Shown here: positions 1 through 64,000 of the stretch, in pieces
Layout: the number at the start of each line of letters is the position of its first letter
How positions within the stretch are numbered: the stretch's first letter is position 1
Source: a virus
Length of the DNA stretch: 64,000 nucleotides
Virus record (IMG/VR): IMGVR_UViG_3300020186_000001
Coordinates: 32,001-96,000 of that record
Direction: 5' to 3' (one strand)
Program-made: the position numbers and the translations under genes
Notes under the pieces: model-generated
Told to the model about the DNA's origin: nothing
Databases searched by the model: none
Seen by the model: the letters and a program-made list of their open reading frames with translations, nothing else

Positions 1-260
1 TTATTCCAATAAACTCTGCTGCGATGACTGCGGCAGGGATGCCAACAGATAGAATGCCAGGGTCGTCTGCGTCGGCTTCTTCCGCCACATCAGTTGCGAG
101 TCCTTCAGTTGAATTTCCATCTGCCGTGGTGGGTGACAATACCTCTGCGATCCGCGAGCTAACCAATGCAATTAAAACTAAGAATGGAACTCCGTCTGGT
201 TCGAAGATGCCATCCAACTCCTCCGTCTATAGCGGGAACAGATCTGCGGTGGGCAAATGA
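1..260 (+). CDS. 3' end of upstream tail gene (possibly tape measure or tail lysin), truncated by window
   Basis: Frame is open from position 3 to TGA at 258-260; S/A-rich; overlaps next start (ATGA); position before baseplate genes. Confidence 0.5.
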   Translation, partial: IPINSAAMTAAGMPTDRMPGSSASASSATSVASPSVEFPSAVVGDNTSAIRELTNAIKTKNGTPSGSKMPSNSSVYSGNRSAVGK

Positions 261-1984
261 CTTCAAAATCTTCAGCAAGAACTCGTGAGTCAGGATTTGG
301 CAGGTTCAAATTAGACAACCGTCGCAGCATCGCTTCAAGAAGTTGTTTCGCGAGTGTCGTTTATTTTCATTACAAGAATCAAAACCTTCTCAACGCATTC
401 ACCACCAATCGGGATCGGAATGATCCCAACGCTGATGAAATGGCGGTTGAAACCGGTATCATTGAGACGGAAATATCATCACTGCGTGTCGCAAAGTCTC
501 TAACATCTTCTTCAACATTCCAATTGACACTGTTGCCAAGTAAGAACTGGAAGCAAGTCCTTTCCCCTGGCGATTGGCTGATGATTTACATTCATGACAA
601 TAGTAGTTTGAATAAGGGTGATGAGAGCATTCAAGACACAAAGAATCTCATTATGCTTGGGAATGTAGACCGTGTTTCACGCTCTTTGCAAAAAGACAAA
701 GAGACTGACAAGACGACACTTCGTTACGTGGTCTCAGGGCGTGGCATCCAGAAGGTTTTTGAGAATACTGATATTTGGTGGAATCCTTATTTGGCCACAG
801 ATAAAGAGATGGATGTAATTTTGCGGGATGCCGGATTAGAAATACTCGGCAATCCATCAATACTGACTAATAATTTGCTTGAAGTATTTCTTGGCAGCGG
901 TGGCGAATTCGATGGTGGCAAAACGTCTGACATGGGTATGTGGCTTATACCTCCTTCGCTGGAAAGAGCTATGCGGGCACCCGTCACGTTTTCAGCCAGA
1001 TTTGATTCCAATCCCAATCCAGGTGTGTCTACTGACAGTGTGCCCGATTCGGCTCGGTTTGACGGTGTGGCCACAGCGGAGTTCCCTAGATTTTATGACA
1101 TCCTTGATATTCAAATTGAGAACCATCTTCCTGGATTTAAACAGAGGATGATGTTGACGGCCAATTCAAATGGATCGTTATTAGAACTTCTTCAGAGGTC
1201 ATCGAACTCTCTTGTCAACGAGCTTTATTTTGAAGAAGTCAGAGATAGTTCTGGATATGTTAGGCCAACAATTGTGCTTACGCCAAGACCTGTGCAGACT
1301 CCATTTTTTGAGTCGAAATCAGATGGTCTTAAGGGTCATTACAAGTCCCTTCAAGAACTCGGAGAGACAAACTTTGTTGAGATACTTCAGTCTGAGATTC
1401 TCTATGAGGATCTTGGTAGAGATGACCATTCGAGATTCAACCTTTGGTGGATGAATACTGACTCAAATATGGAGGGTGTCACCAACGCTCAGGCTGATAG
1501 GAATAAGACGACTGGTGCAATAAACCCAATTTTGTCATCAAAATCCATTCATCGCCATGGTCTAAGGAGATGGACACATCTCATGGAATTTTGTCACGCA
1601 AGCGGTGTCGGGTCTTCAACGCAGTCTGATCTTGTATTGTTCCAAGGATTTATGGAGCAGCTTTACGATATGAACGCGTTCAATCATCTATACGATTCTG
1701 GGACGATTGAATGCACCGGCATATTAGAGGCGGAGCTTGGCAAAGCTTTAATTGTCAAAGCTGATACAGCAATGGAGTCTCCTGATAAGATTTATTATAT
1801 CGAAGGCTATGAGCATTCGTGGAGTTTTCCCAGCACATGGCGAACAACATTCACACTAACTCATGGTCAATGGTTCACGACAGGAATAAATATATTTATT
1901 GATGCTGGCCGTTCCGATTATGGCAAGCTTGATGACGCACTAAGTTCGACATACGTTGCCCAAACCTTTACGAGCAAATCATGA
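257..1984 (+). CDS. Putative baseplate hub protein (T4 gp27 / P2 gpD-like)
   Basis: 575 aa; directly before spike gene; C-terminal YYIEGYEHSW...TTFTLTHG resembles hub proteins. Confidence 0.6.
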   Translation: MTSKSSARTRESGFGRFKLDNRRSIASRSCFASVVYFHYKNQNLLNAFTTNRDRNDPNADEMAVETGIIETEISSLRVAKSLTSSSTFQLTLLPSKNWKQVLSPGDWLMIYIHDNSSLNKGDESIQDTKNLIMLGNVDRVSRSLQKDKETDKTTLRYVVSGRGIQKVFENTDIWWNPYLATDKEMDVILRDAGLEILGNPSILTNNLLEVFLGSGGEFDGGKTSDMGMWLIPPSLERAMRAPVTFSARFDSNPNPGVSTDSVPDSARFDGVATAEFPRFYDILDIQIENHLPGFKQRMMLTANSNGSLLELLQRSSNSLVNELYFEEVRDSSGYVRPTIVLTPRPVQTPFFESKSDGLKGHYKSLQELGETNFVEILQSEILYEDLGRDDHSRFNLWWMNTDSNMEGVTNAQADRNKTTGAINPILSSKSIHRHGLRRWTHLMEFCHASGVGSSTQSDLVLFQGFMEQLYDMNAFNHLYDSGTIECTGILEAELGKALIVKADTAMESPDKIYYIEGYEHSWSFPSTWRTTFTLTHGQWFTTGINIFIDAGRSDYGKLDDALSSTYVAQTFTSKS

Positions 1985-3036
1985 GCAGATACACAGAAGA
2001 TGGTGGAGTTTTAAGCTCAAAGATACCTATTGGAAACAATAGAAGTGAGCATAGGACTTTGTTTGGACTCTACCGTGGTGTCATCAAAAAAGTTGTCTAT
2101 CCTGATGATCCAAAAAGTTCCAACAGAGAACGCATTGAGTACGTTGTTAGAGTCAATGGACAAGACTATCCGAACGCAGTCAATATGCGTGAAGCTGGTG
2201 GAATAAACAACTATCGTGAGCGTGTTCGCAAGCCAGCAGAGAAGGCTTCAACAGGTGAATTTGATAAAGGGACATTCGATGAGAATCTCGATGGAGAGAT
2301 TGTCTACGTCATGTTTCTTGAGGGGTATGGCAATGTTCCAATTATCGTCGGTGGAGATCAGCATCCTAGACAAGCGAAATACAAAAAGTTCAAGAAAGCA
2401 GATGGGCTTTTTGATGAGACTGAGTTTAATGGTGTTAAGTTTCAAGTGGACAAGGACTCAAACTACACCATCAGTCAAGTCGGTCGCAAAAGCAAAGAAG
2501 GAACCACCGAAAACCAGTCTGCCGTCGGGGCATTGATTCGACTCGGTGGCAAGGATGGGGATATACTTCTCAAATCTGCTAAGGTGGGATTATTTCATCT
2601 CGACAAAGACGGCTCTGTGAAAATCATCTCAGCCGATGGCTCCATCATAACATTAAATGCCAAGGATGGAAGTTTGCTAATCGTATCTAAGGATGGGAAC
2701 ACCATCGCAATGGATAGTTCGGCAATCACAATCTCTGAGAAAAAAGGTAAAAGTGTCATTTCAATCAATGACTCTCAAGTCCAGATCACAGCAGACAAGG
2801 CTATCATTCAGTCTAAAGAGGCTACGCTTAACGCTGGTGCGGTGAATCTTGGGACAGGTGCAACTTTCACGGCAGTGATCTATGAGACAATGAAGGCAAT
2901 CTTTGATGCACACATCCATGCAACGGCTGTCGGTCCTTCTGGGCCTCCACTTCCTCCAAACACTATGTCTCTCATGGAGCTTTCGCCCGTCACTTCGGCA
3001 CAGGCTAAGTACATTAAGCTGAGGGGAAATATCTAA
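1981..3036 (+). CDS. Baseplate central spike (gpV/gp45/gp138-like)
   Basis: N-terminal OB-like YRGVIKKV...VYVMFLEG...PIIVG, short beta-strand repeats, C-terminal HIH...GPSGPP apex motif. Confidence 0.8.
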   Translation: MSRYTEDGGVLSSKIPIGNNRSEHRTLFGLYRGVIKKVVYPDDPKSSNRERIEYVVRVNGQDYPNAVNMREAGGINNYRERVRKPAEKASTGEFDKGTFDENLDGEIVYVMFLEGYGNVPIIVGGDQHPRQAKYKKFKKADGLFDETEFNGVKFQVDKDSNYTISQVGRKSKEGTTENQSAVGALIRLGGKDGDILLKSAKVGLFHLDKDGSVKIISADGSIITLNAKDGSLLIVSKDGNTIAMDSSAITISEKKGKSVISINDSQVQITADKAIIQSKEATLNAGAVNLGTGATFTAVIYETMKAIFDAHIHATAVGPSGPPLPPNTMSLMELSPVTSAQAKYIKLRGNI

Positions 3037-3593
3037 TGGCGATGGACTCTGTATCAATTTGGAAAGCACAGTGGGATTTACTTCCGCTCGATCCAACTGG
3101 TTCGGCGTATCCAATCAATGTCGCCAATTTCTGTGGAGACCGCGTTGATGGCAAGATGACGGTGGCCACTCCAGTTGTGGGATCAACCAGTTTTACATTC
3201 AATAGGGCGGTCATGGCTGCCCAGATCGCTGGCTTGGTGCCATCGGTCACACCACTCGCAGGTGCAATAAAGATTGCAGACGCATGGCAATTGGCAGTCC
3301 TTGCATCGGTCTTCGTGGTCAATCCTGGAACTTTCATTGGATCAGCGGCACTCCCGACGACATGGAGTGTTATCTTTACAGCCTTGCCAATCACTGCGGC
3401 TGGGTACGTCTCTCTCATTGCAGGACTGATTGCTGCTCCCCTTGCTGGCGATCCTGGACAGAGTTCTTTCCCAGAAGAACTTCAAAAAGCGTTTAGTCTT
3501 TTGACCTACACTGTCACTGGGCTTGATAGTCAGCTACCTCCTCCGGCTGGTCCTGGTCCTCAAAGTCTTATCTACGTCACATCGGTGGTTTGA
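3036..3593 (+). CDS. Hypothetical virion/baseplate protein
   Basis: 185 aa, coupled to spike gene, A/P/G-rich. Confidence 0.6.
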   Translation: MAMDSVSIWKAQWDLLPLDPTGSAYPINVANFCGDRVDGKMTVATPVVGSTSFTFNRAVMAAQIAGLVPSVTPLAGAIKIADAWQLAVLASVFVVNPGTFIGSAALPTTWSVIFTALPITAAGYVSLIAGLIAAPLAGDPGQSSFPEELQKAFSLLTYTVTGLDSQLPPPAGPGPQSLIYVTSVV

Positions 3594-4052
3594 ATGGCAA
3601 CACTGGTCACTACATTCAAAGGTGTTGAAGATAGCAGTGGAAGCTTGTTCTTTCAGTTTCCTGTTCGTGTCCCAATTCCAGGATTACCTTCAATTCCATT
3701 TCCTCCTCCGCTTGGTTTTACATTTCCATCGCTCCCGACACTCCCTTCATTACCGGCACTGGGTTTTGATTTTGCAGTCAATCTGCCAACGCTACCAACG
3801 CTTGCACTCCCTTCGATACCATTTCCTCCTCCATTGGGTTTCACGATTCCATCGTTGCCAACGATTCCGGCATTGCCAACATTTGACTTTGATTTCGCAG
3901 TAAAGCTCCCAACACTTCCGACACTCTCATTGCCTTCGATCCCGTTTCCTCCTCCTCTCTCACTAAGTCTGCCGACACTGCCAGCATTGCCTGGCCTTCC
4001 CAGCTTCTCCATGCCTGGCGTCACTGTGACGATAAGTACGTCAATCGAGTAA
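3594..4052 (+). CDS. Proline-rich repeat protein (about 2.5-3 x 41 aa)
   Basis: Abuts previous stop; PSIPFPPPLG...LPTLPTL recurs with 123-nt period and synonymous divergence. Confidence 0.75.
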   Translation: MATLVTTFKGVEDSSGSLFFQFPVRVPIPGLPSIPFPPPLGFTFPSLPTLPSLPALGFDFAVNLPTLPTLALPSIPFPPPLGFTIPSLPTIPALPTFDFDFAVKLPTLPTLSLPSIPFPPPLSLSLPTLPALPGLPSFSMPGVTVTISTSIE

Positions 4053-4067
4053 TCCGATAGGGGCTTT

Positions 4068-5918
4068 ATGGCTTTTGGAAATATATTAAATGATGTCAAG
4101 GGCGTACTCGCCACTGTAAACAGTCTTTTTGGAGGCAGTAGCTCCCCATATCCTGATCAAATAAACGGGGTGGGAATAGACCAAATATCCAATCAGCCTG
4201 CCTACAACGACAAGAACTGGAAAGCCTCCCGTGGTTATGCCTTCAGCGTCGTTGAGGTCGATCCAAAGTCCAACGCGATCATTGGCATCAACGATGGCAA
4301 CACTGATGCTTTGAACTGGGATGAGTTCCGTCTCCAGATCAACCCACAAGAATTGTCTCAAGATGAAGTCTTCGCAATCGAAGTTACACCAACCCTTCGC
4401 GGCGTGTTGGTTGAGCATCAAGGTGTTCTGATTAAGGATATCAGTATCTCTGGAACGACTGGTGTCTCTCCAATGAGAAGAGACGGTGGAGCGTTCTCTG
4501 ATACTGGAAACCCAATCTTTCAAGTCGGCCACTCTGGTTACAAGGAATTCCATGAATTAAGAACTTATTTCAGAGCGTATGCAGAAGCTAAAAGAACTGA
4601 AGACCGCTCTGAGAGCGAGCTTCGCATGGTGTTTAAGAATTTCAAGGATAACGAATATCTTTTTGTTGAGCCTCAGAAGTTCACCATGAAGCGTTCGGCT
4701 GACAAGCCGTTTCACTATGATTATTCGATTTCTCTCAAGGGCATTGGCGTTGCGTCTGGGATTAAGCCTCCTCAGTTGGACTTCTTTGAAAAGATCAATG
4801 CAGTCCTAGAAGACATCCAAGACTACTTGGACGCGGCTGTGAAGATCATCAGAGCGTCTTCCGGCATCCTCCTTCGCTTCCAAAGAGACATCAACAGCAC
4901 ACTGCTTGGGCCTCTCTTGGCTTTGAGGCAGGCTATTGCAGCAATCAAGGGCGGCAGGGCCTTGTATTTGACTCAGCTTGGTATCACAAGAAAGATTATT
5001 GATGATTTATTAAGCAAAACAAATGACATCCGAAATAACTTCAGTGATGGCATTGGACGCAGCATGTCTCTTTACAACGAATACTCTGGAAGGACTCCCA
5101 CTATTGTGGGATCTCCTGGTAGAATCTCGACGTATCAAGAGATCCAGATCATAAACGCTTTGAACAAGGTTGAGAAAGCTCTTCTTTTAACGGCATCTCA
5201 GCAATCAAAGCTCTTTGAGCAGAACATTTTTGATCGCAACCGCACAGTGGTCGATCAGTTCAACGGCAAGTTCGCTCTTAAGAATCCAAGCTCCGTGAGA
5301 CAGGTGACTATCAAGGGTTCTGACGATATCCATACGATTGCTTCTCGCGAACTAAGAAATCCAGATCGTTTCAGAGATCTCGTGATTCTCAACAACTTAA
5401 AACCACCATATATCTCGACGACTCCTGGTGAGGGTGTTTTGTCTCCTGGCGATCCTATTTTGATACCTCAAAACACTCCAAGTCAGGGCAGCACTGGGAC
5501 TCAGAAAAACAAACAATACAATATAACGACAGGGATGACTGAGGCTCAAAAGAACCTTGGCGTTGATCTGAGACTCAATGAGGACGGTGATTTAGTTATT
5601 TCAAACACTAAAGATTTGGATTTAGTGGCTGGAATGGATAACATGTCTCAAACGCTCTCACTCAGATTGTCATTGGAGAAGGGTTCTCTCAAACGTCATA
5701 CGTTTGTAGGAACAAGTCTAGTCACAGGTCGGAAGGTTTCAGCTCAAGGTCTCAGTGATTTGAGACAGCAGATTGTAACCTCTCTTACTACTGATTCGCG
5801 TGTTCTGTCGATTCCATTCATTGAGTTAATTCAAGATGGTGGGACGACAAAAATTAATATGGTTATAGCATTAAGAAATGTTGAGCAACCAGTTCCACTT
5901 TCGCTTGCAATAGGTTAG
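4068..5918 (+). CDS. Baseplate protein: N-terminal tube-initiator-like region + LysM-like + gp25-like C-terminus
   Basis: INPQELS N-terminal motif; DDIHTIASRELRNPDRFRDLVILNNL...PGDPILIP (LysM/gpX-like); DGDLVISNTKDLDLVAGMDNMSQTL...GSL (gp25-like). Confidence 0.7.
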   Translation: MAFGNILNDVKGVLATVNSLFGGSSSPYPDQINGVGIDQISNQPAYNDKNWKASRGYAFSVVEVDPKSNAIIGINDGNTDALNWDEFRLQINPQELSQDEVFAIEVTPTLRGVLVEHQGVLIKDISISGTTGVSPMRRDGGAFSDTGNPIFQVGHSGYKEFHELRTYFRAYAEAKRTEDRSESELRMVFKNFKDNEYLFVEPQKFTMKRSADKPFHYDYSISLKGIGVASGIKPPQLDFFEKINAVLEDIQDYLDAAVKIIRASSGILLRFQRDINSTLLGPLLALRQAIAAIKGGRALYLTQLGITRKIIDDLLSKTNDIRNNFSDGIGRSMSLYNEYSGRTPTIVGSPGRISTYQEIQIINALNKVEKALLLTASQQSKLFEQNIFDRNRTVVDQFNGKFALKNPSSVRQVTIKGSDDIHTIASRELRNPDRFRDLVILNNLKPPYISTTPGEGVLSPGDPILIPQNTPSQGSTGTQKNKQYNITTGMTEAQKNLGVDLRLNEDGDLVISNTKDLDLVAGMDNMSQTLSLRLSLEKGSLKRHTFVGTSLVTGRKVSAQGLSDLRQQIVTSLTTDSRVLSIPFIELIQDGGTTKINMVIALRNVEQPVPLSLAIG

Positions 5919-5928
5919 GAGTCCGAGG

Positions 5929-8900
5929 ATGGCATTTGAGCCTAGAGTTTATCCAGAGATCATCGGAGAGATGATCAGCCGTCTTATTTCTACAACTCCG
6001 TTGACAGACATTAACTTCGGATCTGTTTTCACAACGATGCTTGAAGCTGCCGCTCAAGAAGATGATGAGCAGTATTTTCAGATGTTGGAGATCATTCGCG
6101 GCTACTCACTTGACACAACCACTGGATCGGATCTTGATGACAGGGCTTTCGAATATGGTTTAACCAGGAATGCCGCACAATTTGCGAGCACGACTGTCAC
6201 TCTTGGCGATAGTTCGATAACAAAGATTTCAACAGGGGTTTACTCAGGTCTCTCAGGTGCGGTCGCAGGAAGCGTTAAAATCAACGGTGATTCGGCTGCG
6301 AGCTTCCCTGTGTCTGGAAGCATCATTGTTGGCAGGAACACTCCCAATGTAGAGACAGTCCTTTACTCTTCGATCACTGATAATGGTAACTACGTCACAT
6401 TCAATCTTTCATCATCTCTTGCCAACGATCACGGGACAGATGAAACGATCATTTATTCTCAGGGTGGCAATAGAACCATTGGTATTGGGGTGACTGTAAT
6501 CGTTCCAGCGTCAGATCTAAGTCCTCTGATAAGCTTTAGCCTCAGCACTGCTGCAATCATCTTGGATGGTGAATCAGAGATCACTGGTATTGTAGCTGTG
6601 GCGACTGTTGCTGGAAGCTCTGCGAATGTCCCAGTTGGATCTATTTCACAGTTCTCTTCGCTCCCATTCTCTACTGCGACTGTTACAAACCCTCAAAGGG
6701 TTACAAATGGCAAGGACATTGAAACGGATCAAGAGCTTCGAGATCGGATCAAGTCTCACATCCAAAGTCTTTCTCGTGGAACTGGCAAATCCATTATCAC
6801 TGGTATTACTGGCATCACTTCTGATTCAGAGAATAAGCGGGTTGTGTCGGCATCCCTCATCGAGCCAACAGTCCCAGCAGATGTTGTAAAACTGTTCATT
6901 GATGATGGCACTGGCTTTATTCCAAGCCTTGCCCATGTCGGATACGAGGAAATCGTATCTTCTGCAACAGGTGGAGAGAAGTACCTCAAGACTACGAACT
7001 TCCCACTAGTCAAAGCCTTCGTTGAAACTCAAAGCGAAGAGCCTTTCAATATTGTTCTTAATGACACAATATTCGTTGAAGTCGGTGGCAAAGTCGAAAC
7101 AATCACCTTCGCTCTTGGTGATTTTGTCACATCCGGTCAAGTGAAGGCTCAAGAGGTCTTAAAGAAGATCAACGTCTCGGCTGCTGCCTTTGAGGCTCGC
7201 GTCTCTTCTGGTGGATCTAAAGTCAGAATCTTCTCAAGATCAAATACTGATGAGCAGATCAGAGTGACAGGTGGAACGGCCAACGCTGCTCTAGCTTTTC
7301 CTACAGACACAAAGCACACCGCACGTCTCTACCTTGAGAGAAGCAATGCCCTAAGCCTTCTTAGCAAGGACGGAACAACGGCAAGCATCGAGTCTGGAAC
7401 CGCTGAGGGGTATGATTTCTCTGCGATAGATCATGATCTTTGCCTTGTTCTTGATGGCAGAGTTATGAATCCTCTTTATGCGTTCTTTATAGCTTCTGAT
7501 TTTGCGAACCCAGCTTCAGCGACAGCCACAGAGGTTTCTGATATTATCAATACTCAGGTGGGTGGATTATTCGCTGCAACGAGTTCTAACGATACTCGTG
7601 TAACGCTGGTCTCAAATATCAAGAGATCTTCAAGTTCTAAGATCAGGATTATTGAGAACTTCGATAGTGCTTTTAGATTCAATGGTGCCTACTCAGACAT
7701 CACGGCAAATGTGAAATCCTCGTCAACGGACTCCCAGGTATTCGTCTCAAATGGAGATACTCTCTACTTAGGACATCTTGATGTTCCATTCCAAACGATT
7801 TATTTCAATCCTGCGATTCCAGCGTCGGCTCAAATGGTCTACACGGCGGAGTTCTATGATGGAGTCGTCTGGCAGACGTTTGATCCTTATGATGGCACCT
7901 TGGGGTTCACTCAGGCGGGTCATTTACAATTTAGAATTCCCCACACTTGGCAAAAGACGCTGGTAAACGGTGTGACTGCTTATTGGGTTAGGTTGACTAG
8001 AAATGATGCTGGACTAGTGACTCCTCCAACAGAGAGTCGCATCAGGATTTGTTCTGCAAACGAGATTCTTGAATTCTCTGAGACAGAGATTCTTGGATCA
8101 AACAAAGACTACACACTGAATAGATTTGTTGGGCAAATTGAACTTGAGACTCCACTTCAAGCCACTGATCGTCTGACAATGGGATCGTATGATACGAGAG
8201 CTTCAGTGGTCTCCACTGGTGGGACTTTCAACCTATCCGGTGGCGAGGCACTCTCGGTTATTGTCGATGGTGTTTCAATCAACGTGATATTCCAGGTTGG
8301 TGATTTCGCAGTTGGTGGTGCTGCCACTGTCACAGAAGTTATCACAAGAATCAATACATCGCTTCCTGGTGCAACGGCTGTCGCAGTTGACTCTGGCACC
8401 AAGGTTAAGCTGTATGTGAATAAAATGGATGGGACTCTCCAAGTCGCTGGTGGAACTGCGAATGTCGCATTGATCTTTAATACTGATCTGCATACATCCT
8501 TGACTTCGCACGTTCCCTCTTTAGAATCCGCGACTGCTGAACCGTATGTCTTCAATCCAGGCAACACGGTCATCGTCGTTATAGACGGCAACGCTGCGAA
8601 TAACTTCACGCTACCATGTGGCAAGACTGGAACTCTGACCGGAGTCACATCTCCATCTTTAGTCGCAGACATTGGATTGATCAGCATATTCCCGAATTCA
8701 ACTGATCTACCTACATTTGATTTTCTTTTGACATCAAGATATGAACGAACGATCCAGGACATTCAATACATCAGCGATAACGTGAACAGGGCTTTTGTTT
8801 CTATCGAATATCTGACTGGCGGAACGGCTGGCCTTGAGATCGTAACGGTCACTGGAGCGGTGATCCAAATCGTTATTCAAAGTGGTGTATCGACTGCAAC

Positions 8901-9714
8901 ACAGATCAAAACAGCGTTCGATCTTGTCTCTGCGGCAACAGCACTCGCTTCTGCGACGATCACTGGAGTCGGTGGCAACGCTCAAACTGCGGTTGCGGCT
9001 ACGCTGTTGGCATCACCGCGTCGTGCTATCACGGCATACGCTCCACTGTCTGGAGGCTTGACTCTCGCGTCCTCTCTTCCATTCACACCTCTTTTGACAG
9101 ACACATACGAAATTAGTCCAACAAACGCAGATCAGGTCGTTCAAATTTGGAACAACAAGCAGATCACTTTAATATCCACTAAGGCAGATGTTCAGACATC
9201 AAGCGGCGGATTAAAAGTTCAGATAGCTTCCAAGGTCGCCGGAGAGGGTGCATCTGTGCAGGTGACAGGTGGAACTGGCAACGCGGCCCTTGCCTTCTCC
9301 GTGATCGCTGTGATTGGCGTAGACGGATACCGACACTTCACAGGTCTGGCTCAATTGACTCAGTGGAGTGTTGACGGACGTGATGACGATCAGGAGAACT
9401 ACCCTGGAATCAGGGCGGCTGGTGTCCAAGTTGAAGTAGCAGAGCCGGTCAAAGTCCCTGTGACAATCTCATTGACAATAACGACTCGCGAAGGTGTGTC
9501 GCTTTCTTCAATAACAAACGACTTGAAATCGGCAGTCTCCTCCTACGTCAATAACTTGAATGTAGGTGCTGACGTGATTCTTTCCGATATCATTGTTGCG
9601 GTTAAGGGTGTTTCAGGTGTGTTCGATGCAAAGATAACTTTGCCAATTGCGAATATCGCGATAGCCGACTCAGAATTGGCTCGCATCAACGAGAGTGACA
9701 TCATCATTGGGTGA
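5929..9714 (+). CDS. Baseplate J-like wedge protein with large internal insertion
   Basis: TGSDLDDRAFEYGLTR, NGKDIETDQELRDRI...LSRGT and C-terminal YVNNLNVGADV...VKGVSGV motifs; 1261 aa. Confidence 0.9.
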   Translation: MAFEPRVYPEIIGEMISRLISTTPLTDINFGSVFTTMLEAAAQEDDEQYFQMLEIIRGYSLDTTTGSDLDDRAFEYGLTRNAAQFASTTVTLGDSSITKISTGVYSGLSGAVAGSVKINGDSAASFPVSGSIIVGRNTPNVETVLYSSITDNGNYVTFNLSSSLANDHGTDETIIYSQGGNRTIGIGVTVIVPASDLSPLISFSLSTAAIILDGESEITGIVAVATVAGSSANVPVGSISQFSSLPFSTATVTNPQRVTNGKDIETDQELRDRIKSHIQSLSRGTGKSIITGITGITSDSENKRVVSASLIEPTVPADVVKLFIDDGTGFIPSLAHVGYEEIVSSATGGEKYLKTTNFPLVKAFVETQSEEPFNIVLNDTIFVEVGGKVETITFALGDFVTSGQVKAQEVLKKINVSAAAFEARVSSGGSKVRIFSRSNTDEQIRVTGGTANAALAFPTDTKHTARLYLERSNALSLLSKDGTTASIESGTAEGYDFSAIDHDLCLVLDGRVMNPLYAFFIASDFANPASATATEVSDIINTQVGGLFAATSSNDTRVTLVSNIKRSSSSKIRIIENFDSAFRFNGAYSDITANVKSSSTDSQVFVSNGDTLYLGHLDVPFQTIYFNPAIPASAQMVYTAEFYDGVVWQTFDPYDGTLGFTQAGHLQFRIPHTWQKTLVNGVTAYWVRLTRNDAGLVTPPTESRIRICSANEILEFSETEILGSNKDYTLNRFVGQIELETPLQATDRLTMGSYDTRASVVSTGGTFNLSGGEALSVIVDGVSINVIFQVGDFAVGGAATVTEVITRINTSLPGATAVAVDSGTKVKLYVNKMDGTLQVAGGTANVALIFNTDLHTSLTSHVPSLESATAEPYVFNPGNTVIVVIDGNAANNFTLPCGKTGTLTGVTSPSLVADIGLISIFPNSTDLPTFDFLLTSRYERTIQDIQYISDNVNRAFVSIEYLTGGTAGLEIVTVTGAVIQIVIQSGVSTATQIKTAFDLVSAATALASATITGVGGNAQTAVAATLLASPRRAITAYAPLSGGLTLASSLPFTPLLTDTYEISPTNADQVVQIWNNKQITLISTKADVQTSSGGLKVQIASKVAGEGASVQVTGGTGNAALAFSVIAVIGVDGYRHFTGLAQLTQWSVDGRDDDQENYPGIRAAGVQVEVAEPVKVPVTISLTITTREGVSLSSITNDLKSAVSSYVNNLNVGADVILSDIIVAVKGVSGVFDAKITLPIANIAIADSELARINESDIIIG

Positions 9715-9717
9715 TAA

Positions 9718-10836
9718 ATGAGCAAGTTAGAGAAAATGTCGCGATTTCTTCCTGGGCTTTATCGTCCAACGATAAACCCGTATGTGAAGGGGTTGCTGTA
9801 TTCTTGGGCTGAAGAAGATGACCTTGTTGCAGAACAGGTCCAAGAGGCGAAGCATCAGATCTATGTGAAGTACGCTGAGAAGGGCTATTTGGACTCTCTT
9901 GGATCAAATGTAGGTGTGTTTCGACCACCGGCAGTGAACCTGAGCGATGATCAATTTCGAGCCTTAATTCCGGCACTGAGCTTTGATCCAAAGCAGGTCA
10001 GACCTACGATCATCAAAGTCCTTGAGGCTTTCTTTGGTGCGAACAATCCTCGCGTCAAAATCATTGAGGTCAATCCCAACCAGATCATTATCCAAATCCC
10101 AAGTTCTGTTCCAGCCTTAAGGCGTTCTCTTAGGGGTTCTGGCCATCTTAGCAACAACGCTGGAACGATTACAGCGGTAGACAATATCCTGAAACGTGTG
10201 ACCATCACGGCCTACGGTGCAAAATCGTTCATTACAGATGAACTTAGAAACGCAGATTTCGCTCAGGGGCTGTATTCTATCCCGATACTATCCAGCTCGG
10301 CTGGCAATAGCGGGGTGATCGTCCAACTGCCAGCGTCCTATAACCTGTCGTCTCTCGTAGTCGGTCAAGCCTTTACTACGACCAATCTCCCTGGCCTTCA
10401 GGGAAGTTTTATTCCAGACAAGACGAAAGCATTCAGTGTGACGCGGTTTCGCGGTACAATAGGACAAAACATAAGTGCTGGGAGTATTTACCCAAATCTT
10501 CTCATGACAGACGCTTCTGGAATACCGGATGCACCTGGAAGGCTGACTTTCAACTTTGGAAGAAATAATGAGGAAGCGGATATCAAATACTTCGGCAGAC
10601 CAAATAACACCTCTCTTTTGATTGATCCGGCCTATGTGTTTCAGAAGGATCATTCGATAGGGGAACTGGTCAATGTAATAGTTAAGCCATACAATCAGCC
10701 TAGAATTAATGGCCAAGATTTATCTGTTTATTTAGTTGGAGTAACAGCCGCAAGGGTTTTAGCACAAGACATCGTAAAATCCGTAGTTGCGTCTGGAGTT
10801 GTAATTAGTTGGAGAGTGGTCGATCCGGTGTGTTGA
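9718..10836 (+). CDS. Baseplate wedge subunit (P2 gpI-like)
   Basis: Follows J; YLDSLGSNVGVFRP...LSDDQFRALI motif. Confidence 0.7.
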   Translation: MSKLEKMSRFLPGLYRPTINPYVKGLLYSWAEEDDLVAEQVQEAKHQIYVKYAEKGYLDSLGSNVGVFRPPAVNLSDDQFRALIPALSFDPKQVRPTIIKVLEAFFGANNPRVKIIEVNPNQIIIQIPSSVPALRRSLRGSGHLSNNAGTITAVDNILKRVTITAYGAKSFITDELRNADFAQGLYSIPILSSSAGNSGVIVQLPASYNLSSLVVGQAFTTTNLPGLQGSFIPDKTKAFSVTRFRGTIGQNISAGSIYPNLLMTDASGIPDAPGRLTFNFGRNNEEADIKYFGRPNNTSLLIDPAYVFQKDHSIGELVNVIVKPYNQPRINGQDLSVYLVGVTAARVLAQDIVKSVVASGVVISWRVVDPVC

Positions 10837-10859
10837 TCACTGTTAGATGAGGTGTAGCT

Positions 10860-13082
10860 TTGCAAAGAAAACAAAGATTTGTCGCGGATCAGCGGTTAGA
10901 TCTACCCCACTTTGAATCAATGCAGGGGTATGTCGATGCTGAATTCAATTCGTATAACAAGGCGTTCCTCGCACCATCCAATTATATTGTTAAAAATTGG
11001 CAGGTGGTTGGCACAGGTGGCTTGAACATCAAAGTCGATCAATCGGTCGATTCAACTTTATTCAGCTCACTTAGGACGGGTAAAGAGAGCTTCATTTACC
11101 GCAAAGGTGCTGAAGCTGCCATCACTCTGGGCCTCACAGATAATGCGACAAACTATGTCGAATTAAAAATGACCACTGTGACGTGTGCTCAAGACACTGT
11201 TGCTGTTTGGGATTCCACTGCGAATGGTGGATTGGGAGAAGAGTTCTCACAGCTCTCTGATACTGCCACAGAAGAAGAGCCGTCTCTTGTTGCGAATACT
11301 ACGGCCTTCACAGGCAATACTGACAGGATTCCACTTGCTGTTGTCGTCACTCTCGGTGGCATTATCGTTAGCATCACAGATTCAAGAAGTCTCCTTTTTC
11401 ACAAGGCGACTGATTGGAACTTCGGAGTCACAAGAACTGATAAGACTATCTCTAATTTTAAAGAATCTTATGACGCTCTAACAACAGCTATAAAAGAAAT
11501 AAAAGGCACTTCAAACTGGTATGATATCCCTTATTCTGGAAATAAGGTTCTTAAAGAGTATCAGAATATGTTTATCACCGGTGGCGGTGCCATCGAGTGG
11601 GAAGGAAGTCAGCCAGCTTCAACTCTTGGTTGGAGTTCTGTCTTTCAAATTGAGATCGCAGATCGAGTCGATACATACACGATCAATGCTGGTTCTGTTC
11701 TACTTGCAGACGGCCAGGCAATGTATGTGGTCATCCCAGAAGGCACGCCTCCTGGAGCTTTGACGCCAATTGTTGCAAGCCTTGCGAGTGTCCCGATTGA
11801 TCCGTTCTCGGCAGGATACTCTGCCGGAATTCAGGTTCTCTTCTTTAGAAGAGGCAGCACTGTCATGGGATGGGTGGATATCCCAGACCTAAATCCTGGA
11901 GAGAGTGCGAGCATCGGTCAAGACCTCCCAAGCAAGCATCGTCAGCGTTTAGGGATTATCGACGAAAACAACTTTGTTGCTTATACTTCAACCACGAACA
12001 TCCTTCCCGTAGACTCGCACCCAGTTTCGATATCGAAACTGGACGCAGCTCTAGCGGTTGTTCAAGATCTTGCAAACACCAGTGAATCATCCATTGTGGC
12101 TCTCTTCGCAGCAGTCAATTCGATATTGACTAGCGATCCGATAGAAGAGCACTTCCTTGTCACTAACCCAGTCGGTCAAACCATCTTCAATGCTGCGGTC
12201 TTGAAATGGAACGTCGATGTGAATTCTGTGGACATCGAAGTATTCATGAACGGTCAGAAGGTTCTTCAAGACCAGGCTGGCGGATCCACATTCGCATTCA
12301 AGAAGAACTCTGAAACACAGATTGTATTCTCAGATACGGTTCCAGAGAACGCTCGCATCACGATTCGCAATACGCTGAGCTATCTCTATAAAACATACTT
12401 TGTGAACTATCTTTCAAACAGTTCAGGTCAAACTCAGTCGGTAGGCCAGACATTTGCTGCTGGGACAGAGCGTCTCGGTGTTTATAGAAACGGCATATAC
12501 TTGATGAAGACTTTGAGTCTTGGATCTCCTATTGACCGCTTTGTCGAGCAATCAAGTATCGCTGTAGAACTTGGTGTGACGGCTGATGCACTGACAGGTT
12601 TCGCGTTCGTCCATCAAGCCAAGGCTCCTGTATTCAAGCAATCTCAAACAGGTGTGACTGGTGCTGTGTTGACGGTCCCATCTCACACGGTCACAAGCGA
12701 CGCATTAAGAATCTATCGCAATGGTCTTATGATGAATAAGTCTGGATTTGGTGGCATTTCTGAGCAGTACGCAGACACATCTGCTACGTCAATTACTTTG
12801 GTTGATCCAGCAATAATCAGTGATTATTTTATATTTGAATACATGGATGCTGCTCCAACTTGGAGACAAGATATCACCGGAGTTGTTGGTGTCACGGTGA
12901 CATTTTCTTCCGTGTATGTTCTTGGGAATAAAAAGTTGCTAGTATGGAGGAACGGAATTCTCCTCTTCAACTCAGCAACTATTGGTTTGCCAGGCGACAG
13001 ATACCAGGAAGCTACGACTTTGACGATAACGCTCGGAGTCGCTGCTGCCTCTGGGGATACATTCACAGCGATCTATCAATAG
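10860..13082 (+). CDS. Tail fibre / baseplate-attached structural protein
   Basis: TTG start after GAGGTG RBS; C-terminal repeated (V/I)YRNG...Y.E domains. Confidence 0.7.
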   Translation: MQRKQRFVADQRLDLPHFESMQGYVDAEFNSYNKAFLAPSNYIVKNWQVVGTGGLNIKVDQSVDSTLFSSLRTGKESFIYRKGAEAAITLGLTDNATNYVELKMTTVTCAQDTVAVWDSTANGGLGEEFSQLSDTATEEEPSLVANTTAFTGNTDRIPLAVVVTLGGIIVSITDSRSLLFHKATDWNFGVTRTDKTISNFKESYDALTTAIKEIKGTSNWYDIPYSGNKVLKEYQNMFITGGGAIEWEGSQPASTLGWSSVFQIEIADRVDTYTINAGSVLLADGQAMYVVIPEGTPPGALTPIVASLASVPIDPFSAGYSAGIQVLFFRRGSTVMGWVDIPDLNPGESASIGQDLPSKHRQRLGIIDENNFVAYTSTTNILPVDSHPVSISKLDAALAVVQDLANTSESSIVALFAAVNSILTSDPIEEHFLVTNPVGQTIFNAAVLKWNVDVNSVDIEVFMNGQKVLQDQAGGSTFAFKKNSETQIVFSDTVPENARITIRNTLSYLYKTYFVNYLSNSSGQTQSVGQTFAAGTERLGVYRNGIYLMKTLSLGSPIDRFVEQSSIAVELGVTADALTGFAFVHQAKAPVFKQSQTGVTGAVLTVPSHTVTSDALRIYRNGLMMNKSGFGGISEQYADTSATSITLVDPAIISDYFIFEYMDAAPTWRQDITGVVGVTVTFSSVYVLGNKKLLVWRNGILLFNSATIGLPGDRYQEATTLTITLGVAAASGDTFTAIYQ

Positions 13083-13093
13083 GGAGTTTTGGG

Positions 13094-14203
13094 ATGCCAA
13101 TTCAATCAAATCAAATTTCAGATAAACCGATTGTCCAAGGTGCGGTAGCTGTTGCACCAATTACTGGAGCTGGCAAAGGTGCCTTCTACCCAAAAGACAT
13201 TGGTGCAGGCCAAATCGAAGGCTTCTGGGTCGATGAAGCTGGGATTGAGACTCAAATCACCGAGAACGGCTCAGTCAAGGGTGCTGGAGGCGGAGGAGGC
13301 GGATCGGTTAGCGATATTGCTTTCCCTTCTGGCTGGGATGGAGATGCAACGGGTGCTCCTTCTCGCAACGCAGTCTTTGATAAGATTAGTGCGATGGATA
13401 CAGCGATCTCTGGCAAACAAGCTACGCTATCAATACCAACTCAAGCTGAGGCTGAGGCGGGTGTTGCGACCACTGCAAGAGCTTTCACGGCTCAAAGAGT
13501 CGCTCAGGCGATTGCTGCTCTTGCACCTGGTGGTGGTGGTGGATCAGTTAGTGATGTCCCTTTTGCTGGAAGCTGGGATAGCGTAACAACGATTCCTCCT
13601 TCTAAAAATGCTGTTTATGACAAAATCACTGCGATGGACGTAGCGATCTCGTCCAACGCCTCGTCTCTCGCTGGGAAACAAGCCGCACTCTCCACTGTGG
13701 TGCAAGTCGAGGCTGAAGCCGGAGTCGCCACTACTGATAGAATATGGACTGCTCTGAGAGTTAAGCAGGCTATCTTGGCTTTGTCTCCTGGAGGCGGATC
13801 AACAGTTGTCCTCCACAGGCGTGTAACTACTACGAATGCTAACGATGTTCAGATTATTGCCTACGGTGCTTCTGCCGACATTGCGGCGATCACTGTCGTG
13901 AAGAGTTCAAATGGTGTCACACTGTCAACCATCCCTGCGGGGGTCCGACTGATCAGTGTTCAATCTTTTTTTAGTGGTGCCGATGTTGGGGCAAACACAA
14001 GCGTTTCAATAAGTTATCCCGATCCAAACGGAGCAACGACTTTGGCCGAGTCAATTTTGCCAACGATGACCCGATACACCACTGCGTTTAATCCATTTGG
14101 GACACAGGCTGGAACTATCGTGAATAACGCAGGGGTTATCACAGCGACACACTCAGGTGGGGTTGTAGCAAATAACTCTGCGGCATTGAAACTAGTATTC
14201 TAA
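13094..14203 (+). CDS. Fibre-like protein with two ~80 aa repeats
   Basis: Likely start MPIQSNQ after GGGAG; GGGGGSVSD..W....PS.NAV.DKI.AMD...Q.EAEAGVATT twice. Confidence 0.7.
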   Translation: MPIQSNQISDKPIVQGAVAVAPITGAGKGAFYPKDIGAGQIEGFWVDEAGIETQITENGSVKGAGGGGGGSVSDIAFPSGWDGDATGAPSRNAVFDKISAMDTAISGKQATLSIPTQAEAEAGVATTARAFTAQRVAQAIAALAPGGGGGSVSDVPFAGSWDSVTTIPPSKNAVYDKITAMDVAISSNASSLAGKQAALSTVVQVEAEAGVATTDRIWTALRVKQAILALSPGGGSTVVLHRRVTTTNANDVQIIAYGASADIAAITVVKSSNGVTLSTIPAGVRLISVQSFFSGADVGANTSVSISYPDPNGATTLAESILPTMTRYTTAFNPFGTQAGTIVNNAGVITATHSGGVVANNSAALKLVF

Positions 14204-14213
14204 GGATGAACTA

Positions 14214-15062
14214 ATGGCGAATGCAATTTTTAATGCCAAAATAACTCTAACGAGTTCTTCAGCAACAGTGAATGCTGATGAGTTCAATATCGTCGGAGCT
14301 GTCGTTGACAACGAGGGACTCTACAGCGGCATTGATCCTGTAGTTGGAGACATTCTGATACTAGATACGGCAGGCACTGAGCCTGGGACTGTTTCAAAAT
14401 ACAAAATACTTTCTTTCACATCTCAAACATTCGGTGCGATTTCTGCGAAGATTAAATACGATGATATTGGAACTGCCATTGATCCAACCGGAGCGGTCGG
14501 CATTGGTGGAATGATCTGTAGTGCATCTGCGAGTAGCAAGTTTCCTTGGCTTCCAGCGATTGACACACAGGGCTTATCAGTAAAGCTTTTCATATTCGCA
14601 AAAAACATCCTTGAAAGACAAAAGATTGATGGGAATTTAAGCGGAGGCGGAGGTTCATCTAATCAGAAGATTATGATTGGTGGATCAGCCTTAGCTGCTG
14701 GAGTTCCGGTTTCAAAGAATCCAGCAACTGGCAAAGTCATTCTTGCCGACTCAGACGGAGTTGGCACTCAGCAATTTTACGGCGTCACTATGACAACTTG
14801 TGCTGGCGATGGAAGTCCTGTCACAGTCCAACTTCCTGGTGCAAATTTAGCTGGAGTATTGACTGGTCTAGGATTTGCGGTTGGTGATGAGATATTCATG
14901 GGAGAAACTGCTGGCTCGTATGTGAACGGAGCTGGCGTTGATGCTTTTGTCGGAGCAAACGATTCAATCTTTAAACTGGGGATAGCAGACTGTGCAGCGA
15001 GTGCTGCCAGTGCGACTGCTGTTGACTTAATACTTCTTCCAGAAGTAGTAGCGAGACCATGA
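14214..15062 (+). CDS. Putative virion structural protein
   Basis: 282 aa G/A/S-rich, in structural operon. Confidence 0.6.
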   Translation: MANAIFNAKITLTSSSATVNADEFNIVGAVVDNEGLYSGIDPVVGDILILDTAGTEPGTVSKYKILSFTSQTFGAISAKIKYDDIGTAIDPTGAVGIGGMICSASASSKFPWLPAIDTQGLSVKLFIFAKNILERQKIDGNLSGGGGSSNQKIMIGGSALAAGVPVSKNPATGKVILADSDGVGTQQFYGVTMTTCAGDGSPVTVQLPGANLAGVLTGLGFAVGDEIFMGETAGSYVNGAGVDAFVGANDSIFKLGIADCAASAASATAVDLILLPEVVARP

Positions 15063-15289
15063 TGGGCTTTCCAATGAACAACGTCCTAGAGATTCTAAGC
15101 CGAGATGAGGACAATATGACTGTCTTGGTTGAGAACATAAAAGACCCAGAAGTTGCGAGCAAGGTTGAAGCGTTAGTGAATTTGATTCAGGCAAAGCACG
15201 AAAGTTTTTCAAAAGAAGTTAGTTTGGCAGCCGATACGGCTGGTTCGAAAGTCACCGTGAAATCATTCATTGTGATGCAAACAACTTAG
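15059..15289 (+). CDS. Hypothetical protein
   Basis: 76 aa, ATGA overlap with upstream gene. Confidence 0.55.
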   Translation: MMGFPMNNVLEILSRDEDNMTVLVENIKDPEVASKVEALVNLIQAKHESFSKEVSLAADTAGSKVTVKSFIVMQTT

Positions 15290-15305
15290 CGAAAGGGAAT
15301 TAGAC

Positions 15306-16664
15306 ATGGCGAATTTTGACTTATTAGTTATTGGCACAGGCGGTAGAAACGAGCGTAAGCCGTCTTCTGCTCAAACAATTGACTTTACAGGGGTGCGAAT
15401 TGGCGCATCCAATCTAACGATCACAGAATCGTCTGGCAAGTTTGACATGGGCGGAATCATCGTTGGCAACATCGCCGACGGTGCGGCTGCTGGTCAAGCA
15501 CTAAGCTTCAGTCAACGCGGAGCTAACAACGGTGTCGCAAGTTTAGATGGTGGCGGTAAAGTTCCAGTATCTCAGCTTCCATCGGCAGTCATGACCTACG
15601 AAGGTGTGTGGAATGCTACCACCAACTCTCCATCTTTGGCTGACGGTGCTGGCGACGCTGGTATGGTCTACCGTGTCGGTACTGCTGGCTCGCAAAACCT
15701 TGGTTCTGGATCAATCTCTTTTGATGTTGGCGACTATGCAATTTATAACGGCACAGTTTGGGAAAAATCTGACACTACTGACGCAGTAGCTTCTGTAAAC
15801 GGCCAAACAGGTGTCGTTGTTCTAAGCACAACTAACATCGCTGAAGGCACAAACCTCTACTTCACAGACGCCAGAGCTAGAACCGCTGTCATCACTCAGG
15901 TGATCACCAACGGTGTTGCTGATAGATCTCCTTCTGAAGACGCAGTGTTTGACGCTCTTGCTCTTAAAGCGGCCAGCGTCCACACTCACGTTGCTGCCGA
16001 TGTCACTGACTTCACCGCTGCTGCCAAGGCTGCTACTGTAGCTGACGCGATTGCTGATGGCGTTACCGATGTCGCTCCTTCTCAGAATGCAGTGTTTGAT
16101 GCACTGGCACTTAAAGCCGCTTCGTCACACACACACGTTGCTGCTGATGTTACTGACTTTACTGCCGCTGCTAGAGTGGCTGCTGTAGCTGATGCCATTG
16201 TTGATGGCGTTACCAACGTAGCCGCTTCCCAAAACGCAGTGTTTGATGCACTGGCTCTGAAGGCAGACGCTTCTAGCATCTCAGTTCCAACTCTTTCTAA
16301 GACCAATGACAACGGTGGCTCAATCACTGTTCGCCAAGCTGTCTACGTCAAAGCAAACGGCAATGTTGATCTAGCTCTTGCTGACGGATCTGTCGCACTA
16401 GAAGATTTTGCTATCGGTCTAGTGGCTGTCGCTTCGATTGCTACAACTGCTGCTGGCAACATCTTGTTTGCAAAAGGTGATCTAGTTAGCGGATTCTCTG
16501 GTTTGACTCCTGGTAGAAAGTATTATGTTTCCCGTACTTCTGGTGGAGCGATTGCTCTTTACTCTGCCATTTCTTGGGTTGCTGGCGACAAAGTGCAAAT
16601 GGTTGGTCGCGCCTTAAGTGCGACCGTTCTTGAATTTGACCCATCTTTTGAATTCCAATACTAA
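15306..16664 (+). CDS. Fibre/decoration-like protein with 49-aa repeats
   Basis: GANNGVASLDGGGKVPVSQLP and VASVNGQTGVVVL fibre motifs; AVFDALALKA x3 and HTHVAADVTDF x2. Confidence 0.75.
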   Translation: MANFDLLVIGTGGRNERKPSSAQTIDFTGVRIGASNLTITESSGKFDMGGIIVGNIADGAAAGQALSFSQRGANNGVASLDGGGKVPVSQLPSAVMTYEGVWNATTNSPSLADGAGDAGMVYRVGTAGSQNLGSGSISFDVGDYAIYNGTVWEKSDTTDAVASVNGQTGVVVLSTTNIAEGTNLYFTDARARTAVITQVITNGVADRSPSEDAVFDALALKAASVHTHVAADVTDFTAAAKAATVADAIADGVTDVAPSQNAVFDALALKAASSHTHVAADVTDFTAAARVAAVADAIVDGVTNVAASQNAVFDALALKADASSISVPTLSKTNDNGGSITVRQAVYVKANGNVDLALADGSVALEDFAIGLVAVASIATTAAGNILFAKGDLVSGFSGLTPGRKYYVSRTSGGAIALYSAISWVAGDKVQMVGRALSATVLEFDPSFEFQY

Positions 16665-16728
16665 GTTTGAAGCTTGATCCAAAGGGGAGGCATTACGCTC
16701 CCCCTCCATTGAGTTAAAGGAAAAACCT

Positions 16729-17022
16729 GTGGCGTTACGATATTTACAAATTGAAGATACTACGGGGAGGGTGCAACGCGGCCCTGCAAGTGTCTCAGCC
16801 TCATGGACTGATGAGCAGTTCAGTGTTGGCGGTGGCGGTGTAGCCACAGTCTCCCTTGCTTCAACTATCACAGGCATCACCAAGATTGACGTGTATGTGA
16901 ATGGAGTTTTGAGACGCGAGGGTGCCGGAAATACTTGGGTTAGAAATGTAACCCCTGCTAGAATTGATTTCGCTGAAACTATCCCACAAAACGCATGGAT
17001 TCTTGTCAGAGTATGGAGTTAA
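16729..17022 (+). CDS. Small structural protein
   Basis: GTG start after AAGGA; IDVYVNG domain similar to repeats in 10860-13082. Confidence 0.6.
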   Translation: MALRYLQIEDTTGRVQRGPASVSASWTDEQFSVGGGGVATVSLASTITGITKIDVYVNGVLRREGAGNTWVRNVTPARIDFAETIPQNAWILVRVWS

Positions 17023-17025
17023 TAA

Positions 17026-20000
17026 ATGCCTATAGATAAACAGCAGTCTACTCAGATGGTGAACGAGGCACAATTGCCCGTTCTTCGCACAACCGCTCGC
17101 CAAGAGCTTGCGGCTATCTTCGGCCTTCTCAACAGCGAGCTACAGTCTCCTTTGAGGTTGTTCGCAAGTGATCCGTCGGACGCACTTCTCAACATTGCGT
17201 CTAACGCGGTGATTGGAGCCGACGGAGCTAGAAAGACGATCCTGAGTGCAGATGATGCGATAGGGCTGTTTGCAGCCACTACGATTAACTTGCAGACTGC
17301 TGCAATTGTCGGTGGGACTGTCCAAGTTCAAGGAGCGGCCTTCGCTCTACCAACGACAACGATAGGTCAATTTAGAAGATTGGCCTTGGTTTACTCAAAC
17401 TCAACGAACATCGTAAACACGATCTTCTCTGCTGCGGCTGCATCAGTTGCGGCCTTAAGCGATCCAGTCAACCTGTTCACAGCACTTGACGGAACGCCTA
17501 TCGGGTACATTGATCTCGAAGCTACTGCTGCGAACGCTTTTAAAACTGCTGGCTCTGCTACATCTGTTGTAGAGAACTCTGTTGGTGGCACAGCACGCAT
17601 CGTGAAGCCTGCCGCATCGGGTTCTGGCTCTGGAGGAGGCGGAGGCACTGATCTCAAGCTACAAGCGATTGCAGCGAACGTGGGGACTCTGAAGAAGGGG
17701 TTTCTACGCTATGACTCGACTCTAATCGGCCTTGAGGCTGATATCTCATTTAACCTTAAAACTGCGGTTAGCAGTCTTGGGGTTGTTGCTCCATCAGCAT
17801 CGACTTCTTATTACCTGTATCTTGACATGGGAGCGTTGCCAGTATCCTTGACGACTCACGCGAGTGTTGGTTTTCAATATTACGCAGTCTCTTCTGGAAC
17901 GACTGGAATGCTTGTGGTCTTAACTGCCGACGCTTCGACAGTAGACCTTAGTCGCTACATCCCAATCGCCCTTCTTAGAACAGATGGATCCAGTAACTAC
18001 GCACTAAAGGCTGATGCAGCAAGAAAGATTCACAGCGGCCCAAGCGTCAATGTCTCTCCATTAGTCTACGAGGACTCTGATCACTCTATCGGAACTGTTG
18101 GATCTGCTGGTCAACTCGCAACTTATGGTAGTCTGGCGACAACAGATTTCCCAAACACTACGACACTCCACGTTTATGGTGGGAATGAGGCTTCCGGCAC
18201 ATCTCTGAACGACTCTGCATCCTCCCCTATAGCTCTGACTGGGACTGCAACTCCTCTCTTCAACAGAGTTGGGTTCTTTGGAAGAGAGACGATACCTTCT
18301 ACTCTAAACGGATCATCTCAATTCTGGTCTTCTACAAACGCTGAGTTCTCTTATGCAACTGCCTCTGGAGCTACAAGCTTTGGGGGATGGTTCTACAAAG
18401 AGAATTGGGCTGATGCTACAGCTAGGACGCTGATGTCCATTGGAACTGCGGCTGCTACCTGTATCCGCTTAAGTCTTACTACTGGCAATACGGTACGAGT
18501 AGAGTCATTCGCTACTAGCATCACTCCTTCTGCTTCGACTTCGGGAATGGTTGGATGGAATCATATTTCAGTGACTCTCAGCACTACGACTGCAAGATTG
18601 TACATCAATGGACAGTTGATTGGTTCTGCTACGATCACAAGTGGGACAACTGGGAATGGACTATTCGTTGGAGCACTTAACGGTGCATCCGAGTTCTCCA
18701 ATATCTCAATTCAAGATGTCTTCATTCACAAGGGTACAGTCTTAACTGATAGCCAAGTGAACGTCATTGCCTCTAAGAGATACAAAGGCAAACAGATTGC
18801 AGGCGGTCACGTCTTAGCTACAGATAGCTTTCCTCTAAACTCTTTAGCGAGCAAAGTTTCATACTGGAACTTAGCTACTTTGAATGACTCATCTGGAAAT
18901 GGCAAGACTCTTACCAACGTAGGCTCCACGCCATTCACTGGACTAGACATCTTCGGAGTGTCGGGTGTCGCGACTCTTGACGGATCATCTCAAAGGTTTA
19001 CTTCTGCCGACGCACTCTTTAACCCTGGCAATACTCCATTCTCATACGGAGGATGGTTTAGCACTGACAATTGGGCTAGAAGCATTCAGCAGCTCATGGG
19101 AAATAATGGAGCATCTCACACTTGGAGAATTCACACTGACACGACTGGAATTGTATTCACTTGTGGGACAAGTGCTCCTACAGTGGTTCCCAGCATTACT
19201 CCACAAGCTGGATCTTGGAATCACTTAGCTTCGGTGTATGATGGCACTGGCGCATGGTATCTCTACGTGAACGGTGTTCAAGTTGGGACATCCTCTAACA
19301 CCAACACTGCCGCTGCTGGAACCTTTACTCTTGGAGCCAACACTGCTGGTTCTCAGTCATTCTTTGGCAGAATGCAAGATGTCTTCTTTGCCAGCGTAGC
19401 TTTGTCTGGACTAGACATTCTAAAACTTGCATCAGCTCGCATTGATCTTCCTTCCAATGTTGCGGTCAGACTTCAAGATCAAGACTGGAACGGTAATTTC
19501 ATCTCTGAAGACGGTCAAACTGTAAACGAGCTAAGCGATGCGTTCTTAGTTGATAAAGACAACACTAAGATTTGGGCGTACTTCGGTGGAGGCTCTGCAT
19601 CGAGAGTTAACCTTAGACTCTATGATGGTGGCCTTGGTGCGACTACGGTTCCAGTTCGTAAGTTTGACCGAAGCTACACTGCGGCACTGCCTACAACCAT
19701 TGCTCACGGACTTCCATCGCGTCCTACGAGCATCGAGATTCAGCACAATGAGAATGCTGACGGCAGGTATGTAAACTTAAATGCTGAGACATATCTGAAG
19801 TGTGATGACACGAACATCTACACGACAACATCTTCGCTCACGATTGATGCGACAAGAGATGTCAGAATCGTAGCCTCTATCGGTGTACCTGCGATCGGAG
19901 CGGGCGGCGGGGCAACGTCTACCGTGGCGGGTACAGTCACTAGTTTTTCTCCCATTGTTTTGTCTGCAGTGAATACGGTTTCAGCCGCTGGCTACACAAT

Positions 20001-20622
20001 TTTAACTGCCGATGGATATCAAACGATTGCCGTTTCCCTGATGTCAGGGGCCGACCGGACGATCACACTTCCAGCGACGGCGAGCAACGTGGGCCGAAAA
20101 ATCAGCGTCGTGAGAACTGCAACCGACGGAGAGGGTTCGTACAGAGTAATCATTAACGCCGCAGGCGCAGATGTCATTTACGGCGGACACTCCATCACAG
20201 CAACCACGTTAAACTTAGATCGAAGATTTCAATGTACAACGCTAGAGTGCCTTGCGTCAGGCATATGGTCACAAGTGGAAGCGACGGGCACAATCATCTT
20301 GGCAGCAAACTTAGATGGTAATTTTACAGCAGGAGCAATTTACGCCTATCGAATCGGGAACTCGATCACGATACAAATTTCAAGCCCCGCATGGACCGCT
20401 GGATCAACCTCGCGGTCGACCTCAGCAATCGTTTTACCGGCAGGGTTTCGTCCAGGAGTCAGAACAGTTTTTGCCTGCGCAGCTAGAAACGGATCCCACG
20501 GGTATGATGTTACATTTGTCGCTGAGACGACGGGGATTATCACAGTTCAGACAAGCGACGGCGCGGCGTCTAGTATGGACGATTACGCGGGCATATCCGG
20601 GAGTATTCTAATAAGGTTTTAA
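17026..20622 (+). CDS. Large tail fibre/adhesin with two LamG (concanavalin-like) domains
   Basis: SFGGWF...WNHISVT...LYINGQL...QDVF and FSYGGWF...WNHLASVYDG...LYVNGVQV...GRMQDVF; C-terminal YRIGNSITI...LPAGFRP fibre-tip motif. Confidence 0.85.
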   Translation: MPIDKQQSTQMVNEAQLPVLRTTARQELAAIFGLLNSELQSPLRLFASDPSDALLNIASNAVIGADGARKTILSADDAIGLFAATTINLQTAAIVGGTVQVQGAAFALPTTTIGQFRRLALVYSNSTNIVNTIFSAAAASVAALSDPVNLFTALDGTPIGYIDLEATAANAFKTAGSATSVVENSVGGTARIVKPAASGSGSGGGGGTDLKLQAIAANVGTLKKGFLRYDSTLIGLEADISFNLKTAVSSLGVVAPSASTSYYLYLDMGALPVSLTTHASVGFQYYAVSSGTTGMLVVLTADASTVDLSRYIPIALLRTDGSSNYALKADAARKIHSGPSVNVSPLVYEDSDHSIGTVGSAGQLATYGSLATTDFPNTTTLHVYGGNEASGTSLNDSASSPIALTGTATPLFNRVGFFGRETIPSTLNGSSQFWSSTNAEFSYATASGATSFGGWFYKENWADATARTLMSIGTAAATCIRLSLTTGNTVRVESFATSITPSASTSGMVGWNHISVTLSTTTARLYINGQLIGSATITSGTTGNGLFVGALNGASEFSNISIQDVFIHKGTVLTDSQVNVIASKRYKGKQIAGGHVLATDSFPLNSLASKVSYWNLATLNDSSGNGKTLTNVGSTPFTGLDIFGVSGVATLDGSSQRFTSADALFNPGNTPFSYGGWFSTDNWARSIQQLMGNNGASHTWRIHTDTTGIVFTCGTSAPTVVPSITPQAGSWNHLASVYDGTGAWYLYVNGVQVGTSSNTNTAAAGTFTLGANTAGSQSFFGRMQDVFFASVALSGLDILKLASARIDLPSNVAVRLQDQDWNGNFISEDGQTVNELSDAFLVDKDNTKIWAYFGGGSASRVNLRLYDGGLGATTVPVRKFDRSYTAALPTTIAHGLPSRPTSIEIQHNENADGRYVNLNAETYLKCDDTNIYTTTSSLTIDATRDVRIVASIGVPAIGAGGGATSTVAGTVTSFSPIVLSAVNTVSAAGYTILTADGYQTIAVSLMSGADRTITLPATASNVGRKISVVRTATDGEGSYRVIINAAGADVIYGGHSITATTLNLDRRFQCTTLECLASGIWSQVEATGTIILAANLDGNFTAGAIYAYRIGNSITIQISSPAWTAGSTSRSTSAIVLPAGFRPGVRTVFACAARNGSHGYDVTFVAETTGIITVQTSDGAASSMDDYAGISGSILIRF

Positions 20623-20786
20623 ATTTAGCGCGGGGTGTTGGTTCTATCGAGTCCCCAGGCACTTGGAATACAGTGCAGCTATTTGGCCACTCAAGCGGCA
20701 ATACCCTGACGCCAACAGAGCGAACGCTAATTATCAGGGATGTGCGAGAATGAATTCAGAATACGTCTCCGAAGGAGGACCAATAA

Positions 20787-20870
20787 ATGAGTAATCACTG
20801 GGTAATAAATAGTTCAACAAAGGCAATGATTGATCCAGACAACGTAACTTGGACGGAGGTGCCAGCATGA
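20787..20870 (+). pseudogene. 27-codon remnant resembling a tail-fibre assembly chaperone C-terminus
   Basis: GAAGGAGG RBS, MSNHWVINSSTKAMIDPDNVTWTEVPA*, ATGA-coupled to next gene. Confidence 0.4.
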
Positions 20871-21319
20871 ATCCGATAGATACTAAACTAATAAGTCAGA
20901 GTACGGGTATAGTCAAAAGCATCGAATACCTGCACAATTTTAACCAAACTGATGGGTCCAATACTACTGACTTTGATTATGGGCCCCAAGGTGCAAAATT
21001 TGGCACGATGACTGGCCAACAATTCAAGAGAATTTCTTGGAGGTTTCCACTTGGACCAGGCGATGTTTTAGAATTTGAACTTTCTGAGAACACCGGACAA
21101 AATTGGGCTAAAAATGCCGATTTTAGTATGATATGTTCGTGGTCCCTACAAACAACAACTGTTTACGGCTATCAAGTAGCTAACTTTACAGCGACAACTG
21201 CTGATGTTTATTTTGGTTTGTATAGGAACGTAGCCACCGGAGCCTATGGTGCAGCAGGATATGCGTGGACAGGGCTTAGCAGCCATCGCTGGAGAGTAAA
21301 GAAGACCGCTTATTATTGA
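20867..21319 (+). CDS. Fibre-tip-like orphan domain
   Basis: GGAGGT RBS before ATG 20867; 150 aa, aromatic/beta-rich, ends RWRVKKTAYY. Confidence 0.6.
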   Translation: MNPIDTKLISQSTGIVKSIEYLHNFNQTDGSNTTDFDYGPQGAKFGTMTGQQFKRISWRFPLGPGDVLEFELSENTGQNWAKNADFSMICSWSLQTTTVYGYQVANFTATTADVYFGLYRNVATGAYGAAGYAWTGLSSHRWRVKKTAYY

Positions 21320-21367
21320 ATAGTGCCTCAATGTGACTTTTAGCAAATTATGATAAGGGGTATTAAA

Positions 21368-21603
21368 ATGAACTTAAAACGAAATTCACTAGGGATCTTT
21401 TTATCTCCACTGTTGCTTTTGCTGCGCCTGGGGATCGCTACATTGAGAACCAAACGAGCAACAAAGACATCATCTTTCAGGTCAACAAAGCTGGCGTGAA
21501 GACTGAAGTCATGAGAGCGAATGGCACTACTGGAGCTGTCTCTTTAAAGGGTGTCGCAAATACAAATAACTACGCAAAATTCTACGCTGTACGAGTGAGA
21601 TAA
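21368..21603 (+). pseudogene. Frameshifted, probably internally deleted secreted-protein gene
   Basis: AAGGGG RBS + ATG; one extra T in the T5 run at 21398-21402 gives a 78-aa ORF MNLKRNSLGIFFISTVAFA-APGDRYIENQ...KFYAVRVR*. Confidence 0.55.
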
Positions 21604-21605
21604 CC

Positions 21606-22583
21606 ATGAAAACCTTGTTTCTAGTTCTTTTGCCCTTAATCACTAGCTGCGGTTGGGGACCATTCAAGAGGAAGCATGAGCAAGCAGACTCCACAACTCA
21701 AGGTCTTGACTTACTCGCCTCCAAAAAGCGACTCTACTGTGAACTGTCCAAAGACGCTTATGATAAAAAAGGGTATGTCGTTGCAAAATGCGACGGCTTA
21801 TTATTCACAAGCCTGCGGGGGATTGGCTGCCAAGATGCTGATGTCAGAGCTTTCGAAAGCACAGATAGACCAGGAAGATGGTACAGAAGTCCAACGCATG
21901 ATTGTTTTATCCCTTCTCAGGTGAATGTGGACAATGGAGCAAACTCCACTATCTCAAAAGACATGATACTCGGTCTCATGAACAACCTCTGGTATACTAA
22001 GAATCTAGCTGCTGTTGATCGAACTATTGAGTACGGCAAATCTCATAGCTGGATTATGGGCGAAGCCAAGGATGAAGCAACTGTCGCAAGCAAATGTGCG
22101 TTGTCTCCTGGCCTTATTTCAAACCTCTACGATATGCAGAGTAAACTGAATGGATCAGGACTTAATATTACTGCTCCAAGCTCAGAGGACGATGCTGTTG
22201 GAGTCAACACTGGATTCAGAGCACACTTGGATGTTCTACACGTCATTTTTTCCGGCTCTTTGTATGGTGCTATTAACGATATTCAAATCTCGACGTTGAA
22301 GAACCAGGCTAAAAGAATGCCTCGCAATGCTATGTATCAAGCTGCGAAATCAGCTTATGACGGTGGAGATCAGTCTGCGGCAGTGTCTCTTTTGATGGAT
22401 GAGAAAAGATTTCCTGCGGATCGTCTCCCGACATCTGCTGAATTTTGTTCAGATTACTTGTGGACAGATGATGACACCCCTAAAGATTGGGAGCCATGTC
22501 CCGATGGTAAGACTATCTATGAAGGACTTGACTTCATCATAGCCGCTTCAATTGCGGATGGATCATTCTTTAAGAGGCCGTAA
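21606..22583 (+). CDS. Putative lipoprotein
   Basis: MKTLFLVLLPLITSC signal/lipobox; 325 aa, several Cys. Confidence 0.7.
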   Translation: MKTLFLVLLPLITSCGWGPFKRKHEQADSTTQGLDLLASKKRLYCELSKDAYDKKGYVVAKCDGLLFTSLRGIGCQDADVRAFESTDRPGRWYRSPTHDCFIPSQVNVDNGANSTISKDMILGLMNNLWYTKNLAAVDRTIEYGKSHSWIMGEAKDEATVASKCALSPGLISNLYDMQSKLNGSGLNITAPSSEDDAVGVNTGFRAHLDVLHVIFSGSLYGAINDIQISTLKNQAKRMPRNAMYQAAKSAYDGGDQSAAVSLLMDEKRFPADRLPTSAEFCSDYLWTDDDTPKDWEPCPDGKTIYEGLDFIIAASIADGSFFKRP

Positions 22584-22784
22584 ATGAAACTCATCATCGA
22601 TAGAGAAAAAACTGTCGATGAAGCTGAGAAGCGGAAAGCTAAGAACGCAGATCTTATTGCAAGAATGAAGGCTGGCGAATCAACCTCTCTTTATAGCCCT
22701 CAAGCAACATGGTTTCCTCCTAGACCTATAATCGAAAAAGACAAAGATATAGTTAAAAAGCTTTTTGAGGTTGAAGATGAGTAA
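22584..22784 (+). CDS. Hypothetical protein
   Basis: 66 aa, abuts previous stop. Confidence 0.55.
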   Translation: MKLIIDREKTVDEAEKRKAKNADLIARMKAGESTSLYSPQATWFPPRPIIEKDKDIVKKLFEVEDE

Positions 22785-23208
22785 CGAGATACTACTCACC
22801 ATAGCTAAAGACTACGGCCCGATATTTCTGTCGGTAGTTGGGACCATCCTTCTCGCAGTGCTCAGTGGTATCGGCTGGATGGTTGGCTACATCTGGAAGA
22901 ACGAAAAGAAAAATATCAAAACAATCGCAGATGGTTTCAAAAGCTTAGCCGAGTCTTTCACCGTTCTTGAAAAACAGAACATCTCAGAACATGGTAAACT
23001 ATGGGATATCATACAACAGCAGAGAGCAGAGCTTGGCATCCATATCAGAAGTAATGATCATTTGAAATCAACGATCATGAACCTGGAGGGAATTGTTAAA
23101 TCGCAGCAAGAGACCTTGTTTAAACACGTTGAGAAGATTACGAGAGTTGATTCTAAGCTTGAGGCGATATTCAGACACCTCGATGCACCAAAAAGAGCTA
23201 CAGATTAA
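22777..23208 (+). CDS. Membrane-anchored coiled-coil protein (holin/antiholin-like)
   Basis: One N-terminal hydrophobic segment then heptads; GAGG RBS. Confidence 0.55.
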   Translation: MSNEILLTIAKDYGPIFLSVVGTILLAVLSGIGWMVGYIWKNEKKNIKTIADGFKSLAESFTVLEKQNISEHGKLWDIIQQQRAELGIHIRSNDHLKSTIMNLEGIVKSQQETLFKHVEKITRVDSKLEAIFRHLDAPKRATD

Positions 23209-23253
23209 TTCAAAATGACCGATGAACAACTAACTTTAATTTGGAGGTTTTTT

Positions 23254-23646
23254 ATGAAAGCTGCATTTTTCGCATTGGTATTTCTAAGTCTAGCCGATAT
23301 CGCACTGGCTGCTGATGTCATTGCAACCGTTGCACCAGTTGAGGCTGCTCCAAGTATGTTCGCTGGCATTCTTGCTATGATTATGAATCCAGCAATGATG
23401 GCAAAGATCGTTGCAATGATGGTTGGCCTTCAATTGATCCTTCGCGGTATGGCTGAAGGCTTAACCAAGATCTCGGTTTATACCGACAACAACTGGGATA
23501 ACAAGATTTCTGGGATGCTTTCTGAAGCTGCATGGCTTCTTGGATCAATCCTTGGCAAGTTCGGATACAGCGAACCATCAGAAGTCTCCAAATACAAAGT
23601 AGAACTGGCACAAGAAAAATCAGTCGCACAAGCTCCTCAGAAATGA
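23254..23646 (+). CDS. Membrane protein (holin-like)
   Basis: GGAGG RBS; signal-like N-terminus, hydrophobic segments, TDNNWDNK motif. Confidence 0.55.
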   Translation: MKAAFFALVFLSLADIALAADVIATVAPVEAAPSMFAGILAMIMNPAMMAKIVAMMVGLQLILRGMAEGLTKISVYTDNNWDNKISGMLSEAAWLLGSILGKFGYSEPSEVSKYKVELAQEKSVAQAPQK

Positions 23647-23930
23647 GCGAACAACCGGTTCAAGAGGCTGTGAAAAAACCACTCTCAACTGCACAGTTGG
23701 GATTGAGTCTTCTTTCTTTCATGGAGAAGTTCGGTCTTGCAGTCCTAATTGGCTTGTTAGAGCTTGCGAGGATTAAGCAGAAAAAAGCTGAGAACTCGTA
23801 TGCTCTTGAAAAAACAAAAGCCGAAGTGAGGGAGAAGCAAGATGCGGTTGATAAGAGAATGGCAGAGAAGAGTGATCGCGATGTTATTACTGATTTCCTA
23901 CAGTCCGATGACAAAGGCTCAGGAAGCTAG
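23643..23930 (+). CDS. Membrane-anchored coiled-coil protein (spanin-like)
   Basis: ATGA-coupled start MSEQPVQ; hydrophobic stretch then charged helix. Confidence 0.45.
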   Translation: MSEQPVQEAVKKPLSTAQLGLSLLSFMEKFGLAVLIGLLELARIKQKKAENSYALEKTKAEVREKQDAVDKRMAEKSDRDVITDFLQSDDKGSGS

Positions 23931-24183
23931 CTCGGTATCGTTTGACAAGCCTCTTCTTTGTCTTGATTCAAGAGATCAAACAAAGATCTCAAAAGCAATT
24001 AAAGATCTTTTGAAATGTCAAATTGATCTTGATGCTAAAAATAAACTCATTGATGAAAGATTGATCACCTATCAAAACACGCCAACGACTACATGGTGGC
24101 AAGAGCCTTCTGTGATCGTTGGCGGAGTAACTGTCTCATTTTGTTTGGGTGCGCTAGTTGCTTATTCGATGACTCGCAAGTAA
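23842..24183 (+). CDS. Exported/membrane protein overlapping previous gene (spanin-like partner)
   Basis: Signal-like N-terminus, C-terminal hydrophobic helix; 89-nt overlap. Confidence 0.45.
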   Translation: MRLIREWQRRVIAMLLLISYSPMTKAQEASSVSFDKPLLCLDSRDQTKISKAIKDLLKCQIDLDAKNKLIDERLITYQNTPTTTWWQEPSVIVGGVTVSFCLGALVAYSMTRK

Positions 24184-24212
24184 AATTGCTACATCATTCT
24201 TCTTTCAGATTG

Positions 24213-24497
24213 CTATCCTCCTTGGAGTGCTTCGATGCTATCGGAGCATTCTTTTTGAGACTCCTTTACAATCTCTGACATCTCTTTTAAAAACGACAAG
24301 TGAATACCAAGTGTGTCTACAACGTCTTTTACAGCTTTCGCAGTTAGTGGAGAGATAAGCAGATACTCGTCGATGACTTTGATAAGACTAGAATTCGCAG
24401 CTTCAATAAAAATGATCGCATCATTTAAATGATCTTGATGCTCATCACCCTGCTCTTGCTTCTCAACCCAAATCTCTTTCATACGTCCCATAAGCAC
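24213..24497 (-). CDS. Hypothetical acidic protein
   Basis: 94 aa ORF; GAGGT RBS before MGRMK. Confidence 0.6.
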   Translation of the reverse strand: MLMGRMKEIWVEKQEQGDEHQDHLNDAIIFIEAANSSLIKVIDEYLLISPLTAKAVKDVVDTLGIHLSFLKEMSEIVKESQKECSDSIEALQGG

Positions 24498-24514
24498 CTC
24501 AGTTGTTGCGAAAT

Positions 24515-24634
24515 TTAACGCTCCATATCGCTATCTTGGGCATCCGACACCTTGCCGGAATACCAGTCTTCAAATCCTTCTTCGCAGTCGCCAGACTCAA
24601 CCAACTCTTCCCATTCCAAATATAATTCGTCCAT
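24515..24634 (-). CDS. 39-aa acidic microprotein (paralog of 31808-31927)
   Basis: AAGGAG RBS; MDELYLEWEELVESGDCEEGFEDWYSGKVSDAQDSDMER; not in ORF track. Confidence 0.75.
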   Translation of the reverse strand: MDELYLEWEELVESGDCEEGFEDWYSGKVSDAQDSDMER

Positions 24635-24648
24635 TTTAGTCTCCTTGT

Positions 24649-24861
24649 TTAAGAGCCGACTTTGTCTTCAAGTTCAAGATTGCAAGCGAGCTGCGAGTCG
24701 AGAAATTTGAAATTTTGAAGATCAGCGTCTGCGCTTTCGCGATCCCGGTACAAGCCCAAAACTTCGAACTTGCCGTTTAGCTCACTCCATAACTCGTATC
24801 GCATCGACTTGTCTTCGCTTCCGACGGCGATCATCAAGCTGTATGTCCTGTAGGTCTTCAT
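24649..24861 (-). CDS. Hypothetical protein
   Basis: 70 aa, AAGGAG RBS, just downstream of promoter motif. Confidence 0.7.
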   Translation of the reverse strand: MKTYRTYSLMIAVGSEDKSMRYELWSELNGKFEVLGLYRDRESADADLQNFKFLDSQLACNLELEDKVGS

Positions 24862-24911
24862 CGCGTTCTCCTTTGTGTGTGTTTGCTTGGTTGTTGTATC
24901 TTTTACATACT

Positions 24912-24942
24912 AATACATCGTACTTTTTCGTATTAAACTTTA
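24912..24942 (-). promoter_or_regulatory. Sigma28-like promoter motif, copy 1
   Basis: TAAAGTTTAATACGAAAAAGTACGATGTATT on - strand. Confidence 0.75.
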
Positions 24943-24994
24943 ATAAATCTTGATACATCAATCACATCATAAGGTTACGGTCTGTTGAAATCGT

Positions 24995-25034
24995 AAAAAG
25001 AAAAAACCCCGTAAGATGTTGATCCTACGAGGTT
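24995..25034 (-). terminator. Rho-independent terminator
   Basis: - strand AACCTCGTAGGAT-CAAC-ATCTTACGGGGTT hairpin followed by TTTTCTTTTT. Confidence 0.7.
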
Positions 25035-25077
25035 CATTCCGGTGGTTCTTAGTGGCTAAACGGAGAGCACCGGAAAT

Positions 25078-25374
25078 CTATGATTTAGTTAGCTTTTTCT
25101 TGGCCAACCTGAATCTTGGGTTCTTAAGGCTTTCTAGCTTCTTGAAATAGGCATCCTTATTCACGCCCATCCCAGCCTTAAAGCATCGTCCTTCAAAATC
25201 ACATGTTCCGCAAGTATTGTTCTCAAACTCCCAGAACCCGAAACACGATCCATCGACTGCCTTCAAATGTAGAGAGGACCGGACAATTGCAGCATTCAGG
25301 TATTCAACAGTGGCTTCTGGCAGAACTGGTATTCCACGAGCTTCACAATATTCAATCAGTTGTTTCTTGTTCAT
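25078..25374 (-). CDS. Small Cys-cluster protein
   Basis: Likely start MNKKQLIEYC (HeH/SAP-like N-terminus); C-x10-CxxC-x5-C. Confidence 0.65.
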   Translation of the reverse strand: MNKKQLIEYCEARGIPVLPEATVEYLNAAIVRSSLHLKAVDGSCFGFWEFENNTCGTCDFEGRCFKAGMGVNKDAYFKKLESLKNPRFRLAKKKLTKS

Positions 25375-25523
25375 GGCTTCGTTATTTTGCAACGCCTACA
25401 GTAATTAACTTTAACTACACTGCTATCGACTCTCTTGAACTTGTGACCTAAGATCATGCAAAGGTACTCTGCCAACTCGTCGAACCAGTCTCTCCTTACT
25501 CGGCTTGATTTTAAAATACTCAT
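25371..25523 (-). CDS. 50-aa Zn-finger-like microprotein
   Basis: MSILK...LCMILGHKF...YCRRCKITKP; coupled on both sides; not in ORF track. Confidence 0.6.
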   Translation of the reverse strand: MSILKSSRVRRDWFDELAEYLCMILGHKFKRVDSSVVKVNYCRRCKITKP

Positions 25524-27347
25524 TCATCCCCCTACAATTTTGGCCAGCTTTCGCATAGCATCTTTTGGCAAATCCTTTACGTTTTTAAGAACTATGTAAT
25601 CAGAATAGAAGTGCTTAACTGAGTCAGTTTCGATACCTATTCCGATACATTCAATGCCTGACTTTTCAATAAGCTTAACCTTGTTCTTAAGATCGGAGCA
25701 TAAGATGCCGCGATTGCCGTCACCTGTTGACGGTTCACCGTCACTTAGGACTAGGAGTATTTTACGCTTCTCTTTGCGATTGCCAACCCGCTTCGCTGCC
25801 CAAGACACACACTCGCCATCAGGGTTCTGGACTCCAACGAAGAGGCTTTCAATGCCGCTTAAGGATTGAGTATCAAATGACTTGAAGACGTGAAGCTCAA
25901 GCCGCTCTCTGGTGCGGTTGAATCGACTTATATCGGCCTTGCGAGCCATGTTTATAACATTGCGGTCATCTTCCGAGTAGAACCCTGTCACTTCAAAGGG
26001 TATCTGAAGGTCTTTCAAAGCCTCTGCCATCGCGACGCAGGCCATCTTGGCAGTTCTCATTCTGCCAACCATTGAGCCAGACATATCGACTAGAATCTCA
26101 ACTGCAACATTGTTGGTCTCAGTCTTAGTGAACGATTTAAAGACTCTTCTGTTGTTAGGATTGACAAGCATTTTGTTGAGACTACGTGCGTCAATCCTGC
26201 CTCGCTCTTTGTCCGAGGTCCACTTTGCATCTTCTTTGACTTTTAGAACACGCTCAAGTTGGGACTTGATCGGTGCAACAAGTGAAGCGACATCCTGCTT
26301 TAATCTTGCGTAGGCTTTTGCATCACCCTTGCCGCTATGATCTGTAACCTTGTCAAATCTAGTAGTGAGAGGGATGGATCGTGAGCCTTCAAATATCGGA
26401 CTCATCACACCGCGAGCAGTTTCTTTGACTTCTTGCTTAATTGCATCTTTGATCTCTTTATTGATGAGACTGTGAATGTCATGGACGTGCTCATCAAACT
26501 TAGAATCTTTTGCATCAGGCTTCTCATCAAGCATCCTTCTTATTGCGGAAGGGCGACCACTACTGTCAGATAGCTTCTTCCCTTTCTTTGGACTACTTTC
26601 GCCTTCACTGGGAGTCTCACTTGAGCCTTCTCCTTCTCCTTCTCCTTCTCCTTCTCCTTCTGGACTTTCACTTTCAGGATCACCTCCGGTAGAGTCACCT
26701 TTTTCGCCTTTTCCTGAATCCTCTGGTTTCGACTCTCCATCTTTGGAGCTTTCACTACTTTTTTCTTCACGTTCTTTTTCCTCTTCTTTCCCAATCAATC
26801 GAACAATTTCTTCAGTAGCAACTCGAAGCTCAACAGTTGAATTGCAAGCTCCAAGGACGCTGGCCTTCTCACGCACAGCTTCTATATACCTTTTAGTATC
26901 CTTGTCAATACGAGGTTCTAAGCCTTCCATCATATCTGAGACGGCAAGTATGATCCTCACCAGCGGAGCGATCTCACTCCACTCATCGCTAATTCTTTTG
27001 CGAAGCTTCACATTGAGAGGATTTATATTGAAGGCAGTGCCAGGAAACTCATTAATAATCGCCTTCTCAATACGATTGTCTTCAGCCGCATTCAGCATGA
27101 TCTTATGAAAGTTTGAAATCACATATTTAATTTCATCCATTTTAGTGAACTTGCAATGAGCGACCTCGTGATCAAGATAGCCGTTCAGGTCTGCCCTTAG
27201 TTCTGGAGTGATATTAGTGAAGCTTGGGAGCACAATCTTTTTGCCGTCAGTGTAAGCCCCACTGCCTTCAAAGATCACATCAATATGGTATTGGCGAGCA
27301 ATGATACGAGCAATTTTCTCAAGAGAGGATTCAAATAAGTGACTCAT
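25524..27347 (-). CDS. vWA-domain protein (CobT-like partner of MoxR AAA)
   Basis: AYTDGKKIVLP, HEVAH metallopeptidase-like motif, acidic GE linker, MIDAS DMSGSM and LSDGEP. Confidence 0.9.
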   Translation of the reverse strand: MSHLFESSLEKIARIIARQYHIDVIFEGSGAYTDGKKIVLPSFTNITPELRADLNGYLDHEVAHCKFTKMDEIKYVISNFHKIMLNAAEDNRIEKAIINEFPGTAFNINPLNVKLRKRISDEWSEIAPLVRIILAVSDMMEGLEPRIDKDTKRYIEAVREKASVLGACNSTVELRVATEEIVRLIGKEEEKEREEKSSESSKDGESKPEDSGKGEKGDSTGGDPESESPEGEGEGEGEGEGSSETPSEGESSPKKGKKLSDSSGRPSAIRRMLDEKPDAKDSKFDEHVHDIHSLINKEIKDAIKQEVKETARGVMSPIFEGSRSIPLTTRFDKVTDHSGKGDAKAYARLKQDVASLVAPIKSQLERVLKVKEDAKWTSDKERGRIDARSLNKMLVNPNNRRVFKSFTKTETNNVAVEILVDMSGSMVGRMRTAKMACVAMAEALKDLQIPFEVTGFYSEDDRNVINMARKADISRFNRTRERLELHVFKSFDTQSLSGIESLFVGVQNPDGECVSWAAKRVGNRKEKRKILLVLSDGEPSTGDGNRGILCSDLKNKVKLIEKSGIECIGIGIETDSVKHFYSDYIVLKNVKDLPKDAMRKLAKIVGG

Positions 27348-27348
27348 G

Positions 27349-28419
27349 TTATTTGCCTCCCGCATTGCCAATCATGACACGTTGAATAATACCTTTGATC
27401 ACTTCCGCATCCTCTGGACTAATCTTATTCAAAATTGAGGTTTGGGCTGCTTTCATAGGATCACGGTATCGCACCATGAGCTTTGCCCAATCAAGCATCC
27501 TGCGAAGTGAGAACGTGCATTGTATCTCTTCTTTGTTGAAAGACTCTCGAATCATGCCAGCGACTTTGACAATCACTGTTGCGATCTTGACAGTCAACTT
27601 TGGGACAGAAGCAACAAGGACTTTGGCCTCTTCATCGGCTGGCAGATAATTGACGTGATAGACGCTCCAACGATCAAGGAAAGCTTCATTCATTAGATTA
27701 GTGCCTTGATACAAAGACCTGAATTGAGACATACACCCAACCGTATTGGCTGTTGCAAAAACTCTAAACTCAGGATGAGCGTGAACAACTTCGTGATCTC
27801 TTTCTTTTAACATCAAGGCACCGCTTGGCTCTAAGACGCTATTAAGAACTGAGAGGATCTCTTGCCCTGCAAAGTCAATCTCATCGAGAATCATCCAATA
27901 ACCCTCACGCATGGCTTTCGGCAGCACCCCGTCAACCCATACCATCTCGCCACCACGAACGCTCCACATGCCTACGAAATCAGAGATTGTCATTTGACCG
28001 TTTAAATTGACTCGAATAAGATTGTTCTTAGTGCGAGCTGCGATCTGCTGAATGATGGAAGTTTTGCCACAGCCAGTGTGACCTGTTAGCATGATTCTTC
28101 TGTTCTCCAAGATGTCAGTGCAAATATCACTGGCAAAATCAGAGAAGAAGAAAGCCTCATTTATGGCTGGGACAAAAACGCTGCCATTCGCAAGCGGCAT
28201 CTCAACATCACCAATCTTAATTGAGTCTTCTGACACGGCATCACTCCCACTCCAAACAACCTGGGTTTCATCGACATCGAACTTAAGCATATACCATGCA
28301 AGGATTCCATCTGCGAACTTGGAACCCTCTGGATGGCCAGCGTGCTTCTTCTCGATGTGATCAACTAGATCATCCGATTTGAAATCACAAATTTTACAAC
28401 TCAAATGCTTCTTACTCAT
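27349..28419 (-). CDS. MoxR/CobS/CbbQ-type AAA+ ATPase with N-terminal C2H2-like finger
   Basis: GHTGCGKTS, ILDEID, ATANT, AFLDRW; start MSKKHLSC after GGGGAG RBS. Confidence 0.9.
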   Translation of the reverse strand: MSKKHLSCKICDFKSDDLVDHIEKKHAGHPEGSKFADGILAWYMLKFDVDETQVVWSGSDAVSEDSIKIGDVEMPLANGSVFVPAINEAFFFSDFASDICTDILENRRIMLTGHTGCGKTSIIQQIAARTKNNLIRVNLNGQMTISDFVGMWSVRGGEMVWVDGVLPKAMREGYWMILDEIDFAGQEILSVLNSVLEPSGALMLKERDHEVVHAHPEFRVFATANTVGCMSQFRSLYQGTNLMNEAFLDRWSVYHVNYLPADEEAKVLVASVPKLTVKIATVIVKVAGMIRESFNKEEIQCTFSLRRMLDWAKLMVRYRDPMKAAQTSILNKISPEDAEVIKGIIQRVMIGNAGGK

Positions 28420-28463
28420 ACAATGTTCTCCCCGTTTAGCCTTGGTTTTAGAACTTACATTGT

Positions 28464-28494
28464 AATACATCGTCATATTTTGTATGAAACTTTA
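28464..28494 (-). promoter_or_regulatory. Sigma28-like promoter motif, copy 2
   Basis: TAAAGTTTCATACAAAATATGACGATGTATT. Confidence 0.75.
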
Positions 28495-28503
28495 GGGAAT
28501 CTG

Positions 28504-28758
28504 TCAACTAGCTTTACTGACTAGCTTATTTTGCTTAACAAATTCATCCATTCCGAACGCTAGTAGGATTAGGACTGCCTCGGTTTTACTGACTTTCCGC
28601 GATCCTGGACCTCTTTGAGCCTCCAAGACCTTGATCGCTTGATCAATAAAGTGCTCTTGCTTCTCATTCAAACGAATGGTCAGCATTCTGATTTTCAATT
28701 CATCGTGCTCAATCACATTCTTGGCTTTCATACTCTTGCTCCTCTTTACATATTTCAT
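28504..28758 (-). CDS. Ribbon-helix-helix-like DNA-binding protein
   Basis: RMLTIRLNEKQEHFIDQA...SKTEAVLILL pattern; GGGAG RBS. Confidence 0.6.
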   Translation of the reverse strand: MKYVKRSKSMKAKNVIEHDELKIRMLTIRLNEKQEHFIDQAIKVLEAQRGPGSRKVSKTEAVLILLAFGMDEFVKQNKLVSKAS

Positions 28759-28772
28759 GAAACACTCCCTGT

Positions 28773-29618
28773 TTATATCAACCCTGATACGCTACACGCT
28801 TGCTGCATGGTGATATCGTGAAGATCCAATATCTTCCTAATGTCTTCTTGATAACCACCTGCCAGTGCAAACGCACAACCCTTTTTATGTTTTTTGCAAT
28901 ACTCAAAAACAATGCGATCTCTTCTGCGAATTTGGTCAACCGTGAAAACACCTCCTAATGGATCATTGATAAAACTATCCATACCTGCGTTGTATATGAT
29001 GAGACTGCAACCCTTAAATTGCCTCTTAAGGAACTTCGGTAGTGCTTTAAGCCAAGCCTCAGCGTCATCTGAGCGAACATCTGAATAGCCAAGGCTCCAA
29101 TGAGAGATATTCAAATCAAGTTTTTCTATGATGTCTTTTGTCCCATTCCCTGCGTGAGCATCAACATCAAAAATGCCAACCTTGCGAGCTAACCCTTTTT
29201 CTAGGACTTCAACTGCTCCAAGGACCAGGCTTCCGAAAGTGCAAAAGCCTCCGCCATGGCTATATGTGGCGTGATGGCTGCCACTGGTAGGAGACGCACA
29301 GATTTCCTTAGTTTCAGCGGCATGAACGGCTGCTGCCACCATGGAGCCACAAACCCAAGGGAGAGCGTCAGCGACACTCTTGAGCCTATTGTGGAACCCA
29401 TTATCTTGAGTACAGCTTAAAACGCCTTTAACGTAGCTGGGATCGTGTATCTTGCTTATCTGCTTGATAGAGGATGGTCTGAATGACCTGACCGCTACGG
29501 GCAGTCCTAGTGCCTTCCAGGACGCGACAACCTTTGCAGGCTTACCTGCCGATGGGCTAAAGCTATCGTTGTCTAAAACTGTTTGTTTTTCGTTGTAAAA
29601 CACCATAACCCTACTCAT
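28773..29618 (-). CDS. Zn-dependent histone-deacetylase-family (HDAC/AcuC/APAH) hydrolase
   Basis: GSHHA, GGFCTF, DVDAHAGNGT, NAGMD...DPLG and LAGGY motifs all present. Confidence 0.92.
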   Translation of the reverse strand: MSRVMVFYNEKQTVLDNDSFSPSAGKPAKVVASWKALGLPVAVRSFRPSSIKQISKIHDPSYVKGVLSCTQDNGFHNRLKSVADALPWVCGSMVAAAVHAAETKEICASPTSGSHHATYSHGGGFCTFGSLVLGAVEVLEKGLARKVGIFDVDAHAGNGTKDIIEKLDLNISHWSLGYSDVRSDDAEAWLKALPKFLKRQFKGCSLIIYNAGMDSFINDPLGGVFTVDQIRRRDRIVFEYCKKHKKGCAFALAGGYQEDIRKILDLHDITMQQACSVSGLI

Positions 29619-29645
29619 ACATCGCCTCCTTGTTGCTTACAATAT

Positions 29646-29676
29646 CATACATCGTCATTTTCCGTCTTAAACTTGA
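29646..29676 (-). promoter_or_regulatory. Sigma28-like promoter motif, copy 3
   Basis: TCAAGTTTAAGACGGAAAATGACGATGTATG. Confidence 0.7.
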
Positions 29677-29708
29677 GTAAAACTCAATACACTAGTAATA
29701 TCATCGCT

Positions 29709-30380
29709 TTAGTGAGTCTTCGTTGTTTTTGATTTAGAAGCTTCGGCTTTTGGGATACTCAAGCCTTCATCACTAATCTGCGAACACTCGTATTTAGTCA
29801 AAGAAGACTCAAAGGTTGAAAGGATGACTGGCTCAGACTTGCGGTCAACAATCTCAACTTCAGCACTGGCAGCAAAGTTGAAGCAGAACCTTTTGACTTC
29901 AGAATCTTTAGTCAATTTAATCGAGATACGCTTCACGGCTTTCAATCGGTATTGGCCGTCAGAGGTGTCTGAGGGCAGGCGAAAGAAGAAGGTGTCATCT
30001 GAGCCTAGATAAGCCCTGCCAGCGGCACCATGGCCGTCTGAGGCAGCAAGGAACACCGTCATGCCTTGAGTGAGGTCTTTGAACCCAAGCTTAGCGTCAA
30101 ACTCTGCGTCATAGCCCTTGTACCCTGCGTCAGCGATCCTCTTAGCTAGACGGTCAACCTCGGCTGTGTAGTAGGCTTCAATGTCTCTGTAGTGCTCACC
30201 GTCAACACTCACATCAAAGGCACCTGAGACGGAGCCTGTGACTGATATCAGGCCAAGCTTTTCTTTAGGGCATTCTGCCTTGGATGAGTCTTTGGCACAG
30301 TCAATTTGGCTTTTGTCGTTAGTCATCTGACCGCAGGCTGTGTTTAAAATCACTGTTAGAATCGCTAGTTGTGTCTTCAT
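29709..30380 (-). CDS. Putative lipoprotein
   Basis: MKTQLAILTVILNTAC lipobox-like; AAGGAG RBS. Confidence 0.7.
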   Translation of the reverse strand: MKTQLAILTVILNTACGQMTNDKSQIDCAKDSSKAECPKEKLGLISVTGSVSGAFDVSVDGEHYRDIEAYYTAEVDRLAKRIADAGYKGYDAEFDAKLGFKDLTQGMTVFLAASDGHGAAGRAYLGSDDTFFFRLPSDTSDGQYRLKAVKRISIKLTKDSEVKRFCFNFAASAEVEIVDRKSEPVILSTFESSLTKYECSQISDEGLSIPKAEASKSKTTKTH

Positions 30381-30428
30381 TTGATACTCCTTTTTAAAGT
30401 TACATTAGAATCATCACGCTTATATTAT

Positions 30429-30458
30429 AATACATCGTCATACAGCGTAAAAACTTTA
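30429..30458 (-). promoter_or_regulatory. Sigma28-like promoter motif, copy 4
   Basis: TAAAGTTTTTACGCTGTATGACGATGTATT (TAAA-N15-GACGAT). Confidence 0.75.
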
Positions 30459-30505
30459 ATGTTTCTTAGAATATCAATGAAATCATCAACTTGTAATCAG
30501 ACCTT

Positions 30506-31492
30506 TCATTCATCACCTCTTTTAAAACGTGAGCTTTTAGTTTTAGCGGCTTTTAAATCCTCTTGAAGTTTGAGCGAGGTACAATCCTTGGCGTTCAAGT
30601 CATCACGAAGCCTATGGAATGTCGGGTGTCTCAGCCTTCCAACAGGATTGTCCTTAGAGCGTTTTGAGGCTTGTATCTCTTGAGTGAAGACATCGACGAC
30701 CTTGCCCTTATAGGCATCGAAGTTTCGTCCCATATCAATTCGCAAGGTGTCGTCAAACCCAGATGCAAACCCAATCTCAATCAACTCTCCATTGTGATGC
30801 ACTGAGAGAGCGAGCGATCCAATGCTATCTGCGTACTTGCCGTTGCCAGCTTTCCAACCTGAAATAATACAACTCACATCGTAGGACTTTTTCATTTTGC
30901 ACCAGCCCATCCCGTAGCCTTGACGCAGGTCTTTCACGATAACGCCCTCGCCACCAGCGTTAACGATGCTTTGAAAATACTTGTGTATGTCGCCTGTGAA
31001 TTGTTCGATTGGTTTTATATATTTGTTATTCATTCTCTCAACAACAGCGACTAGGATTTTTCTACGCTTCTCAAGTGGAAGTCCTCGAAGATCCTTCCCG
31101 CGAAAGCGAACGATGTCGAAGACGTGATAGTTTAAAAATCCAAGCTCCTTTTGCTTTTGAACTGCAAGCATTGGCGAAGAATTCATGATTGAGTTTGTAG
31201 CGAGAAAATTCTCAGCCATGATCTCTCCGTCCAGTACCGTCCCTTGGAGATCTGCATACATCAGAGCGGTGATGTGAGGAACATTCGCAGTCCTATCAAC
31301 GTGCTTAGTGTCAACAACTGAGACTCTTCTTGAGAGAAGAGCATTGTTCGCTTGCCTCTCATACGGATCACAGCCGATATAAAGAACGTAGCGAGAACCA
31401 TCCATCTTAGGCTCTGCAACCAAATGAGGTTTTTCAAGGTCATTGGGCAAGATGCTAGTGCATCGTGATGGAATGATGAGTTCTACTTTCAT
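30506..31492 (-). CDS. ATP-dependent DNA ligase
   Basis: EPKMDGSR (KxDG), LDGEI, YHVFDI, GEGVIVK, KMK, LRHPTF. Confidence 0.93.
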   Translation of the reverse strand: MKVELIIPSRCTSILPNDLEKPHLVAEPKMDGSRYVLYIGCDPYERQANNALLSRRVSVVDTKHVDRTANVPHITALMYADLQGTVLDGEIMAENFLATNSIMNSSPMLAVQKQKELGFLNYHVFDIVRFRGKDLRGLPLEKRRKILVAVVERMNNKYIKPIEQFTGDIHKYFQSIVNAGGEGVIVKDLRQGYGMGWCKMKKSYDVSCIISGWKAGNGKYADSIGSLALSVHHNGELIEIGFASGFDDTLRIDMGRNFDAYKGKVVDVFTQEIQASKRSKDNPVGRLRHPTFHRLRDDLNAKDCTSLKLQEDLKAAKTKSSRFKRGDE

Positions 31493-31815
31493 ATCTGCCT
31501 CAACTGTTGCATGAAGTTTAAAACTGGTTCGTCCTTCTTAATAGGGTCTTTCATAGGATCTTTCGGCCTCTGATACGGATGCTCTGAAGCAGAGCCTACC
31601 TTCACATAGCCTTTTGCAATCTTCTCGCGAATCTTTTTGTATACTGTGTCAGTACCCAAATACTCGGTCTCCTGCGGAGCAGCACCGATCCTTCCCCAAG
31701 AGGCGACATAGAGCGGCTGAGAGTGATCAACCGCTCTTATCTCCCAATATTTATTAGAACGCTCATCGGTATATTCATACCTGCCCAGAAAATCTAATAT
31801 CTCCCACTCATTCAT
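31489..31815 (-). CDS. WGR-domain protein
   Basis: SNKYWEI...SWGRIG...EKIAKGY. Confidence 0.85.
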   Translation of the reverse strand: MNEWEILDFLGRYEYTDERSNKYWEIRAVDHSQPLYVASWGRIGAAPQETEYLGTDTVYKKIREKIAKGYVKVGSASEHPYQRPKDPMKDPIKKDEPVLNFMQQLRQI

Positions 31816-31927
31816 CGCAATCCCCTTTGTAAAGTGATTGAGTCAAATCTGCATACCAGTGCTCGAAGGTGAGATTGCACTCACCTGAAGCGACAAGATC
31901 AATCCACAAATCGTGAATGGTTCCCAT
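31808..31927 (-). CDS. 39-aa microprotein (paralog of 24515-24634)
   Basis: MGTIHDLWIDLVASGECNLTFEHWYADLTQSLYKGDCDE; starts right after upstream TAA, overlaps WGR start. Confidence 0.75.
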   Translation of the reverse strand: MGTIHDLWIDLVASGECNLTFEHWYADLTQSLYKGDCDE

Positions 31928-32545
31928 TTAGTCCCCCAGGATATCTGCCAGATCGTCATCGGCTGACTTGGACTTAGATTTTGCCTTCTCAACTGCAAGT
32001 TTTGCGGCTGCAAGTTTTGACTTAGAATCAGTCTTCGGTTCGGCTTTTGGTTTAGGAGCAACCTTTGGAGCGGCAGGAGCGGAAGCCTCAGATGGATTGA
32101 ATTGCTCTTCGACTTTAGTTTTAAATTCAGAACTTGCTCTCAATGTCAAATACTCAGTTGAAGTCTGGGATGCTAGACCTGAGAACTTTGATTCGCCGAT
32201 GGCAGTCTTCAGCTTTTCAGCACTGAAGTTGCAAGCGTTAAGAATTGTTGCAAGAGTGACGTGGCCTGATTCTACTAACTCAAGAATTTTGTCGGTATCA
32301 AACTTCCAGTTCGCCCTCGAAGTATAGATCACCGATCCTTGATCACACTTGAATCCTTTTCCCATGTCGATCTCAAAGCCATCATCGTTTTTTTCAAGGT
32401 AGGCAATGATCTCGCCCTTGTCAGCCTTGAAGAGGTCTTCATACTTTGAAGACAAGGCTTGATCGGTAAACGCTCGAATTAGAATCTCATCGAGTTTTTG
32501 AGGAACACTGTTTGAATCTTTTTTTCCGCCGCGATTGATAGTCAT
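31928..32545 (-). CDS. Hypothetical protein with K/A/P-rich tail
   Basis: 205 aa; AAGGAG RBS; downstream of promoter copy 5. Confidence 0.75.
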   Translation of the reverse strand: MTINRGGKKDSNSVPQKLDEILIRAFTDQALSSKYEDLFKADKGEIIAYLEKNDDGFEIDMGKGFKCDQGSVIYTSRANWKFDTDKILELVESGHVTLATILNACNFSAEKLKTAIGESKFSGLASQTSTEYLTLRASSEFKTKVEEQFNPSEASAPAAPKVAPKPKAEPKTDSKSKLAAAKLAVEKAKSKSKSADDDLADILGD

Positions 32546-32572
32546 GATGATGAATCTCCTTGTTTGTTATTT

Positions 32573-32603
32573 AATACATCGTACTTTTTCGTATGAAACT
32601 TTA
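32573..32603 (-). promoter_or_regulatory. Sigma28-like promoter motif, copy 5
   Basis: TAAAGTTTCATACGAAAAAGTACGATGTATT. Confidence 0.75.
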
Positions 32604-32627
32604 ATAAATCTTAATACCCCAATCAAA

Positions 32628-32885
32628 TCAGGTCACTTTGTTGTTCTTAATAATTTCAGTGAGGCGGTGTATCTCGATCTTAATAGCCGAGAAATATTCG
32701 TTTCTTGCTTCTTTGAGTGATCTGAAGCCGTAAAAGTCGAAATTGTCCTTGCGAACTCGATACAGGGTTTGACAGTCGCGTTCTAGCTTGGTGAAGGTGT
32801 CGCCAGTTTGAACCTTGTATTTTTCGATTTCACCGTCAGTTAGGCGATTTAGGTTATAACGATAAAGTGTTGTTGGGGATTTCAT
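32628..32885 (-). CDS. Hypothetical protein
   Basis: 85 aa; TAAGGAGGT RBS. Confidence 0.75.
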   Translation of the reverse strand: MKSPTTLYRYNLNRLTDGEIEKYKVQTGDTFTKLERDCQTLYRVRKDNFDFYGFRSLKEARNEYFSAIKIEIHRLTEIIKNNKVT

Positions 32886-32920
32886 GAGAACCTCCTTAGT
32901 TGTGTTGATAACCCCTATAT

Positions 32921-33100
32921 TCAGACCTTTTTAATTTCGGTAAGAAGGTGAAACAGCTTATTTTCTGCCTCCCTTAGCCTTATAGAGAATGTTCTAGCTC
33001 CCTTGCCGTTTTTAGCATTCTTGCAAAGGTCTATAGCACGCAGCAGTGCTTGAATCTGACCTTCAGTTAGGATGCTCGTTTTGACTTTTTCGTAACCCAT
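32921..33100 (-). CDS. 59-aa hypothetical protein
   Basis: GAGGT RBS; MGYEKVKTSILTEGQIQALL...EIKKV; below ORF-track cutoff. Confidence 0.65.
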   Translation of the reverse strand: MGYEKVKTSILTEGQIQALLRAIDLCKNAKNGKGARTFSIRLREAENKLFHLLTEIKKV

Positions 33101-33140
33101 TGTTTACCTCACTTTGTTGGTTTAACCCCACCTTATAATG

Positions 33141-33171
33141 CATACATCGTACTTTTGTGTATGAAACTTTA
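33141..33171 (-). promoter_or_regulatory. Sigma28-like promoter motif, copy 6
   Basis: TAAAGTTTCATACACAAAAGTACGATGTATG. Confidence 0.75.
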
Positions 33172-33206
33172 GAGAATCTTAATACCCCAATAACACCAGG
33201 GCTTTA

Positions 33207-33228
33207 AAAGTTTCTACGTAGAAACTTT
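33207..33228. promoter_or_regulatory. Perfect 22-bp palindrome, copy 1 of 3
   Basis: AAAGTTTCTACGTAGAAACTTT. Confidence 0.7.
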
Positions 33229-33259
33229 GCCGTAGATGCCGATGCCCTTATAATGGAAA

Positions 33260-33330
33260 GGCAGGGTGGAGAAGTGGTATCTTGCTAGGCTCATAATCTA
33301 GAGACGAGGGTTCAATTCCCTCCTCTGCAA
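33260..33330 (+). tRNA. tRNA-Met(CAT), initiator-like, CCA not encoded
   Basis: Acceptor GGCAGGG/CTCTGCA, D stem GAGA/TCTT, anticodon arm CTAGG-CTCATAA-TCTAG, T arm GAGGG-TTCAATT-CCCTC; TTGCCG-N16-TATAAT upstream. Confidence 0.88.
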
Positions 33331-33387
33331 CTGATCAGGCACAGACTTTGCAAGCAGACATTTCATAATCTTAAGAGGGAAAATGAA

Positions 33388-33645
33388 ATGCAACTGTCAA
33401 ACGGCAAAGAAAAACGTGGATACGCCATTGTGCGGGACTTAGACGAATTAAGGCGTGAGGTAGAAGACGCACGCAGAGCCATCAGAAGCTCTCGCGAATT
33501 TGTACTAAAACCGTATCTAAATGACTCCACTGGTCAAATAGACTTGACCAGGCGTGTCGCAGCAATCAAAGCAATTAGTCATTATGATAGGTTGATGCGG
33601 TCATATGAGTCTGATTGGGATGAAAAGCCTGCATACCTGGAATAG
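33388..33645 (+). CDS. Hypothetical protein
   Basis: 85 aa, GAGGG RBS. Confidence 0.65.
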   Translation: MQLSNGKEKRGYAIVRDLDELRREVEDARRAIRSSREFVLKPYLNDSTGQIDLTRRVAAIKAISHYDRLMRSYESDWDEKPAYLE

Positions 33646-34674
33646 CTAGAACACCGGATCTTTGGCTCGTGCAATAATTTCAGACAACTCTTCAGACTTG
33701 TAGGCGAAGCTTCCTGGATCTCTTTTTTCGGGGAGCTTCGCACATCTCACCTTAAAGCCGTAGCCTCTTAAAAGATCAACCGCATTCTGCATAGAGCAAG
33801 GTTTGATCAAATGCCCATCTTTGCGTCTCCTGGAATCAATCCATGCGTCTGAGTCCCAGGCCAAAATGATCTCTTTGATCTTGGCCTCTTTCAGAAATTC
33901 GCACTGCTCTGGATGAAGCTTTTTGCCATTAGTCGCCATCGCGTGTGGGCCTATTTTAGTGGCATCAATAAAGCCTTCCGCAAGCACCACGGTCTCATAG
34001 TTCTTAGCGACATCGTAGTTGTAGAGGACGCTTCTAGCTGAGACTCCCTTGGGGTTTAAGACCTTTTTGAAGTCCTTATTACCTGGATCCTCCCACGTAG
34101 CACGAGCTTGCCAGAACACAAGTCGGTTGTTCATGAAGTACGGAATTATGATGCGATCCTTGCAGAACCCAGCATCACAGGTTCCCCAATCACTTCTCGC
34201 TGCATACTTCCATGGGATTAGACGCTTCTCAAGGTAACTGTTCGGACCTTCAATCGGCATGTATCCATATGGTAACTCTACGTCTCTTAACGGATCTTCT
34301 TCGGATTCATCTGGCTTATATCTAGGCCAAGATATCGTGAGACTCATCATATCCATGGGATCGTTTAGCTTTCCCTTGAGAAATCGGATTGCTTGCTCAA
34401 GTGTCGTCTTGCAGATAGTTTGAACAAGCTTAAGAAGACTTCCACTCCACTTGCACCTGTAACAATGAAACGCAGCAGACTCGGCATTGATCCAAAGTTT
34501 CTTGTTTGTGTCGAGTGTCGGCTCACCGCGTTCATGGCACTTCGGACAGTTGATCTGGTATTCCTTGTGATCTCCAGAATCAGAAACACGCCATTCAAGC
34601 TCGCGTTCAACCAAAAACTCTTCAAGGTTGAAGTTGGGATAGAGTGTAAAAAATGAAAGAGACGCTTCCATCAT
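33646..34674 (-). CDS. dnaG: DNA primase (Zn finger + TOPRIM)
   Basis: CPKC...FHCYRC; RIIIPY; AEGFIDA; AWDSD; DPG. Confidence 0.9.
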   Translation of the reverse strand: MMEASLSFFTLYPNFNLEEFLVERELEWRVSDSGDHKEYQINCPKCHERGEPTLDTNKKLWINAESAAFHCYRCKWSGSLLKLVQTICKTTLEQAIRFLKGKLNDPMDMMSLTISWPRYKPDESEEDPLRDVELPYGYMPIEGPNSYLEKRLIPWKYAARSDWGTCDAGFCKDRIIIPYFMNNRLVFWQARATWEDPGNKDFKKVLNPKGVSARSVLYNYDVAKNYETVVLAEGFIDATKIGPHAMATNGKKLHPEQCEFLKEAKIKEIILAWDSDAWIDSRRRKDGHLIKPCSMQNAVDLLRGYGFKVRCAKLPEKRDPGSFAYKSEELSEIIARAKDPVF

Positions 34675-36056
34675 GTCATTTTCTTCTTTCCTCTTCGGCC
34701 TTCTTTCATCCAGTCAAACTTAGTGTCAATCGTTGGATCTGCGTGACCGTAAACCTTGGAGTAAAATATCATCTTTTCAAAGTTGGTTAGCAGATGGATT
34801 GTTTTCTCAGTGTCATTGCTTCGGTAAATATCAACATGAAGCCTAAGCACTCCGTCTTTTTTCTCTTCTAGCGTTTGATTCAAAGTCATCACAAGATCTG
34901 CGATCCGCACCTTCTCATAACTTTCAGCAATATCTTTGGACCTGAGAACTTCGCCCTTCTCCTTGGTGTCCTTTGGCCTAGTAGCCTGAGAGGCGGTCCA
35001 AATTGCAAACTTCTGCATAACCGCAAGCCTTTTAAGGTCTCGGTAAACTTCAGCTTGATCGTGTCGCAGCTCTTTTAACTTTTGACCTGATTTTAAAAGA
35101 TCTGCATAGTCAATGACAACGAGATCCGGCTTCCTGCCAGCGTTTATAAGCTCTTTAAGCTTCGCTTCGATATCAAGAACTGTGTAATTCCAATGTTGAT
35201 TGAACGGAATAAGATCCAGCTTTCTCATGTATTTCTTTGAAACAGCGTCAAGAAGCTTGCTTTCCTCTAGCGTGATCTCATCTTTCTCAAGCCTGTGATA
35301 TTCAATTCCAGAGATGCGAGAAAGATAACGCAAAATCGCTTGCTCCTTGGTCCCTTCAAGAACAAAGTGAGCGACCCTCCCCATCCTCATCATCACGGCT
35401 GTAGCACCCATGTGCGTGAGGCAAATTGATTTACCTCGCTTTGGCTCTGCTAAGACAATACCAAGCTCTCCCTTCTCTAGGCCACCGCGTAGGATGTCAT
35501 CCAGCGGCCCAATGTTGGTCGGCACTCTCCTAGTGCCTTTCGACATTTCGTTAATCATGAACTGACGTTCTTCTTCAAACTTCTCAATTGGAATAATTGC
35601 GTCATCTGTGTAGTTGATCGAATAAAGATCGTTAATGCCAAGCATCGTGTAAGTGTAGGCATCGTCATATTGCAAAGAATTCCAAAGAGTCTGAGAAGTC
35701 TGAAACACATCAATGAAAGCATTCTTCTTTGAATACTCGGTCAACTTCTCTTTGATGAACTTCTCGTTATCTGGCTTCGATCCGCAAATACGCCGACAGA
35801 AGTGTTTGAGCATCTTTCTTTTGCGAGGCTCAATGGTCTTCAAGTGATCTTCAATCTCAATATAAGAAGTCAGCTCAGCCTTGGCCTCAAGCTTCTCTTT
35901 GATCCGGTTGAAAAGATATTTATGAGGCTCTGCGTAAAGCCTCTCTTCTGGAATGTATTTACAAACCTTTGCAGCAAACGAAGCGTCTCTCAACATCAAA
36001 GAAAGCATTTGACATTGAAACTCTTCACCAAAATGAAACTCCATCGCAGCTTTCAT
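34671..36056 (-). CDS. dnaB: Replicative helicase (DnaB/SF4)
   Basis: LDDILRGGL..GEL...AEPKRGKS, VIDYADLL, WTASQ, IAESYEKVRIADLV. Confidence 0.92.
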   Translation of the reverse strand: MKAAMEFHFGEEFQCQMLSLMLRDASFAAKVCKYIPEERLYAEPHKYLFNRIKEKLEAKAELTSYIEIEDHLKTIEPRKRKMLKHFCRRICGSKPDNEKFIKEKLTEYSKKNAFIDVFQTSQTLWNSLQYDDAYTYTMLGINDLYSINYTDDAIIPIEKFEEERQFMINEMSKGTRRVPTNIGPLDDILRGGLEKGELGIVLAEPKRGKSICLTHMGATAVMMRMGRVAHFVLEGTKEQAILRYLSRISGIEYHRLEKDEITLEESKLLDAVSKKYMRKLDLIPFNQHWNYTVLDIEAKLKELINAGRKPDLVVIDYADLLKSGQKLKELRHDQAEVYRDLKRLAVMQKFAIWTASQATRPKDTKEKGEVLRSKDIAESYEKVRIADLVMTLNQTLEEKKDGVLRLHVDIYRSNDTEKTIHLLTNFEKMIFYSKVYGHADPTIDTKFDWMKEGRRGKKKMT

Positions 36057-36574
36057 AATTCAGCCTGTCTTGCGTGCTCTCTTCTCTCAACATCAGAATG
36101 AACCTGAGATATAAACTGATCGTAAAGCTCTTCACCGTAAAGCGTGATCGTATTAAAGCTAGGTCTAAAGCTTCTTCTTTGAAAACCTTTGTGGATGCAA
36201 GCTATCATCATGTGCATATTATATTCGTTTTCTTCCATGTATTGAATTGCCCCCTCAATGACAGTGAGTTGACCTTTGGTTTTTACTTTGATTGGAGATA
36301 GGTCAAAATAGAACTCACGCCATTTATTCCAGCACTCAAGAAAGCCTCTAACAGAACGAAGCCTCTCATCGTGTTCGATAAGACTTTCGACTTTTGTTTC
36401 TACCTTTTTGTTTTTCTTAGCTACCGGCTTAATTAGTATGTTCTGAACAACAATCTTTTTTGCTAAGCATGAAAATCTGCTAGCCAGTTCTCTTGCAGCT
36501 TTTTCTGCGTCAAATGAATTTCCAGGCTCTCTCCGAGTGATTTCGATTTGCATAAGATGGATTGGTGTAGACAA
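36053..36574 (-). CDS. Hypothetical replication-module protein
   Basis: 173 aa between sigma and DnaB, coupled to DnaB. Confidence 0.6.
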   Translation of the reverse strand: MSTPIHLMQIEITRREPGNSFDAEKAARELASRFSCLAKKIVVQNILIKPVAKKNKKVETKVESLIEHDERLRSVRGFLECWNKWREFYFDLSPIKVKTKGQLTVIEGAIQYMEENEYNMHMMIACIHKGFQRRSFRPSFNTITLYGEELYDQFISQVHSDVERREHARQAEL

Positions 36575-37005
36575 TTTGCTTCCCTCTCTCTAAACATTTT
36601 CAATCTAATAATTTCACGAATGGAATAGCCCTCAACGTAAATATGCTGGTAAAGCCGATACTCTTTCTCGTTCAACAAAGTCTTCATGGTGAGATCAAAA
36701 TCAACTCCCTCTTGATATGTGCCTGCCAGTTCTGGGAGTTCGCTCACATAATCAAGAGACGGCTTTGAACGCTCGTAATCGCCGATATCCATGAGATGAT
36801 TGTTGACACAGGCGTATACCCAAGTTTTTATCTTCGTGTTCTTTTTTGCGTCATACTTCCTAACAGCAATCTCTGCCGCGAGCCTCGCCTCTTGCAACAG
36901 ATCATCGAATGTATTGTTTACTTGTGACGAAAAGTTCGTTTGCTTTCGCCGAAACTTATGCACCAGATAACAAAGAAGTTCATTCAGCTCGGTTGCTTCC
37001 ATCAC
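36463..37005 (-). CDS. Phage sigma70-family sigma factor (compact)
   Basis: Region 2 FDDLLQEA...AVRKYD...KIKTWVYACVNN; region 4 LNEKEYRL...EGYSIREI. Confidence 0.85.
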   Translation of the reverse strand: MMEATELNELLCYLVHKFRRKQTNFSSQVNNTFDDLLQEARLAAEIAVRKYDAKKNTKIKTWVYACVNNHLMDIGDYERSKPSLDYVSELPELAGTYQEGVDFDLTMKTLLNEKEYRLYQHIYVEGYSIREIIRLKMFREREANCLHQSILCKSKSLGESLEIHLTQKKLQENWLADFHA

Positions 37006-37076
37006 GTCCCTAACAAGTCTTGGTGAATTTGGACTTCCAGCTTGCCTTAAATTTTTAAGTCAAAGCAAGTGATATT

Positions 37077-37135
37077 TGATCCACAGATTGATCCACAGGA
37101 GCAGCAACACCACATGTGGTGTGTGTTGTGGACAA
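37077..37135. promoter_or_regulatory. Cluster of DnaA-box-like 9-mers and an NrdR-box-like palindrome
   Basis: TGATCCACA at 37077 and 37089, ACACCACATGTGGTGT at 37107-37122, TGTGGACAA at 37127. Confidence 0.45.
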
Positions 37136-37197
37136 CCCTTGTCTTTTAATATGGTGAAAAACCTGAGACGCTATTAGTAGCGTTGTGAATTGTTTTT

Positions 37198-38061
37198 CTA
37201 CTCTAGGATGGTAATTCTGAACGCAGATTCTTTGCGGTATGATTTAAGTCTTTCCAAGCTATGATCACGAAGATGTCTTTGCCCTTCGATCATAAAATCA
37301 TAAACTTCGGCTTTATCTTTGCCTTCATGTTTACGTAGTGTCCTACCGATGCCCTGCGATGTTTGAATCTCAGTCTTTTGACAACGGGCATTAATAAGAA
37401 CATCAATTGTTGGAATATCTATACCTTCGCCAAAGATGTTAGTAGCGACAAGACATTTAAACCTTTTTTTAATAAACTCTGATTTAACACGCTCTCTATG
37501 ATCGGTCGGATCGTCACCGCTTAAATATTCAGCATCATTACCAATCAGTCGCACAATGGCTCTACCATGCTCTTTGCGTCGAACTAGAATGAGTGTTTGC
37601 TTGCCCTCGGTGTATGCCTTGCTAATCGCGAGTCTGGCGATCTTAAGATTAAAACTTTCATCCTTGGTGATATACTCGTAAGCTCTCGCATAGCTACACT
37701 TCAAATTCGGCACAGTGTGTTTGATCATGGTTATATACGGCCTAACTAAATACCCCTCTTCAATCAGCTCACTTGTGGATTTCTTGAAGATTACCTGTGA
37801 AAGAACACCGTACATCTCCATATCAGATCCATCGGATCTCATGAAAGTCCCAGTGAACCCGTAGCGGTAGTAGGCACTGCGGCAATATGCGTTCACAGTT
37901 TTGTAGGTTTTCGCTGCGGAATTTGACACTAATATGCCATTAGCAACAAAGTTGTGATTGCCTTCAACCTCTAGGTCGTAGACGTCAAAATCTCCACAAA
38001 CTTCTTCAATCGAGACAATCCGTCCTTTGAGCAATTTTCCGGTATCCTGACAATTTTCCAT
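37198..38061 (-). CDS. Split-intein C fragment (47 aa) + C-terminal half of DExH helicase
   Basis: TAAGGAGG 5 nt before ATG; VYDLEVEGNHNFVANGILVSN/S intein end; GFTGT, FGEGIDIP, QGIGRTLR helicase motifs. Confidence 0.9.
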   Translation of the reverse strand: MENCQDTGKLLKGRIVSIEEVCGDFDVYDLEVEGNHNFVANGILVSNSAAKTYKTVNAYCRSAYYRYGFTGTFMRSDGSDMEMYGVLSQVIFKKSTSELIEEGYLVRPYITMIKHTVPNLKCSYARAYEYITKDESFNLKIARLAISKAYTEGKQTLILVRRKEHGRAIVRLIGNDAEYLSGDDPTDHRERVKSEFIKKRFKCLVATNIFGEGIDIPTIDVLINARCQKTEIQTSQGIGRTLRKHEGKDKAEVYDFMIEGQRHLRDHSLERLKSYRKESAFRITILE

Positions 38062-38771
38062 CCCAGCCTCCTTAGCCTTTCGCTCTTTCTTCGATCTGAT
38101 TCTTCGCGACCTTTATGAGAGCTTCCATCAACTTCGATGGCGATCATGTGGCGTGGGATGGCCACATCGATCTTGTAATGATGTGGCCTCTCCTTGTCTC
38201 TCAGGGCCACTGAAAGCTCTGAGATGCTTTCTGGCAGCATCTTGGAGATACGATCCTGCGTCGGCGTGGTCCTGCCTCCGTTACCGTATTTGCCGCGACC
38301 GTAAGGGTTGTAGCTGCCATCGTCAATCAGCTTTTTAATCTTTTTGGATTGTCGTTTTCGAACTTCTAAAGAGCGATTTCTGTTTTGATCTCCAGCACGT
38401 CTGGAGAGATACTCTCTGTACTCCGTATTCAAACTTCTCTTCCGCATAGCCGCAGCATGAGTGCTGTATCCAAGAACCACCTCATCACCAACCTTCATCG
38501 AACCTATTTCAACTTTGCCATGCTCGGTGAGCATCTTATGCTTGCGAGTAATAAGAAGTTCTTTAATCTTCCCATCTTCATCTTGAATTTTAACCTTTAA
38601 AAGATCAGAAGATTTGTATTTGAAAGCGTTAGTAACAAGCCTGTTCTCCCATTCAGTCCCATTCCAAGATTTGACTTTTGTTTGAAATCCAGACACAACC
38701 CTATTGTAAATCCACTCAATTGACCTGTATGCGCCATATCCTGCTGAAATCATTGTGTTTTTGGCGAGGCA
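37921..38771 (-). mobile_element. Split intein with homing-type endonuclease in helicase motif II
   Basis: Cys1 codon at 38771-38769; terminal Asn codon at 37923-37921 followed by Ser; two overlapping frames. Confidence 0.85.
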
Positions 38772-39383
38772 GTGATGAAATTCGTCAATTACAAGCATAT
38801 TGAAGCGGTGAAACATCGAAGGAGGCTTGTTTGCAAGAGATTGAATATTGGCGATCACAATAGAGGCGTCAGAGTCAACGCTGGTTGAGAGATGTTTCTC
38901 TTCGAACCACTCAGCATACGAGTCATACATCTGCTGCCTGAGATTAGTGTCAGGCGTTACAACAAGGGTTTGAACGCCATGTTTGGCCACCATCATAGCA
39001 CTGGTTAAAGTTTTACCACCACCTGTGCCAATAACGAGCACACCCCTTGAACGTCCCGTCTCAACTGCGGCCACTTGATAATCTCTCGGTGAGAAGGGCA
39101 GATTCAGCTTATAAGCGATTTTGTTCTTTGGGATAGACCTGACATCCACAAACCGATAAGCGAGGCTCTGTTGCTTTAAAAACTTCACCAGGATGGCAAG
39201 GAGTCCGGTCGGAAAGATCCCCTTCTTGTCCATGAGGTAAATGCGACCATCGCAATAGGGGTTTGCCTGTCTTGCGAAGAAGGCACCTGCCATCTCGTAG
39301 GAAAGAACCCTTGAAAGTTTGTTGATTACTTTTTCATCAGCCACTACTTGAGAGTGAGCATTGTCAATCTTGATGTCAATCAC
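37971..39383 (-). CDS. N-terminal half of UvsW/XPB-like DExH helicase + intein N fragment + DUF559/Vsr-like endonuclease
   Basis: PRDYQ, GTGGGKT, IDEFHH/CLAKNT intein start, ITRKHKM block B, KIDVA...IAIEVDGSSH...D..K...L..LGWKIVRI. Confidence 0.9.
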   Translation of the reverse strand: MIDIKIDNAHSQVVADEKVINKLSRVLSYEMAGAFFARQANPYCDGRIYLMDKKGIFPTGLLAILVKFLKQQSLAYRFVDVRSIPKNKIAYKLNLPFSPRDYQVAAVETGRSRGVLVIGTGGGKTLTSAMMVAKHGVQTLVVTPDTNLRQQMYDSYAEWFEEKHLSTSVDSDASIVIANIQSLANKPPSMFHRFNMLVIDEFHHCLAKNTMISAGYGAYRSIEWIYNRVVSGFQTKVKSWNGTEWENRLVTNAFKYKSSDLLKVKIQDEDGKIKELLITRKHKMLTEHGKVEIGSMKVGDEVVLGYSTHAAAMRKRSLNTEYREYLSRRAGDQNRNRSLEVRKRQSKKIKKLIDDGSYNPYGRGKYGNGGRTTPTQDRISKMLPESISELSVALRDKERPHHYKIDVAIPRHMIAIEVDGSSHKGREESDRRKSERLRRLGWKIVRIPENCSKDGLSRLKKFVEILTSTT

Positions 39384-39419
39384 GTTCCCAGCCTGGTTTA
39401 GAGGTTCATATCAGACCAT

Positions 39420-40165
39420 ACCAGGTGAGTACCAAAGAGATCCAGAAGTTTATAGCTTTTAAGTCCTCAGTGAATCATTTAATTTCCATCAATGATGTAA
39501 ATTTAAGCATTTTTTCTTTGTACTATTTTGTAATATCTTGTATGAAGTTCATTATTTAGGCAGTAAAAAAGAGGTCTTTTCTTTAACGATAATCTGGCTT
39601 TATACGATTTGTGTAAAATAGTGCTTGACACATTTTTCGTTATCCCCCCTTAATAATCCCCTAACCTTCTAACGCTTCGATTAACCATAGATAGCTTAAA
39701 CGAACCAAAACACTTCCTGCTTCACTTGAAAACCAATCAAACTCTCTGCCTTAAAAAACTGTTTCATTCTCTTCTCTTTTAGTTTTGTTTGTCTGCTTCA
39801 AAGACAATCAAACTCTCTACCTTAAAAAACTGTTTCATTCTTGTTTCTTTTTATTCTTAAAGTTATCACCTTTTTTTTTACTCTTTTTTGTTTTTTTAAA
39901 AAACAGGTATATACCCTTCTCCAAAGCATCCAATTCCTTTTTACCGTTTTAAGAAAAGAAGAATTCCCTTTCCTCTTAAAGATATTTCTTATTAATCTTA
40001 TAATATCTTATCAAGCTTAAAGTATCATAACAGTTATACAGTATTCTAAGAGAATAAAGATTGAATATTAGAATTGATTTCTAAAGATGTATGATCTTGT
40101 TGTACGATGTAAGAAAATGTAATAAATAAGATCTTAGGAATAGCTCATGATTTGATTTAGTTTAA
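39420..40165. other. AT-rich non-coding divergent region (candidate origin/control region)
   Basis: No ORF of 60 aa or more; T/A tracts; gene orientation diverges here. Confidence 0.5.
39734..39841 (+). repeat. 37-bp direct repeat x2 (one mismatch), 71-bp period
   Basis: CAATCAAACTCTCT(G/A)CCTTAAAAAACTGTTTCATTCT at 39734 and 39805. Confidence 0.9.
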
Positions 40166-40167
40166 CT

Positions 40168-40476
40168 GTGAATGTAATTCAACCTTGGTTGTGGAAGAGA
40201 AGAGTGAATAAGTTTGATTTTAATGAATTAGAACGTCTAATGAAGCTTGCGACATATCACAATCTTTGTAATCCAGTAACAGATTGTGATTTGAATTTAA
40301 TAGAGCACTTAAGAAAATCTCTTCCTGAGCTTGTTTCAGAGATTAAAGCTTCAAGAGATCTTGTTGAGAGGGTTCGCATGGTTGATCTTGACACATGGGA
40401 GCTTGTACACGCTCTGATGGAATACGATCTTGCGGTTGTGAAGCTAGTTCCATTGAAAGGGGAGTTATGGGGATGA
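40168..40476 (+). CDS. Hypothetical protein, similar to 43933-44193
   Basis: NELERLM...LPELVSEIKASR vs NEWERM...IPALIAEIRASR; start uncertain. Confidence 0.6.
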   Translation: MNVIQPWLWKRRVNKFDFNELERLMKLATYHNLCNPVTDCDLNLIEHLRKSLPELVSEIKASRDLVERVRMVDLDTWELVHALMEYDLAVVKLVPLKGELWG

Positions 40477-40670
40477 ACTGGGAACATTTGGATGCAGCTC
40501 CAATTGAAGTATTTCATGGTGAGGCAATGGAGCAATTTCATAAGCTGGCAAAAGAAAAAGGCATCACTGGTTCTACACCGGTTCTTGACGGCATTGATGT
40601 GAATAATATCCTTGCAAACTTTAAAGTAAAAATCATGAAGGCTTATGGGATAAGCAGTGATCCGGTATGA
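40467..40670 (+). CDS. Hypothetical protein
   Basis: GGGGAG RBS; coupled genes. Confidence 0.55.
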   Translation: MGMNWEHLDAAPIEVFHGEAMEQFHKLAKEKGITGSTPVLDGIDVNNILANFKVKIMKAYGISSDPV

Positions 40671-40861
40671 TTTTTGTTTTTGTTTACTTCGCATTGGGCC
40701 TATTGGGCGTGTTCCTAGTTTTTAGTAGAAAAGACTTAGATAGCGTTCTCGAAATCCGCCCAAAGTTGCGCTGCTACGCGATTGTTGCGATTGTTGTTTT
40801 GTTAAGTCCTTTGTTTTTAGTCTATGCAGTGTTGAATGTTTTAGACGATAAATACCTATGA
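40667..40861 (+). CDS. Small two-TM membrane protein
   Basis: 64 aa, two hydrophobic stretches. Confidence 0.6.
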   Translation: MIFVFVYFALGLLGVFLVFSRKDLDSVLEIRPKLRCYAIVAIVVLLSPLFLVYAVLNVLDDKYL

Positions 40862-40892
40862 CAGTGATCCGGTCAAACACGGGGGTTGAACA

Positions 40893-41129
40893 ATGAGAGA
40901 GCTGGCGGCGATACATATTTTGTCTAGTCTCATCAGGACGGATATTGACAGGGCAGTCATGGTTGATGTTGCGGTAGCTGTTACCGACGAATTACTCGCA
41001 CGTCTGGCGGAAACTACGCCAGTTTCTTCGTGTATGCATAAGTATAAGACCCACCGATATTTAGCCAAACCTCCAAGCGGCTATGAAACTTCTGTTAGCG
41101 TATGCACTCTGTGCGGGGTTGAACTATGA
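40893..41129 (+). CDS. Small protein with C-terminal Zn-finger-like motif
   Basis: CMHKY...CTLCG. Confidence 0.55.
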   Translation: MRELAAIHILSSLIRTDIDRAVMVDVAVAVTDELLARLAETTPVSSCMHKYKTHRYLAKPPSGYETSVSVCTLCGVEL

Positions 41130-41278
41130 TCAGGCTACGTTGTGAGTCTTATCCAGATCCGCAGCAATATATCACTGCAAAAACAAATAGATACTGGATA
41201 TACCTATAAAAAGTCTTGTGAGATCTGAAGATAACAGTTATACGCTCTCGTTCAATAACCCTTTTGAAAGGAACATAA

Positions 41279-41599
41279 ATGATTAACAGCGTATTAGTGC
41301 CTCCAACCACAATCAGAGAACTCACCTTGGCGTATTTGACGTACATGCTTCGCAGGTATAGACAAAGGCATCCAGGAAAAATCTCAGTAATCTTAAGCGA
41401 TGTCGCAGGCAGTAGCTGGGATGCACCACTAATGCCCTTCTACAACCTCTACGGTGGACGCGGCAGAGTCGCAGGAGCAGAGATGGGCAAACTGTTCTCC
41501 AAGGCAGCCAAAGAGCTTGGAATGGATTCTCGCAAGGAAGACCGCTTTGGAAAGAAGGACGCAATCACCCGCTACTTCTTCGTTCCAGTGCAAGTATGA
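41279..41599 (+). CDS. Hypothetical protein
   Basis: 106 aa; AAGGA RBS. Confidence 0.65.
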   Translation: MINSVLVPPTTIRELTLAYLTYMLRRYRQRHPGKISVILSDVAGSSWDAPLMPFYNLYGGRGRVAGAEMGKLFSKAAKELGMDSRKEDRFGKKDAITRYFFVPVQV

Positions 41600-41799
41600 A
41601 AATAACAATTGAATTTGATGAAAAGTATGATGCACTTCAAGCCTTACACGCACACGATATGCACTATGCAATGAGCGAAGCTCTGGGATTCATTCGCTCT
41701 AAAACTAAGTATGAAACTCCATCTGAAGAAACAATGGAGTGTCTGGATCGTATTAGAACTCTTTTGTTATCAGGGTTGGAGTGGGATGATAATCGTTGA
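41596..41799 (+). CDS. Hypothetical protein
   Basis: 67 aa; ATGA overlap. Confidence 0.65.
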   Translation: MKITIEFDEKYDALQALHAHDMHYAMSEALGFIRSKTKYETPSEETMECLDRIRTLLLSGLEWDDNR

Positions 41800-42052
41800 A
41801 GGAGGACAAAGCAGGGACCGCTTCAGATACGCCATTTACCGAGTCATACTCGCTCAGGCAGCACACTGGATTCAAGAGCCAGATTATTCAACGGCTCAAA
41901 CCTATGAAAAAGAGTTGCTTGGATATCTGGATCAGCAAGAGATGGAGCGTTTCGGATCCGGTCAATTGGATGAAGACGCAGTTGTCTGCCACTTCAAATT
42001 CAAGAGGTCTGGAAAATCCTCAGAGTTTATGTTTGATTTAAGCGAGATTTGA
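41711..42052 (+). CDS. Hypothetical protein (true start probably MIIVEGG)
   Basis: ORF track; fills operon gap. Confidence 0.5.
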   Translation: MKLHLKKQWSVWIVLELFCYQGWSGMIIVEGGQSRDRFRYAIYRVILAQAAHWIQEPDYSTAQTYEKELLGYLDQQEMERFGSGQLDEDAVVCHFKFKRSGKSSEFMFDLSEI

Positions 42053-42146
42053 TGGGATCAGGTGGACCTACTGTCATGATCTCGGCCCACCCTAGCTGAT
42101 CAGCACTAATCTGATCGGCCAAACAGCCAAAAGCTTTAGTGCGTAG

Positions 42147-42165
42147 AAGTTTCTACGTAGAAATT
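42147..42165. promoter_or_regulatory. Palindrome, copy 2
   Basis: AAGTTTCTACGTAGAAATT, intergenic. Confidence 0.65.
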
Positions 42166-42211
42166 CTGTCTTGATATGCCTTTTAAAACAGTGCTTTGCG
42201 AAGGAGGATGA

Positions 42212-42316
42212 ATGAAAGTTGCCTGGAAAGAAGTTTTTAAAACTAAAGAGATGGGGAGGTTTTTGCTACTCCTGCTGGCGATTCTCTTTGTGAGATTGAT
42301 GGTTGGTGGTAAGTGA
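42212..42316 (+). CDS. 34-aa membrane microprotein
   Basis: AAGGAGG RBS; MKVAWKEVFKTKEMGRFLLLLLAILFVRLMVGGK; GTGA overlap with next gene. Confidence 0.6.
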   Translation: MKVAWKEVFKTKEMGRFLLLLLAILFVRLMVGGK

Positions 42317-42723
42317 TACACTTCTCCCATGACGCTATGACTGCGGTGATTGCAGGGAATATTCCTGAAAAGTTTGGTAGACCAGAACCTGGCACACCTC
42401 TTTGGTCGGTAATTGAATGTATCTCAAAAGAGGTGGTCAATATGCTTAACCAAGTTCAAACGAAACATGAACAAACTCTGCTGACAAAACATCCAGGTCT
42501 TATACCTGCACATCCCATATCAGTGGCGTGTCCCGATAGCCTTCAAGTCGCACTTTATATCGGAAGAGACAAGAATCTGTGGATGAAAGATGATCTAGGA
42601 AATCATAATCTGTTATCACACCGAAGCACACCTGGCGAAGTGGCAGATGAGCTTTTTAAAAAGATAGAGGCAAAGAGTTTCGTCGAACAGAGTTTATTTG
42701 TAGAGGAGCTTAGAAGGCTATGA
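42313..42723 (+). CDS. Hypothetical protein
   Basis: 136 aa. Confidence 0.65.
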   Translation: MIHFSHDAMTAVIAGNIPEKFGRPEPGTPLWSVIECISKEVVNMLNQVQTKHEQTLLTKHPGLIPAHPISVACPDSLQVALYIGRDKNLWMKDDLGNHNLLSHRSTPGEVADELFKKIEAKSFVEQSLFVEELRRL

Positions 42724-43217
42724 AAAAAGCACTTTTGTTGATCCAAGATCATGAGTCAATGATTAATTGTTTGTTCAGAATTGATCGTCTTAAAAAGAGA
42801 ACTGATGAGCAGCTCAAGTTTGTAGAGCGTAGAGCCAAGGGCATTATGATGGATGCTGAAAAGGAGCATTCTGATATCTGGAAAGATATTGAATTTTATC
42901 TAAAAACTAAAAACCTTTTGCCAAAGGGCTATGATCAAAACAAGTGGGTTCTTTCACACGGCTCTGGTGCAATGTATGCCAGTTTAAAAACTAAGTGTAG
43001 AACCTGCGGAGAGTTGCATCCAGAAGAAGAGCATGTGGATGAAGATAAATACACTCCAGAAGCTGCGAGTACAGAGGAAATCGAGATGGTTAAGCGTATC
43101 ATCCTCGAAGGTCGGGTTCCAGAACTCCAAGGTGTCTCACAAGTCGAAGCCATTGAAGTCAAGGGAGAAGTTCTCAAATTGCTCAAGAGTCTCTTTGAAA
43201 AAGAGCTACTGAAATGA
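42720..43217 (+). CDS. Hypothetical protein
   Basis: 165 aa, CRTCGELH motif. Confidence 0.7.
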   Translation: MKKALLLIQDHESMINCLFRIDRLKKRTDEQLKFVERRAKGIMMDAEKEHSDIWKDIEFYLKTKNLLPKGYDQNKWVLSHGSGAMYASLKTKCRTCGELHPEEEHVDEDKYTPEAASTEEIEMVKRIILEGRVPELQGVSQVEAIEVKGEVLKLLKSLFEKELLK

Positions 43218-43456
43218 AGAGCTTCATAGAATCTCTGGATCTCGATAGTTTACCCGTTTTTAGACATGGCTATGAGTGGAGGTGCGAAGTGGAAGTGGAA
43301 GATGAAATTTCTAGGGAGGACAAGCTTGTAAACGCAATGCGAGAGATTGTTTCCAAATGTCAAGATGCGGCTGGAAAAAAGGATTTTGTTTTCTCGAAAG
43401 AACTTATGGAAATTTGCAGGACGGCTCAGGATGTAATTGATGTGGTGTTGAAATGA
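43214..43456 (+). CDS. Hypothetical protein (small-gene array)
   Basis: 80 aa; TGAAATGA junctions. Confidence 0.65.
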   Translation: MKSFIESLDLDSLPVFRHGYEWRCEVEVEDEISREDKLVNAMREIVSKCQDAAGKKDFVFSKELMEICRTAQDVIDVVLK

Positions 43457-43728
43457 AAGTTGATTTGGACGACCTAGAAAAAGCAGAAGCGAGGCAAAAG
43501 TCGGAGGACAATCCTTATCTTCCGCCAGAATATTTTGAGCAACTAAAAAGAGAACTGGCAGGCTGGAAAGAGTACGTCGAGCCTAAAAAGAAAATAGAAA
43601 TGTGGAAGTGGGCGCACAAGGAGCATCATGGTTTGTGGGGCGAAACAACTGTTCACCGCGCGACACCCCCATCAGGGGGGGATGATTTAGTTAGAATCGA
43701 AGGAAGCAGAATCGAGGTTGAAGAATGA
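43453..43728 (+). CDS. Hypothetical protein (small-gene array)
   Basis: 91 aa; coupled. Confidence 0.65.
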   Translation: MKVDLDDLEKAEARQKSEDNPYLPPEYFEQLKRELAGWKEYVEPKKKIEMWKWAHKEHHGLWGETTVHRATPPSGGDDLVRIEGSRIEVEE

Positions 43729-43777
43729 CTTTAAAAGACCGCAAAGACACATCTAACGGTAGGTGGGAGACGGTGAA

Positions 43778-43936
43778 ATGAAAGATGGTAATAGCATTGT
43801 TTTTTACCTCGTGCGCAATCATTGGGGCTTGCTTTTACAAGTTGCGGACAAAGCAAAAATTGCGCTCGCCGTTTCGTCTACCTCAAATATGCTGGCAATT
43901 AAAGAAGCACTAGAGGAATTGGAGGCGGTGAAATGA
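43778..43936 (+). CDS. 52-aa protein (small-gene array)
   Basis: MKDGNSIVFYL...ALEELEAVK; not in ORF track. Confidence 0.65.
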   Translation: MKDGNSIVFYLVRNHWGLLLQVADKAKIALAVSSTSNMLAIKEALEELEAVK

Positions 43937-44193
43937 ATCGAGTGAGTGAAGAGCAATTAAACGAGTGGGAAAGAATGGCGGTGGATACGAGTCGTCCGAT
44001 TCCAAAAATACTTGGGTCTCACTTGATACCTGTTGAGCGTGGAGTTATCCCTGCACTCATAGCCGAGATTCGTGCTTCACGGAAAATAATAACACTCGTA
44101 GTTGACGTGGTTAGAGAAGCATACGAGCGTCATCCGAATGAAAAAAACCCGCTCGGTAACGCACTCAAGGACCTGTCCGAGGCGGTGAAATGA
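43933..44193 (+). CDS. Hypothetical protein (small-gene array)
   Basis: 86 aa ending EAVK. Confidence 0.7.
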   Translation: MNRVSEEQLNEWERMAVDTSRPIPKILGSHLIPVERGVIPALIAEIRASRKIITLVVDVVREAYERHPNEKNPLGNALKDLSEAVK

Positions 44194-44396
44194 CTACAAT
44201 ACAATTTGTTGACAAGGACTGTATTCTACTGGGCGAAGTGCAATCATCGCCTCAAACAAATAAGGCGCTTATGGGAATCTTGGCGCACATGGTGCGAAAT
44301 CTCGACGCGGCCACCGCGCTGGCGTATGCGCTTCGGTCTTGTGAGGGAATAGAAATTAGAACGGCACTAGATAAATACAATGAGGCAGTGAAATGA
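44190..44396 (+). CDS. Hypothetical protein, tandem paralog A
   Basis: HMVRNLDA...RSCE..E...ALDKYNEA. Confidence 0.75.
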   Translation: MTTIQFVDKDCILLGEVQSSPQTNKALMGILAHMVRNLDAATALAYALRSCEGIEIRTALDKYNEAVK

Positions 44397-44614
44397 CTAA
44401 AATAAGATTTATTAACAATAATCAGGCCCCACTTGGTGAAATACATGCCTCACAAAAAACCCATAAAGACCTTGTAGAAATATTGCAACACATGGTGCGA
44501 AAGCTGGACGCGTCCAAGGAGCTGGCACACGCGGCTCGGTCGTGTGAAGATATAGAAGTTAAGGTTGCACTAGATAAATACAATGAGGCGGAATGTTATC
44601 TGACCGTGAAATGA
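44393..44614 (+). CDS. Hypothetical protein, tandem paralog B
   Basis: HMVRKLDA...RSCE..E...ALDKYNEA. Confidence 0.75.
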   Translation: MTKIRFINNNQAPLGEIHASQKTHKDLVEILQHMVRKLDASKELAHAARSCEDIEVKVALDKYNEAECYLTVK

Positions 44615-44707
44615 AAGAGAGGAGCCACTATTACTAGTGACTCCCTAGAAGGGCTTGCAAGATCTATTCGGCCAGAATCTCAAAAACATAAGAAGGGAGT
44701 CTTTGAT

Positions 44708-45226
44708 ATGAGCTTAAAGGAAGAGCTTTTGTGTTTTGAAGCAAAGCGTTGGCAGGGCTTTACTGAAACTGGCGGAGACAACAGGGGACAGGTTGTCGAG
44801 ATGTTCCAGAAGGCTGTTGGATCGGCTTCTGGCGAGTCATGGTGTGTCTCATTCATTCAATACTGCGTCAAGATGGTCGATGCACTGGCAGCACAGTGCC
44901 GGTTGACCTCGCCGGTAATTAAAAACTCGTTGGTATCGACTGAATCGGTTCTTGCACTATGGAGCGGCTCACCTCACGCTGGGGTGGCTCCAGCTCCAGG
45001 CACGATAGTTCTATGGGAGCACTACAAAGATGGCAAGAGAACGGGATTAGGGCACGCTGGCATTGTCTTATCGTTGGCTGGTGGTCGTATGACTACAATT
45101 GAGGGAAATACATCACCATCGAATGCTGTAGTTGAAAGAAACGGTGATGGAGTTTATGTTAAGGATCGTCCAATTGGGGATGTTGGGAATATGAAACTTT
45201 TAGGGTTTATAAAAGCTTGGAGCTAA
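44708..45226 (+). CDS. CHAP-domain peptidoglycan hydrolase (putative endolysin)
   Basis: ESWCVSFI, GHAGIV, TIEGNT. Confidence 0.85.
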   Translation: MSLKEELLCFEAKRWQGFTETGGDNRGQVVEMFQKAVGSASGESWCVSFIQYCVKMVDALAAQCRLTSPVIKNSLVSTESVLALWSGSPHAGVAPAPGTIVLWEHYKDGKRTGLGHAGIVLSLAGGRMTTIEGNTSPSNAVVERNGDGVYVKDRPIGDVGNMKLLGFIKAWS

Positions 45227-45227
45227 A

Positions 45228-45464
45228 ATGGTCCGTATAATTGTAATAATCGCGTTGTTTTCATCGTGTGCTCATAAGAAAGAAGTATGCGAACCGTGTC
45301 CGGTTTGTATTGAGACTACAACATTAGATCAAGATCCAAATCCCACCTACATTGTCACAGTTGACAAGGATGAAGCCTGCAAAGAGTCTGTTTCTTATCA
45401 GGCCAAATCCACAGAGCTTGGCGAGTGTCAAGCGAAGCTTCATAAGAAACGCAAGAAGAAATAA
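45228..45464 (+). CDS. Small lipoprotein
   Basis: MVRIIVIIALFSSC lipobox. Confidence 0.65.
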   Translation: MVRIIVIIALFSSCAHKKEVCEPCPVCIETTTLDQDPNPTYIVTVDKDEACKESVSYQAKSTELGECQAKLHKKRKKK

Positions 45465-45466
45465 TT

Positions 45467-45500
45467 TGTCAGCACTTTCCGTTCCCGTCCTTATAACAAG
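45467..45500 (+). promoter_or_regulatory. Second promoter-like motif, copy 1
   Basis: TGTCAGCACTTT-N9-TCCTTATAACAAG. Confidence 0.7.
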
Positions 45501-45503
45501 AAT

Positions 45504-46100
45504 ATGTGGATACAAATAATCGGCCCGGCTGGTTCGGGCAAAGGCATGATAACGGATATTCTCAAGGGCGAGGGCTATGAAGACCTGACGACTCCTCTTG
45601 TGGATAATAGCGACATATTCATACAGGAGTTGACGATCTCACAGGATCGTTTAAAATCGCAGCTTCTTGCGGCTGAGGTTATGAGCAGGAAAGATGTCTT
45701 CACTGTCAGATCTTTCTGGGACTCCCACGAGGTGATGATACCTGTTGCGAGATCCTTCGAGCAGATTAACGATTTTGAGATGGAGGTCTTCTCTAGGATC
45801 TATAGGACTTTTAAAGGGACAAGGTTTTTAATACCACCAAATGCTGTGATTTATATGAAGATGCCACTGATGTCTGCATACAACAGGATGCTTCTTCGCA
45901 ATGTGGATATAAACCAGGATCAATACAATGCTCAGGTTGCTGCTTATGATGAGTATGCAAAGAGGATTTGCATTCCAGTTTTAGAGATTGATGGATCGGC
46001 AGTGCCAGAGAAGATCAAGCGTGAGCTTGATTTTAATATCGCGTCGGTTAAGTCTACACACTCTTCAGGGAACATCTGGCAAAAGGAGTATATGAGATGA
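45504..46100 (+). CDS. Deoxynucleoside/thymidylate kinase-like P-loop protein
   Basis: IIGPAGSGKG, VRSFWD, PNAVIYM...RMLLRN. Confidence 0.75.
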   Translation: MWIQIIGPAGSGKGMITDILKGEGYEDLTTPLVDNSDIFIQELTISQDRLKSQLLAAEVMSRKDVFTVRSFWDSHEVMIPVARSFEQINDFEMEVFSRIYRTFKGTRFLIPPNAVIYMKMPLMSAYNRMLLRNVDINQDQYNAQVAAYDEYAKRICIPVLEIDGSAVPEKIKRELDFNIASVKSTHSSGNIWQKEYMR

Positions 46101-46351
46101 GCGAACTCGGATTTGATTGGAATACGAAAAAGATTAAGAGTGTAAAGCTTGTAAACGGTCAGCAGACTGTTGTTGAACTTAGTCCAAAAGAGATCATAAA
46201 TGATCCAAATCGGCATCGCGTAGAGTCCATTATTCACGCTCTTTGTATTTCCATAAATCAGTTGATCGAGGCTCAAGAACTTCAAGCTGCAAGAATCCAG
46301 TCAATGCTATCTCAAAGAGAGTCTCCAAAAGAGAGCCAAGTTGAGCAATGA
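46097..46351 (+). CDS. Hypothetical protein
   Basis: 84 aa; coupled on both sides. Confidence 0.65.
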   Translation: MSELGFDWNTKKIKSVKLVNGQQTVVELSPKEIINDPNRHRVESIIHALCISINQLIEAQELQAARIQSMLSQRESPKESQVEQ

Positions 46352-49300
46352 GTTTCGTAAATCTCCATGCACACTCCGAGGCTTCAATAGCTGATGGTTT
46401 ATTCCATCCAAAGAAGTGGGTTGAGGCTTTAAAGCAACGTGGCTTTGTAGGTCATGCGATGACGGATCACGGGAGCATGGCATCTCTTCTTGCGTTTTAC
46501 AAACTCATGAAGGCTGAGAAGATGATTCCGATCCTTGGGGTTGAGTTTTATTTTGTCCCAGATCCTTCAGAGAGAACTGCGGATAACCGCAAAAACTCTC
46601 ACTTAATACTTCTTGCCAAGGACTACGAGGGATTCCGCAATCTTTGTCGGCTATCAAAGCTTAGTTACACTGAGGGCTACTACTACAAGCCAAGGATTGG
46701 CTACGAGTGGCTGGCCAAGTATAGCGAAGGGCTAATCTGTCTAACAGCGTGTCAGGGCGGGGTTCTCTCCAACGAGGTATGGTCTGAGCTAAAGGGCAGG
46801 AAGCACGATCTTGTCGGCACCTTCCATAAGCTCAAAGCAATCTTCAACGATGATCTCTACGTTGAATTCCAGGGACACAACACGATCTCCAAGAACGATG
46901 ATGGGGAGCTTTTCAATTCGCAGGCACTTATCAATCTTTCCTTTTACGAGACGCTTAGAAATGAGATTGGGTTTAAGCAGATTGTGACCAACGATTGTCA
47001 CTACATTCTTCCAGAACACGCTCAGATCCAGCAGACTCTTAAGAACATTTCTTGGGGCAGTGCGGCTGGCGGAGCGAGTGATAGTGCGACTGTGACAAAA
47101 GATCACTTCACCGATTCGCTGTGGCTGAAGAGTGCGGTGCAGGTTTACTCTTCTTTTAGAGAGCATCATGAGTATCTTCCAAAACAGTTCGTGGCTGATG
47201 GAATGAGAAGAACGACTGAGGTTTTAGAGAAGTGTAAAGACTTTGAAATGCCAAAAGACAAGAGGTATCTTCCACAGTTTCGTTCTGTTGGTGGAGCTAC
47301 TTCGAGCGAGTTGTTTAAGAGGATTTGTTTCAAAAAGCTTGATGATTTTCTTAAATCAGATCTTATGAGAACCGACAAAGAAACATACATTCAGCGATTC
47401 AAAAAAGAATACAAAGTAATCACCAAATACCATCTTGAGGACTACTTTTTAATCGTTTGGGATGTCGTCAGGTTCGCCAAGAGAAGCGGCATCGTCACAG
47501 GGCTAGGTAGGGGGTGCCTTCATCCTGACGTGAACGTCTTAACAGCCGATGGATTTAAGGCGATTTCGAAGATTGAAACCGATGATTTGGTTGTGAACAG
47601 AGGCGGTGAGTTTAAAAGAGTAGAGGCTGTTCACAAGTACAAACATAAGGGGAGGATGATACGCGTCAAAAGCAGATTCGGTCTTACATCCGGCAACGCT
47701 TTCACGCCTGATCATAAAATTCTGGCAATTGAGACAAAAAAGAATAGCAACGACACTTATATAGATATTTCAGAACCAAAATGGATCAGGGCTGATGAGG
47801 TTAGGCGAGGGCATCGCGTCTTCACGCCAAACCTTGAGAGTCGAATGGACAACAAAGAGTTGTCAGACGACATTTTGTGGCTCCTTGGATATTGGGCGGG
47901 GGACGGCTGGCTTTGCGAGCATAAGAGAGTGGTACGCAGTAATGGATGGAGAAGTTCTACCGGATTCCGTCTTGGCTTTGCTTTTAATAATACTTCTAAG
48001 AAAGACTTCCTTGATAAGGCACGCGGCATCCTTGAGTCTCTTGGTTTGAATCCGAGAGTTTGCAGATCGAAGAAGAAGAATTTGGTTCAAGTGAACGTGA
48101 ATGACAAGACGTTTTACAATAGGATTTCTAGTTACTTTCCAGATTACGAGATTTCTAGTCAGACGAAAACTTTGCCGATATTTTTTAGAGAATTGAGCGA
48201 GAGACAGGCGAAAATACTTCTTTCCGGTTTAATAGATTCTGACGGGAGTGTTAGGGGTAAAACGACCATCTGCACAACCTCTCCTCGACTTGCTTATGAG
48301 ACTAAAGAGCTATGTTTGATGTCTGGGATTCTTTCTTCAATCCGCCATGAGAGCAAGAGAATTGATAAAAGGGGTTACAATCCGAGTGCCGCATATTATT
48401 TGATACTTGACAAGGCAGAGTCATCAACAGTCAAAAAAGACAAAAATGGTTCATGGTCTTTGGTCATTGACACAGAGACGGAAGACTATGAGGGGGATGT
48501 CTACGATCTATCCGTTTCTGGCAAAGAGCATAATTTTTTAACTGACAGCTTCCTTGTTCACAATTCAGCAGCAGGGTGCTTCATAAGTTATTTGTTGGAT
48601 ATCGTAAAAATTGATCCACTTGAGCACAAGCTTATCTTTGAGCGGTTTCTCAATGAGAATCGCTGTGAGACTGGCGAGCTTCCTGATATCGATCTCGATT
48701 TCGAGTCAGATCGAAGAAGAGAGATCAAAGACTACATTTATAAAACGTATGGCCATGACCGTGTGTGCGAGATTGGAACGTATGGGCGAATGAAGCTCAA
48801 GACGGCTCTCATAGACTTTGCAAAGAGCATGGGTGTTGCGACACAGCGAGAGATTCACGCTATCACAACCAATCTTGATCTTGACAAGGAGGACGTGGAC
48901 GATCTCGTTGCGGCGTCTGAATCCGATCCGAGGCTCAAGATGCTTCTTGCTAATGAGAAGTTTGGGTTTGCGGTCAGTGAGATCATAGGCCAAGTCAAAA
49001 GCCAGGGAGTGCATCCGGCTGGTGTGATCATATGTTCCGAACCAATCGCAGAGATTACTCCAATCAAGACTCAGAAGAAGAACTTTAAGCCAGGGGAAAT
49101 ACCAGAAGGTGTTAAGAAGAAGGATGCGGAGCAGCGTGTCATAACGACTCAATCAGAGGATAAATACATCATCGCCCAGGGCATGATGAAAGCTGACATT
49201 CTAGGGGTCAAAGAATACGATGTGATTCGATATGTGATTGAGAACATTGATAGCGATCTCACCATTGATAATTACGTTCATGTGATTATGCAAAAAGAAC

Positions 49301-50625
49301 GCGATAAGCCAAACAAGGTTGTTTGGAAGATGTTTCAGGAGGGCAGGACGGAGGGTGTGTTTCAGTTTTCAAGTGACGGCATGAGGGCACTTCTAGTGAT
49401 GATGCGTCCAACTCACATCGGAGATTTGACGGCTGCGAATGCTCTTTACCGTCCAGGTTGTCTTGAAAACGGCTGGCACATTCAATACTGCAAAAGGAAA
49501 CACGGAGAAGAGGAAGTCCTGTTTGTGCATCCGAGTGTTGAAGAAGCATTGGGCGATACATTTGGCGTGATTGTTTTCCAGGAGCAGTTCATGGAGGTGA
49601 TCCACAAGTTGGGAGATGTCTCTCTTGTGGATGCAGATACAATTCGTTCTGCTTTGGGAAAGAAAGACAAAGACAAGCTCAACAAGTTTAAAGAAGAGTT
49701 CGTGGTTGGTGCTTCAAAACGTATAGGGAAACTTGATGCGATAATGCTTTGGGATCAGATTGAGAAGGCTTCAGGCTATTCGTTTAATAGATCTCACAGT
49801 GCGGCATATGCTGTGCTCGCATATATCTCTCAGTATCTGAAAACCTATTATCCGGCTCATTTCTGGGCGGCAAGGCTGGACTGGGATGTAAGGAAGAACG
49901 ATCTCGATGAGATGTTGGTTAATCGACGTGCGGCATCTGACATGGGCATTGAGTTCATTTTACCTCATGTGAATCGCTCCAGGGAGCGTTTCTATGTGGA
50001 TGGATCAGAGGTTGTGTGGTCTTTCCTTAGCGTCAAGGGTGTTGGACCAAAGGCGGCTAAAGCCATTGTTGAGAGCCAACCGTATGCGAATTTCGATGAC
50101 TTCTATGCGAGAGTAAATAAGAAGGCTGTTAAGAAGAACAATATTGAATTTCTCATATTTGGAGGAGCCTTTGATGAGTTTGGAGATAGAAGAGATCTCC
50201 TCCGGTGCCTTGAATCTAAGAAGAAAAGTAAGAAGGGATATGTTTCAAAGCCAGAAAAAGAATTGATGAGAGCCTTCTATGACTCCATGGGATTCTTTGA
50301 GCTTAAGATTAAAAAGGTAATGCCAGTTTTCTCTAAGTATTGCATCACGGAGAAAGAACTCCATGAATACACTGGCGGTGAATACGTTGTTGTAGGTGGA
50401 ATGATCACAGCGGTCAGATCCATCAAGACAAAGCGTGATGAGCATATGGGCTTTGTAACACTGATGGACTTGGATGAAATAATTGAAGTGACGATATTTC
50501 CGAAAGTGTGGGCAAAAGAACGAGAGATCCTTCGGATTGACAATATCGTTCAGATTTCTGGCAACAAGTCTACATACAATAATAAGAACAATCATATCGA
50601 AGCTCATAAAATAGAGTTGATGTAA
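46348..50625 (+). CDS. dnaE: DNA polymerase III alpha subunit, intein-containing
   Basis: PHP motifs (LHAHS, TDHG, TNDCHY), GRG/SAAG, PDIDLDF, HPAGV, YSFNRSH, C-terminal OB fold. Confidence 0.97.
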   Translation: MSFVNLHAHSEASIADGLFHPKKWVEALKQRGFVGHAMTDHGSMASLLAFYKLMKAEKMIPILGVEFYFVPDPSERTADNRKNSHLILLAKDYEGFRNLCRLSKLSYTEGYYYKPRIGYEWLAKYSEGLICLTACQGGVLSNEVWSELKGRKHDLVGTFHKLKAIFNDDLYVEFQGHNTISKNDDGELFNSQALINLSFYETLRNEIGFKQIVTNDCHYILPEHAQIQQTLKNISWGSAAGGASDSATVTKDHFTDSLWLKSAVQVYSSFREHHEYLPKQFVADGMRRTTEVLEKCKDFEMPKDKRYLPQFRSVGGATSSELFKRICFKKLDDFLKSDLMRTDKETYIQRFKKEYKVITKYHLEDYFLIVWDVVRFAKRSGIVTGLGRGCLHPDVNVLTADGFKAISKIETDDLVVNRGGEFKRVEAVHKYKHKGRMIRVKSRFGLTSGNAFTPDHKILAIETKKNSNDTYIDISEPKWIRADEVRRGHRVFTPNLESRMDNKELSDDILWLLGYWAGDGWLCEHKRVVRSNGWRSSTGFRLGFAFNNTSKKDFLDKARGILESLGLNPRVCRSKKKNLVQVNVNDKTFYNRISSYFPDYEISSQTKTLPIFFRELSERQAKILLSGLIDSDGSVRGKTTICTTSPRLAYETKELCLMSGILSSIRHESKRIDKRGYNPSAAYYLILDKAESSTVKKDKNGSWSLVIDTETEDYEGDVYDLSVSGKEHNFLTDSFLVHNSAAGCFISYLLDIVKIDPLEHKLIFERFLNENRCETGELPDIDLDFESDRRREIKDYIYKTYGHDRVCEIGTYGRMKLKTALIDFAKSMGVATQREIHAITTNLDLDKEDVDDLVAASESDPRLKMLLANEKFGFAVSEIIGQVKSQGVHPAGVIICSEPIAEITPIKTQKKNFKPGEIPEGVKKKDAEQRVITTQSEDKYIIAQGMMKADILGVKEYDVIRYVIENIDSDLTIDNYVHVIMQKERDKPNKVVWKMFQEGRTEGVFQFSSDGMRALLVMMRPTHIGDLTAANALYRPGCLENGWHIQYCKRKHGEEEVLFVHPSVEEALGDTFGVIVFQEQFMEVIHKLGDVSLVDADTIRSALGKKDKDKLNKFKEEFVVGASKRIGKLDAIMLWDQIEKASGYSFNRSHSAAYAVLAYISQYLKTYYPAHFWAARLDWDVRKNDLDEMLVNRRAASDMGIEFILPHVNRSRERFYVDGSEVVWSFLSVKGVGPKAAKAIVESQPYANFDDFYARVNKKAVKKNNIEFLIFGGAFDEFGDRRDLLRCLESKKKSKKGYVSKPEKELMRAFYDSMGFFELKIKKVMPVFSKYCITEKELHEYTGGEYVVVGGMITAVRSIKTKRDEHMGFVTLMDLDEIIEVTIFPKVWAKEREILRIDNIVQISGNKSTYNNKNNHIEAHKIELM
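47515..48564 (+). mobile_element. Contiguous intein (350 aa) with LAGLIDADG endonuclease
   Basis: GRG/CLHPDV...FTPDHKI...LLGYWAGDG...LSGLIDSDG...FLVHN/SAAG. Confidence 0.95.
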
Positions 50626-50631
50626 AAAATC

Positions 50632-50665
50632 TGTCAGCACTTTTGAATTCCATCCTTATAACAAG
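50632..50665 (+). promoter_or_regulatory. Second promoter-like motif, copy 2
   Basis: TGTCAGCACTTT-N9-TCCTTATAACAAG. Confidence 0.7.
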
Positions 50666-50680
50666 GCATGAGGATTCAAA

Positions 50681-51121
50681 ATGCGTGATCTTGTTTACGA
50701 AATAGCTGGACTGCTGCCTAAAACAGTAACTTTTGTCATAAGCAAAGCACTTAAGATCTCAGAGGACATGGACACAGAGGTCGATGAGGCCGCGTATTTG
50801 TTTGGCTTCTATGCTGTATTGGCTGAGAAGGCTGAGACTAAGCATCAAAAGTTGAAGTTTAATTTTGAGTCATGGCGAGCGAGGGCTGAGTCAAATGAGA
50901 ATATTACTCGTTCGACTGAGGGTAAAAAATCGCACACTGAGGCTCAAATGAAAGCTGTCATAATGTCTCAACCAAAGTTCCGTTTATACCAGAAAAAGTT
51001 AATTGAGGTGGATGAGCAGAGGCGTATTTTAAAAGTGATTTCCAAGGCTCTTGAGATGAAAAAGGATCTAGTTCAAACCAAGTCTTCAAACAGAAGAAAC
51101 GAATTAAAGGGAGGGCGGTAA
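50681..51121 (+). CDS. UvsY-like recombination mediator (tentative)
   Basis: 146 aa helical; TEAQMKAVI...ALEMKKDLV; near SSB and RecA. Confidence 0.55.
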   Translation: MRDLVYEIAGLLPKTVTFVISKALKISEDMDTEVDEAAYLFGFYAVLAEKAETKHQKLKFNFESWRARAESNENITRSTEGKKSHTEAQMKAVIMSQPKFRLYQKKLIEVDEQRRILKVISKALEMKKDLVQTKSSNRRNELKGGR

Positions 51122-51975
51122 TGGCTAAGAAGTCTGGTGCGGCAATGGCTATTGTTGGCGGGGAGAAGGGTGTAACTGATGTTTTAAAAGAGGCACAAAT
51201 CAACTTTGCATATATGCAGAGAAGTTGGTTTCTATTTGCAAAGTCCATTCATACGATCCATATGAGTAAGATCTATGAGAAGGCTGGTTTCACTTCTTTT
51301 AAAGAATATGTTGAAACGGATTTTCCAACACTGAGTTACTCGGTGATTGATAAGTTTGTTCATATTATAGAGAGCTGGGGTGAGGCTCTTGAGATGCGGA
51401 TTAATCGTGATGAGGAGTACAAGATTCCGGCGTATGAGGCTTGTTATAGTTTAATTGCGGCGGAGAAGAAGGCTGAGATTCCAAAAGAAGAGCTTTCGCG
51501 TATCAAGAAGGCAGTTTTGGATAATACGATTTCATATCATCGTCTCAGGGACTCTTTGCGTGAGCATATCGATTCAAAGAGGGCTTTAAGAAGCGATGCA
51601 AGCATTGATGTTGATGCGGTGGAAGAGGTTGAGAATCAATTGGCAGAAGAGCTTCGCAGCAGTGGCGAGCTTGATAGTTTTACCGATGGTTCTGAAGAGT
51701 TTGACTTGGACGATCCAGAGTCTCCTGATGAGGATGAGGACTTCGACTTTGATGAGGCTGAGGAAGAGGTTGAAGTTGAGAAGGCGAACATGAAGAGCGA
51801 TGTCAAGACTCTCGCGATGCACGTTGATTTTCTATTAGACAATTTGCCGTCTTATTGTGAGGCGGTAGGTGTGATTGATGAAGGGACAGTGGAATTGGCA
51901 GAGAAGTTGGAGAAGTTGATTGGTATTTTGGACAATTTTTTAGATCATCTTGATGAGATCGGGAAGGAAGACTAA
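51121..51975 (+). CDS. Hypothetical protein with acidic region
   Basis: 284 aa; GFTSFKEYVE motif; GGAGG RBS. Confidence 0.7.
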   Translation: MAKKSGAAMAIVGGEKGVTDVLKEAQINFAYMQRSWFLFAKSIHTIHMSKIYEKAGFTSFKEYVETDFPTLSYSVIDKFVHIIESWGEALEMRINRDEEYKIPAYEACYSLIAAEKKAEIPKEELSRIKKAVLDNTISYHRLRDSLREHIDSKRALRSDASIDVDAVEEVENQLAEELRSSGELDSFTDGSEEFDLDDPESPDEDEDFDFDEAEEEVEVEKANMKSDVKTLAMHVDFLLDNLPSYCEAVGVIDEGTVELAEKLEKLIGILDNFLDHLDEIGKED

Positions 51976-53009
51976 TGAGCAGTGCATTAATGAAGAAGTT
52001 GAAGGAGACGGCGAAGAAGGTCAAAGAAAAGGCTGAGAATCGTGAGTCCGATTTTGAAAAGATTGATTGGTTTAAGCCAGAGCTTGGAGAGAACTCGATT
52101 CGCTTCCTTCCTCATTGGAAGAAGCCGGATGACAGTCTGCCATGGGTTGAGTTGAGAATTCACTTTATTCCCAAGGTGTCAAATTCAGGAAAGCAGTTTG
52201 TGATTCCAGCACGATGTCTTTCTGATTTCGAAGAGGATTGTCCACTATGTGTGGCCTACGAGAAGCTGATGAATAGCGGTGACAAGGAGGGTGCAAAGCG
52301 TCTAAGGCCACAGACTAGATTTATTTACAATCTGTTGAACTATAAGGATCGAAAGGTTCAGCCATACATGTGCGGTCAACAGATTCATGTGCTTCTAGCC
52401 AGTTGGATCGGTGATGTTGATGGGAACCTTTTCGATATTGACAGCGGTTACGATTTCAAACTTGTCAAAAGTCAGAAGGCAGGGGTTCCGAAGATGGTCG
52501 GGACATCGTATGGGCTTAGACCATTGTTGAAGCCTTCTTCTATTCCAGAAAAGCTGAGAGTTCTTCTTGAGTCCATGCCAGATCTTAGCAAGATGTATGA
52601 CACCAAGGAGATTAAGGTGATGAATGAGTTCTTAGGAACAAAATCATCTGAAGATGAGGAGGAAGAGGAGGATGAACGACCTAGCCGGTCCTCGGTTGAG
52701 AGGGCCAAACTGGCATCTTCGAAGGCTCGTGCAAGAATGCCTGATGAAGATGATGAAGAGGAACAGGAAGCTCCAAGAAAGAAGGTAGCTAAAAAAGCTC
52801 CAGTTGAAGAGGATGAAGACGAACAGGAAGCTCCAAGAAAGAAGGTAGCTAAAAAAGCTCCAGTTGAAGAGGATGAAGACGAACAAGAGAATATGTTCAA
52901 GCCAAAGAAAAAGCCGTTTGCTGCAAAGAGTAAACCCGTTGAAGACGATGAAGATGAAGAAGTGGATGATGATGATCTTGAACAAGAGTTGAGAAAACTT
53001 GGGGTGTGA
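51975..53009 (+). CDS. Single-stranded DNA-binding protein (T4 gp32-like)
   Basis: GENSIRFLP, H...C...CPLC, GYDFKL, long acidic tail. Confidence 0.85.
   Translation: MSSALMKKLKETAKKVKEKAENRESDFEKIDWFKPELGENSIRFLPHWKKPDDSLPWVELRIHFIPKVSNSGKQFVIPARCLSDFEEDCPLCVAYEKLMNSGDKEGAKRLRPQTRFIYNLLNYKDRKVQPYMCGQQIHVLLASWIGDVDGNLFDIDSGYDFKLVKSQKAGVPKMVGTSYGLRPLLKPSSIPEKLRVLLESMPDLSKMYDTKEIKVMNEFLGTKSSEDEEEEEDERPSRSSVERAKLASSKARARMPDEDDEEEQEAPRKKVAKKAPVEEDEDEQEAPRKKVAKKAPVEEDEDEQENMFKPKKKPFAAKSKPVEDDEDEEVDDDDLEQELRKLGV
52761..52880 (+). repeat. Perfect 60-bp tandem duplication in SSB tail
   Basis: EQEAPRKKVAKKAPVEEDED x2, identical DNA. Confidence 0.95.
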
Positions 53010-53010
53010 G

Positions 53011-53232
53011 ATGGCAGAAGCGGATCGCGTCTCATACACGTTTGGTATGAAGTTGAATATGGGGAACTTTCAGTCTGTTGATTATCACATTTCTCATTCT
53101 AGTGATGTGATGGCTAATGAGACTCCTGCAAAAGCTCTAAAAAGGGTGGTGAAATTTGTTGAAGGCGAAAGTGAAAGAAAGCTCGCTGAGCTTGAAGAGA
53201 GTCTCGGAGTCAAGGTCAACCAGGAAAGCTAA
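53011..53232 (+). CDS. Hypothetical protein
   Basis: KLNMGNFQSVDY motif; common small phage protein pattern. Confidence 0.65.
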   Translation: MAEADRVSYTFGMKLNMGNFQSVDYHISHSSDVMANETPAKALKRVVKFVEGESERKLAELEESLGVKVNQES

Positions 53233-54196
53233 AGTTTTGGTTCCAGATGTGATTGATGCTTCGGTTGACATACCTGAAGACATTTTTGATGAGTTCGTAG
53301 CGTTTTCAAGGAGCCAGGGTGACAAGGATTTCATAATTCCTCGTGGTGTTGATGAGCCGCTTCTCCAAGTCAACACTTGGATCAGGTTGCCAAAGCCTTT
53401 CCAGGATTTGATTGGTGCTCCAGGCATCCCGTGTGGGCTTATTACGGAGGTTTACGGACCACCTGATAGTGGCAAGACAACTTTCTGTTTAGAGGCTTTA
53501 AAGAGGACGCAGGAGGCCGGTGGTATCGCGATGCTGGTGCTTACAGAGAGGAAGTTTGACTTGGCTCGTGCGGCGGCAGTTGGTGTGGATGTGAAGAAGC
53601 TTTACATCAAGAGGCCAAAAACAATTGAAGACGTGCGTGAGTATATCCATGAGTTGGCGACTACGGTTGCCAAGTTCAAGAAGATCAACAAGCGACCAGT
53701 TACAATCGTTTGGGACTCTGTGGCAGCTACTCCGTGTGCCAAGGAGCTTGATGAGAAGCGTGGGGATTTCGCAGCGGATCAAGCAGCGGCGATTACGGTT
53801 CTTCTAAGGAAAACCCAGGCCATGATTTGTGATCATAGCATTGCCTTTTTGATGATTAATCAGATCTCTACAAAGATGGGTGTGACGTTCGGCAAGAAGA
53901 CTCAATCTAAGGGTGGATTTGCTCCCAAGTTTTATAGTGCATTGCGTATTGAGTTTTCAAAGGCAGGGCGTTTGAGGGCGAAGACGGATAGCAAGGACTC
54001 TGATTTTTGTGCGATTAAGTCTGTAATAGAGGTTGAGAAGAATCACCTTGGGACACCGTTTGGAACAATGACTGTTTCTATAGATTACAAAGGATTTGTA
54101 TTCGATAGAGAGGTGGAAAGGAAGCCGGATGAATCAAGTGGAGAACTATCTGTTAAAAAGAAAAGCGGAGCTTCAGAAGGCGACTCAGAAGAATAG
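53156..54196 (+). CDS. recA: RecA/UvsX recombinase
   Basis: GIPCGLITEVYGPPDSGKTT, VWDSVAA, INQI, GGFAPKFYSALRI; start uncertain. Confidence 0.93.
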   Translation: MLKAKVKESSLSLKRVSESRSTRKAKVLVPDVIDASVDIPEDIFDEFVAFSRSQGDKDFIIPRGVDEPLLQVNTWIRLPKPFQDLIGAPGIPCGLITEVYGPPDSGKTTFCLEALKRTQEAGGIAMLVLTERKFDLARAAAVGVDVKKLYIKRPKTIEDVREYIHELATTVAKFKKINKRPVTIVWDSVAATPCAKELDEKRGDFAADQAAAITVLLRKTQAMICDHSIAFLMINQISTKMGVTFGKKTQSKGGFAPKFYSALRIEFSKAGRLRAKTDSKDSDFCAIKSVIEVEKNHLGTPFGTMTVSIDYKGFVFDREVERKPDESSGELSVKKKSGASEGDSEE

Positions 54197-54401
54197 TGTC
54201 TTTGCCCATGGTTATGATTATATCAGCGAGAACATCACTAAAAAGTACGCAGAAGTGGTCCCAGAGATGGTTCGCAGGGTTGAGATACTAGAGGTTCTTT
54301 TGTTTTCATTTATAGAGCACGCAGCGAATTTGGATTCACTAGATAAGATCGAGCAGCAGCTTGATGATCATCCAGACAAGGTTAGAAAGTATTTTCAATG
54401 A
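54129..54401 (+). CDS. Hypothetical protein
   Basis: About 90 aa, overlaps recA tail. Confidence 0.55.
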   Translation: MNQVENYLLKRKAELQKATQKNSVFAHGYDYISENITKKYAEVVPEMVRRVEILEVLLFSFIEHAANLDSLDKIEQQLDDHPDKVRKYFQ

Positions 54402-55432
54402 ATAGGTATTATCTTTTTTATTCTGATTTGCACTTAAGGCCGGAACGCCTCGCAGATGGCGAGAAGGTTCTAAAGATGGTTGGTCTGATTGCTTTGAAGT
54501 TGAGAGATAAGATCAAGCATGATGTCGTGATTGTTAATGGCGGGGATACCTTCAACACTCGCGGTCTGATTAGAACAAACTGTTTTGATGTGCTTTGTTC
54601 TCACTATCAGCAGTGGGCAAGTAAGGGCTTGAGACAGATCATTATTGTCGGCAATCATGATCAAGAGGACAAGGTTGGAGAGATACATCCAATGAAGGCG
54701 TTTGGATCATTTGGCAAGGATTGGGTTGTTGTTGATGAGCCTAAGATCGTGGATAGATTTGTATGCTTTCCATATATGAATATAGAGGTGGCTCGCAAAT
54801 TCATTTCGGCCAATATGCCAAAGCTGAAAGGTCACGATGCAATCGTTCATTGGGGAATTTGTGGTGCTAATCGTAACGACAGGTCTGTGGACACTGATGG
54901 TGTGCCTGTTGGAGTCTTGAAAGATTTTCGAACAGTGGTTTCAGGTCACTACCACTACAGGCATAAGTTTGAGAATGTTCAATACATCGGATCTCCAATG
55001 CAGCAGTCGCTGGCGGAGAAGGATCAGTTGAAGGGCGTGATTCTCTTTGATGCGGTAAAGAATACGTTCCAGTTTTTTGAGATCAAGGGGACTTCTAAAT
55101 ATCAGGACATCGAGGTGACGTGGGATGAGGGTGGTGAAATTGTTTTACCAAATGTTGAGGCGAGTGAGGGTGACTTTTGTCGTGTGAAAGTCATTGGTGA
55201 TTCCGATCTTTGTTCGAGCGTAACGAGGGAGTTCCTAAGAAGTAAATATCCTGGTTTGACATTGAATATTGAGCGTGATGTTAAGGATCGTCATTTCAGT
55301 CGGCTAAAGATAGAAGCAAGTGATGTGTCTGATGTTCAGTCGATAATCAACAGGTATGTGGATTTCGTTGATACTGAATTGGATCGCAAGAGGTTGCTTG
55401 ATTTCGGGAAGGAGTTGATCGGTGTCGTATAA
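54398..55432 (+). CDS. sbcD: SbcD/Mre11 (gp47-like) nuclease
   Basis: SDLH, GGDTF, VGNHD, SGHYH, YIGSPMQ. Confidence 0.92.
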   Translation: MNRYYLFYSDLHLRPERLADGEKVLKMVGLIALKLRDKIKHDVVIVNGGDTFNTRGLIRTNCFDVLCSHYQQWASKGLRQIIIVGNHDQEDKVGEIHPMKAFGSFGKDWVVVDEPKIVDRFVCFPYMNIEVARKFISANMPKLKGHDAIVHWGICGANRNDRSVDTDGVPVGVLKDFRTVVSGHYHYRHKFENVQYIGSPMQQSLAEKDQLKGVILFDAVKNTFQFFEIKGTSKYQDIEVTWDEGGEIVLPNVEASEGDFCRVKVIGDSDLCSSVTREFLRSKYPGLTLNIERDVKDRHFSRLKIEASDVSDVQSIINRYVDFVDTELDRKRLLDFGKELIGVV

Positions 55433-55781
55433 AGTTACAACAACGGGCAAGGCATCTCATAGGGCGGTCGATCTTGAATGTCCGAAGTGTCAGTATCCAG
55501 AGGAGCGTGTCCTTGATTGTCGCGAATTCGATTCTGTCGAGGATGCGTGGCTGGCTTCAGACGTTCTTTGTCCGAACTGCGAAGAGGCGGATCTTGAGAA
55601 GGTTTGGCGTAACGCTCCACTTGGCAAGGTTCACGATGAGGCTGGCGAGGTTTCAAGGATGAAGCAATCATTTAAAGAGCGTTTCATCAAGAAGGATGTG
55701 GACGATGTACGTCACAAACACGGCAAGCTCTACGATGACAGTATAAGGTCGGCAGCAGCACAGCGGATAAAGCCGGTATGA
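55422..55781 (+). CDS. Zn-ribbon protein (FmdB-like)
   Basis: ECPKC...LCPNC...LEKVW. Confidence 0.65.
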   Translation: MSYKVTTTGKASHRAVDLECPKCQYPEERVLDCREFDSVEDAWLASDVLCPNCEEADLEKVWRNAPLGKVHDEAGEVSRMKQSFKERFIKKDVDDVRHKHGKLYDDSIRSAAAQRIKPV

Positions 55782-56110
55782 GTTGGCTAGAGCAGTGGAT
55801 CAAAGAGCAGGTCGTTGACAACAGTGGCGTTATCCCAGAGTCCAGGTGGAACCAAAGAGAGGGTGCGTTTTATCTAAACTCTCCGGCAGGTCTCATTAGA
55901 TTTAAACCGAAGACCGACAGAGATTTATCCAAGTTTCGAGACAGGTATATAAATCGCTTTGAGGTGCTTAAGGGTCTCGAAGGTAGCAAGATGATCGAGG
56001 GCTACTTTCTTCTTTATGATGAGATAAGAGCGTGTGAGCGTGTCAAGTACAGGGCGAATGTTCGTACAAGATTGAAGGCTAGAGTATGCAATTTAAATCC
56101 ATTCATTTAA
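55778..56110 (+). CDS. Hypothetical protein
   Basis: 110 aa; coupled. Confidence 0.6.
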   Translation: MSWLEQWIKEQVVDNSGVIPESRWNQREGAFYLNSPAGLIRFKPKTDRDLSKFRDRYINRFEVLKGLEGSKMIEGYFLLYDEIRACERVKYRANVRTRLKARVCNLNPFI

Positions 56111-57852
56111 AAAACTTTCTGAGCTATCAGGATCAGATCTTTGAAAATATTGGCGATAAGGGCTTGGTTCTTATTGAGGGGAGGAATTTGGATGAGGGTG
56201 ATTCAAACGGTTCTGGCAAAAGTTCAATCTGGGACGGCATCTCTTGGTGCTTGTTTGGGCAAACGGTTCGAGGTCTTAAGAATGACGAGGTTATCAACCG
56301 CAAATTCGGATCGAATTGTCACGTTAAGATTGAGGTTGGTACAGGCGAGCGAACTATTATTAGCCGTTTTCGCTCTCATGATTCTTTTGGTAATCGTCTC
56401 ATTGTCGAGACTGGTGGGAAAACCGTTGAACTTGGAACCATAGCACAGACTCAAGATTGGCTTTTAAAGTTTCTTGGTATTGATTTTGAGCTGTTTAGAT
56501 GCACTGTTTTGTTTGCACAGGGCGAGACATTCAATTTCGTCAATGCTGGCAACAAGCAGCAAAAAGACATTCTCTCAAAAGTCATGAGGGTCAATTTCGA
56601 TGATTATCTTCTCAAGGTTAAAGCCAAGTCTAAGGTCTTAGAGTCGGAATCATCGGATATCGAGCGGAAGATAGACGTTCTCAAGTCTCACGTTGTGGAC
56701 AATCCGGCTTCTCTTTTTAAAGAAGAGTTCGAGGAGTGGGAGGCGAATCGTCGCACTAAGTTTGAAAGAATGAAGGCTGAATCGTTGGAGTTGGCTCTGC
56801 AAAGAGGGGACGCGAAGCCTTTAGACAAATACACTTTAATGCAGGCCAAATTAAAGGCAAAAAAGATAGAGGTTCGTAAAAAGCTAGAAGACTCTGAAGA
56901 TAGTAAAATAGCCTCAGAGCTATTGTTTTGGCGGCGTGATTTAAATTCAGCACAATCTCTGGATAGTGTTTGCACCACATGCAATCAGCCAGTCGATAAG
57001 GCTGGTCTTGTTGACCGTATAAGAAAGTCCAAGGCAAGTGTGGTTTCTTTTGAGAAGAAGTTAGAAGAGGCCAAGGATAAGAAGATCGCGATTAATGATG
57101 AGATTGCCGAGATTGAATTGAATCAATCAAAGTTGGAACGATTCATTGGGGAGCAGCATCGGATCAGTGATCGCAATCAGCAGATAGATGACCGGATCGA
57201 GAGACTTCAAAGAGAGATGACTGAATTAGAGACTCAAAGGAATCCCTTTGAACAGAAGCGTATCGAGGCTTTGTTGAGGCAGAAAGACATTAAAGCCAAG
57301 CTTAAGCTTATGGGCGAGCGGTTCGGTGTAATTAAAGAGCAGTGGCCGTATGTTTCATTTTGGGAGCAGGCGTTTGGTGATTCTGGAATTAAGTCATTCG
57401 TGTTTGATCTCATTTGTTCAACGCTAACCAACAAGGCTAATCACTATTTAAACATTCTAACCTCTGGCAGTGTAACAATTTCATTTGATACGCAGAAGAA
57501 GCTGAAGACTGGCGAACTGAGGGAGAAGTTTGATTGTGAGATAATCTCAGAGGGCAAGCGTGTTGACTATGCGAGCTACTCTGGCGGTGAGAAGCGTAGG
57601 ATATCTCTGGCGGTAGACTTGTCTCTCAGTGATTTGATGGCTGATTACTACACAGAGAAATTCAATATCATTGTTTTTGATGAGCAGGATTTTTATATGG
57701 ACGATTCAGGAAGGCTTGCGTTCTTAAAGCTTCTCAAAGAGATTGCAAAGACTAAGCGTGTGTTCGTGGTCGCTCACGATGCGGCTTTTAAATCAATGTT
57801 TGATGAGACAATCATGATCGTAAAGGACGGAGGTATTTCGAGAGTCTCTTGA
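56086..57852 (+). CDS. sbcC: SbcC/Rad50 (gp46-like) ATPase
   Basis: NGSGKSS, CTTCNQ zinc hook, YSGGEKRRI, VFDE, VAHD. Confidence 0.95.
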   Translation: MQFKSIHLKNFLSYQDQIFENIGDKGLVLIEGRNLDEGDSNGSGKSSIWDGISWCLFGQTVRGLKNDEVINRKFGSNCHVKIEVGTGERTIISRFRSHDSFGNRLIVETGGKTVELGTIAQTQDWLLKFLGIDFELFRCTVLFAQGETFNFVNAGNKQQKDILSKVMRVNFDDYLLKVKAKSKVLESESSDIERKIDVLKSHVVDNPASLFKEEFEEWEANRRTKFERMKAESLELALQRGDAKPLDKYTLMQAKLKAKKIEVRKKLEDSEDSKIASELLFWRRDLNSAQSLDSVCTTCNQPVDKAGLVDRIRKSKASVVSFEKKLEEAKDKKIAINDEIAEIELNQSKLERFIGEQHRISDRNQQIDDRIERLQREMTELETQRNPFEQKRIEALLRQKDIKAKLKLMGERFGVIKEQWPYVSFWEQAFGDSGIKSFVFDLICSTLTNKANHYLNILTSGSVTISFDTQKKLKTGELREKFDCEIISEGKRVDYASYSGGEKRRISLAVDLSLSDLMADYYTEKFNIIVFDEQDFYMDDSGRLAFLKLLKEIAKTKRVFVVAHDAAFKSMFDETIMIVKDGGISRVS

Positions 57853-57869
57853 ATTGGAATATATAAATT

Positions 57870-58517
57870 TTGATGGAGGAAAGTATCATGAAGAAGGATT
57901 TAGCGATAATTGATTGGAAGAAGCGGATGATATCTGACAGTGGCACTGATTGGCGTCTTATTAGAGACTTAGGAGAAGGTGTCGAGTTCAGATATGTCAT
58001 TGAGAGTAGCACTAAGAAGCCACAGAATCGAACAGTTGATTTGTGTGGTCGTGATCCGACTGGGAAGAGGTTCGTAAAAAACATCATAGAGGCTCCGGCT
58101 GTCGAGACTCCGACGGACGGCAATCTGCGACTTAGGCTTTTTTCGATGATAGAGGAGCAAGGAGGTCTGGTTAAACATATTGACAAGGTTGTTTCGCGTC
58201 AAGGCAGGACGAGGCGGGACAATCACGCTCAGGTGTTGTCGATGGTTGTTGAACTTCGTGAATACGTTGAGAATCGTTTCATAGATGTGGCTAAAACTCA
58301 GGAGAAGATTACTCAGACGTTGATTGAGGCTCTTGAAAGGCTTCAGCAATACGAGAATGAAGAGTTTGATTTAATTGATGTGGGAGGAGGGGGGATTACA
58401 TACACCCGTCGCCCCGTACATACAGTTACAGCAGACTATATGCGGCAGGCGGTGGAGCACCGCAATAAGTCTGTCAATGAGATTGGGAGGGAGGTTTCTG
58501 ATGAGAGGCTTATCTGA
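57870..58517 (+). CDS. Hypothetical protein
   Basis: About 210 aa; GGAGGA RBS before MKKDL. Confidence 0.65.
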   Translation: MMEESIMKKDLAIIDWKKRMISDSGTDWRLIRDLGEGVEFRYVIESSTKKPQNRTVDLCGRDPTGKRFVKNIIEAPAVETPTDGNLRLRLFSMIEEQGGLVKHIDKVVSRQGRTRRDNHAQVLSMVVELREYVENRFIDVAKTQEKITQTLIEALERLQQYENEEFDLIDVGGGGITYTRRPVHTVTADYMRQAVEHRNKSVNEIGREVSDERLI

Positions 58518-59088
58518 CTTAGTTGGCAAGAATATTGTTGTTTACGATCTTGAGATCAAGGTGCCTATTGAGCAGTGTAAAAAGGGCTGGGCAGGATACG
58601 ATGAGATGGGTATCAGTGTTGGATGTGCATATGACTATCTTGAGGGAAGATACCGTGTGTTTCTTGATGACAATATGCAAGAGCTTGTGGATCGTCTGAA
58701 TGAGCCTGAAACTCTAGTCGTTGCCTTCAATCATATCGGCTTTGACAATAAGCTTTTACGTGGTGCGGGTTTCAATCTCAAGGTTGATGAGGAGCTTAGG
58801 AACTACGACATGATGGCGATCAGCAAGGCTGGTGCAGGATCAAAGGACAAGTTTCACAAGGGGTTTCGTCTTGATGATCATCTCGAATCATGCGAGCTTC
58901 CAAGGAAAACTGCGAACGGTGTGATGGCTCCAATTTGGTGGCAAGAGAAGAAGATAGGGACTGTTATAGATTATTGTATGAACGACGTTACACAAGAGCG
59001 TGGTCTATTTGAGTATATGTATGTGAATGGAAGAGCGGCGTGTGCGTGGCGTAAAGACTTTTACGAGATAGAGTTGCCAAGGCTATGA
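58501..59088 (+). CDS. RNase H-fold 3'-5' exonuclease (DEDD/YprB-like)
   Basis: VYDLEI, FNHIGFD, YCMNDV. Confidence 0.85.
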   Translation: MRGLSDLVGKNIVVYDLEIKVPIEQCKKGWAGYDEMGISVGCAYDYLEGRYRVFLDDNMQELVDRLNEPETLVVAFNHIGFDNKLLRGAGFNLKVDEELRNYDMMAISKAGAGSKDKFHKGFRLDDHLESCELPRKTANGVMAPIWWQEKKIGTVIDYCMNDVTQERGLFEYMYVNGRAACAWRKDFYEIELPRL

Positions 59089-59549
59089 GAGAGTCCGTTT
59101 TTAACACAGAAATAGTGAATTCCCTGCGAGCCTGCGGTGCGTGGGCTTACAAGATATCAGACTCTCCGGCATCGTGGACAATGAAGCAGACGCGGTTTAC
59201 TCCAGATAAGCCTTGCGACATTATCGGTTGCTATAACGGGAAGTTCTTTGCAATTGAGGGCAAGCAGATAAAGAAGGTGAAAGCATTCGGTCAAAGCACA
59301 ATGAGGCTTTCACAGATTGAGAGTCTCACAGAGATTTTAGATAAGGGTGGCAGGTCGTTTGTGTTCTTGAATGTGCGGATCAAGGGCGTCAAGGGTGAGG
59401 TCAAACAAGAGAATCGCTTGATTATATTTGATTGGAGTGTCCTTGGTGCGGCTGAGGGTTCAATCAAGAAGAAAGACATTGATGCGTTGCCATTTATTAT
59501 TGGCAAAAGCAAACTGTTTGATTTGAGGGAGTTCTTGGATGAGCTTTGA
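59085..59549 (+). CDS. Holliday junction resolvase-like PD-(D/E)xK nuclease
   Basis: MRES.F, PCDIIGCYNGKFFAIEGK, Q...L. Confidence 0.8.
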   Translation: MRESVFNTEIVNSLRACGAWAYKISDSPASWTMKQTRFTPDKPCDIIGCYNGKFFAIEGKQIKKVKAFGQSTMRLSQIESLTEILDKGGRSFVFLNVRIKGVKGEVKQENRLIIFDWSVLGAAEGSIKKKDIDALPFIIGKSKLFDLREFLDEL

Positions 59550-59850
59550 TCCAAATTTGCAAGATCAAATGAACAATATGGCTAACACTCTTTCTTCTTC
59601 AATGGATATGACAGAGATGGTTAGTTACAACATATTTGGAGCGGCAATTACGACTACTAGGGCGTTTCAGAGTGTGGCTCTCAAGGTTGACTCCAATGCG
59701 AGTCGGGTATATGTCACATTGCGGCTGAGGTGGTGGGCAAGGTATAAACGGTTTGAGGCATTGCAAACAGCGTGGTTGATGCGAGCAGAGAAGAGGTGTG
59801 CGGAGCATGTTCCTCCTGGATGGTCGATGTTGGTTTACTATGACAGGTGA
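59539..59850 (+). CDS. Hypothetical protein
   Basis: 103 aa. Confidence 0.6.
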   Translation: MSFDPNLQDQMNNMANTLSSSMDMTEMVSYNIFGAAITTTRAFQSVALKVDSNASRVYVTLRLRWWARYKRFEALQTAWLMRAEKRCAEHVPPGWSMLVYYDR

Positions 59851-60003
59851 TTGTGACTGTGTTTGAGATTCAAGAAAAGATTGCTGAGCTTAAGCAGACG
59901 AAGGCTAGTATGGGGTGTCAATCGGCTATTGAGTCGATTGAGTATATTATAAAAGGCTACGAAAAACTTTTAGAGGGAGAAAACTCATAGAAGGAGTGAA
60001 AAA

Positions 60004-60219
60004 ATGAATGAATTGATTGAGATGATTACCTCGGTAAAGGACGGTACAACAAAGCTCACGCTTTCGATGATGCTTGACGTTGTTGTTGGGCTACAGGCAA
60101 GAGTGGGTGAGTTAGAGCGAGATCGCAGTAGGATTCAGGAAACTTTAAATGTCCTCGCAAGAGGGGGGAAGGCAGTCGATGGAAGCGGAAGGTCTGACAG
60201 CGGATTCTCAATCGGCTAA
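60004..60219 (+). CDS. Hypothetical coiled-coil protein
   Basis: AAGGAG RBS; 71 aa. Confidence 0.65.
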   Translation: MNELIEMITSVKDGTTKLTLSMMLDVVVGLQARVGELERDRSRIQETLNVLARGGKAVDGSGRSDSGFSIG

Positions 60220-60574
60220 GAATCTCATTCTTGGATGGATCAGAATGGTCAAGATGTTTGATACTAGTCTTCGGTACTACTTCCCGAAAGCAATAGACAT
60301 CTTTCTCAAGCTTTCAATTCAGCACCAGTATGGGCTTTTAAAGTTCTTTACTGAAGAGATCAAGAGTTCCAAGCTCACTAATAAAATACAAGATAATACG
60401 CAGTATGTGGATGTAATGCGTTCTATTTTATTTTACTATACAGGTTCAAAGGATTTCGGTCAGCCTAACAGGGAGGAGTTTTGTTCTCTGCTTGGAAGGT
60501 ATTGTCGATCTTCGATATTTAAGCAAATCAATGCGTGTGCAGAAGATTTTAAAAGTGAATTGGAGGCAATATGA
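60179..60574 (+). CDS. Hypothetical protein
   Basis: About 131 aa. Confidence 0.6.
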   Translation: MEAEGLTADSQSAKNLILGWIRMVKMFDTSLRYYFPKAIDIFLKLSIQHQYGLLKFFTEEIKSSKLTNKIQDNTQYVDVMRSILFYYTGSKDFGQPNREEFCSLLGRYCRSSIFKQINACAEDFKSELEAI

Positions 60575-61203
60575 ATGACAATGTGACACAGATAGACAAG
60601 AAGAAAACTAATTCAAAATGGGATGCGATCTCTGATTATGTCACGGCTCTCTCTAAGAAGGTCGGAACACAGCAGCAGCTCTCAAAATCTGTTTTGATGA
60701 TGCTTAAAACTATGGATTCAAAGATGGATGCTTTGAGGGACGTTATGGTTGCAAAAGCCGTTGCAACAGATCAAGAGATTGACGCGGCTATTGATGCAAA
60801 CATTGGACTAAGATTGAGAGAAGACAATGAGGATATTTGTTTGGGCGATGTGGTGTGGGTTAATTATTCGGGAACAATCGATGGCGGCAAAGAGTTCAAG
60901 CAAGAGAATTTTCCGATCCGCGTTGGCTCAAACACTGTTATTTTCGAACAAGCATTGGTTGGGCGTAGACCCAACACGATGGGAGTGACTCATGATGCTA
61001 CGTTCAAGGGTGGCGAGTATGCGGGTAAAACAATCAAGTTCAATATAGACATTTACAAAGTCAAAACGCAGGTAGTGGGAGCAAACGATGACGCAGGATA
61101 CACAGATATTGGAGCATCTCAAGGGGAACCTCAACCTAACGCTGAAGCTGATGGATCAGGACACGATGCAGGAGGTGGTGGTGAGTCTCAATCTATTCAG
61201 TAG
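60571..61203 (+). CDS. Protein with trigger-factor-type FKBP/PPIase domain
   Basis: GDVVWVNYSGTIDG...F...VGSNTVIFEQALVG...ATF...YAGKTIKFNIDIYKVK matches the trigger factor PPIase domain pattern. Confidence 0.7.
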   Translation: MNDNVTQIDKKKTNSKWDAISDYVTALSKKVGTQQQLSKSVLMMLKTMDSKMDALRDVMVAKAVATDQEIDAAIDANIGLRLREDNEDICLGDVVWVNYSGTIDGGKEFKQENFPIRVGSNTVIFEQALVGRRPNTMGVTHDATFKGGEYAGKTIKFNIDIYKVKTQVVGANDDAGYTDIGASQGEPQPNAEADGSGHDAGGGGESQSIQ

Positions 61204-61333
61204 GGACGATAGCGTCGGTACGGCTCGCTCGGTCACAGAGGCAGCGTTGAGTGCTTTAATAGGGCTAAGGTATTTAAACGCAGAAGATGTTAGTCTTGAT
61301 GTGAGAGTTCACACTTCACTTCAAAGGAGATAG
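61088..61333 (+). CDS. Hypothetical protein
   Basis: 81 aa; GGGAG RBS; 116-nt overlap with previous gene. Confidence 0.5.
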   Translation: MTQDTQILEHLKGNLNLTLKLMDQDTMQEVVVSLNLFSRDDSVGTARSVTEAALSALIGLRYLNAEDVSLDVRVHTSLQRR

Positions 61334-61335
61334 TC

Positions 61336-61506
61336 ATGACCGAAGAGAAAAAGCCAGACTTGGGCTGGCAGAAGCAAGATGAGACTGACAATTTGCAGAA
61401 ATCAGTGAATCCAGACGGTGAGTATATGCGTGATCATCACCTTTGTACGAAGTGTCATGGAGCTAAAAAGAAGTGCGATATAGAGGGCTGTCCTCAGAAT
61501 TACTAG
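61336..61506 (+). CDS. 56-aa Cys-rich microprotein
   Basis: AAGGAG RBS; CTKCH...C....CP. Confidence 0.55.
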   Translation: MTEEKKPDLGWQKQDETDNLQKSVNPDGEYMRDHHLCTKCHGAKKKCDIEGCPQNY

Positions 61507-61523
61507 TTATAACAGCAATTTAC

Positions 61524-61543
61524 AAGTTTCTACGTAGAAACTT
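61524..61543. promoter_or_regulatory. Palindrome, copy 3
   Basis: AAGTTTCTACGTAGAAACTT, intergenic. Confidence 0.7.
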
Positions 61544-61593
61544 TGGGAGTTCCAGTGTGGGATGCAAACGGCTCTCCGGTAGAAGAGGTGGTA

Positions 61594-61839
61594 ATGAAAA
61601 AGAAGATGCTGGTTGGTGCTTTGAACGACTTTGAAAAGATGGGCACAAACACTTCGCAGATCATTGCGTCTCGCACTGGCAAGAAAGTTTGGATCGCAAA
61701 CATTGAGTTTTCACCTGGAATTGACGTTTCACAATCAGAATCAGGTGAAGATATTTTAATTCGCGTGCGGTTGAAGGATGGGGAGTATTTAGTTATCCAG
61801 GATGAGCCTGGGCTTTCAGAGAAGAGGATGTTGGCGTGA
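61594..61839 (+). CDS. Hypothetical protein
   Basis: GAGGTGG RBS before MKKKML. Confidence 0.6.
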   Translation: MKKKMLVGALNDFEKMGTNTSQIIASRTGKKVWIANIEFSPGIDVSQSESGEDILIRVRLKDGEYLVIQDEPGLSEKRMLA

Positions 61840-62501
61840 GCAATCAAATTGAAGTGTGCAAATCAGCGTCTTATGTGCCGGTCGGAAAGCTTAAGTTCCA
61901 TCCAAATAACCCGCGAACAATCAGACCTGAGCGTTTAGAGCAGTTGAAGCGTTCTATCACGGACAAGGGGTTCTATCAGCCTATCCTCGTGTGGAAGAAG
62001 GGCGGTATTGTTCTCGCAGGCAATCATAGGCTTCTAGCGGCTCAAGAGCTAATCAGCGAAGGTTGGAGCTTCATGGCTCCTAACGGTGCCACAGACTCGC
62101 TCCCAGTTGTCATAGAGGACGTTTCAGAAGAGGTCGCACAGGCGATTCTATTTGAGACCAACAATACTTATGCAGAGTGGGTTGACGAGAGACTGAGGGT
62201 GGCCATTGAAGAGGCCGAAGAGCTGGGCAGGGACGTTAAGTCATTTGGTTTCACGCAAGACGAAATTGATGTTCTCCTAAAGGATGCTCTCAAGGACGCA
62301 GAAGACATCTTGGGTAATAAAGACGATCCAGAAGAGTTGGAAGACGATCTTTTAGATCCCGTGTTTGAACCGAACATAAAAGACGGCGACAAAGAAGATT
62401 CAGAACTCAAGTACAATCTCACTGTCGTTTTTGAGGACGGAGAAGCTCTAGAAGAATTGTTTATAGAACTTCGGGACCGTGGTTTTAAGGTAAAGATATG
62501 A
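61836..62501 (+). CDS. ParB/Srx N-terminal-domain protein
   Basis: LKFHPNNPR...LKRSI...GFYQPILV...LAGNHRLLAA. Confidence 0.9.
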   Translation: MSNQIEVCKSASYVPVGKLKFHPNNPRTIRPERLEQLKRSITDKGFYQPILVWKKGGIVLAGNHRLLAAQELISEGWSFMAPNGATDSLPVVIEDVSEEVAQAILFETNNTYAEWVDERLRVAIEEAEELGRDVKSFGFTQDEIDVLLKDALKDAEDILGNKDDPEELEDDLLDPVFEPNIKDGDKEDSELKYNLTVVFEDGEALEELFIELRDRGFKVKI

Positions 62502-63460
62502 GCCAATACGGCATTCCTTACATGGGATCAAAGTCTAAGATTGCAGCGTCAATTGCGATGAATTTTCCGGTAGCAGATAATTTCTACGATCTATTTGGTG
62601 GCGGGTTTTCTATCTCGCATTACATGCTTGAGAATAAGGCGCACAAATATAAAAGCTTTCATTATAACGAAATCAAATCAGACATAGTGGATCTCGTTAA
62701 AAGAGCTATCAACGGCGAGTTTAACTATGACCGCTATAAGCCTGAGTGGATAAGCAAAGAAAAGTTTTTTGAAGTTAAAGACACTGATGCAAAGGTTAGA
62801 TGCTTGTGGAGTTTCGGGAATAATCAAAGGGGATATCTTTTCGGAGAAGATATTGAGCCATATAAGAAGTCAATGCATATGGCGGTAGTGTTCGACGAGT
62901 TTGACAGCTTAGCCGAAGAGGTGTTTGGGTTTACAAAGTGGCCAGCTATTGCGAACACTATTACCAAAAGAAGATCTTATTTAGGACAGAAAATAGAGTT
63001 TTTTAGCAAGACTAAAATACCTATCGTTCTGCATAAATTTATAAAAGAATTGAGAGTTAACAGCTCGCACAAATCGTTGGAGCAGTTGAAGCAGTTGCAG
63101 CAGTTGCAGCAGTTGGAGGCGTTGGAGCGGTTGCAACAGTTGGAGCGGGTGGAGGGACTTCATTTCTATTCAGACGATTACAGAAATATAATCATCAAGC
63201 CTAATTCTGTTGTTTATTGCGACATTCCCTACGAGGGGACAGGTGACAAAGGAGAGGGAGGTTACCTTTTAAAATTCAATCATAAAGAATTTTTCGACTG
63301 GGCGGCTTCGAGAGACTTCCCGGTATTTATTTCTGAATACAGCGTGGAAGATTCCAGGTTTAAATTAGTCTATTCTGTAGATAAGCGGTCTCTTTTGTCT
63401 GGAAAAAAAGCAAACGATATTAAATCTGAAAACCTTTATTGGAACGGGGCGAGCATTTGA
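62498..63460 (+). CDS. DNA adenine methyltransferase (D12/Dam-like)
   Basis: PYMGSKSK, YDLFGGG, YCDIPY, ISEY. Confidence 0.88.
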   Translation: MSQYGIPYMGSKSKIAASIAMNFPVADNFYDLFGGGFSISHYMLENKAHKYKSFHYNEIKSDIVDLVKRAINGEFNYDRYKPEWISKEKFFEVKDTDAKVRCLWSFGNNQRGYLFGEDIEPYKKSMHMAVVFDEFDSLAEEVFGFTKWPAIANTITKRRSYLGQKIEFFSKTKIPIVLHKFIKELRVNSSHKSLEQLKQLQQLQQLEALERLQQLERVEGLHFYSDDYRNIIIKPNSVVYCDIPYEGTGDKGEGGYLLKFNHKEFFDWAASRDFPVFISEYSVEDSRFKLVYSVDKRSLLSGKKANDIKSENLYWNGASI

Positions 63461-63513
63461 TCGGCTCAACCCCTACACTTGCCGAGTTTGTACCGTTGCC
63501 GATAAAGGTCTGA

Positions 63514-63783
63514 ATGTCCAAGCTCAAAAAAAGATTAGACATAGAGATCAGCCGTCTTAAAAATAATCCTGAATCTCAATTCACGAGATCTAGGATGTTA
63601 GACGATATGGCTTTCAAGGTGTGTACGATGTCTCGTGCGTATGGTGAGACTGACGAAGAGCTATTCGCTAGGTTGGCGGCACATCCTGATTTTGATAGAT
63701 TTAAAGATGAGATATCGGCTGGGGTTCCATTTCTAATAAACAAGCCTGAATCCTCGTTTATGGAGGATTTAAAAAAGATATGA
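63514..63783 (+). CDS. Hypothetical protein
   Basis: 89 aa. Confidence 0.55.
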   Translation: MSKLKKRLDIEISRLKNNPESQFTRSRMLDDMAFKVCTMSRAYGETDEELFARLAAHPDFDRFKDEISAGVPFLINKPESSFMEDLKKI

Positions 63784-63789
63784 GAGCTG

Positions 63790-64000
63790 ATGATTATGGC
63801 AAAGAAGCTAACCACTGTGAGGATGGGCAAAGAGGAAACTGGCTTTACTACAACAATGAGTCCAGATCGTCTCGGTGATCAGCTAATGAAAGCAATCACT
63901 AAGATTTTGGGTGAGGAATACACAAAGCACACTATAACAATGAGCTTTGAGGGCAAGAGGGACGGCGGCGAGGGTTGTATCAGGAATTTGGTGTTGAATA
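63790..64000 (+). CDS. Hypothetical protein, runs off window end
   Basis: Open frame MIMAKKLTTVRMGKEE... to end of window. Confidence 0.5.
   Translation, partial: MIMAKKLTTVRMGKEETGFTTTMSPDRLGDQLMKAITKILGEEYTKHTITMSFEGKRDGGEGCIRNLVLN

Follow-up and report, generated by a model that had tools for sequence, protein, structure and literature searches.

How does a phage come to head its accessory genes with promoters that resemble those of bacterial flagellar genes, and which sigma factor reads them? The question is raised by a window of 64,000 nucleotides (positions 32,001 to 96,000 of the IMG/VR virus record IMGVR_UViG_3300020186_000001), in which a search for the pattern AAGTTT-N10-14-CGATGTAT gives six matches, every one on the minus strand, against none in shuffled sequence (mean 0.00). 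All six have the architecture TAAAGTTT-N11/12-(G/T)ACGATGTAT. Every copy carries the nonamer ACGATGTAT unchanged; five share the -35 box TAAAGTTT, the other having TCAAGTTT instead, and the spacer is N12 except in the site at 30430, where it is N11. The initial annotation, made from the letters alone, had written this consensus exactly, spacer included, and had placed the six copies within one base of the positions given here. It had also suggested a motif scan of the whole genome. When both boxes are scanned over all 108,329 bp, the same six sites return at 0-1 mismatch, and the next best has at least three mismatches. All six are intergenic. From the end of the -10 box to the start codon there are 28-52 nt, and an AAGGAG-type ribosome-binding site precedes each start, in agreement with the short distance described at the outset. 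About 70 nt are conserved around the sites, from an A/T-rich block upstream to an ATGTAAG-like stretch downstream, and invariance is limited to the two boxes. Because it is confined in this way to two boxes at a fixed distance, the pattern has the signature of a sigma factor. An RNA element in place of a promoter was rejected, as RNAalifold predicts no pairs for the six sites and Rfam matches only the tRNA. So was a second promoter motif for another sigma: when the upstream regions of the phage were all tested for enriched dyads and k-mers, only the six-site motif and a palindrome emerged. An exact-motif scan of IMG/VR gave single chance matches only, in 78 contigs. In the best explanation, to which as a whole we give about an even chance, these are genuine promoters of the sigma-28 (FliA) class that start six separate leftward units in the accessory block (Table 1), and their reader is a FliA-like sigma made by the phage. 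The existence of the sites, their uniqueness, their promoter-like placement, the recurrence of the class in relatives and the FliA-like nature of the phage sigma are shown; which sigma reads the sites, and when, is what we infer below.

Table 1. Putative promoters and related features; positions are those of the window, except for the first row
Feature	Position	Strand	Details
FliA/WhiG-like sigma, ~226 aa	G000:C1:2053-2733		Gene flanked by terminase and portal, ~30 kb to the left of the window; from the TIGR02479 search
Seventh candidate site of the same class	22481..22507	+	CTAAAGATT-N11-CCCGATGG
Putative promoter 6	24913..24942	-	Heads 70-aa and 94-aa ORFs (24861 to 24213)
Strong intrinsic-terminator-like hairpin	25004..25035	-	14 pairs and a T run; ends unit 5 shortly ahead of promoter 6
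Putative promoter 5	28465..28494	-	Heads CobS-like AAA ATPase, CobT-like VWA protein, 50-aa and 104-aa ORFs, to 25078
Putative promoter 4	29647..29676	-	-35 box TCAAGTTT; heads HDAC-family deacetylase and 84-aa ORF (29618 to 28504)
Putative promoter 3	30430..30458	-	Sole copy with the sigma-28 consensus spacer N11; heads 223-aa ORF (30380 to 29709)
Putative promoter 2	32574..32603	-	Heads 205-aa ORF, WGR-domain protein and ATP-dependent DNA ligase (32545 to 30506)
Putative promoter 1	33142..33171	-	TAAAGTTT-N12-TACGATGTAT; heads 59-aa and 85-aa ORFs (33100 to 32628)
Minimal two-domain sigma (domains 2 and 4), 180 aa	36463..37005	-	In the replication operon; less likely reader
Degenerate copy	40082..40112	+	TAAAGATG-N13-TACGATGT, then AATGTAAT; precedes rightward early ORFs

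At the head of the block, promoter 1 comes directly after the gene for primase and a small islet of tRNA on the plus strand. In the fifth unit, the true start of the CobS-like ATPase is probably the ATG near 28419. A terminator-like hairpin closes this unit before promoter 6, which therefore defines an independent unit. Two further sites lie on the plus strand. That at 22481-22507, unnoticed in the initial annotation, reaches a position-weight matrix score of 21.3 against a background of at most 17; it is located within the 3' end of a 325-aa ORF, and four small genes, the last ones in the rightward late block, come after it. The weaker copy at 40082-40112, which had been reported before the rightward genes, does exist, with three mismatches and a spacer one base longer, and is probably weak or non-functional as a promoter of this class.

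How close are these sites to the flagellar class? The published sigma-28 consensus is TAAAGTTT-N11-GCCGATAA (PMC2859248). Against it, the six-site motif matches the -35 box, TAAA(GTTT) in the class, at 8/8 positions, possesses the CGAT core, and has a spacer of 11 or 12; the sigma-28/FliA-type label proposed earlier is thus justified. The -10 element, (G/T)(T/G)ACGATGT, agrees with GCCGATAA at 4/8 positions: G-12, A-11 and T-10 are retained, and C-13, the extended GC and the final AA are not. The class-3 flagellar promoters read by FliA, SigD or WhiG share with the phage sites an identical -35 octamer and a nearly equal geometry (TAAAG-N16/17-CGAT), and the form TCTAAAG of the Pseudomonas aeruginosa -35 element is also seen in the phage. 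They differ in that the phage spacer is one base longer than the 11-bp standard in 5/6 sites, the GC at -15/-14 (the extended -10) is absent, position -13 has A where the consensus has C, GT stands in for the final AA, and an extra invariant GTAT follows. Moreover, the phage sites precede ligase, deacetylase and CobS/CobT-like genes, whereas class-3 promoters precede motility genes.

Relatives of the phage keep the class, though not always at the same genes. The relative G001 has four sites, CTAAAG(A/T)TT-N11-(G/T)CCGATGA, ahead of the orthologous HDAC, CobS, CobT and 369-aa genes; they match 14-15 of 16 consensus positions, and the spacing is exactly N11 in 4/4. Two others, G004 and G002, have a site of this class in the orthologous position ahead of the operon for prohead protease, scaffold and capsid, and their orthologous accessory positions have canonical sigma-70-type promoters instead. 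In the head operon of our phage, the CGAT box is lost. Other routes to relatives were less productive: megablast of the region against named phages gave no match and tblastn weak partial matches only, peptide-pattern scans with the 180-aa sigma or DnaB alone gave no useful match, and sigma alignments against metagenome and genome collections recovered no relatives. Pfam searches of the terminal genes, aimed at lysis genes and Gram type, returned nothing usable.

If a FliA-type sigma reads the sites, does the phage have one of its own? A search with the FliA_WhiG model TIGR02479 found a second sigma in this genome, as well as in G002, G003:C1 and G004. The best NCBIfam matches of this 226-aa protein are FliA_WhiG (1.9e-21) and FliA PRK06986 (2.2e-17); its 76.8 bits against TIGR02479 are under the curated cut-off of 189.6, and this is still the top-scoring family. 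Among solved structures, the top matches are P. aeruginosa FliA, WhiG and E. coli FliA. Region 2.3-2.4 reads KFKTYAEYRIKGAVLDEVRK in the phage protein and SFETYAGIRIRGAMLDEVRK in P. aeruginosa FliA, and the helix of domain 4 reads SESRASQL and SESRVSQL, respectively. In P. aeruginosa sigma-28, Y76, R80, D87, S224 and Q228 contact -11A, -12G, -13C and bases of the -35 element (PMC12784957). Equivalents of all five are kept in the 226-aa sigma when it is aligned to the P. aeruginosa FliA chain 9wsf, on a residue numbering that presumes an offset of five residues from a tag; the R, the D and the adjoining stretch are invariant in 31 family members. The protein does not have the complete three-domain architecture of group-3 sigmas (domains 2, 3 and 4): alignment to true FliA leaves a gap of ~55 residues at domain 3, and the AlphaFold model (pLDDT 81) consists of domain 2, a linker, domain 4 and a beta-ribbon, with an 18-residue linker of low confidence where domain 3 would be. 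Thus, compared with the cellular FliA/WhiG sigmas (9wsf/9wsm, 6pmi, 1rp3, 7lq4), region 2.3-2.4 and the recognition helix of domain 4 are almost identical, while domain 3 is gone, a zinc ribbon has been added at the C-terminus, and the gene is placed between terminase and portal. The missing domain fits promoters without the GC of the extended -10, which domain 3 reads in sigma-28. The anti-sigma FlgM contacts all three domains (PMC12784957), and the loss of domain 3 may let the phage sigma escape it.

The likeliest cognate reader of the six promoters is this 226-aa sigma, a reading about which we stand midway between belief and doubt. It would bind the host core RNA polymerase, recognise TAAAG at -35 through the domain-4 helix, and recognise CGAT at -10 through region 2.3-2.4. 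Reading a promoter ahead of the head operon, where G004 and G002 have one, is a classic task of a phage-encoded sigma. Several points speak against it. The sigma gene opens the structural module; with the ligase, HDAC and CobS/CobT genes under its control, that block would be on rather late, contrary to expectation. A genome with a sigma of this type need not have many sites: in G008 the recognition residues of the sigma are identical, yet no site stands out from chance, and just one or two sites of the class are present in G003 and G004. The head operon of our phage is without the CGAT box, and the G001 fragment leaves out the region where a FliA-like sigma of G001 would lie. Finally, at the orthologous accessory positions of G004 and G002, promoters of the sigma-70 type hint at reading by host sigmas.

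The last point leads to the rival that survives best, namely that host FliA alone reads the six promoters, so that the accessory block is expressed as soon as infection begins, though only if the cell is motile and has free sigma-28, and the phage FliA-like sigma serves other, late targets. We consider this unlikely. The motif itself fits the sigma-28 consensus, as described above, that of G001 fits at exact N11, the host-type promoters of the relatives make the genes look early, and a Pseudomonadota MAG which holds related phage contigs encodes a true FliA (286 bits). On the other side, all six copies deviate alike from the FliA consensus, and for FliA no role of the extra GTAT is known; a Flavobacteriales bin contains one relative, and no FliA match above the cut-off was obtained there. 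That the phage starts transcription with host FliA, as was first proposed, is possible, and it is not the best reading, because the phage encodes, outside the window, a FliA-like sigma with the same DNA-contact residues, and because relatives place the class before a late operon for head morphogenesis. Since the contact residues of the 226-aa sigma are those of FliA, host FliA could probably fire the six promoters too, and the two readings are therefore not mutually exclusive. As to which host this might be, the MAGs with related contigs, one of Flavobacteriales and one of Pseudomonadota, conflict, and tblastn with DnaB and DnaE gives mixed hosts, mostly Gram-positive, at ~30% identity. Bdellovibrio, mentioned in the initial annotation, may be suggested by one weak lead: the nearest cellular match of the 226-aa sigma is a Halobacteriovoraceae FliA.

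The other phage sigma, the 180-aa protein which had been named as the alternative reader, would be made from the replication operon upstream and would then turn on, as a middle class, the genes of the block immediately after it. As a two-domain sigma it is genuine (Sigma70_r2 at 4.5e-7, model pLDDT 90), and its fold matches SigH, SigL and WhiG; its gene is upstream of the sites on the same strand, G001 shows the same order of sigma and then motif-headed genes, and minimal sigmas typically use rigid bipartite promoters, e.g. gp47 of phage 7-11 (PMC8948821). However, no FliA model is found among its NCBIfam matches, a Cys occupies the position of the -12G-contacting Arg of group-3 sigmas, and the recognition helix of domain 4 differs. 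All relatives retain a sigma of this type at ~30% identity, even those with sigma-70-like accessory cassettes, and the proteins of this phage and G001 are no closer to each other than to those of other relatives. Its family profile matches best a region 2 of the SigK/SigE/SigF type, then WhiG and SigH; its 28.6 bits against the sigma70-ECF model TIGR02937 are below the cut-off of 42.9, which does not place it in the ECF class (group 4), and the fold search does not separate ECF from group 3. It is thus the weaker of the two phage candidates and, we think, quite unlikely to be the reader.

Very improbable is that the sites are sigma-70 promoters or operators, the boxes being targets of an activator or repressor from the phage, or that the blocks serve mainly as recombination cassettes, as the promoter-early stem-loops of T4 do: several copies have a -10-like TAnAAT hexamer after the box, TACGAT is similar to TACACT, the -10 of homologous cassettes in G004, ATGTA recurs with a 10-bp period and the ~70-nt blocks look like copied cassettes, but the hexamer is not conserved, most copies have no usable sigma-70 -35 box at 16-18 bp (2/6 reach the scan threshold), nothing like a sigma-70 -10 stands at the box in the sites of G001, and invariance of two boxes at a fixed distance is what a sigma leaves behind. 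A phage RNA polymerase as reader was rejected: the scanned proteins include none, and the ORF of 1425 aa encodes an intein-containing polymerase of DnaE type.

Phage-encoded sigmas with private promoter sets are well known. T4 gp55 and SPO1 gp28/gp33-34 each have a promoter class of their own, and the SPO1 cascade employs two sigmas, as many as this phage has. So do phiEco32 gp36 (tAATGTAtA, six promoters) and gp47 of the Salmonella phage 7-11 (GTAAtg-N16-aCTA) have their own classes (PMC8948821). These systems resemble ours in a small and highly conserved promoter set (6-8 copies), a lytic phage, and a divergent sigma on the host core enzyme. In contrast to them, the probable reader here can be recognised as a derivative of FliA, with promoters that mimic a class of a host alternative sigma; kinship with gp36, whose promoter element contains a similar-looking ATGTAT, was rejected, as BLASTP shows no protein similarity. 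In the literature searched, and by tblastn against 50,697 phage records, we found no described case of a phage sigma that is recognisably FliA-derived together with promoters which imitate the host flagellar class.

What would such a system mean? It might be possible, unlikely though we find the scenario as a whole, that the phage has captured and pared down a host flagellar sigma, which evades FlgM by loss of domain 3 and gain of the zinc ribbon. The six promoters would then be of dual use, fired at once by host FliA in motile cells and later by the FlgM-proof phage copy; this copy could also force on the host class-3 flagellar and chemotaxis genes. In a widespread group of phages with genomes of roughly 105-119 kb, the exchange of promoter cassettes of sigma-70 and sigma-28 type would then suffice to shift genes between early and late programmes. 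The relatives compared here provide a natural example of a change of promoter class at orthologous positions. The findings suggest a link between the timing of phage genes and the motility state of the host, and a possible way around the FlgM checkpoint. Metagenomes often contain the family of the 226-aa sigma: contigs of up to 119 kb encode more than 110 clusters of it at 90% identity, and thus a whole uncultured group of phages may share this wiring.

The pattern AAGTTT-N10-14-CGATGTAT occurs six times, always on the minus strand, and was never obtained in 100 shuffles of the sequence, so that the six copies proposed in the initial annotation are borne out. When the entire genome is scanned with both boxes, the same sites stand out, with 0-1 mismatch versus at least 3 in all else. 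The aligned copies have ~70 nt in common, of which only TAAAGTTT and ACGATGTAT are (near-)invariant, with a gap of 12 bp in five copies and of 11 bp in the sixth. All are intergenic, with 28-52 nt between the end of the box and a start codon that has a ribosome-binding site of the AAGGAG type. An enrichment search of the regions upstream of the phage's genes gave no other motif. Judged from their sequence, the six sites are promoters. Ahead of promoter 6 a 14-bp terminator hairpin ends the unit, and ahead of promoter 1 lies a plus-strand islet that sets the accessory block apart from the replication operon; the block would therefore depend on its own promoters. Two more near-consensus sites, oriented against rightward genes, may be chance matches or antisense promoters.

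The ends of the 108,329-bp IMG/VR record, of which the window is bases 32001-96000, overlap by 127 bp, and the assembly is therefore circular; similarity searches against named phages found no close one. The short leftward block (39383 to 24213) carries an intein-split helicase, a 180-aa sigma, DnaB and primase, then the accessory genes, and the divergent rightward block of ~92 kb carries small early ORFs, a DnaE-type polymerase, recombination genes and terminase, then head and tail genes. The 750-bp control region from which they diverge could be an origin or a region of non-coding RNA. The 85-aa ORF of the islet has no family match. Capsid and sigma alignments gave six related records: G001 (41-kb fragment), G002, G003:C1, G004 and G008 (104-115 kb each), and G009/G010. 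An 18-bp palindrome, AGTTTC-TACGTA-GAAACT, has six genomic copies, each at a gene end or in an intergenic gap; one lies upstream of promoter 1, at a distance of ~40 nt. Three copies with the same arms and the core GACGTC occur in G001, and in G008 GTTTC-N6-GAAAC precedes at least six genes. The palindrome might serve a dimeric regulator as operator or act as a weak terminator in both directions. The deacetylase and the CobS-like/CobT-like pair are conserved in this phage and in G001-G004, and only the deacetylase was found in G008.

Features of the phage and of its relative G004 (window coordinates, unless G000:C1, the whole genome, or G004:C1 is given)
Feature	Location	Strand	Remarks
Promoters 1 to 6	33142, 32574, 30430, 29647, 28465, 24913	-	
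Near-consensus site	42114-42138	-	intergenic; TAAAGCTT-N11-GCCGATCA
Near-consensus site	60122-60147	-	intergenic; TAAAGTTT-N12-CTGCGATC
FliA-like sigma	G000:C1:2053-2733		~226 aa
180-aa sigma	36463-37005	-	
UvsW-type helicase, two overlapping ORFs	37198-39383	-	intein-splicing and DUF559/REase matches at junction
DnaE-type polymerase	46348-50625	+	intein with LAGLIDADG domain
Rightward islet within leftward block	33227-33645	+	sigma-70-like promoter TTGCCG-16-TATAAT; tRNA-Met 33260-33331; 85-aa ORF
HDAC-family deacetylase, CobS-like AAA/CobT-like VWA pair	25524-29618	-	
Divergent control region	~39620-39850		perfect TTGACA (39626) directed right; two ~40-bp direct repeats near 39733 and 39805
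Palindrome copies	33209-33226, 42148-42165, 61525-61542; G000:C1 ~9235-9252, 28902-28919, 99366-99383		
Sigma-70-like cassettes, ~50 nt each	G004:C1 ~10300-21000	-	TTGACT-N17-TACACT, then GTATTCA and shared leader

To which class do these promoters belong? The initial description of them as sigma28/FliA-like is warranted. Compared with the sigma-28 consensus, TAAAGTTT-N11-GCCGATAA (PMC2859248), they agree at every position of the -35 octamer and retain G-12, A-11 and T-10 of the core. In most the spacer exceeds the consensus by one base; position -13 is A instead of C, there is no GC 'extended -10', and the final AA is GT here, after which AT is invariant. These departures are uniform across all six copies.

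A genome search with the FliA_WhiG model located a second sigma between terminase and portal, ~30 kb left of the window. Its best NCBIfam families are FliA_WhiG (1.9e-21) and FliA (2.2e-17), both below cut-off, and among solved structures it is nearest to P. aeruginosa FliA, WhiG and E. coli FliA. Region 2.3-2.4 and the recognition helix of domain 4 are nearly those of FliA, and the alignment contains equivalents of Y76, R80, D87, S224 and Q228 (the numbering assumes an inferred 5-residue tag in the chain), which in the P. aeruginosa structure are assigned to -11A, -12G, -13C and -35 bases (PMC12784957). The phage protein lacks ~55 residues of domain 3, which in sigma-28 reads the GC extended -10, exactly the element absent from the phage promoters, and it ends in a CPxC...CDxC ribbon. 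Orthologues exist in G002, G003:C1 and G004, a cold-shock-like gene preceding that of G002 and G003; the family is abundant in metagenomes, and among named phages only weak partial matches were found. We give this sigma about an even chance of being the reader of the six promoters, a reading that accounts for the promoter class, for its occurrence ahead of head genes and for the way in which all copies deviate alike from the cellular consensus. Against it, late timing is implied, odd for a ligase, and site number is decoupled from sigma presence in G008, G003 and G004. SPO1 and T4 have sigmas with private promoters. So do phiEco32 (gp36) and 7-11 (gp47) (PMC8948821). In the literature searched, no phage sigma derived from FliA turned up together with sigma-28-type phage promoters.

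That host FliA alone fires the promoters, as first proposed, is rather unlikely, even if the quality of the match to the sigma-28 consensus speaks for it, as does the presence of sigma-70 promoters in the relatives at orthologous positions; both readings could hold because the contact residues are shared. The sole pointer to a Bdellovibrio-like host is the nearest cellular match of the phage FliA-like sigma, Halobacteriovoraceae FliA (38% identity over 37% of the query). Contigs of this phage group (CAYRMV010000001.1 and JAYVBB01) that are binned in a Flavobacteriales MAG (there a whole phage genome of 108.8 kb, 36% GC) and in a Pseudomonadota MAG are conflicting, unreliable hints. The 180-aa sigma, the other reader first considered, is a real two-domain sigma (Sigma70_r2, 4.5e-7; model pLDDT 90; fold matches including SigH, SigL and WhiG), and is kept in all four relatives tested (G001-G004); its family comprises ~35 representative clusters (50% identity) at E <1e-10. 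Its region 2 resembles SigK/SigE/SigF, the family search found no FliA signature, and Cys occupies the position of the -12G-contacting Arg of group-3 sigmas, so that it is improbable as the reader. A conserved tail past domain 4 (LTQ..LQ..WL..S in the family alignment), a single long helix in the model, could be a motif for docking. Least probable are sigma-70 acting together with a phage factor and a role other than that of promoter; as for an RNA element, the six copies have no common fold and no Rfam match.

How is this promoter class distributed among the relatives? In G001, four CTAAAG(A/T)TT-N11-(G/T)CCGATGA sites lie ahead of the orthologues of HDAC, CobS, CobT and a 369-aa gene. G004, the nearest relative in pairwise identity, has at orthologous positions five or six sigma-70-pattern cassettes, whose -10 side resembles the TACGATGTATT stretch of this phage, and G002 has TTGACA-N17-TATAAC there. 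Upstream of the prohead protease-scaffold-capsid operon, G004 and G002 have a TAAAG-N16/17-CCGAT site in the same place, of which the CGAT box is lost in this phage. G003 has one good sigma-28-like site, and the scan of G008 found none above chance, although the recognition residues of its FliA-like sigma are identical. Cassettes are more alike within one genome than versus their orthologues, a likeness of sequence that suggests concerted evolution and promoter-class swapping. From the pattern of sites among the relatives, therefore, promoters of this class are a property of the phage group; in some members they serve late genes, and which genes they precede differs from one relative to another.

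Follow-up and report, generated by a model that had tools for sequence, protein, structure and literature searches.

A phage UvsW-like helicase gene carrying a probable natural split intein, with an endonuclease fused to IntN and an overprinted IntC

The window analysed here is a stretch of 64,000 nucleotides from the complete DTR genome (108 kb) of an uncultured phage, represented by a metagenome-assembled viral contig. Its UvsW-like helicase, the sole copy in the 108-kb genome, is encoded by two overlapping genes on the minus strand. We consider it very likely that these genes specify a naturally split intein in which the endonuclease is fused to IntN, and IntC is overprinted on the nuclease gene and separately initiated. 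We favor this reading because the Shine-Dalgarno (SD) sequence and the start codon of the second gene are conserved, no conserved slippery site was found, the splicing and nuclease residues are invariant, and IntN and IntC are predicted to form a complex. An earlier sequence-only reading of the same DNA had proposed this architecture, and all the sequence evidence assembled here fits it.

Results

All features described below lie on the minus strand, and coordinates are positions in the window. ORF1 (39383..37971, 470 aa) starts with GTG and comprises the N-terminal half of the helicase, IntN, a basic helical region and a nuclease. ORF2 (38061..37198, 287 aa) comprises a 47-aa IntC and the C-terminal half of the helicase. 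It lies in the -1 frame relative to ORF1, and the two genes overlap by 91 nt; coordinates, lengths, strand and offset all agree with those previously assigned. A scan for promoters and terminators gave none exceeding the shuffled expectation. On the same contig, ORF2 is annotated by a gene caller as a 214-aa protein, by which IntC is lost; gene callers cut such genes short, as this example shows.

The N-extein (38772..39383, ORF1 residues 1-204) is the N-terminal half of a UvsW-like SF2 helicase, and its last residues are those of motif II, IDEFHH. IntN follows (38457..38771, residues 205-309), with Cys1 at C205 (codon 38771..38769) directly after DEFHH and a block B T279-x-x-H282. A basic three-helix region (38229..38456, residues 310-385; 20 K/R against 8 D/E) leads into a DUF559/Vsr-like nuclease core, probably of the EDxHD type (37974..38228, residues 386-470), and the TAG stop of ORF1 (37973..37971) falls within the block F codons of IntC. 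The ATG of ORF2 (38061..38059) is formed in the Gly-Trp codons of the nuclease, GGA TGG. It is preceded, at a spacing of 5 nt, by the SD sequence TAAGGAGG (38067..38074), itself inside the Leu-Arg-Arg codons of the nuclease; both signals are found where the sequence-only reading had placed them. The dual-coding overlap (37971..38061) is read in frame 0 as the C-terminal strand and helix of the nuclease and in frame -1 as the first 30 residues of IntC. IntC (37921..38061, ORF2 residues 1-47) contains blocks F and G and ends in ...GILVSN, with the codon of the terminal Asn47 at 37923..37921. The C-extein (37198..37920, residues 48-287 and stop) begins with Ser+1 (SAAKTY...) and is the C-terminal half of the helicase. 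IntC is acidic, with 9 D/E against 3 K/R, exactly as counted before, and IntN has 17 K/R against 12 D/E.

Domain searches agree with the earlier description of a helicase cut at DEFHH/C whose first ORF runs on through IntN and a basic linker into a DUF559/Vsr-like nuclease. The N-extein matches the Pfam families UvsW_N (29.3 bits, cut-off 25.3), ResIII and DEAD, and the A1 profile matches the T4 UvsW structures 1rif and 2oca in the PDB (E-value = 5e-20). The C-extein matches Helicase_C (E-value = 2e-16). The UvsW N-terminal domain, motifs I-II and the Helicase_C half that characterize a UvsW-like SF2 helicase are thus all present. The intein C-terminal region model TIGR01443 matches ORF2 residues 26-48 with an E-value of 8.7e-11 (41.7 bits, cut-off 15.6), and the N-terminal region model TIGR01445 matches ORF1 residues 205-286 with an E-value of 6e-4 (20.7 bits, below the cut-off of 24.5). 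The sequence features of a class 1 intein are all identified: Cys1, the block B Thr-x-x-His, blocks F and G, the terminal Asn and Ser+1. Among the eight aligned sequences, C205, T279, H282, N47 and S48 show no variation.

Halves that no longer splice would leave a non-covalent two-subunit helicase held together by the intein pieces, or a decaying pseudogene, an outcome that we regard as quite improbable. IntC has Ser in place of His just before its terminal Asn, which speaks for it, but an SN ending is also found in the highly active DnaE split inteins, and this counts against a loss of splicing. There is a precedent in the fractured NrdA of Aeh1, reported to be assembled by interaction domains without splicing (PMC3045599). 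Against this, the five splicing residues (Cys1, Thr and His of block B, the terminal Asn, Ser+1) stay the same across 40-60% divergence, the Pfam domains are intact in both helicase halves, the codon positions have the pattern of purifying selection, and the genome holds no second copy of the helicase. The predicted product of trans-splicing, recomputed here, has the 444 aa previously calculated.

Structure prediction is consistent with a split intein. The AF2 model (pLDDT 83.4) resembles the Npu DnaE N-fragment, I-Bth0305I and Vsr in fold. By Foldseek, the IntN part is best matched by 4lx3_A, the N-fragment of Npu DnaE (TM-target 0.59). IntN and IntC together are predicted to form the HINT fold: in the modelled complex of IntN (112 aa) and IntC (55 aa) the ipSAE is 0.73, against 0.01 for the best control. 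Mismatched pairs rarely reach the mark used for this score (2 of 110), and most solved complexes do so (58 of 80). The runs have at least 89% of contacts in common, and the pLDDT of the partners is at least 71. Because split-intein complexes have already been solved, this pass possibly reflects likeness to known structures.

The nuclease matches DUF559 at residues 401-448 (28.7 bits, cut-off 20.6), and REase_MTES_1575 at residues 387-448 with 32.8 bits, below its cut-off of 38.2. Residues D406, E417, D419, H423, D430 and G441-W442 are invariant in the alignment, and the basic region is conserved throughout (8-12 sequences). The helices of this region correspond to model residues 105-150, and free-standing nucleases align to the profile only from about position 104 on. 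By Foldseek, the predicted fold moderately matches I-Bth0305I (3r3p_A, prob 0.99, TM-target 0.58, E-value = 0.018), and also Vsr (1cw0, 1vsr). A sequence search of the PDB with the nuclease gave no meaningful match to any solved structure, I-Bth0305I included, and Pfam identified no NUMOD or HTH DNA-binding motif. An internal start yielding a free nuclease was considered and rejected, since the Met at the junction is not conserved.

The sequence-only reading had suggested that homologs be searched for the SD, the ATG and the frame offset. These are kept in six further metagenomic loci for which DNA is available, none of which has a continuous frame. Their inteins are 44-63% identical, and all show the same two-ORF IntN-nuclease fusion, the same -1 frame and a start codon formed within the Gly-Trp codons, which is ATG in five loci and GTG in the sixth. 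The ORF1 stop lies within the VYD[IL] codons in all six. The overlap measures 91-94 nt in all seven loci, the window included. A purine-rich SD is located 5-7 nt upstream of the start in each homolog (GGAGG, GGGAGG, AGGAAG or TGGAG, and a weaker AGGAAA in L007). Such recurrence in six independent loci is far beyond chance and excludes an assembly error as the source of the layout.

Both frames had been judged to be coding in the overlap, and the alignments bear this out. The mean pairwise identity at third positions of ORF1 is 0.71 in the overlap against 0.36 in the nuclease core. Both reading frames are constrained in the overlap, and the wobble positions of ORF1 are constrained there only. 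Purifying selection is indicated by the identity of 0.36 at third positions of ORF1 compared with 0.72 at second positions.

These data also bear on two other explanations of the frame offset. An indel from assembly or sequencing could have split a contiguous intein-bearing gene, and the window does come from a metagenome-assembled viral contig. However, the same ORFs, frame offset and overlap occur in six independent contigs from other samples, with the intein and nuclease only 44-63% identical. The 470-aa ORF1 product is likewise present in a separate Logan assembly (18.5-kb contig), differing from the JGI 108-kb contig only in the writing of the GTG start. A simple indel, moreover, would not leave 30 codons conserved in two frames, and in the contiguous relatives the nuclease tail helix is followed by IntC (about 70 aa from GW to HN) rather than superimposed on it. 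The probability of such an artefact is practically negligible.

Alternatively, a programmed -1 ribosomal frameshift or transcriptional slippage would produce a contiguous, cis-splicing precursor (N-extein, IntN, nuclease, IntC, C-extein), the ATG of ORF2 being incidental. IntC does lie in the -1 frame of ORF1, which is open for 17 codons ahead of the ATG in the window, and contiguous in-frame relatives of this intein type are known in other helicases. Yet this frame is closed by in-frame stops shortly upstream in every locus, and the start in the Gly-Trp codons (with one GTG variant) and the purine-rich SD are kept in seven of the seven loci. In the last 150 nt of ORF1 the slippery heptamer X_XXY_YYZ is absent from the window and from five of the six homologs, the single match (in L021) being unconserved; the longest A run is 4 nt. 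Frameshifting was rejected for want of a conserved slippery site, and we hold it to be very improbable. Separate initiation of ORF2, at 38061, would instead account for the synthesis of IntC.

The fusion was also sought at the protein level. Seven further protein clusters contain it (453-496 aa, 48-61% identical over intein and nuclease), and it is found in 6 representative clusters out of 1.84 billion proteins. Megablast with this region found nothing similar in 50,697 phage records, and tblastn against phages recovered distant UvsW helicases only, of which the top-ranked match alone (Prochlorococcus phage MED4-213) passed motif II, to residue 283. Three other proteins (P0028, P0072 and P0090) are apparent IntN-nuclease fusions in other helicases; the DNA encoding them was not found in the viral contigs scanned.

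Uninterrupted alleles that the element could target exist. We counted 93 uninterrupted helicase alleles, the commonest junction of which is IDEFHHSAAKT, in agreement with the DEFHHSAA junction predicted earlier for the spliced protein. The split alleles have a patchy distribution: on a quick tree of the C-extein, the 14 alleles require 12 state changes, against 13.2 for shuffled labels, a pattern that by itself does not separate gains from precise losses. Between lineages, the intein and nuclease are 44-52% identical, the C-extein only 24-30%. Because the split alleles are scattered, and because the host gene is far less conserved than the intein, the element appears to move horizontally.

One natural allele, P0277, is 99% identical and lacks the segment 38088..38429, that is ORF1 residues 319-432, in frame and nearly the whole nuclease. 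The deletion stops 13 nt short of the SD, and SD, ATG and overlap are retained, as judged from protein-level evidence, since P0277 is known only as a predicted protein from a 2.4-kb Logan contig. The loss of these residues with retention of the 3' end indicates that the nuclease core is dispensable. It also raises the idea that the fused nuclease is an inert remnant, kept for the ORF2 start signals and the first 30 IntC codons in its 3' end, of which P0277 preserves exactly the SD, the ATG and the overlap. Yet the acidic and histidine residues listed above and the basic region are maintained across the alignment, and the codon pattern of the nuclease is that of a protein under selection. On the extein tree the split alleles are no less scattered than random labels, and the element is much better conserved than its host gene across deep lineages, as expected of an active homing element. 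We consider an inert nuclease unlikely, and a nuclease capable of cleavage would be in keeping with these observations.

Discussion

If the split-intein reading is correct, motif II of the single UvsW-like helicase of this phage would be interrupted by a class-1 split intein (Cys1, terminal Asn, Ser+1). The break in the intein would lie on just one side of the nested homing endonuclease, at its C-terminal boundary. ORF1 would give a single polypeptide, N-extein-IntN-endonuclease. ORF2 would give IntC-C-extein; its translation would be initiated independently, from an SD and an ATG embedded in the final 91 nt of the sequence that encodes the nuclease. IntN and IntC would then associate and trans-splice to yield the 444-aa helicase with DEFHH-SAAK restored. 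The second product would be a non-covalent complex of IntN-nuclease with IntC, which amounts to a bifunctional intein carrying a nick. Presumably the nuclease cleaves helicase alleles that lack the intein in co-infecting phages, by which the whole unit would spread, including the start signals that the downstream half-gene requires.

The nuclease gene contains the SD, the start codon and the first 30 codons of IntC, and its product is joined to IntN. It is conceivable, though we think it doubtful, that the half-fused layout is a selected 'hostage' design and not a passing intermediate, serving as a self-sufficient cassette across helicase lineages. In that case the phage could make its helicase only from the sequence of the element, the nuclease and the helicase precursor would be produced at a constant 1:1 ratio, the nuclease may gain DNA-targeting competence only after IntN/IntC assembly, and the element would travel between very different helicase lineages as one cassette. 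The related forms that share this site (contiguous in-frame, contiguous but with a stop-free +1-frame nuclease, half-fused, three-ORF and nuclease-deleted) would then make up a series of present-day stages, from the origin of split inteins to their decay.

The origin of split inteins from contiguous ones is still debated, with few genomic snapshots. The sequence-only reading had seen in this locus a possible route by which inteins become split. Contiguous in-frame and out-of-frame, half-fused and three-ORF relatives do exist, but no direction can be assigned among them. With relatives in every other state and a natural nuclease-deletion allele at hand, the order of events is testable. Natural split inteins are also the main tools of protein ligation, and the layout supplies a family of candidate Cys1/Ser+1 split inteins with a 47-aa IntC.

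Among known systems, I-Bth0305I is the prototype EDxHD homing endonuclease (PDB 3R3P; Taylor et al. 2011, PMC3239194). The nuclease in the window shares with it a predicted Vsr-like fold and an association with mobile intervening sequences. Its conserved acidic and His residues are candidates for the composite catalytic Glu, Asp, His and Asp of this family. However, I-Bth0305I is intron-encoded and free-standing and carries NUMOD-type N-terminal motifs, and the two have no sequence match. Inteins with an out-of-frame or antisense endonuclease have been described (Gosselin, Arsenault, Gogarten, bioRxiv 10.1101/2025.01.02.630785), and the allelic relatives L009 and L028 have the out-of-frame form, with a Vsr-like nuclease in the +1 frame. 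Those inteins are contiguous and cis-splicing, whereas that of the window is split and its nuclease is in frame with IntN.

Contiguous inteins with an in-frame Vsr-like nuclease (P0080, P0092, P0058 and others) share with the window the order IntN, nuclease, IntC, the nuclease family and the position in helicase motif II. They consist of a single ORF in which the nuclease tail helix precedes IntC (about 70 aa, GW to HN/C), whereas the window superimposes the two and gives IntC its own start. The predicted excised product in the window would correspond to the assembly of such a contiguous bifunctional intein with one backbone nick. Classic three-ORF relatives are found in the IMG/VR contigs L002, L003 and L004, in a DEHHR/C helicase. 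They have a homologous DUF559 nuclease (35-38% identity), and IntC likewise starts in the -1 frame within the nuclease 3' end, with an overlap of 121 nt against 91 nt in the window. They differ in that the IntN ORF has a stop and the nuclease is a gene of its own in the +1 frame (253 aa, Cys-rich N-terminal motifs), and in having another host helicase and Cys, not Ser, as the +1 residue.

The closest published counterparts are the fractured genes, in which the halves of a split intein flank a free-standing endonuclease gene of the GIY-YIG or Vsr-like type (Dassa, London, Stoddard, Schueler-Furman, Pietrokovski 2009, PMC2677866). In common with them, the window has a split intein in a phage DNA-metabolism gene, the halves on one strand in one locus, a Vsr-like endonuclease between IntN and IntC at the canonical insertion point, and an IntC start supplied by the overlapping 3' end of the endonuclease. 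In 15 fractured loci the endonuclease 3' end overlaps the start of IntC by 6-69 bp and supplies its initiator codon (Dassa et al. 2009, PMC2677866); the overlap in the window and its homologs is longer (91-94 nt). The earlier claim of an unusual architecture holds only in part: the overprinted IntC start was already known from that work, but an endonuclease fused in frame to IntN in a natural split intein was not found in the literature searched, which covered subscription journals thinly. Fractured genes have a stop codon, a non-coding spacer or hairpin of 27-51 nt and a separate endonuclease start, all three of which are absent from the window. They have three ORFs, while in the window the endonuclease is in frame with N-extein-IntN and there are two; neither the window nor any homolog has the free-standing endonuclease that defines a fractured gene. 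A break on one side only of the homing endonuclease is implied, though not reported, by the 2009 gene-breaking model, and the layout equals one half of its hypothetical step IIIa, in which the endonuclease flanks are lost. The window is a half-way variant of the fractured-gene arrangement.

Results

The window derives from an IMG/VR viral contig of 108,329 bp that bears direct terminal repeats and is estimated to be complete, and this genome holds a single copy of a UvsW-like helicase, the profile of which matches T4 UvsW structures (E-value 5e-20). The helicase is encoded by two minus-strand ORFs. According to domain searches, ORF1 (39383..37971, -; GTG start, 470 aa) contains an N-extein with UvsW_N, ResIII and DEAD domains running to motif II (IDEFHH), an intein N-terminal region (residues 205-286, beginning with Cys205), a basic helical stretch and a nuclease matching DUF559 above the Pfam cut-off (residues 401-448). 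The first 47 aa of ORF2 (38061..37198, -; 287 aa) are an intein C-terminal region with the ending GILVSN; a serine and the Helicase_C half come next. The two ORFs overlap by 91 nt, ORF2 being in the -1 frame; its ATG is made from the Gly-Trp codons of the nuclease (GGA TGG), with a Shine-Dalgarno sequence (SD), TAAGGAGG, 5 nt upstream. This two-ORF layout is as the sequence-only reading had described it, and recalculation also reproduces its charge counts (nine acidic and three basic residues in the C-terminal intein half, IntC) and its spliced length of 444 aa.

The fusion is not confined to this virus. When 5.8 billion proteins were searched with the intein-nuclease part, seven other clusters were returned (453-496 aa, 48-61% identical), all seven with the helicase N-half, the N-terminal intein half (IntN) and the nuclease in one frame and with a common end point; among 1.84 billion representatives, searched exhaustively with a profile, six clusters had the same fusion. 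At the DNA level, we compared six homologous loci, all from other samples (L005, L006, L007, L021, L022 and L024). In every one of them IntC and the C-extein (ExtC) lie in the -1 frame, the ORFs overlap by 91-94 nt, in-frame stops lie shortly before the IntC start, a purine-rich SD stands 5-7 nt before the start codon, and the ORF1 stop is contained in the block F VYD[IL] codons. The start codon, GTG in L024 and ATG in the other five loci, falls within the same Gly-Trp codons, so that the conservation of SD, start and frame offset proposed earlier as a check is indeed found. An assembly indel could in principle create two ORFs from one. Given these homologous clusters, the recurrence of the layout in six loci from other samples and the presence of the ORF1 product in an independent Logan assembly, this origin can be excluded for practical purposes, and comparative sequence evidence confirms the layout as genuine.

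Both frames had been proposed to be coding within the overlap. Among the seven loci, mean pairwise identity at the first, second and third codon positions of ORF1 is 0.60, 0.72 and 0.36 in the nuclease core and 0.80, 0.65 and 0.71 in the overlap, where the ORF1 third position is the ORF2 first position. Wobble freedom is thus lost precisely within the overlap, the signature of dual coding in agreement with the proposal. IntC-ExtC might instead be produced by ribosomal frameshifting from ORF1. No X_XXY_YYZ heptamer occurs in the final 150 nt of ORF1 in the window and five of the six homologs; the lone match, in L021, is not common to other loci, and the longest A run is four bases. Since the start codon and SD are, moreover, retained in every locus, we consider frameshifting very improbable and favour independent initiation of ORF2 at the predicted start.

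Invariant residues comprise Cys1, Thr279 and His282 of block B, the terminal Asn47 and Ser+1, together with D406, E417, D419, H423 and D430 of the nuclease. In an AlphaFold2 model of ORF1 residues 205-470 (mean pLDDT 83.4), a HINT half is accompanied by three helices and a nuclease of alpha/beta type. For the HINT half, Foldseek ranks the N-terminal fragment of the split Npu DnaE intein first; the nuclease matches I-Bth0305I (3r3p_A, probability 0.99, E-value 0.018) and also Vsr, and has no sequence-level match in the PDB. Modelled together, IntN (112 aa) and IntC (55 aa) gave an ipSAE of 0.73, against 0.01 for the best control, with at least 89% of contacts in common between runs and partner pLDDT of at least 71; in a benchmark, 58 of 80 solved complexes and 2 of 110 mismatched pairs attained the ipSAE mark. 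Because split-intein complexes have already been solved, this modelled score indicates likeness to them rather than binding. These results support the interpretation of a split intein with a nuclease fused to IntN and an overprinted IntC, for which splicing is predicted.

A search with ORF2 recovered seven IntC-ExtC clusters and 93 uninterrupted helicases (about 445-460 aa, at most 71% identical), whose most frequent motif II junction, IDEFHHSAAKT, is exactly the predicted spliced sequence. The 14 split alleles require 12 state changes on a 91-sequence ExtC tree from the quick IQ-TREE search, versus a mean of 13.2 with shuffled labels, and for most of them the strongly supported nearest neighbour is an uninterrupted allele. 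Between L006 or L007 and the other loci, identity is 44-52% in the intein and nuclease and only 24-30% in ExtC. From this scatter and this excess of identity, gain or loss of the element would outpace helicase divergence, and the element appears to have passed between deep lineages of the helicase without a change of architecture. Such a distribution is as expected for an active homing element, cleavage by which is presumed; the layout is conserved and apparently mobile.

A deletion allele, the protein P0277 from a 2.4-kb Logan contig, is 99% identical to ORF1 and lacks residues 319-432 in frame (equivalent to 38088..38429 of the window), almost the entire nuclease. At the protein level, the deletion ends 13 nt upstream of the SD, so that the SD, ATG and overlap are retained. 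It fits a cycle of homing whose nuclease disappears once the element has become fixed, and appears to mark the part of the nuclease gene that the host cannot lose.

Four other forms occupy the same or equivalent motif II sites: contiguous in-frame, contiguous with a +1-frame nuclease, three-ORF fractured, and the deletion allele. In the contiguous proteins P0080 and P0092, which have the Vsr-like nuclease in frame, IntC follows end to end on the tail helix. Many contiguous inteins of DE/C helicases (P0080, P0092, P0058, P0069, P0097, P0104 and others; 765-1472 aa) have a Vsr-like nuclease in frame, placed after IntN and before IntC (...GW..., about 70 aa, ...HN/C). A 2025 survey by Gosselin, Arsenault and Gogarten states that Vsr-like endonucleases had been reported solely with split inteins (bioRxiv 10.1101/2025.01.02.630785). 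In four contiguous helicase-intein ORFs of related loci (L009:2704-5355, L028:885-2774, L030:403-3249, L026:753-2573), a DUF559/Vsr-like nuclease lies entirely in the +1 frame over the intein linker. Over 226-313 codons their intein frame has no stop, where 6.4-9.5 would be expected, and stop-free sequences made up at most 0.04% of 5000 synonymous-codon shuffles. This sense-strand form is absent from the same actinophage survey, which describes out-of-frame EndoVII-like and antisense VSR-like cases (bioRxiv 10.1101/2025.01.02.630785). The nuclease-to-IntC frame offset is -1 in all out-of-frame forms. The half-fused layout probably recurs in other host genes, since four other helicases with different inteins (P0028, P0072, P0045, P0090) show the order ExtN-IntN-nuclease and end at the C-terminus of the fused Vsr-like nuclease; scans of viral contigs yielded no DNA for P0028, P0072 and P0090, where an IntC gene might be sought. 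A relative of the same helicase (L025:504-2195) has a second contiguous intein in its Walker A motif (GTG/C...HN/SGKT), together with a motif II intein inside which the contig ends.

The downstream neighbours, a sigma-70 region 2 protein (36463..37005, -), an ORF without a Pfam family (36053..36574, -) and a DnaB-like helicase (34671..36056, -), place the locus in a replication module. The window also encodes DnaE (Pol III alpha; 46348..50625, +; 1425 aa) with a canonical contiguous intein (residues about 422-739) bearing a LAGLIDADG endonuclease domain, so that one phage carries both a classic DnaE intein and a split helicase intein. Two more intein-splicing-domain matches lie elsewhere in its genome (G000:C1:6751-7986 and C1:17778-18041, in ORFs of 1037 and 547 aa), which makes the phage intein-rich. 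Gene calls for ORF2 (37198..38061, -) in this contig and near-copies use downstream Met starts (214 or 207 aa; P0281, P0279, P0280). As IntC is wholly absent from these automatic calls, standard annotation conceals split inteins of this kind.

Discussion

Dassa et al. (2009) reported 26 fractured loci, in which IntN is closed by a stop and, after a spacer of 27-51 nt, there comes a free-standing endonuclease gene of the GIY-YIG or Vsr-like type; in 15 of these loci the 3' end of that gene and the start of IntC share 6-69 bp, and the authors argued that the invading endonuclease supplies the initiator codon for the downstream half (PMC2677866). An IntC start that is overprinted and has an SD of its own is therefore already known, and is common to those genes and the window. 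The classic three-ORF relatives L002 and L004 have a 121-nt overlap in the -1 frame. At the same helicase site in L008, the partner fused to IntN is another nuclease-like region, rich in Cys; the overlap there is 8 nt and IntC opens with MAKILKIERI. In the literature searched, including the 2025 survey of non-canonical phage inteins, we found no description of an in-frame IntN-endonuclease fusion in a split intein; the layout matters for intein biology and for protein-ligation tools. Unlike the fractured genes of Dassa et al. (2009), the window has IntN fused in frame to the endonuclease, which equals half of their hypothetical step IIIa, the loss of the endonuclease flanks.
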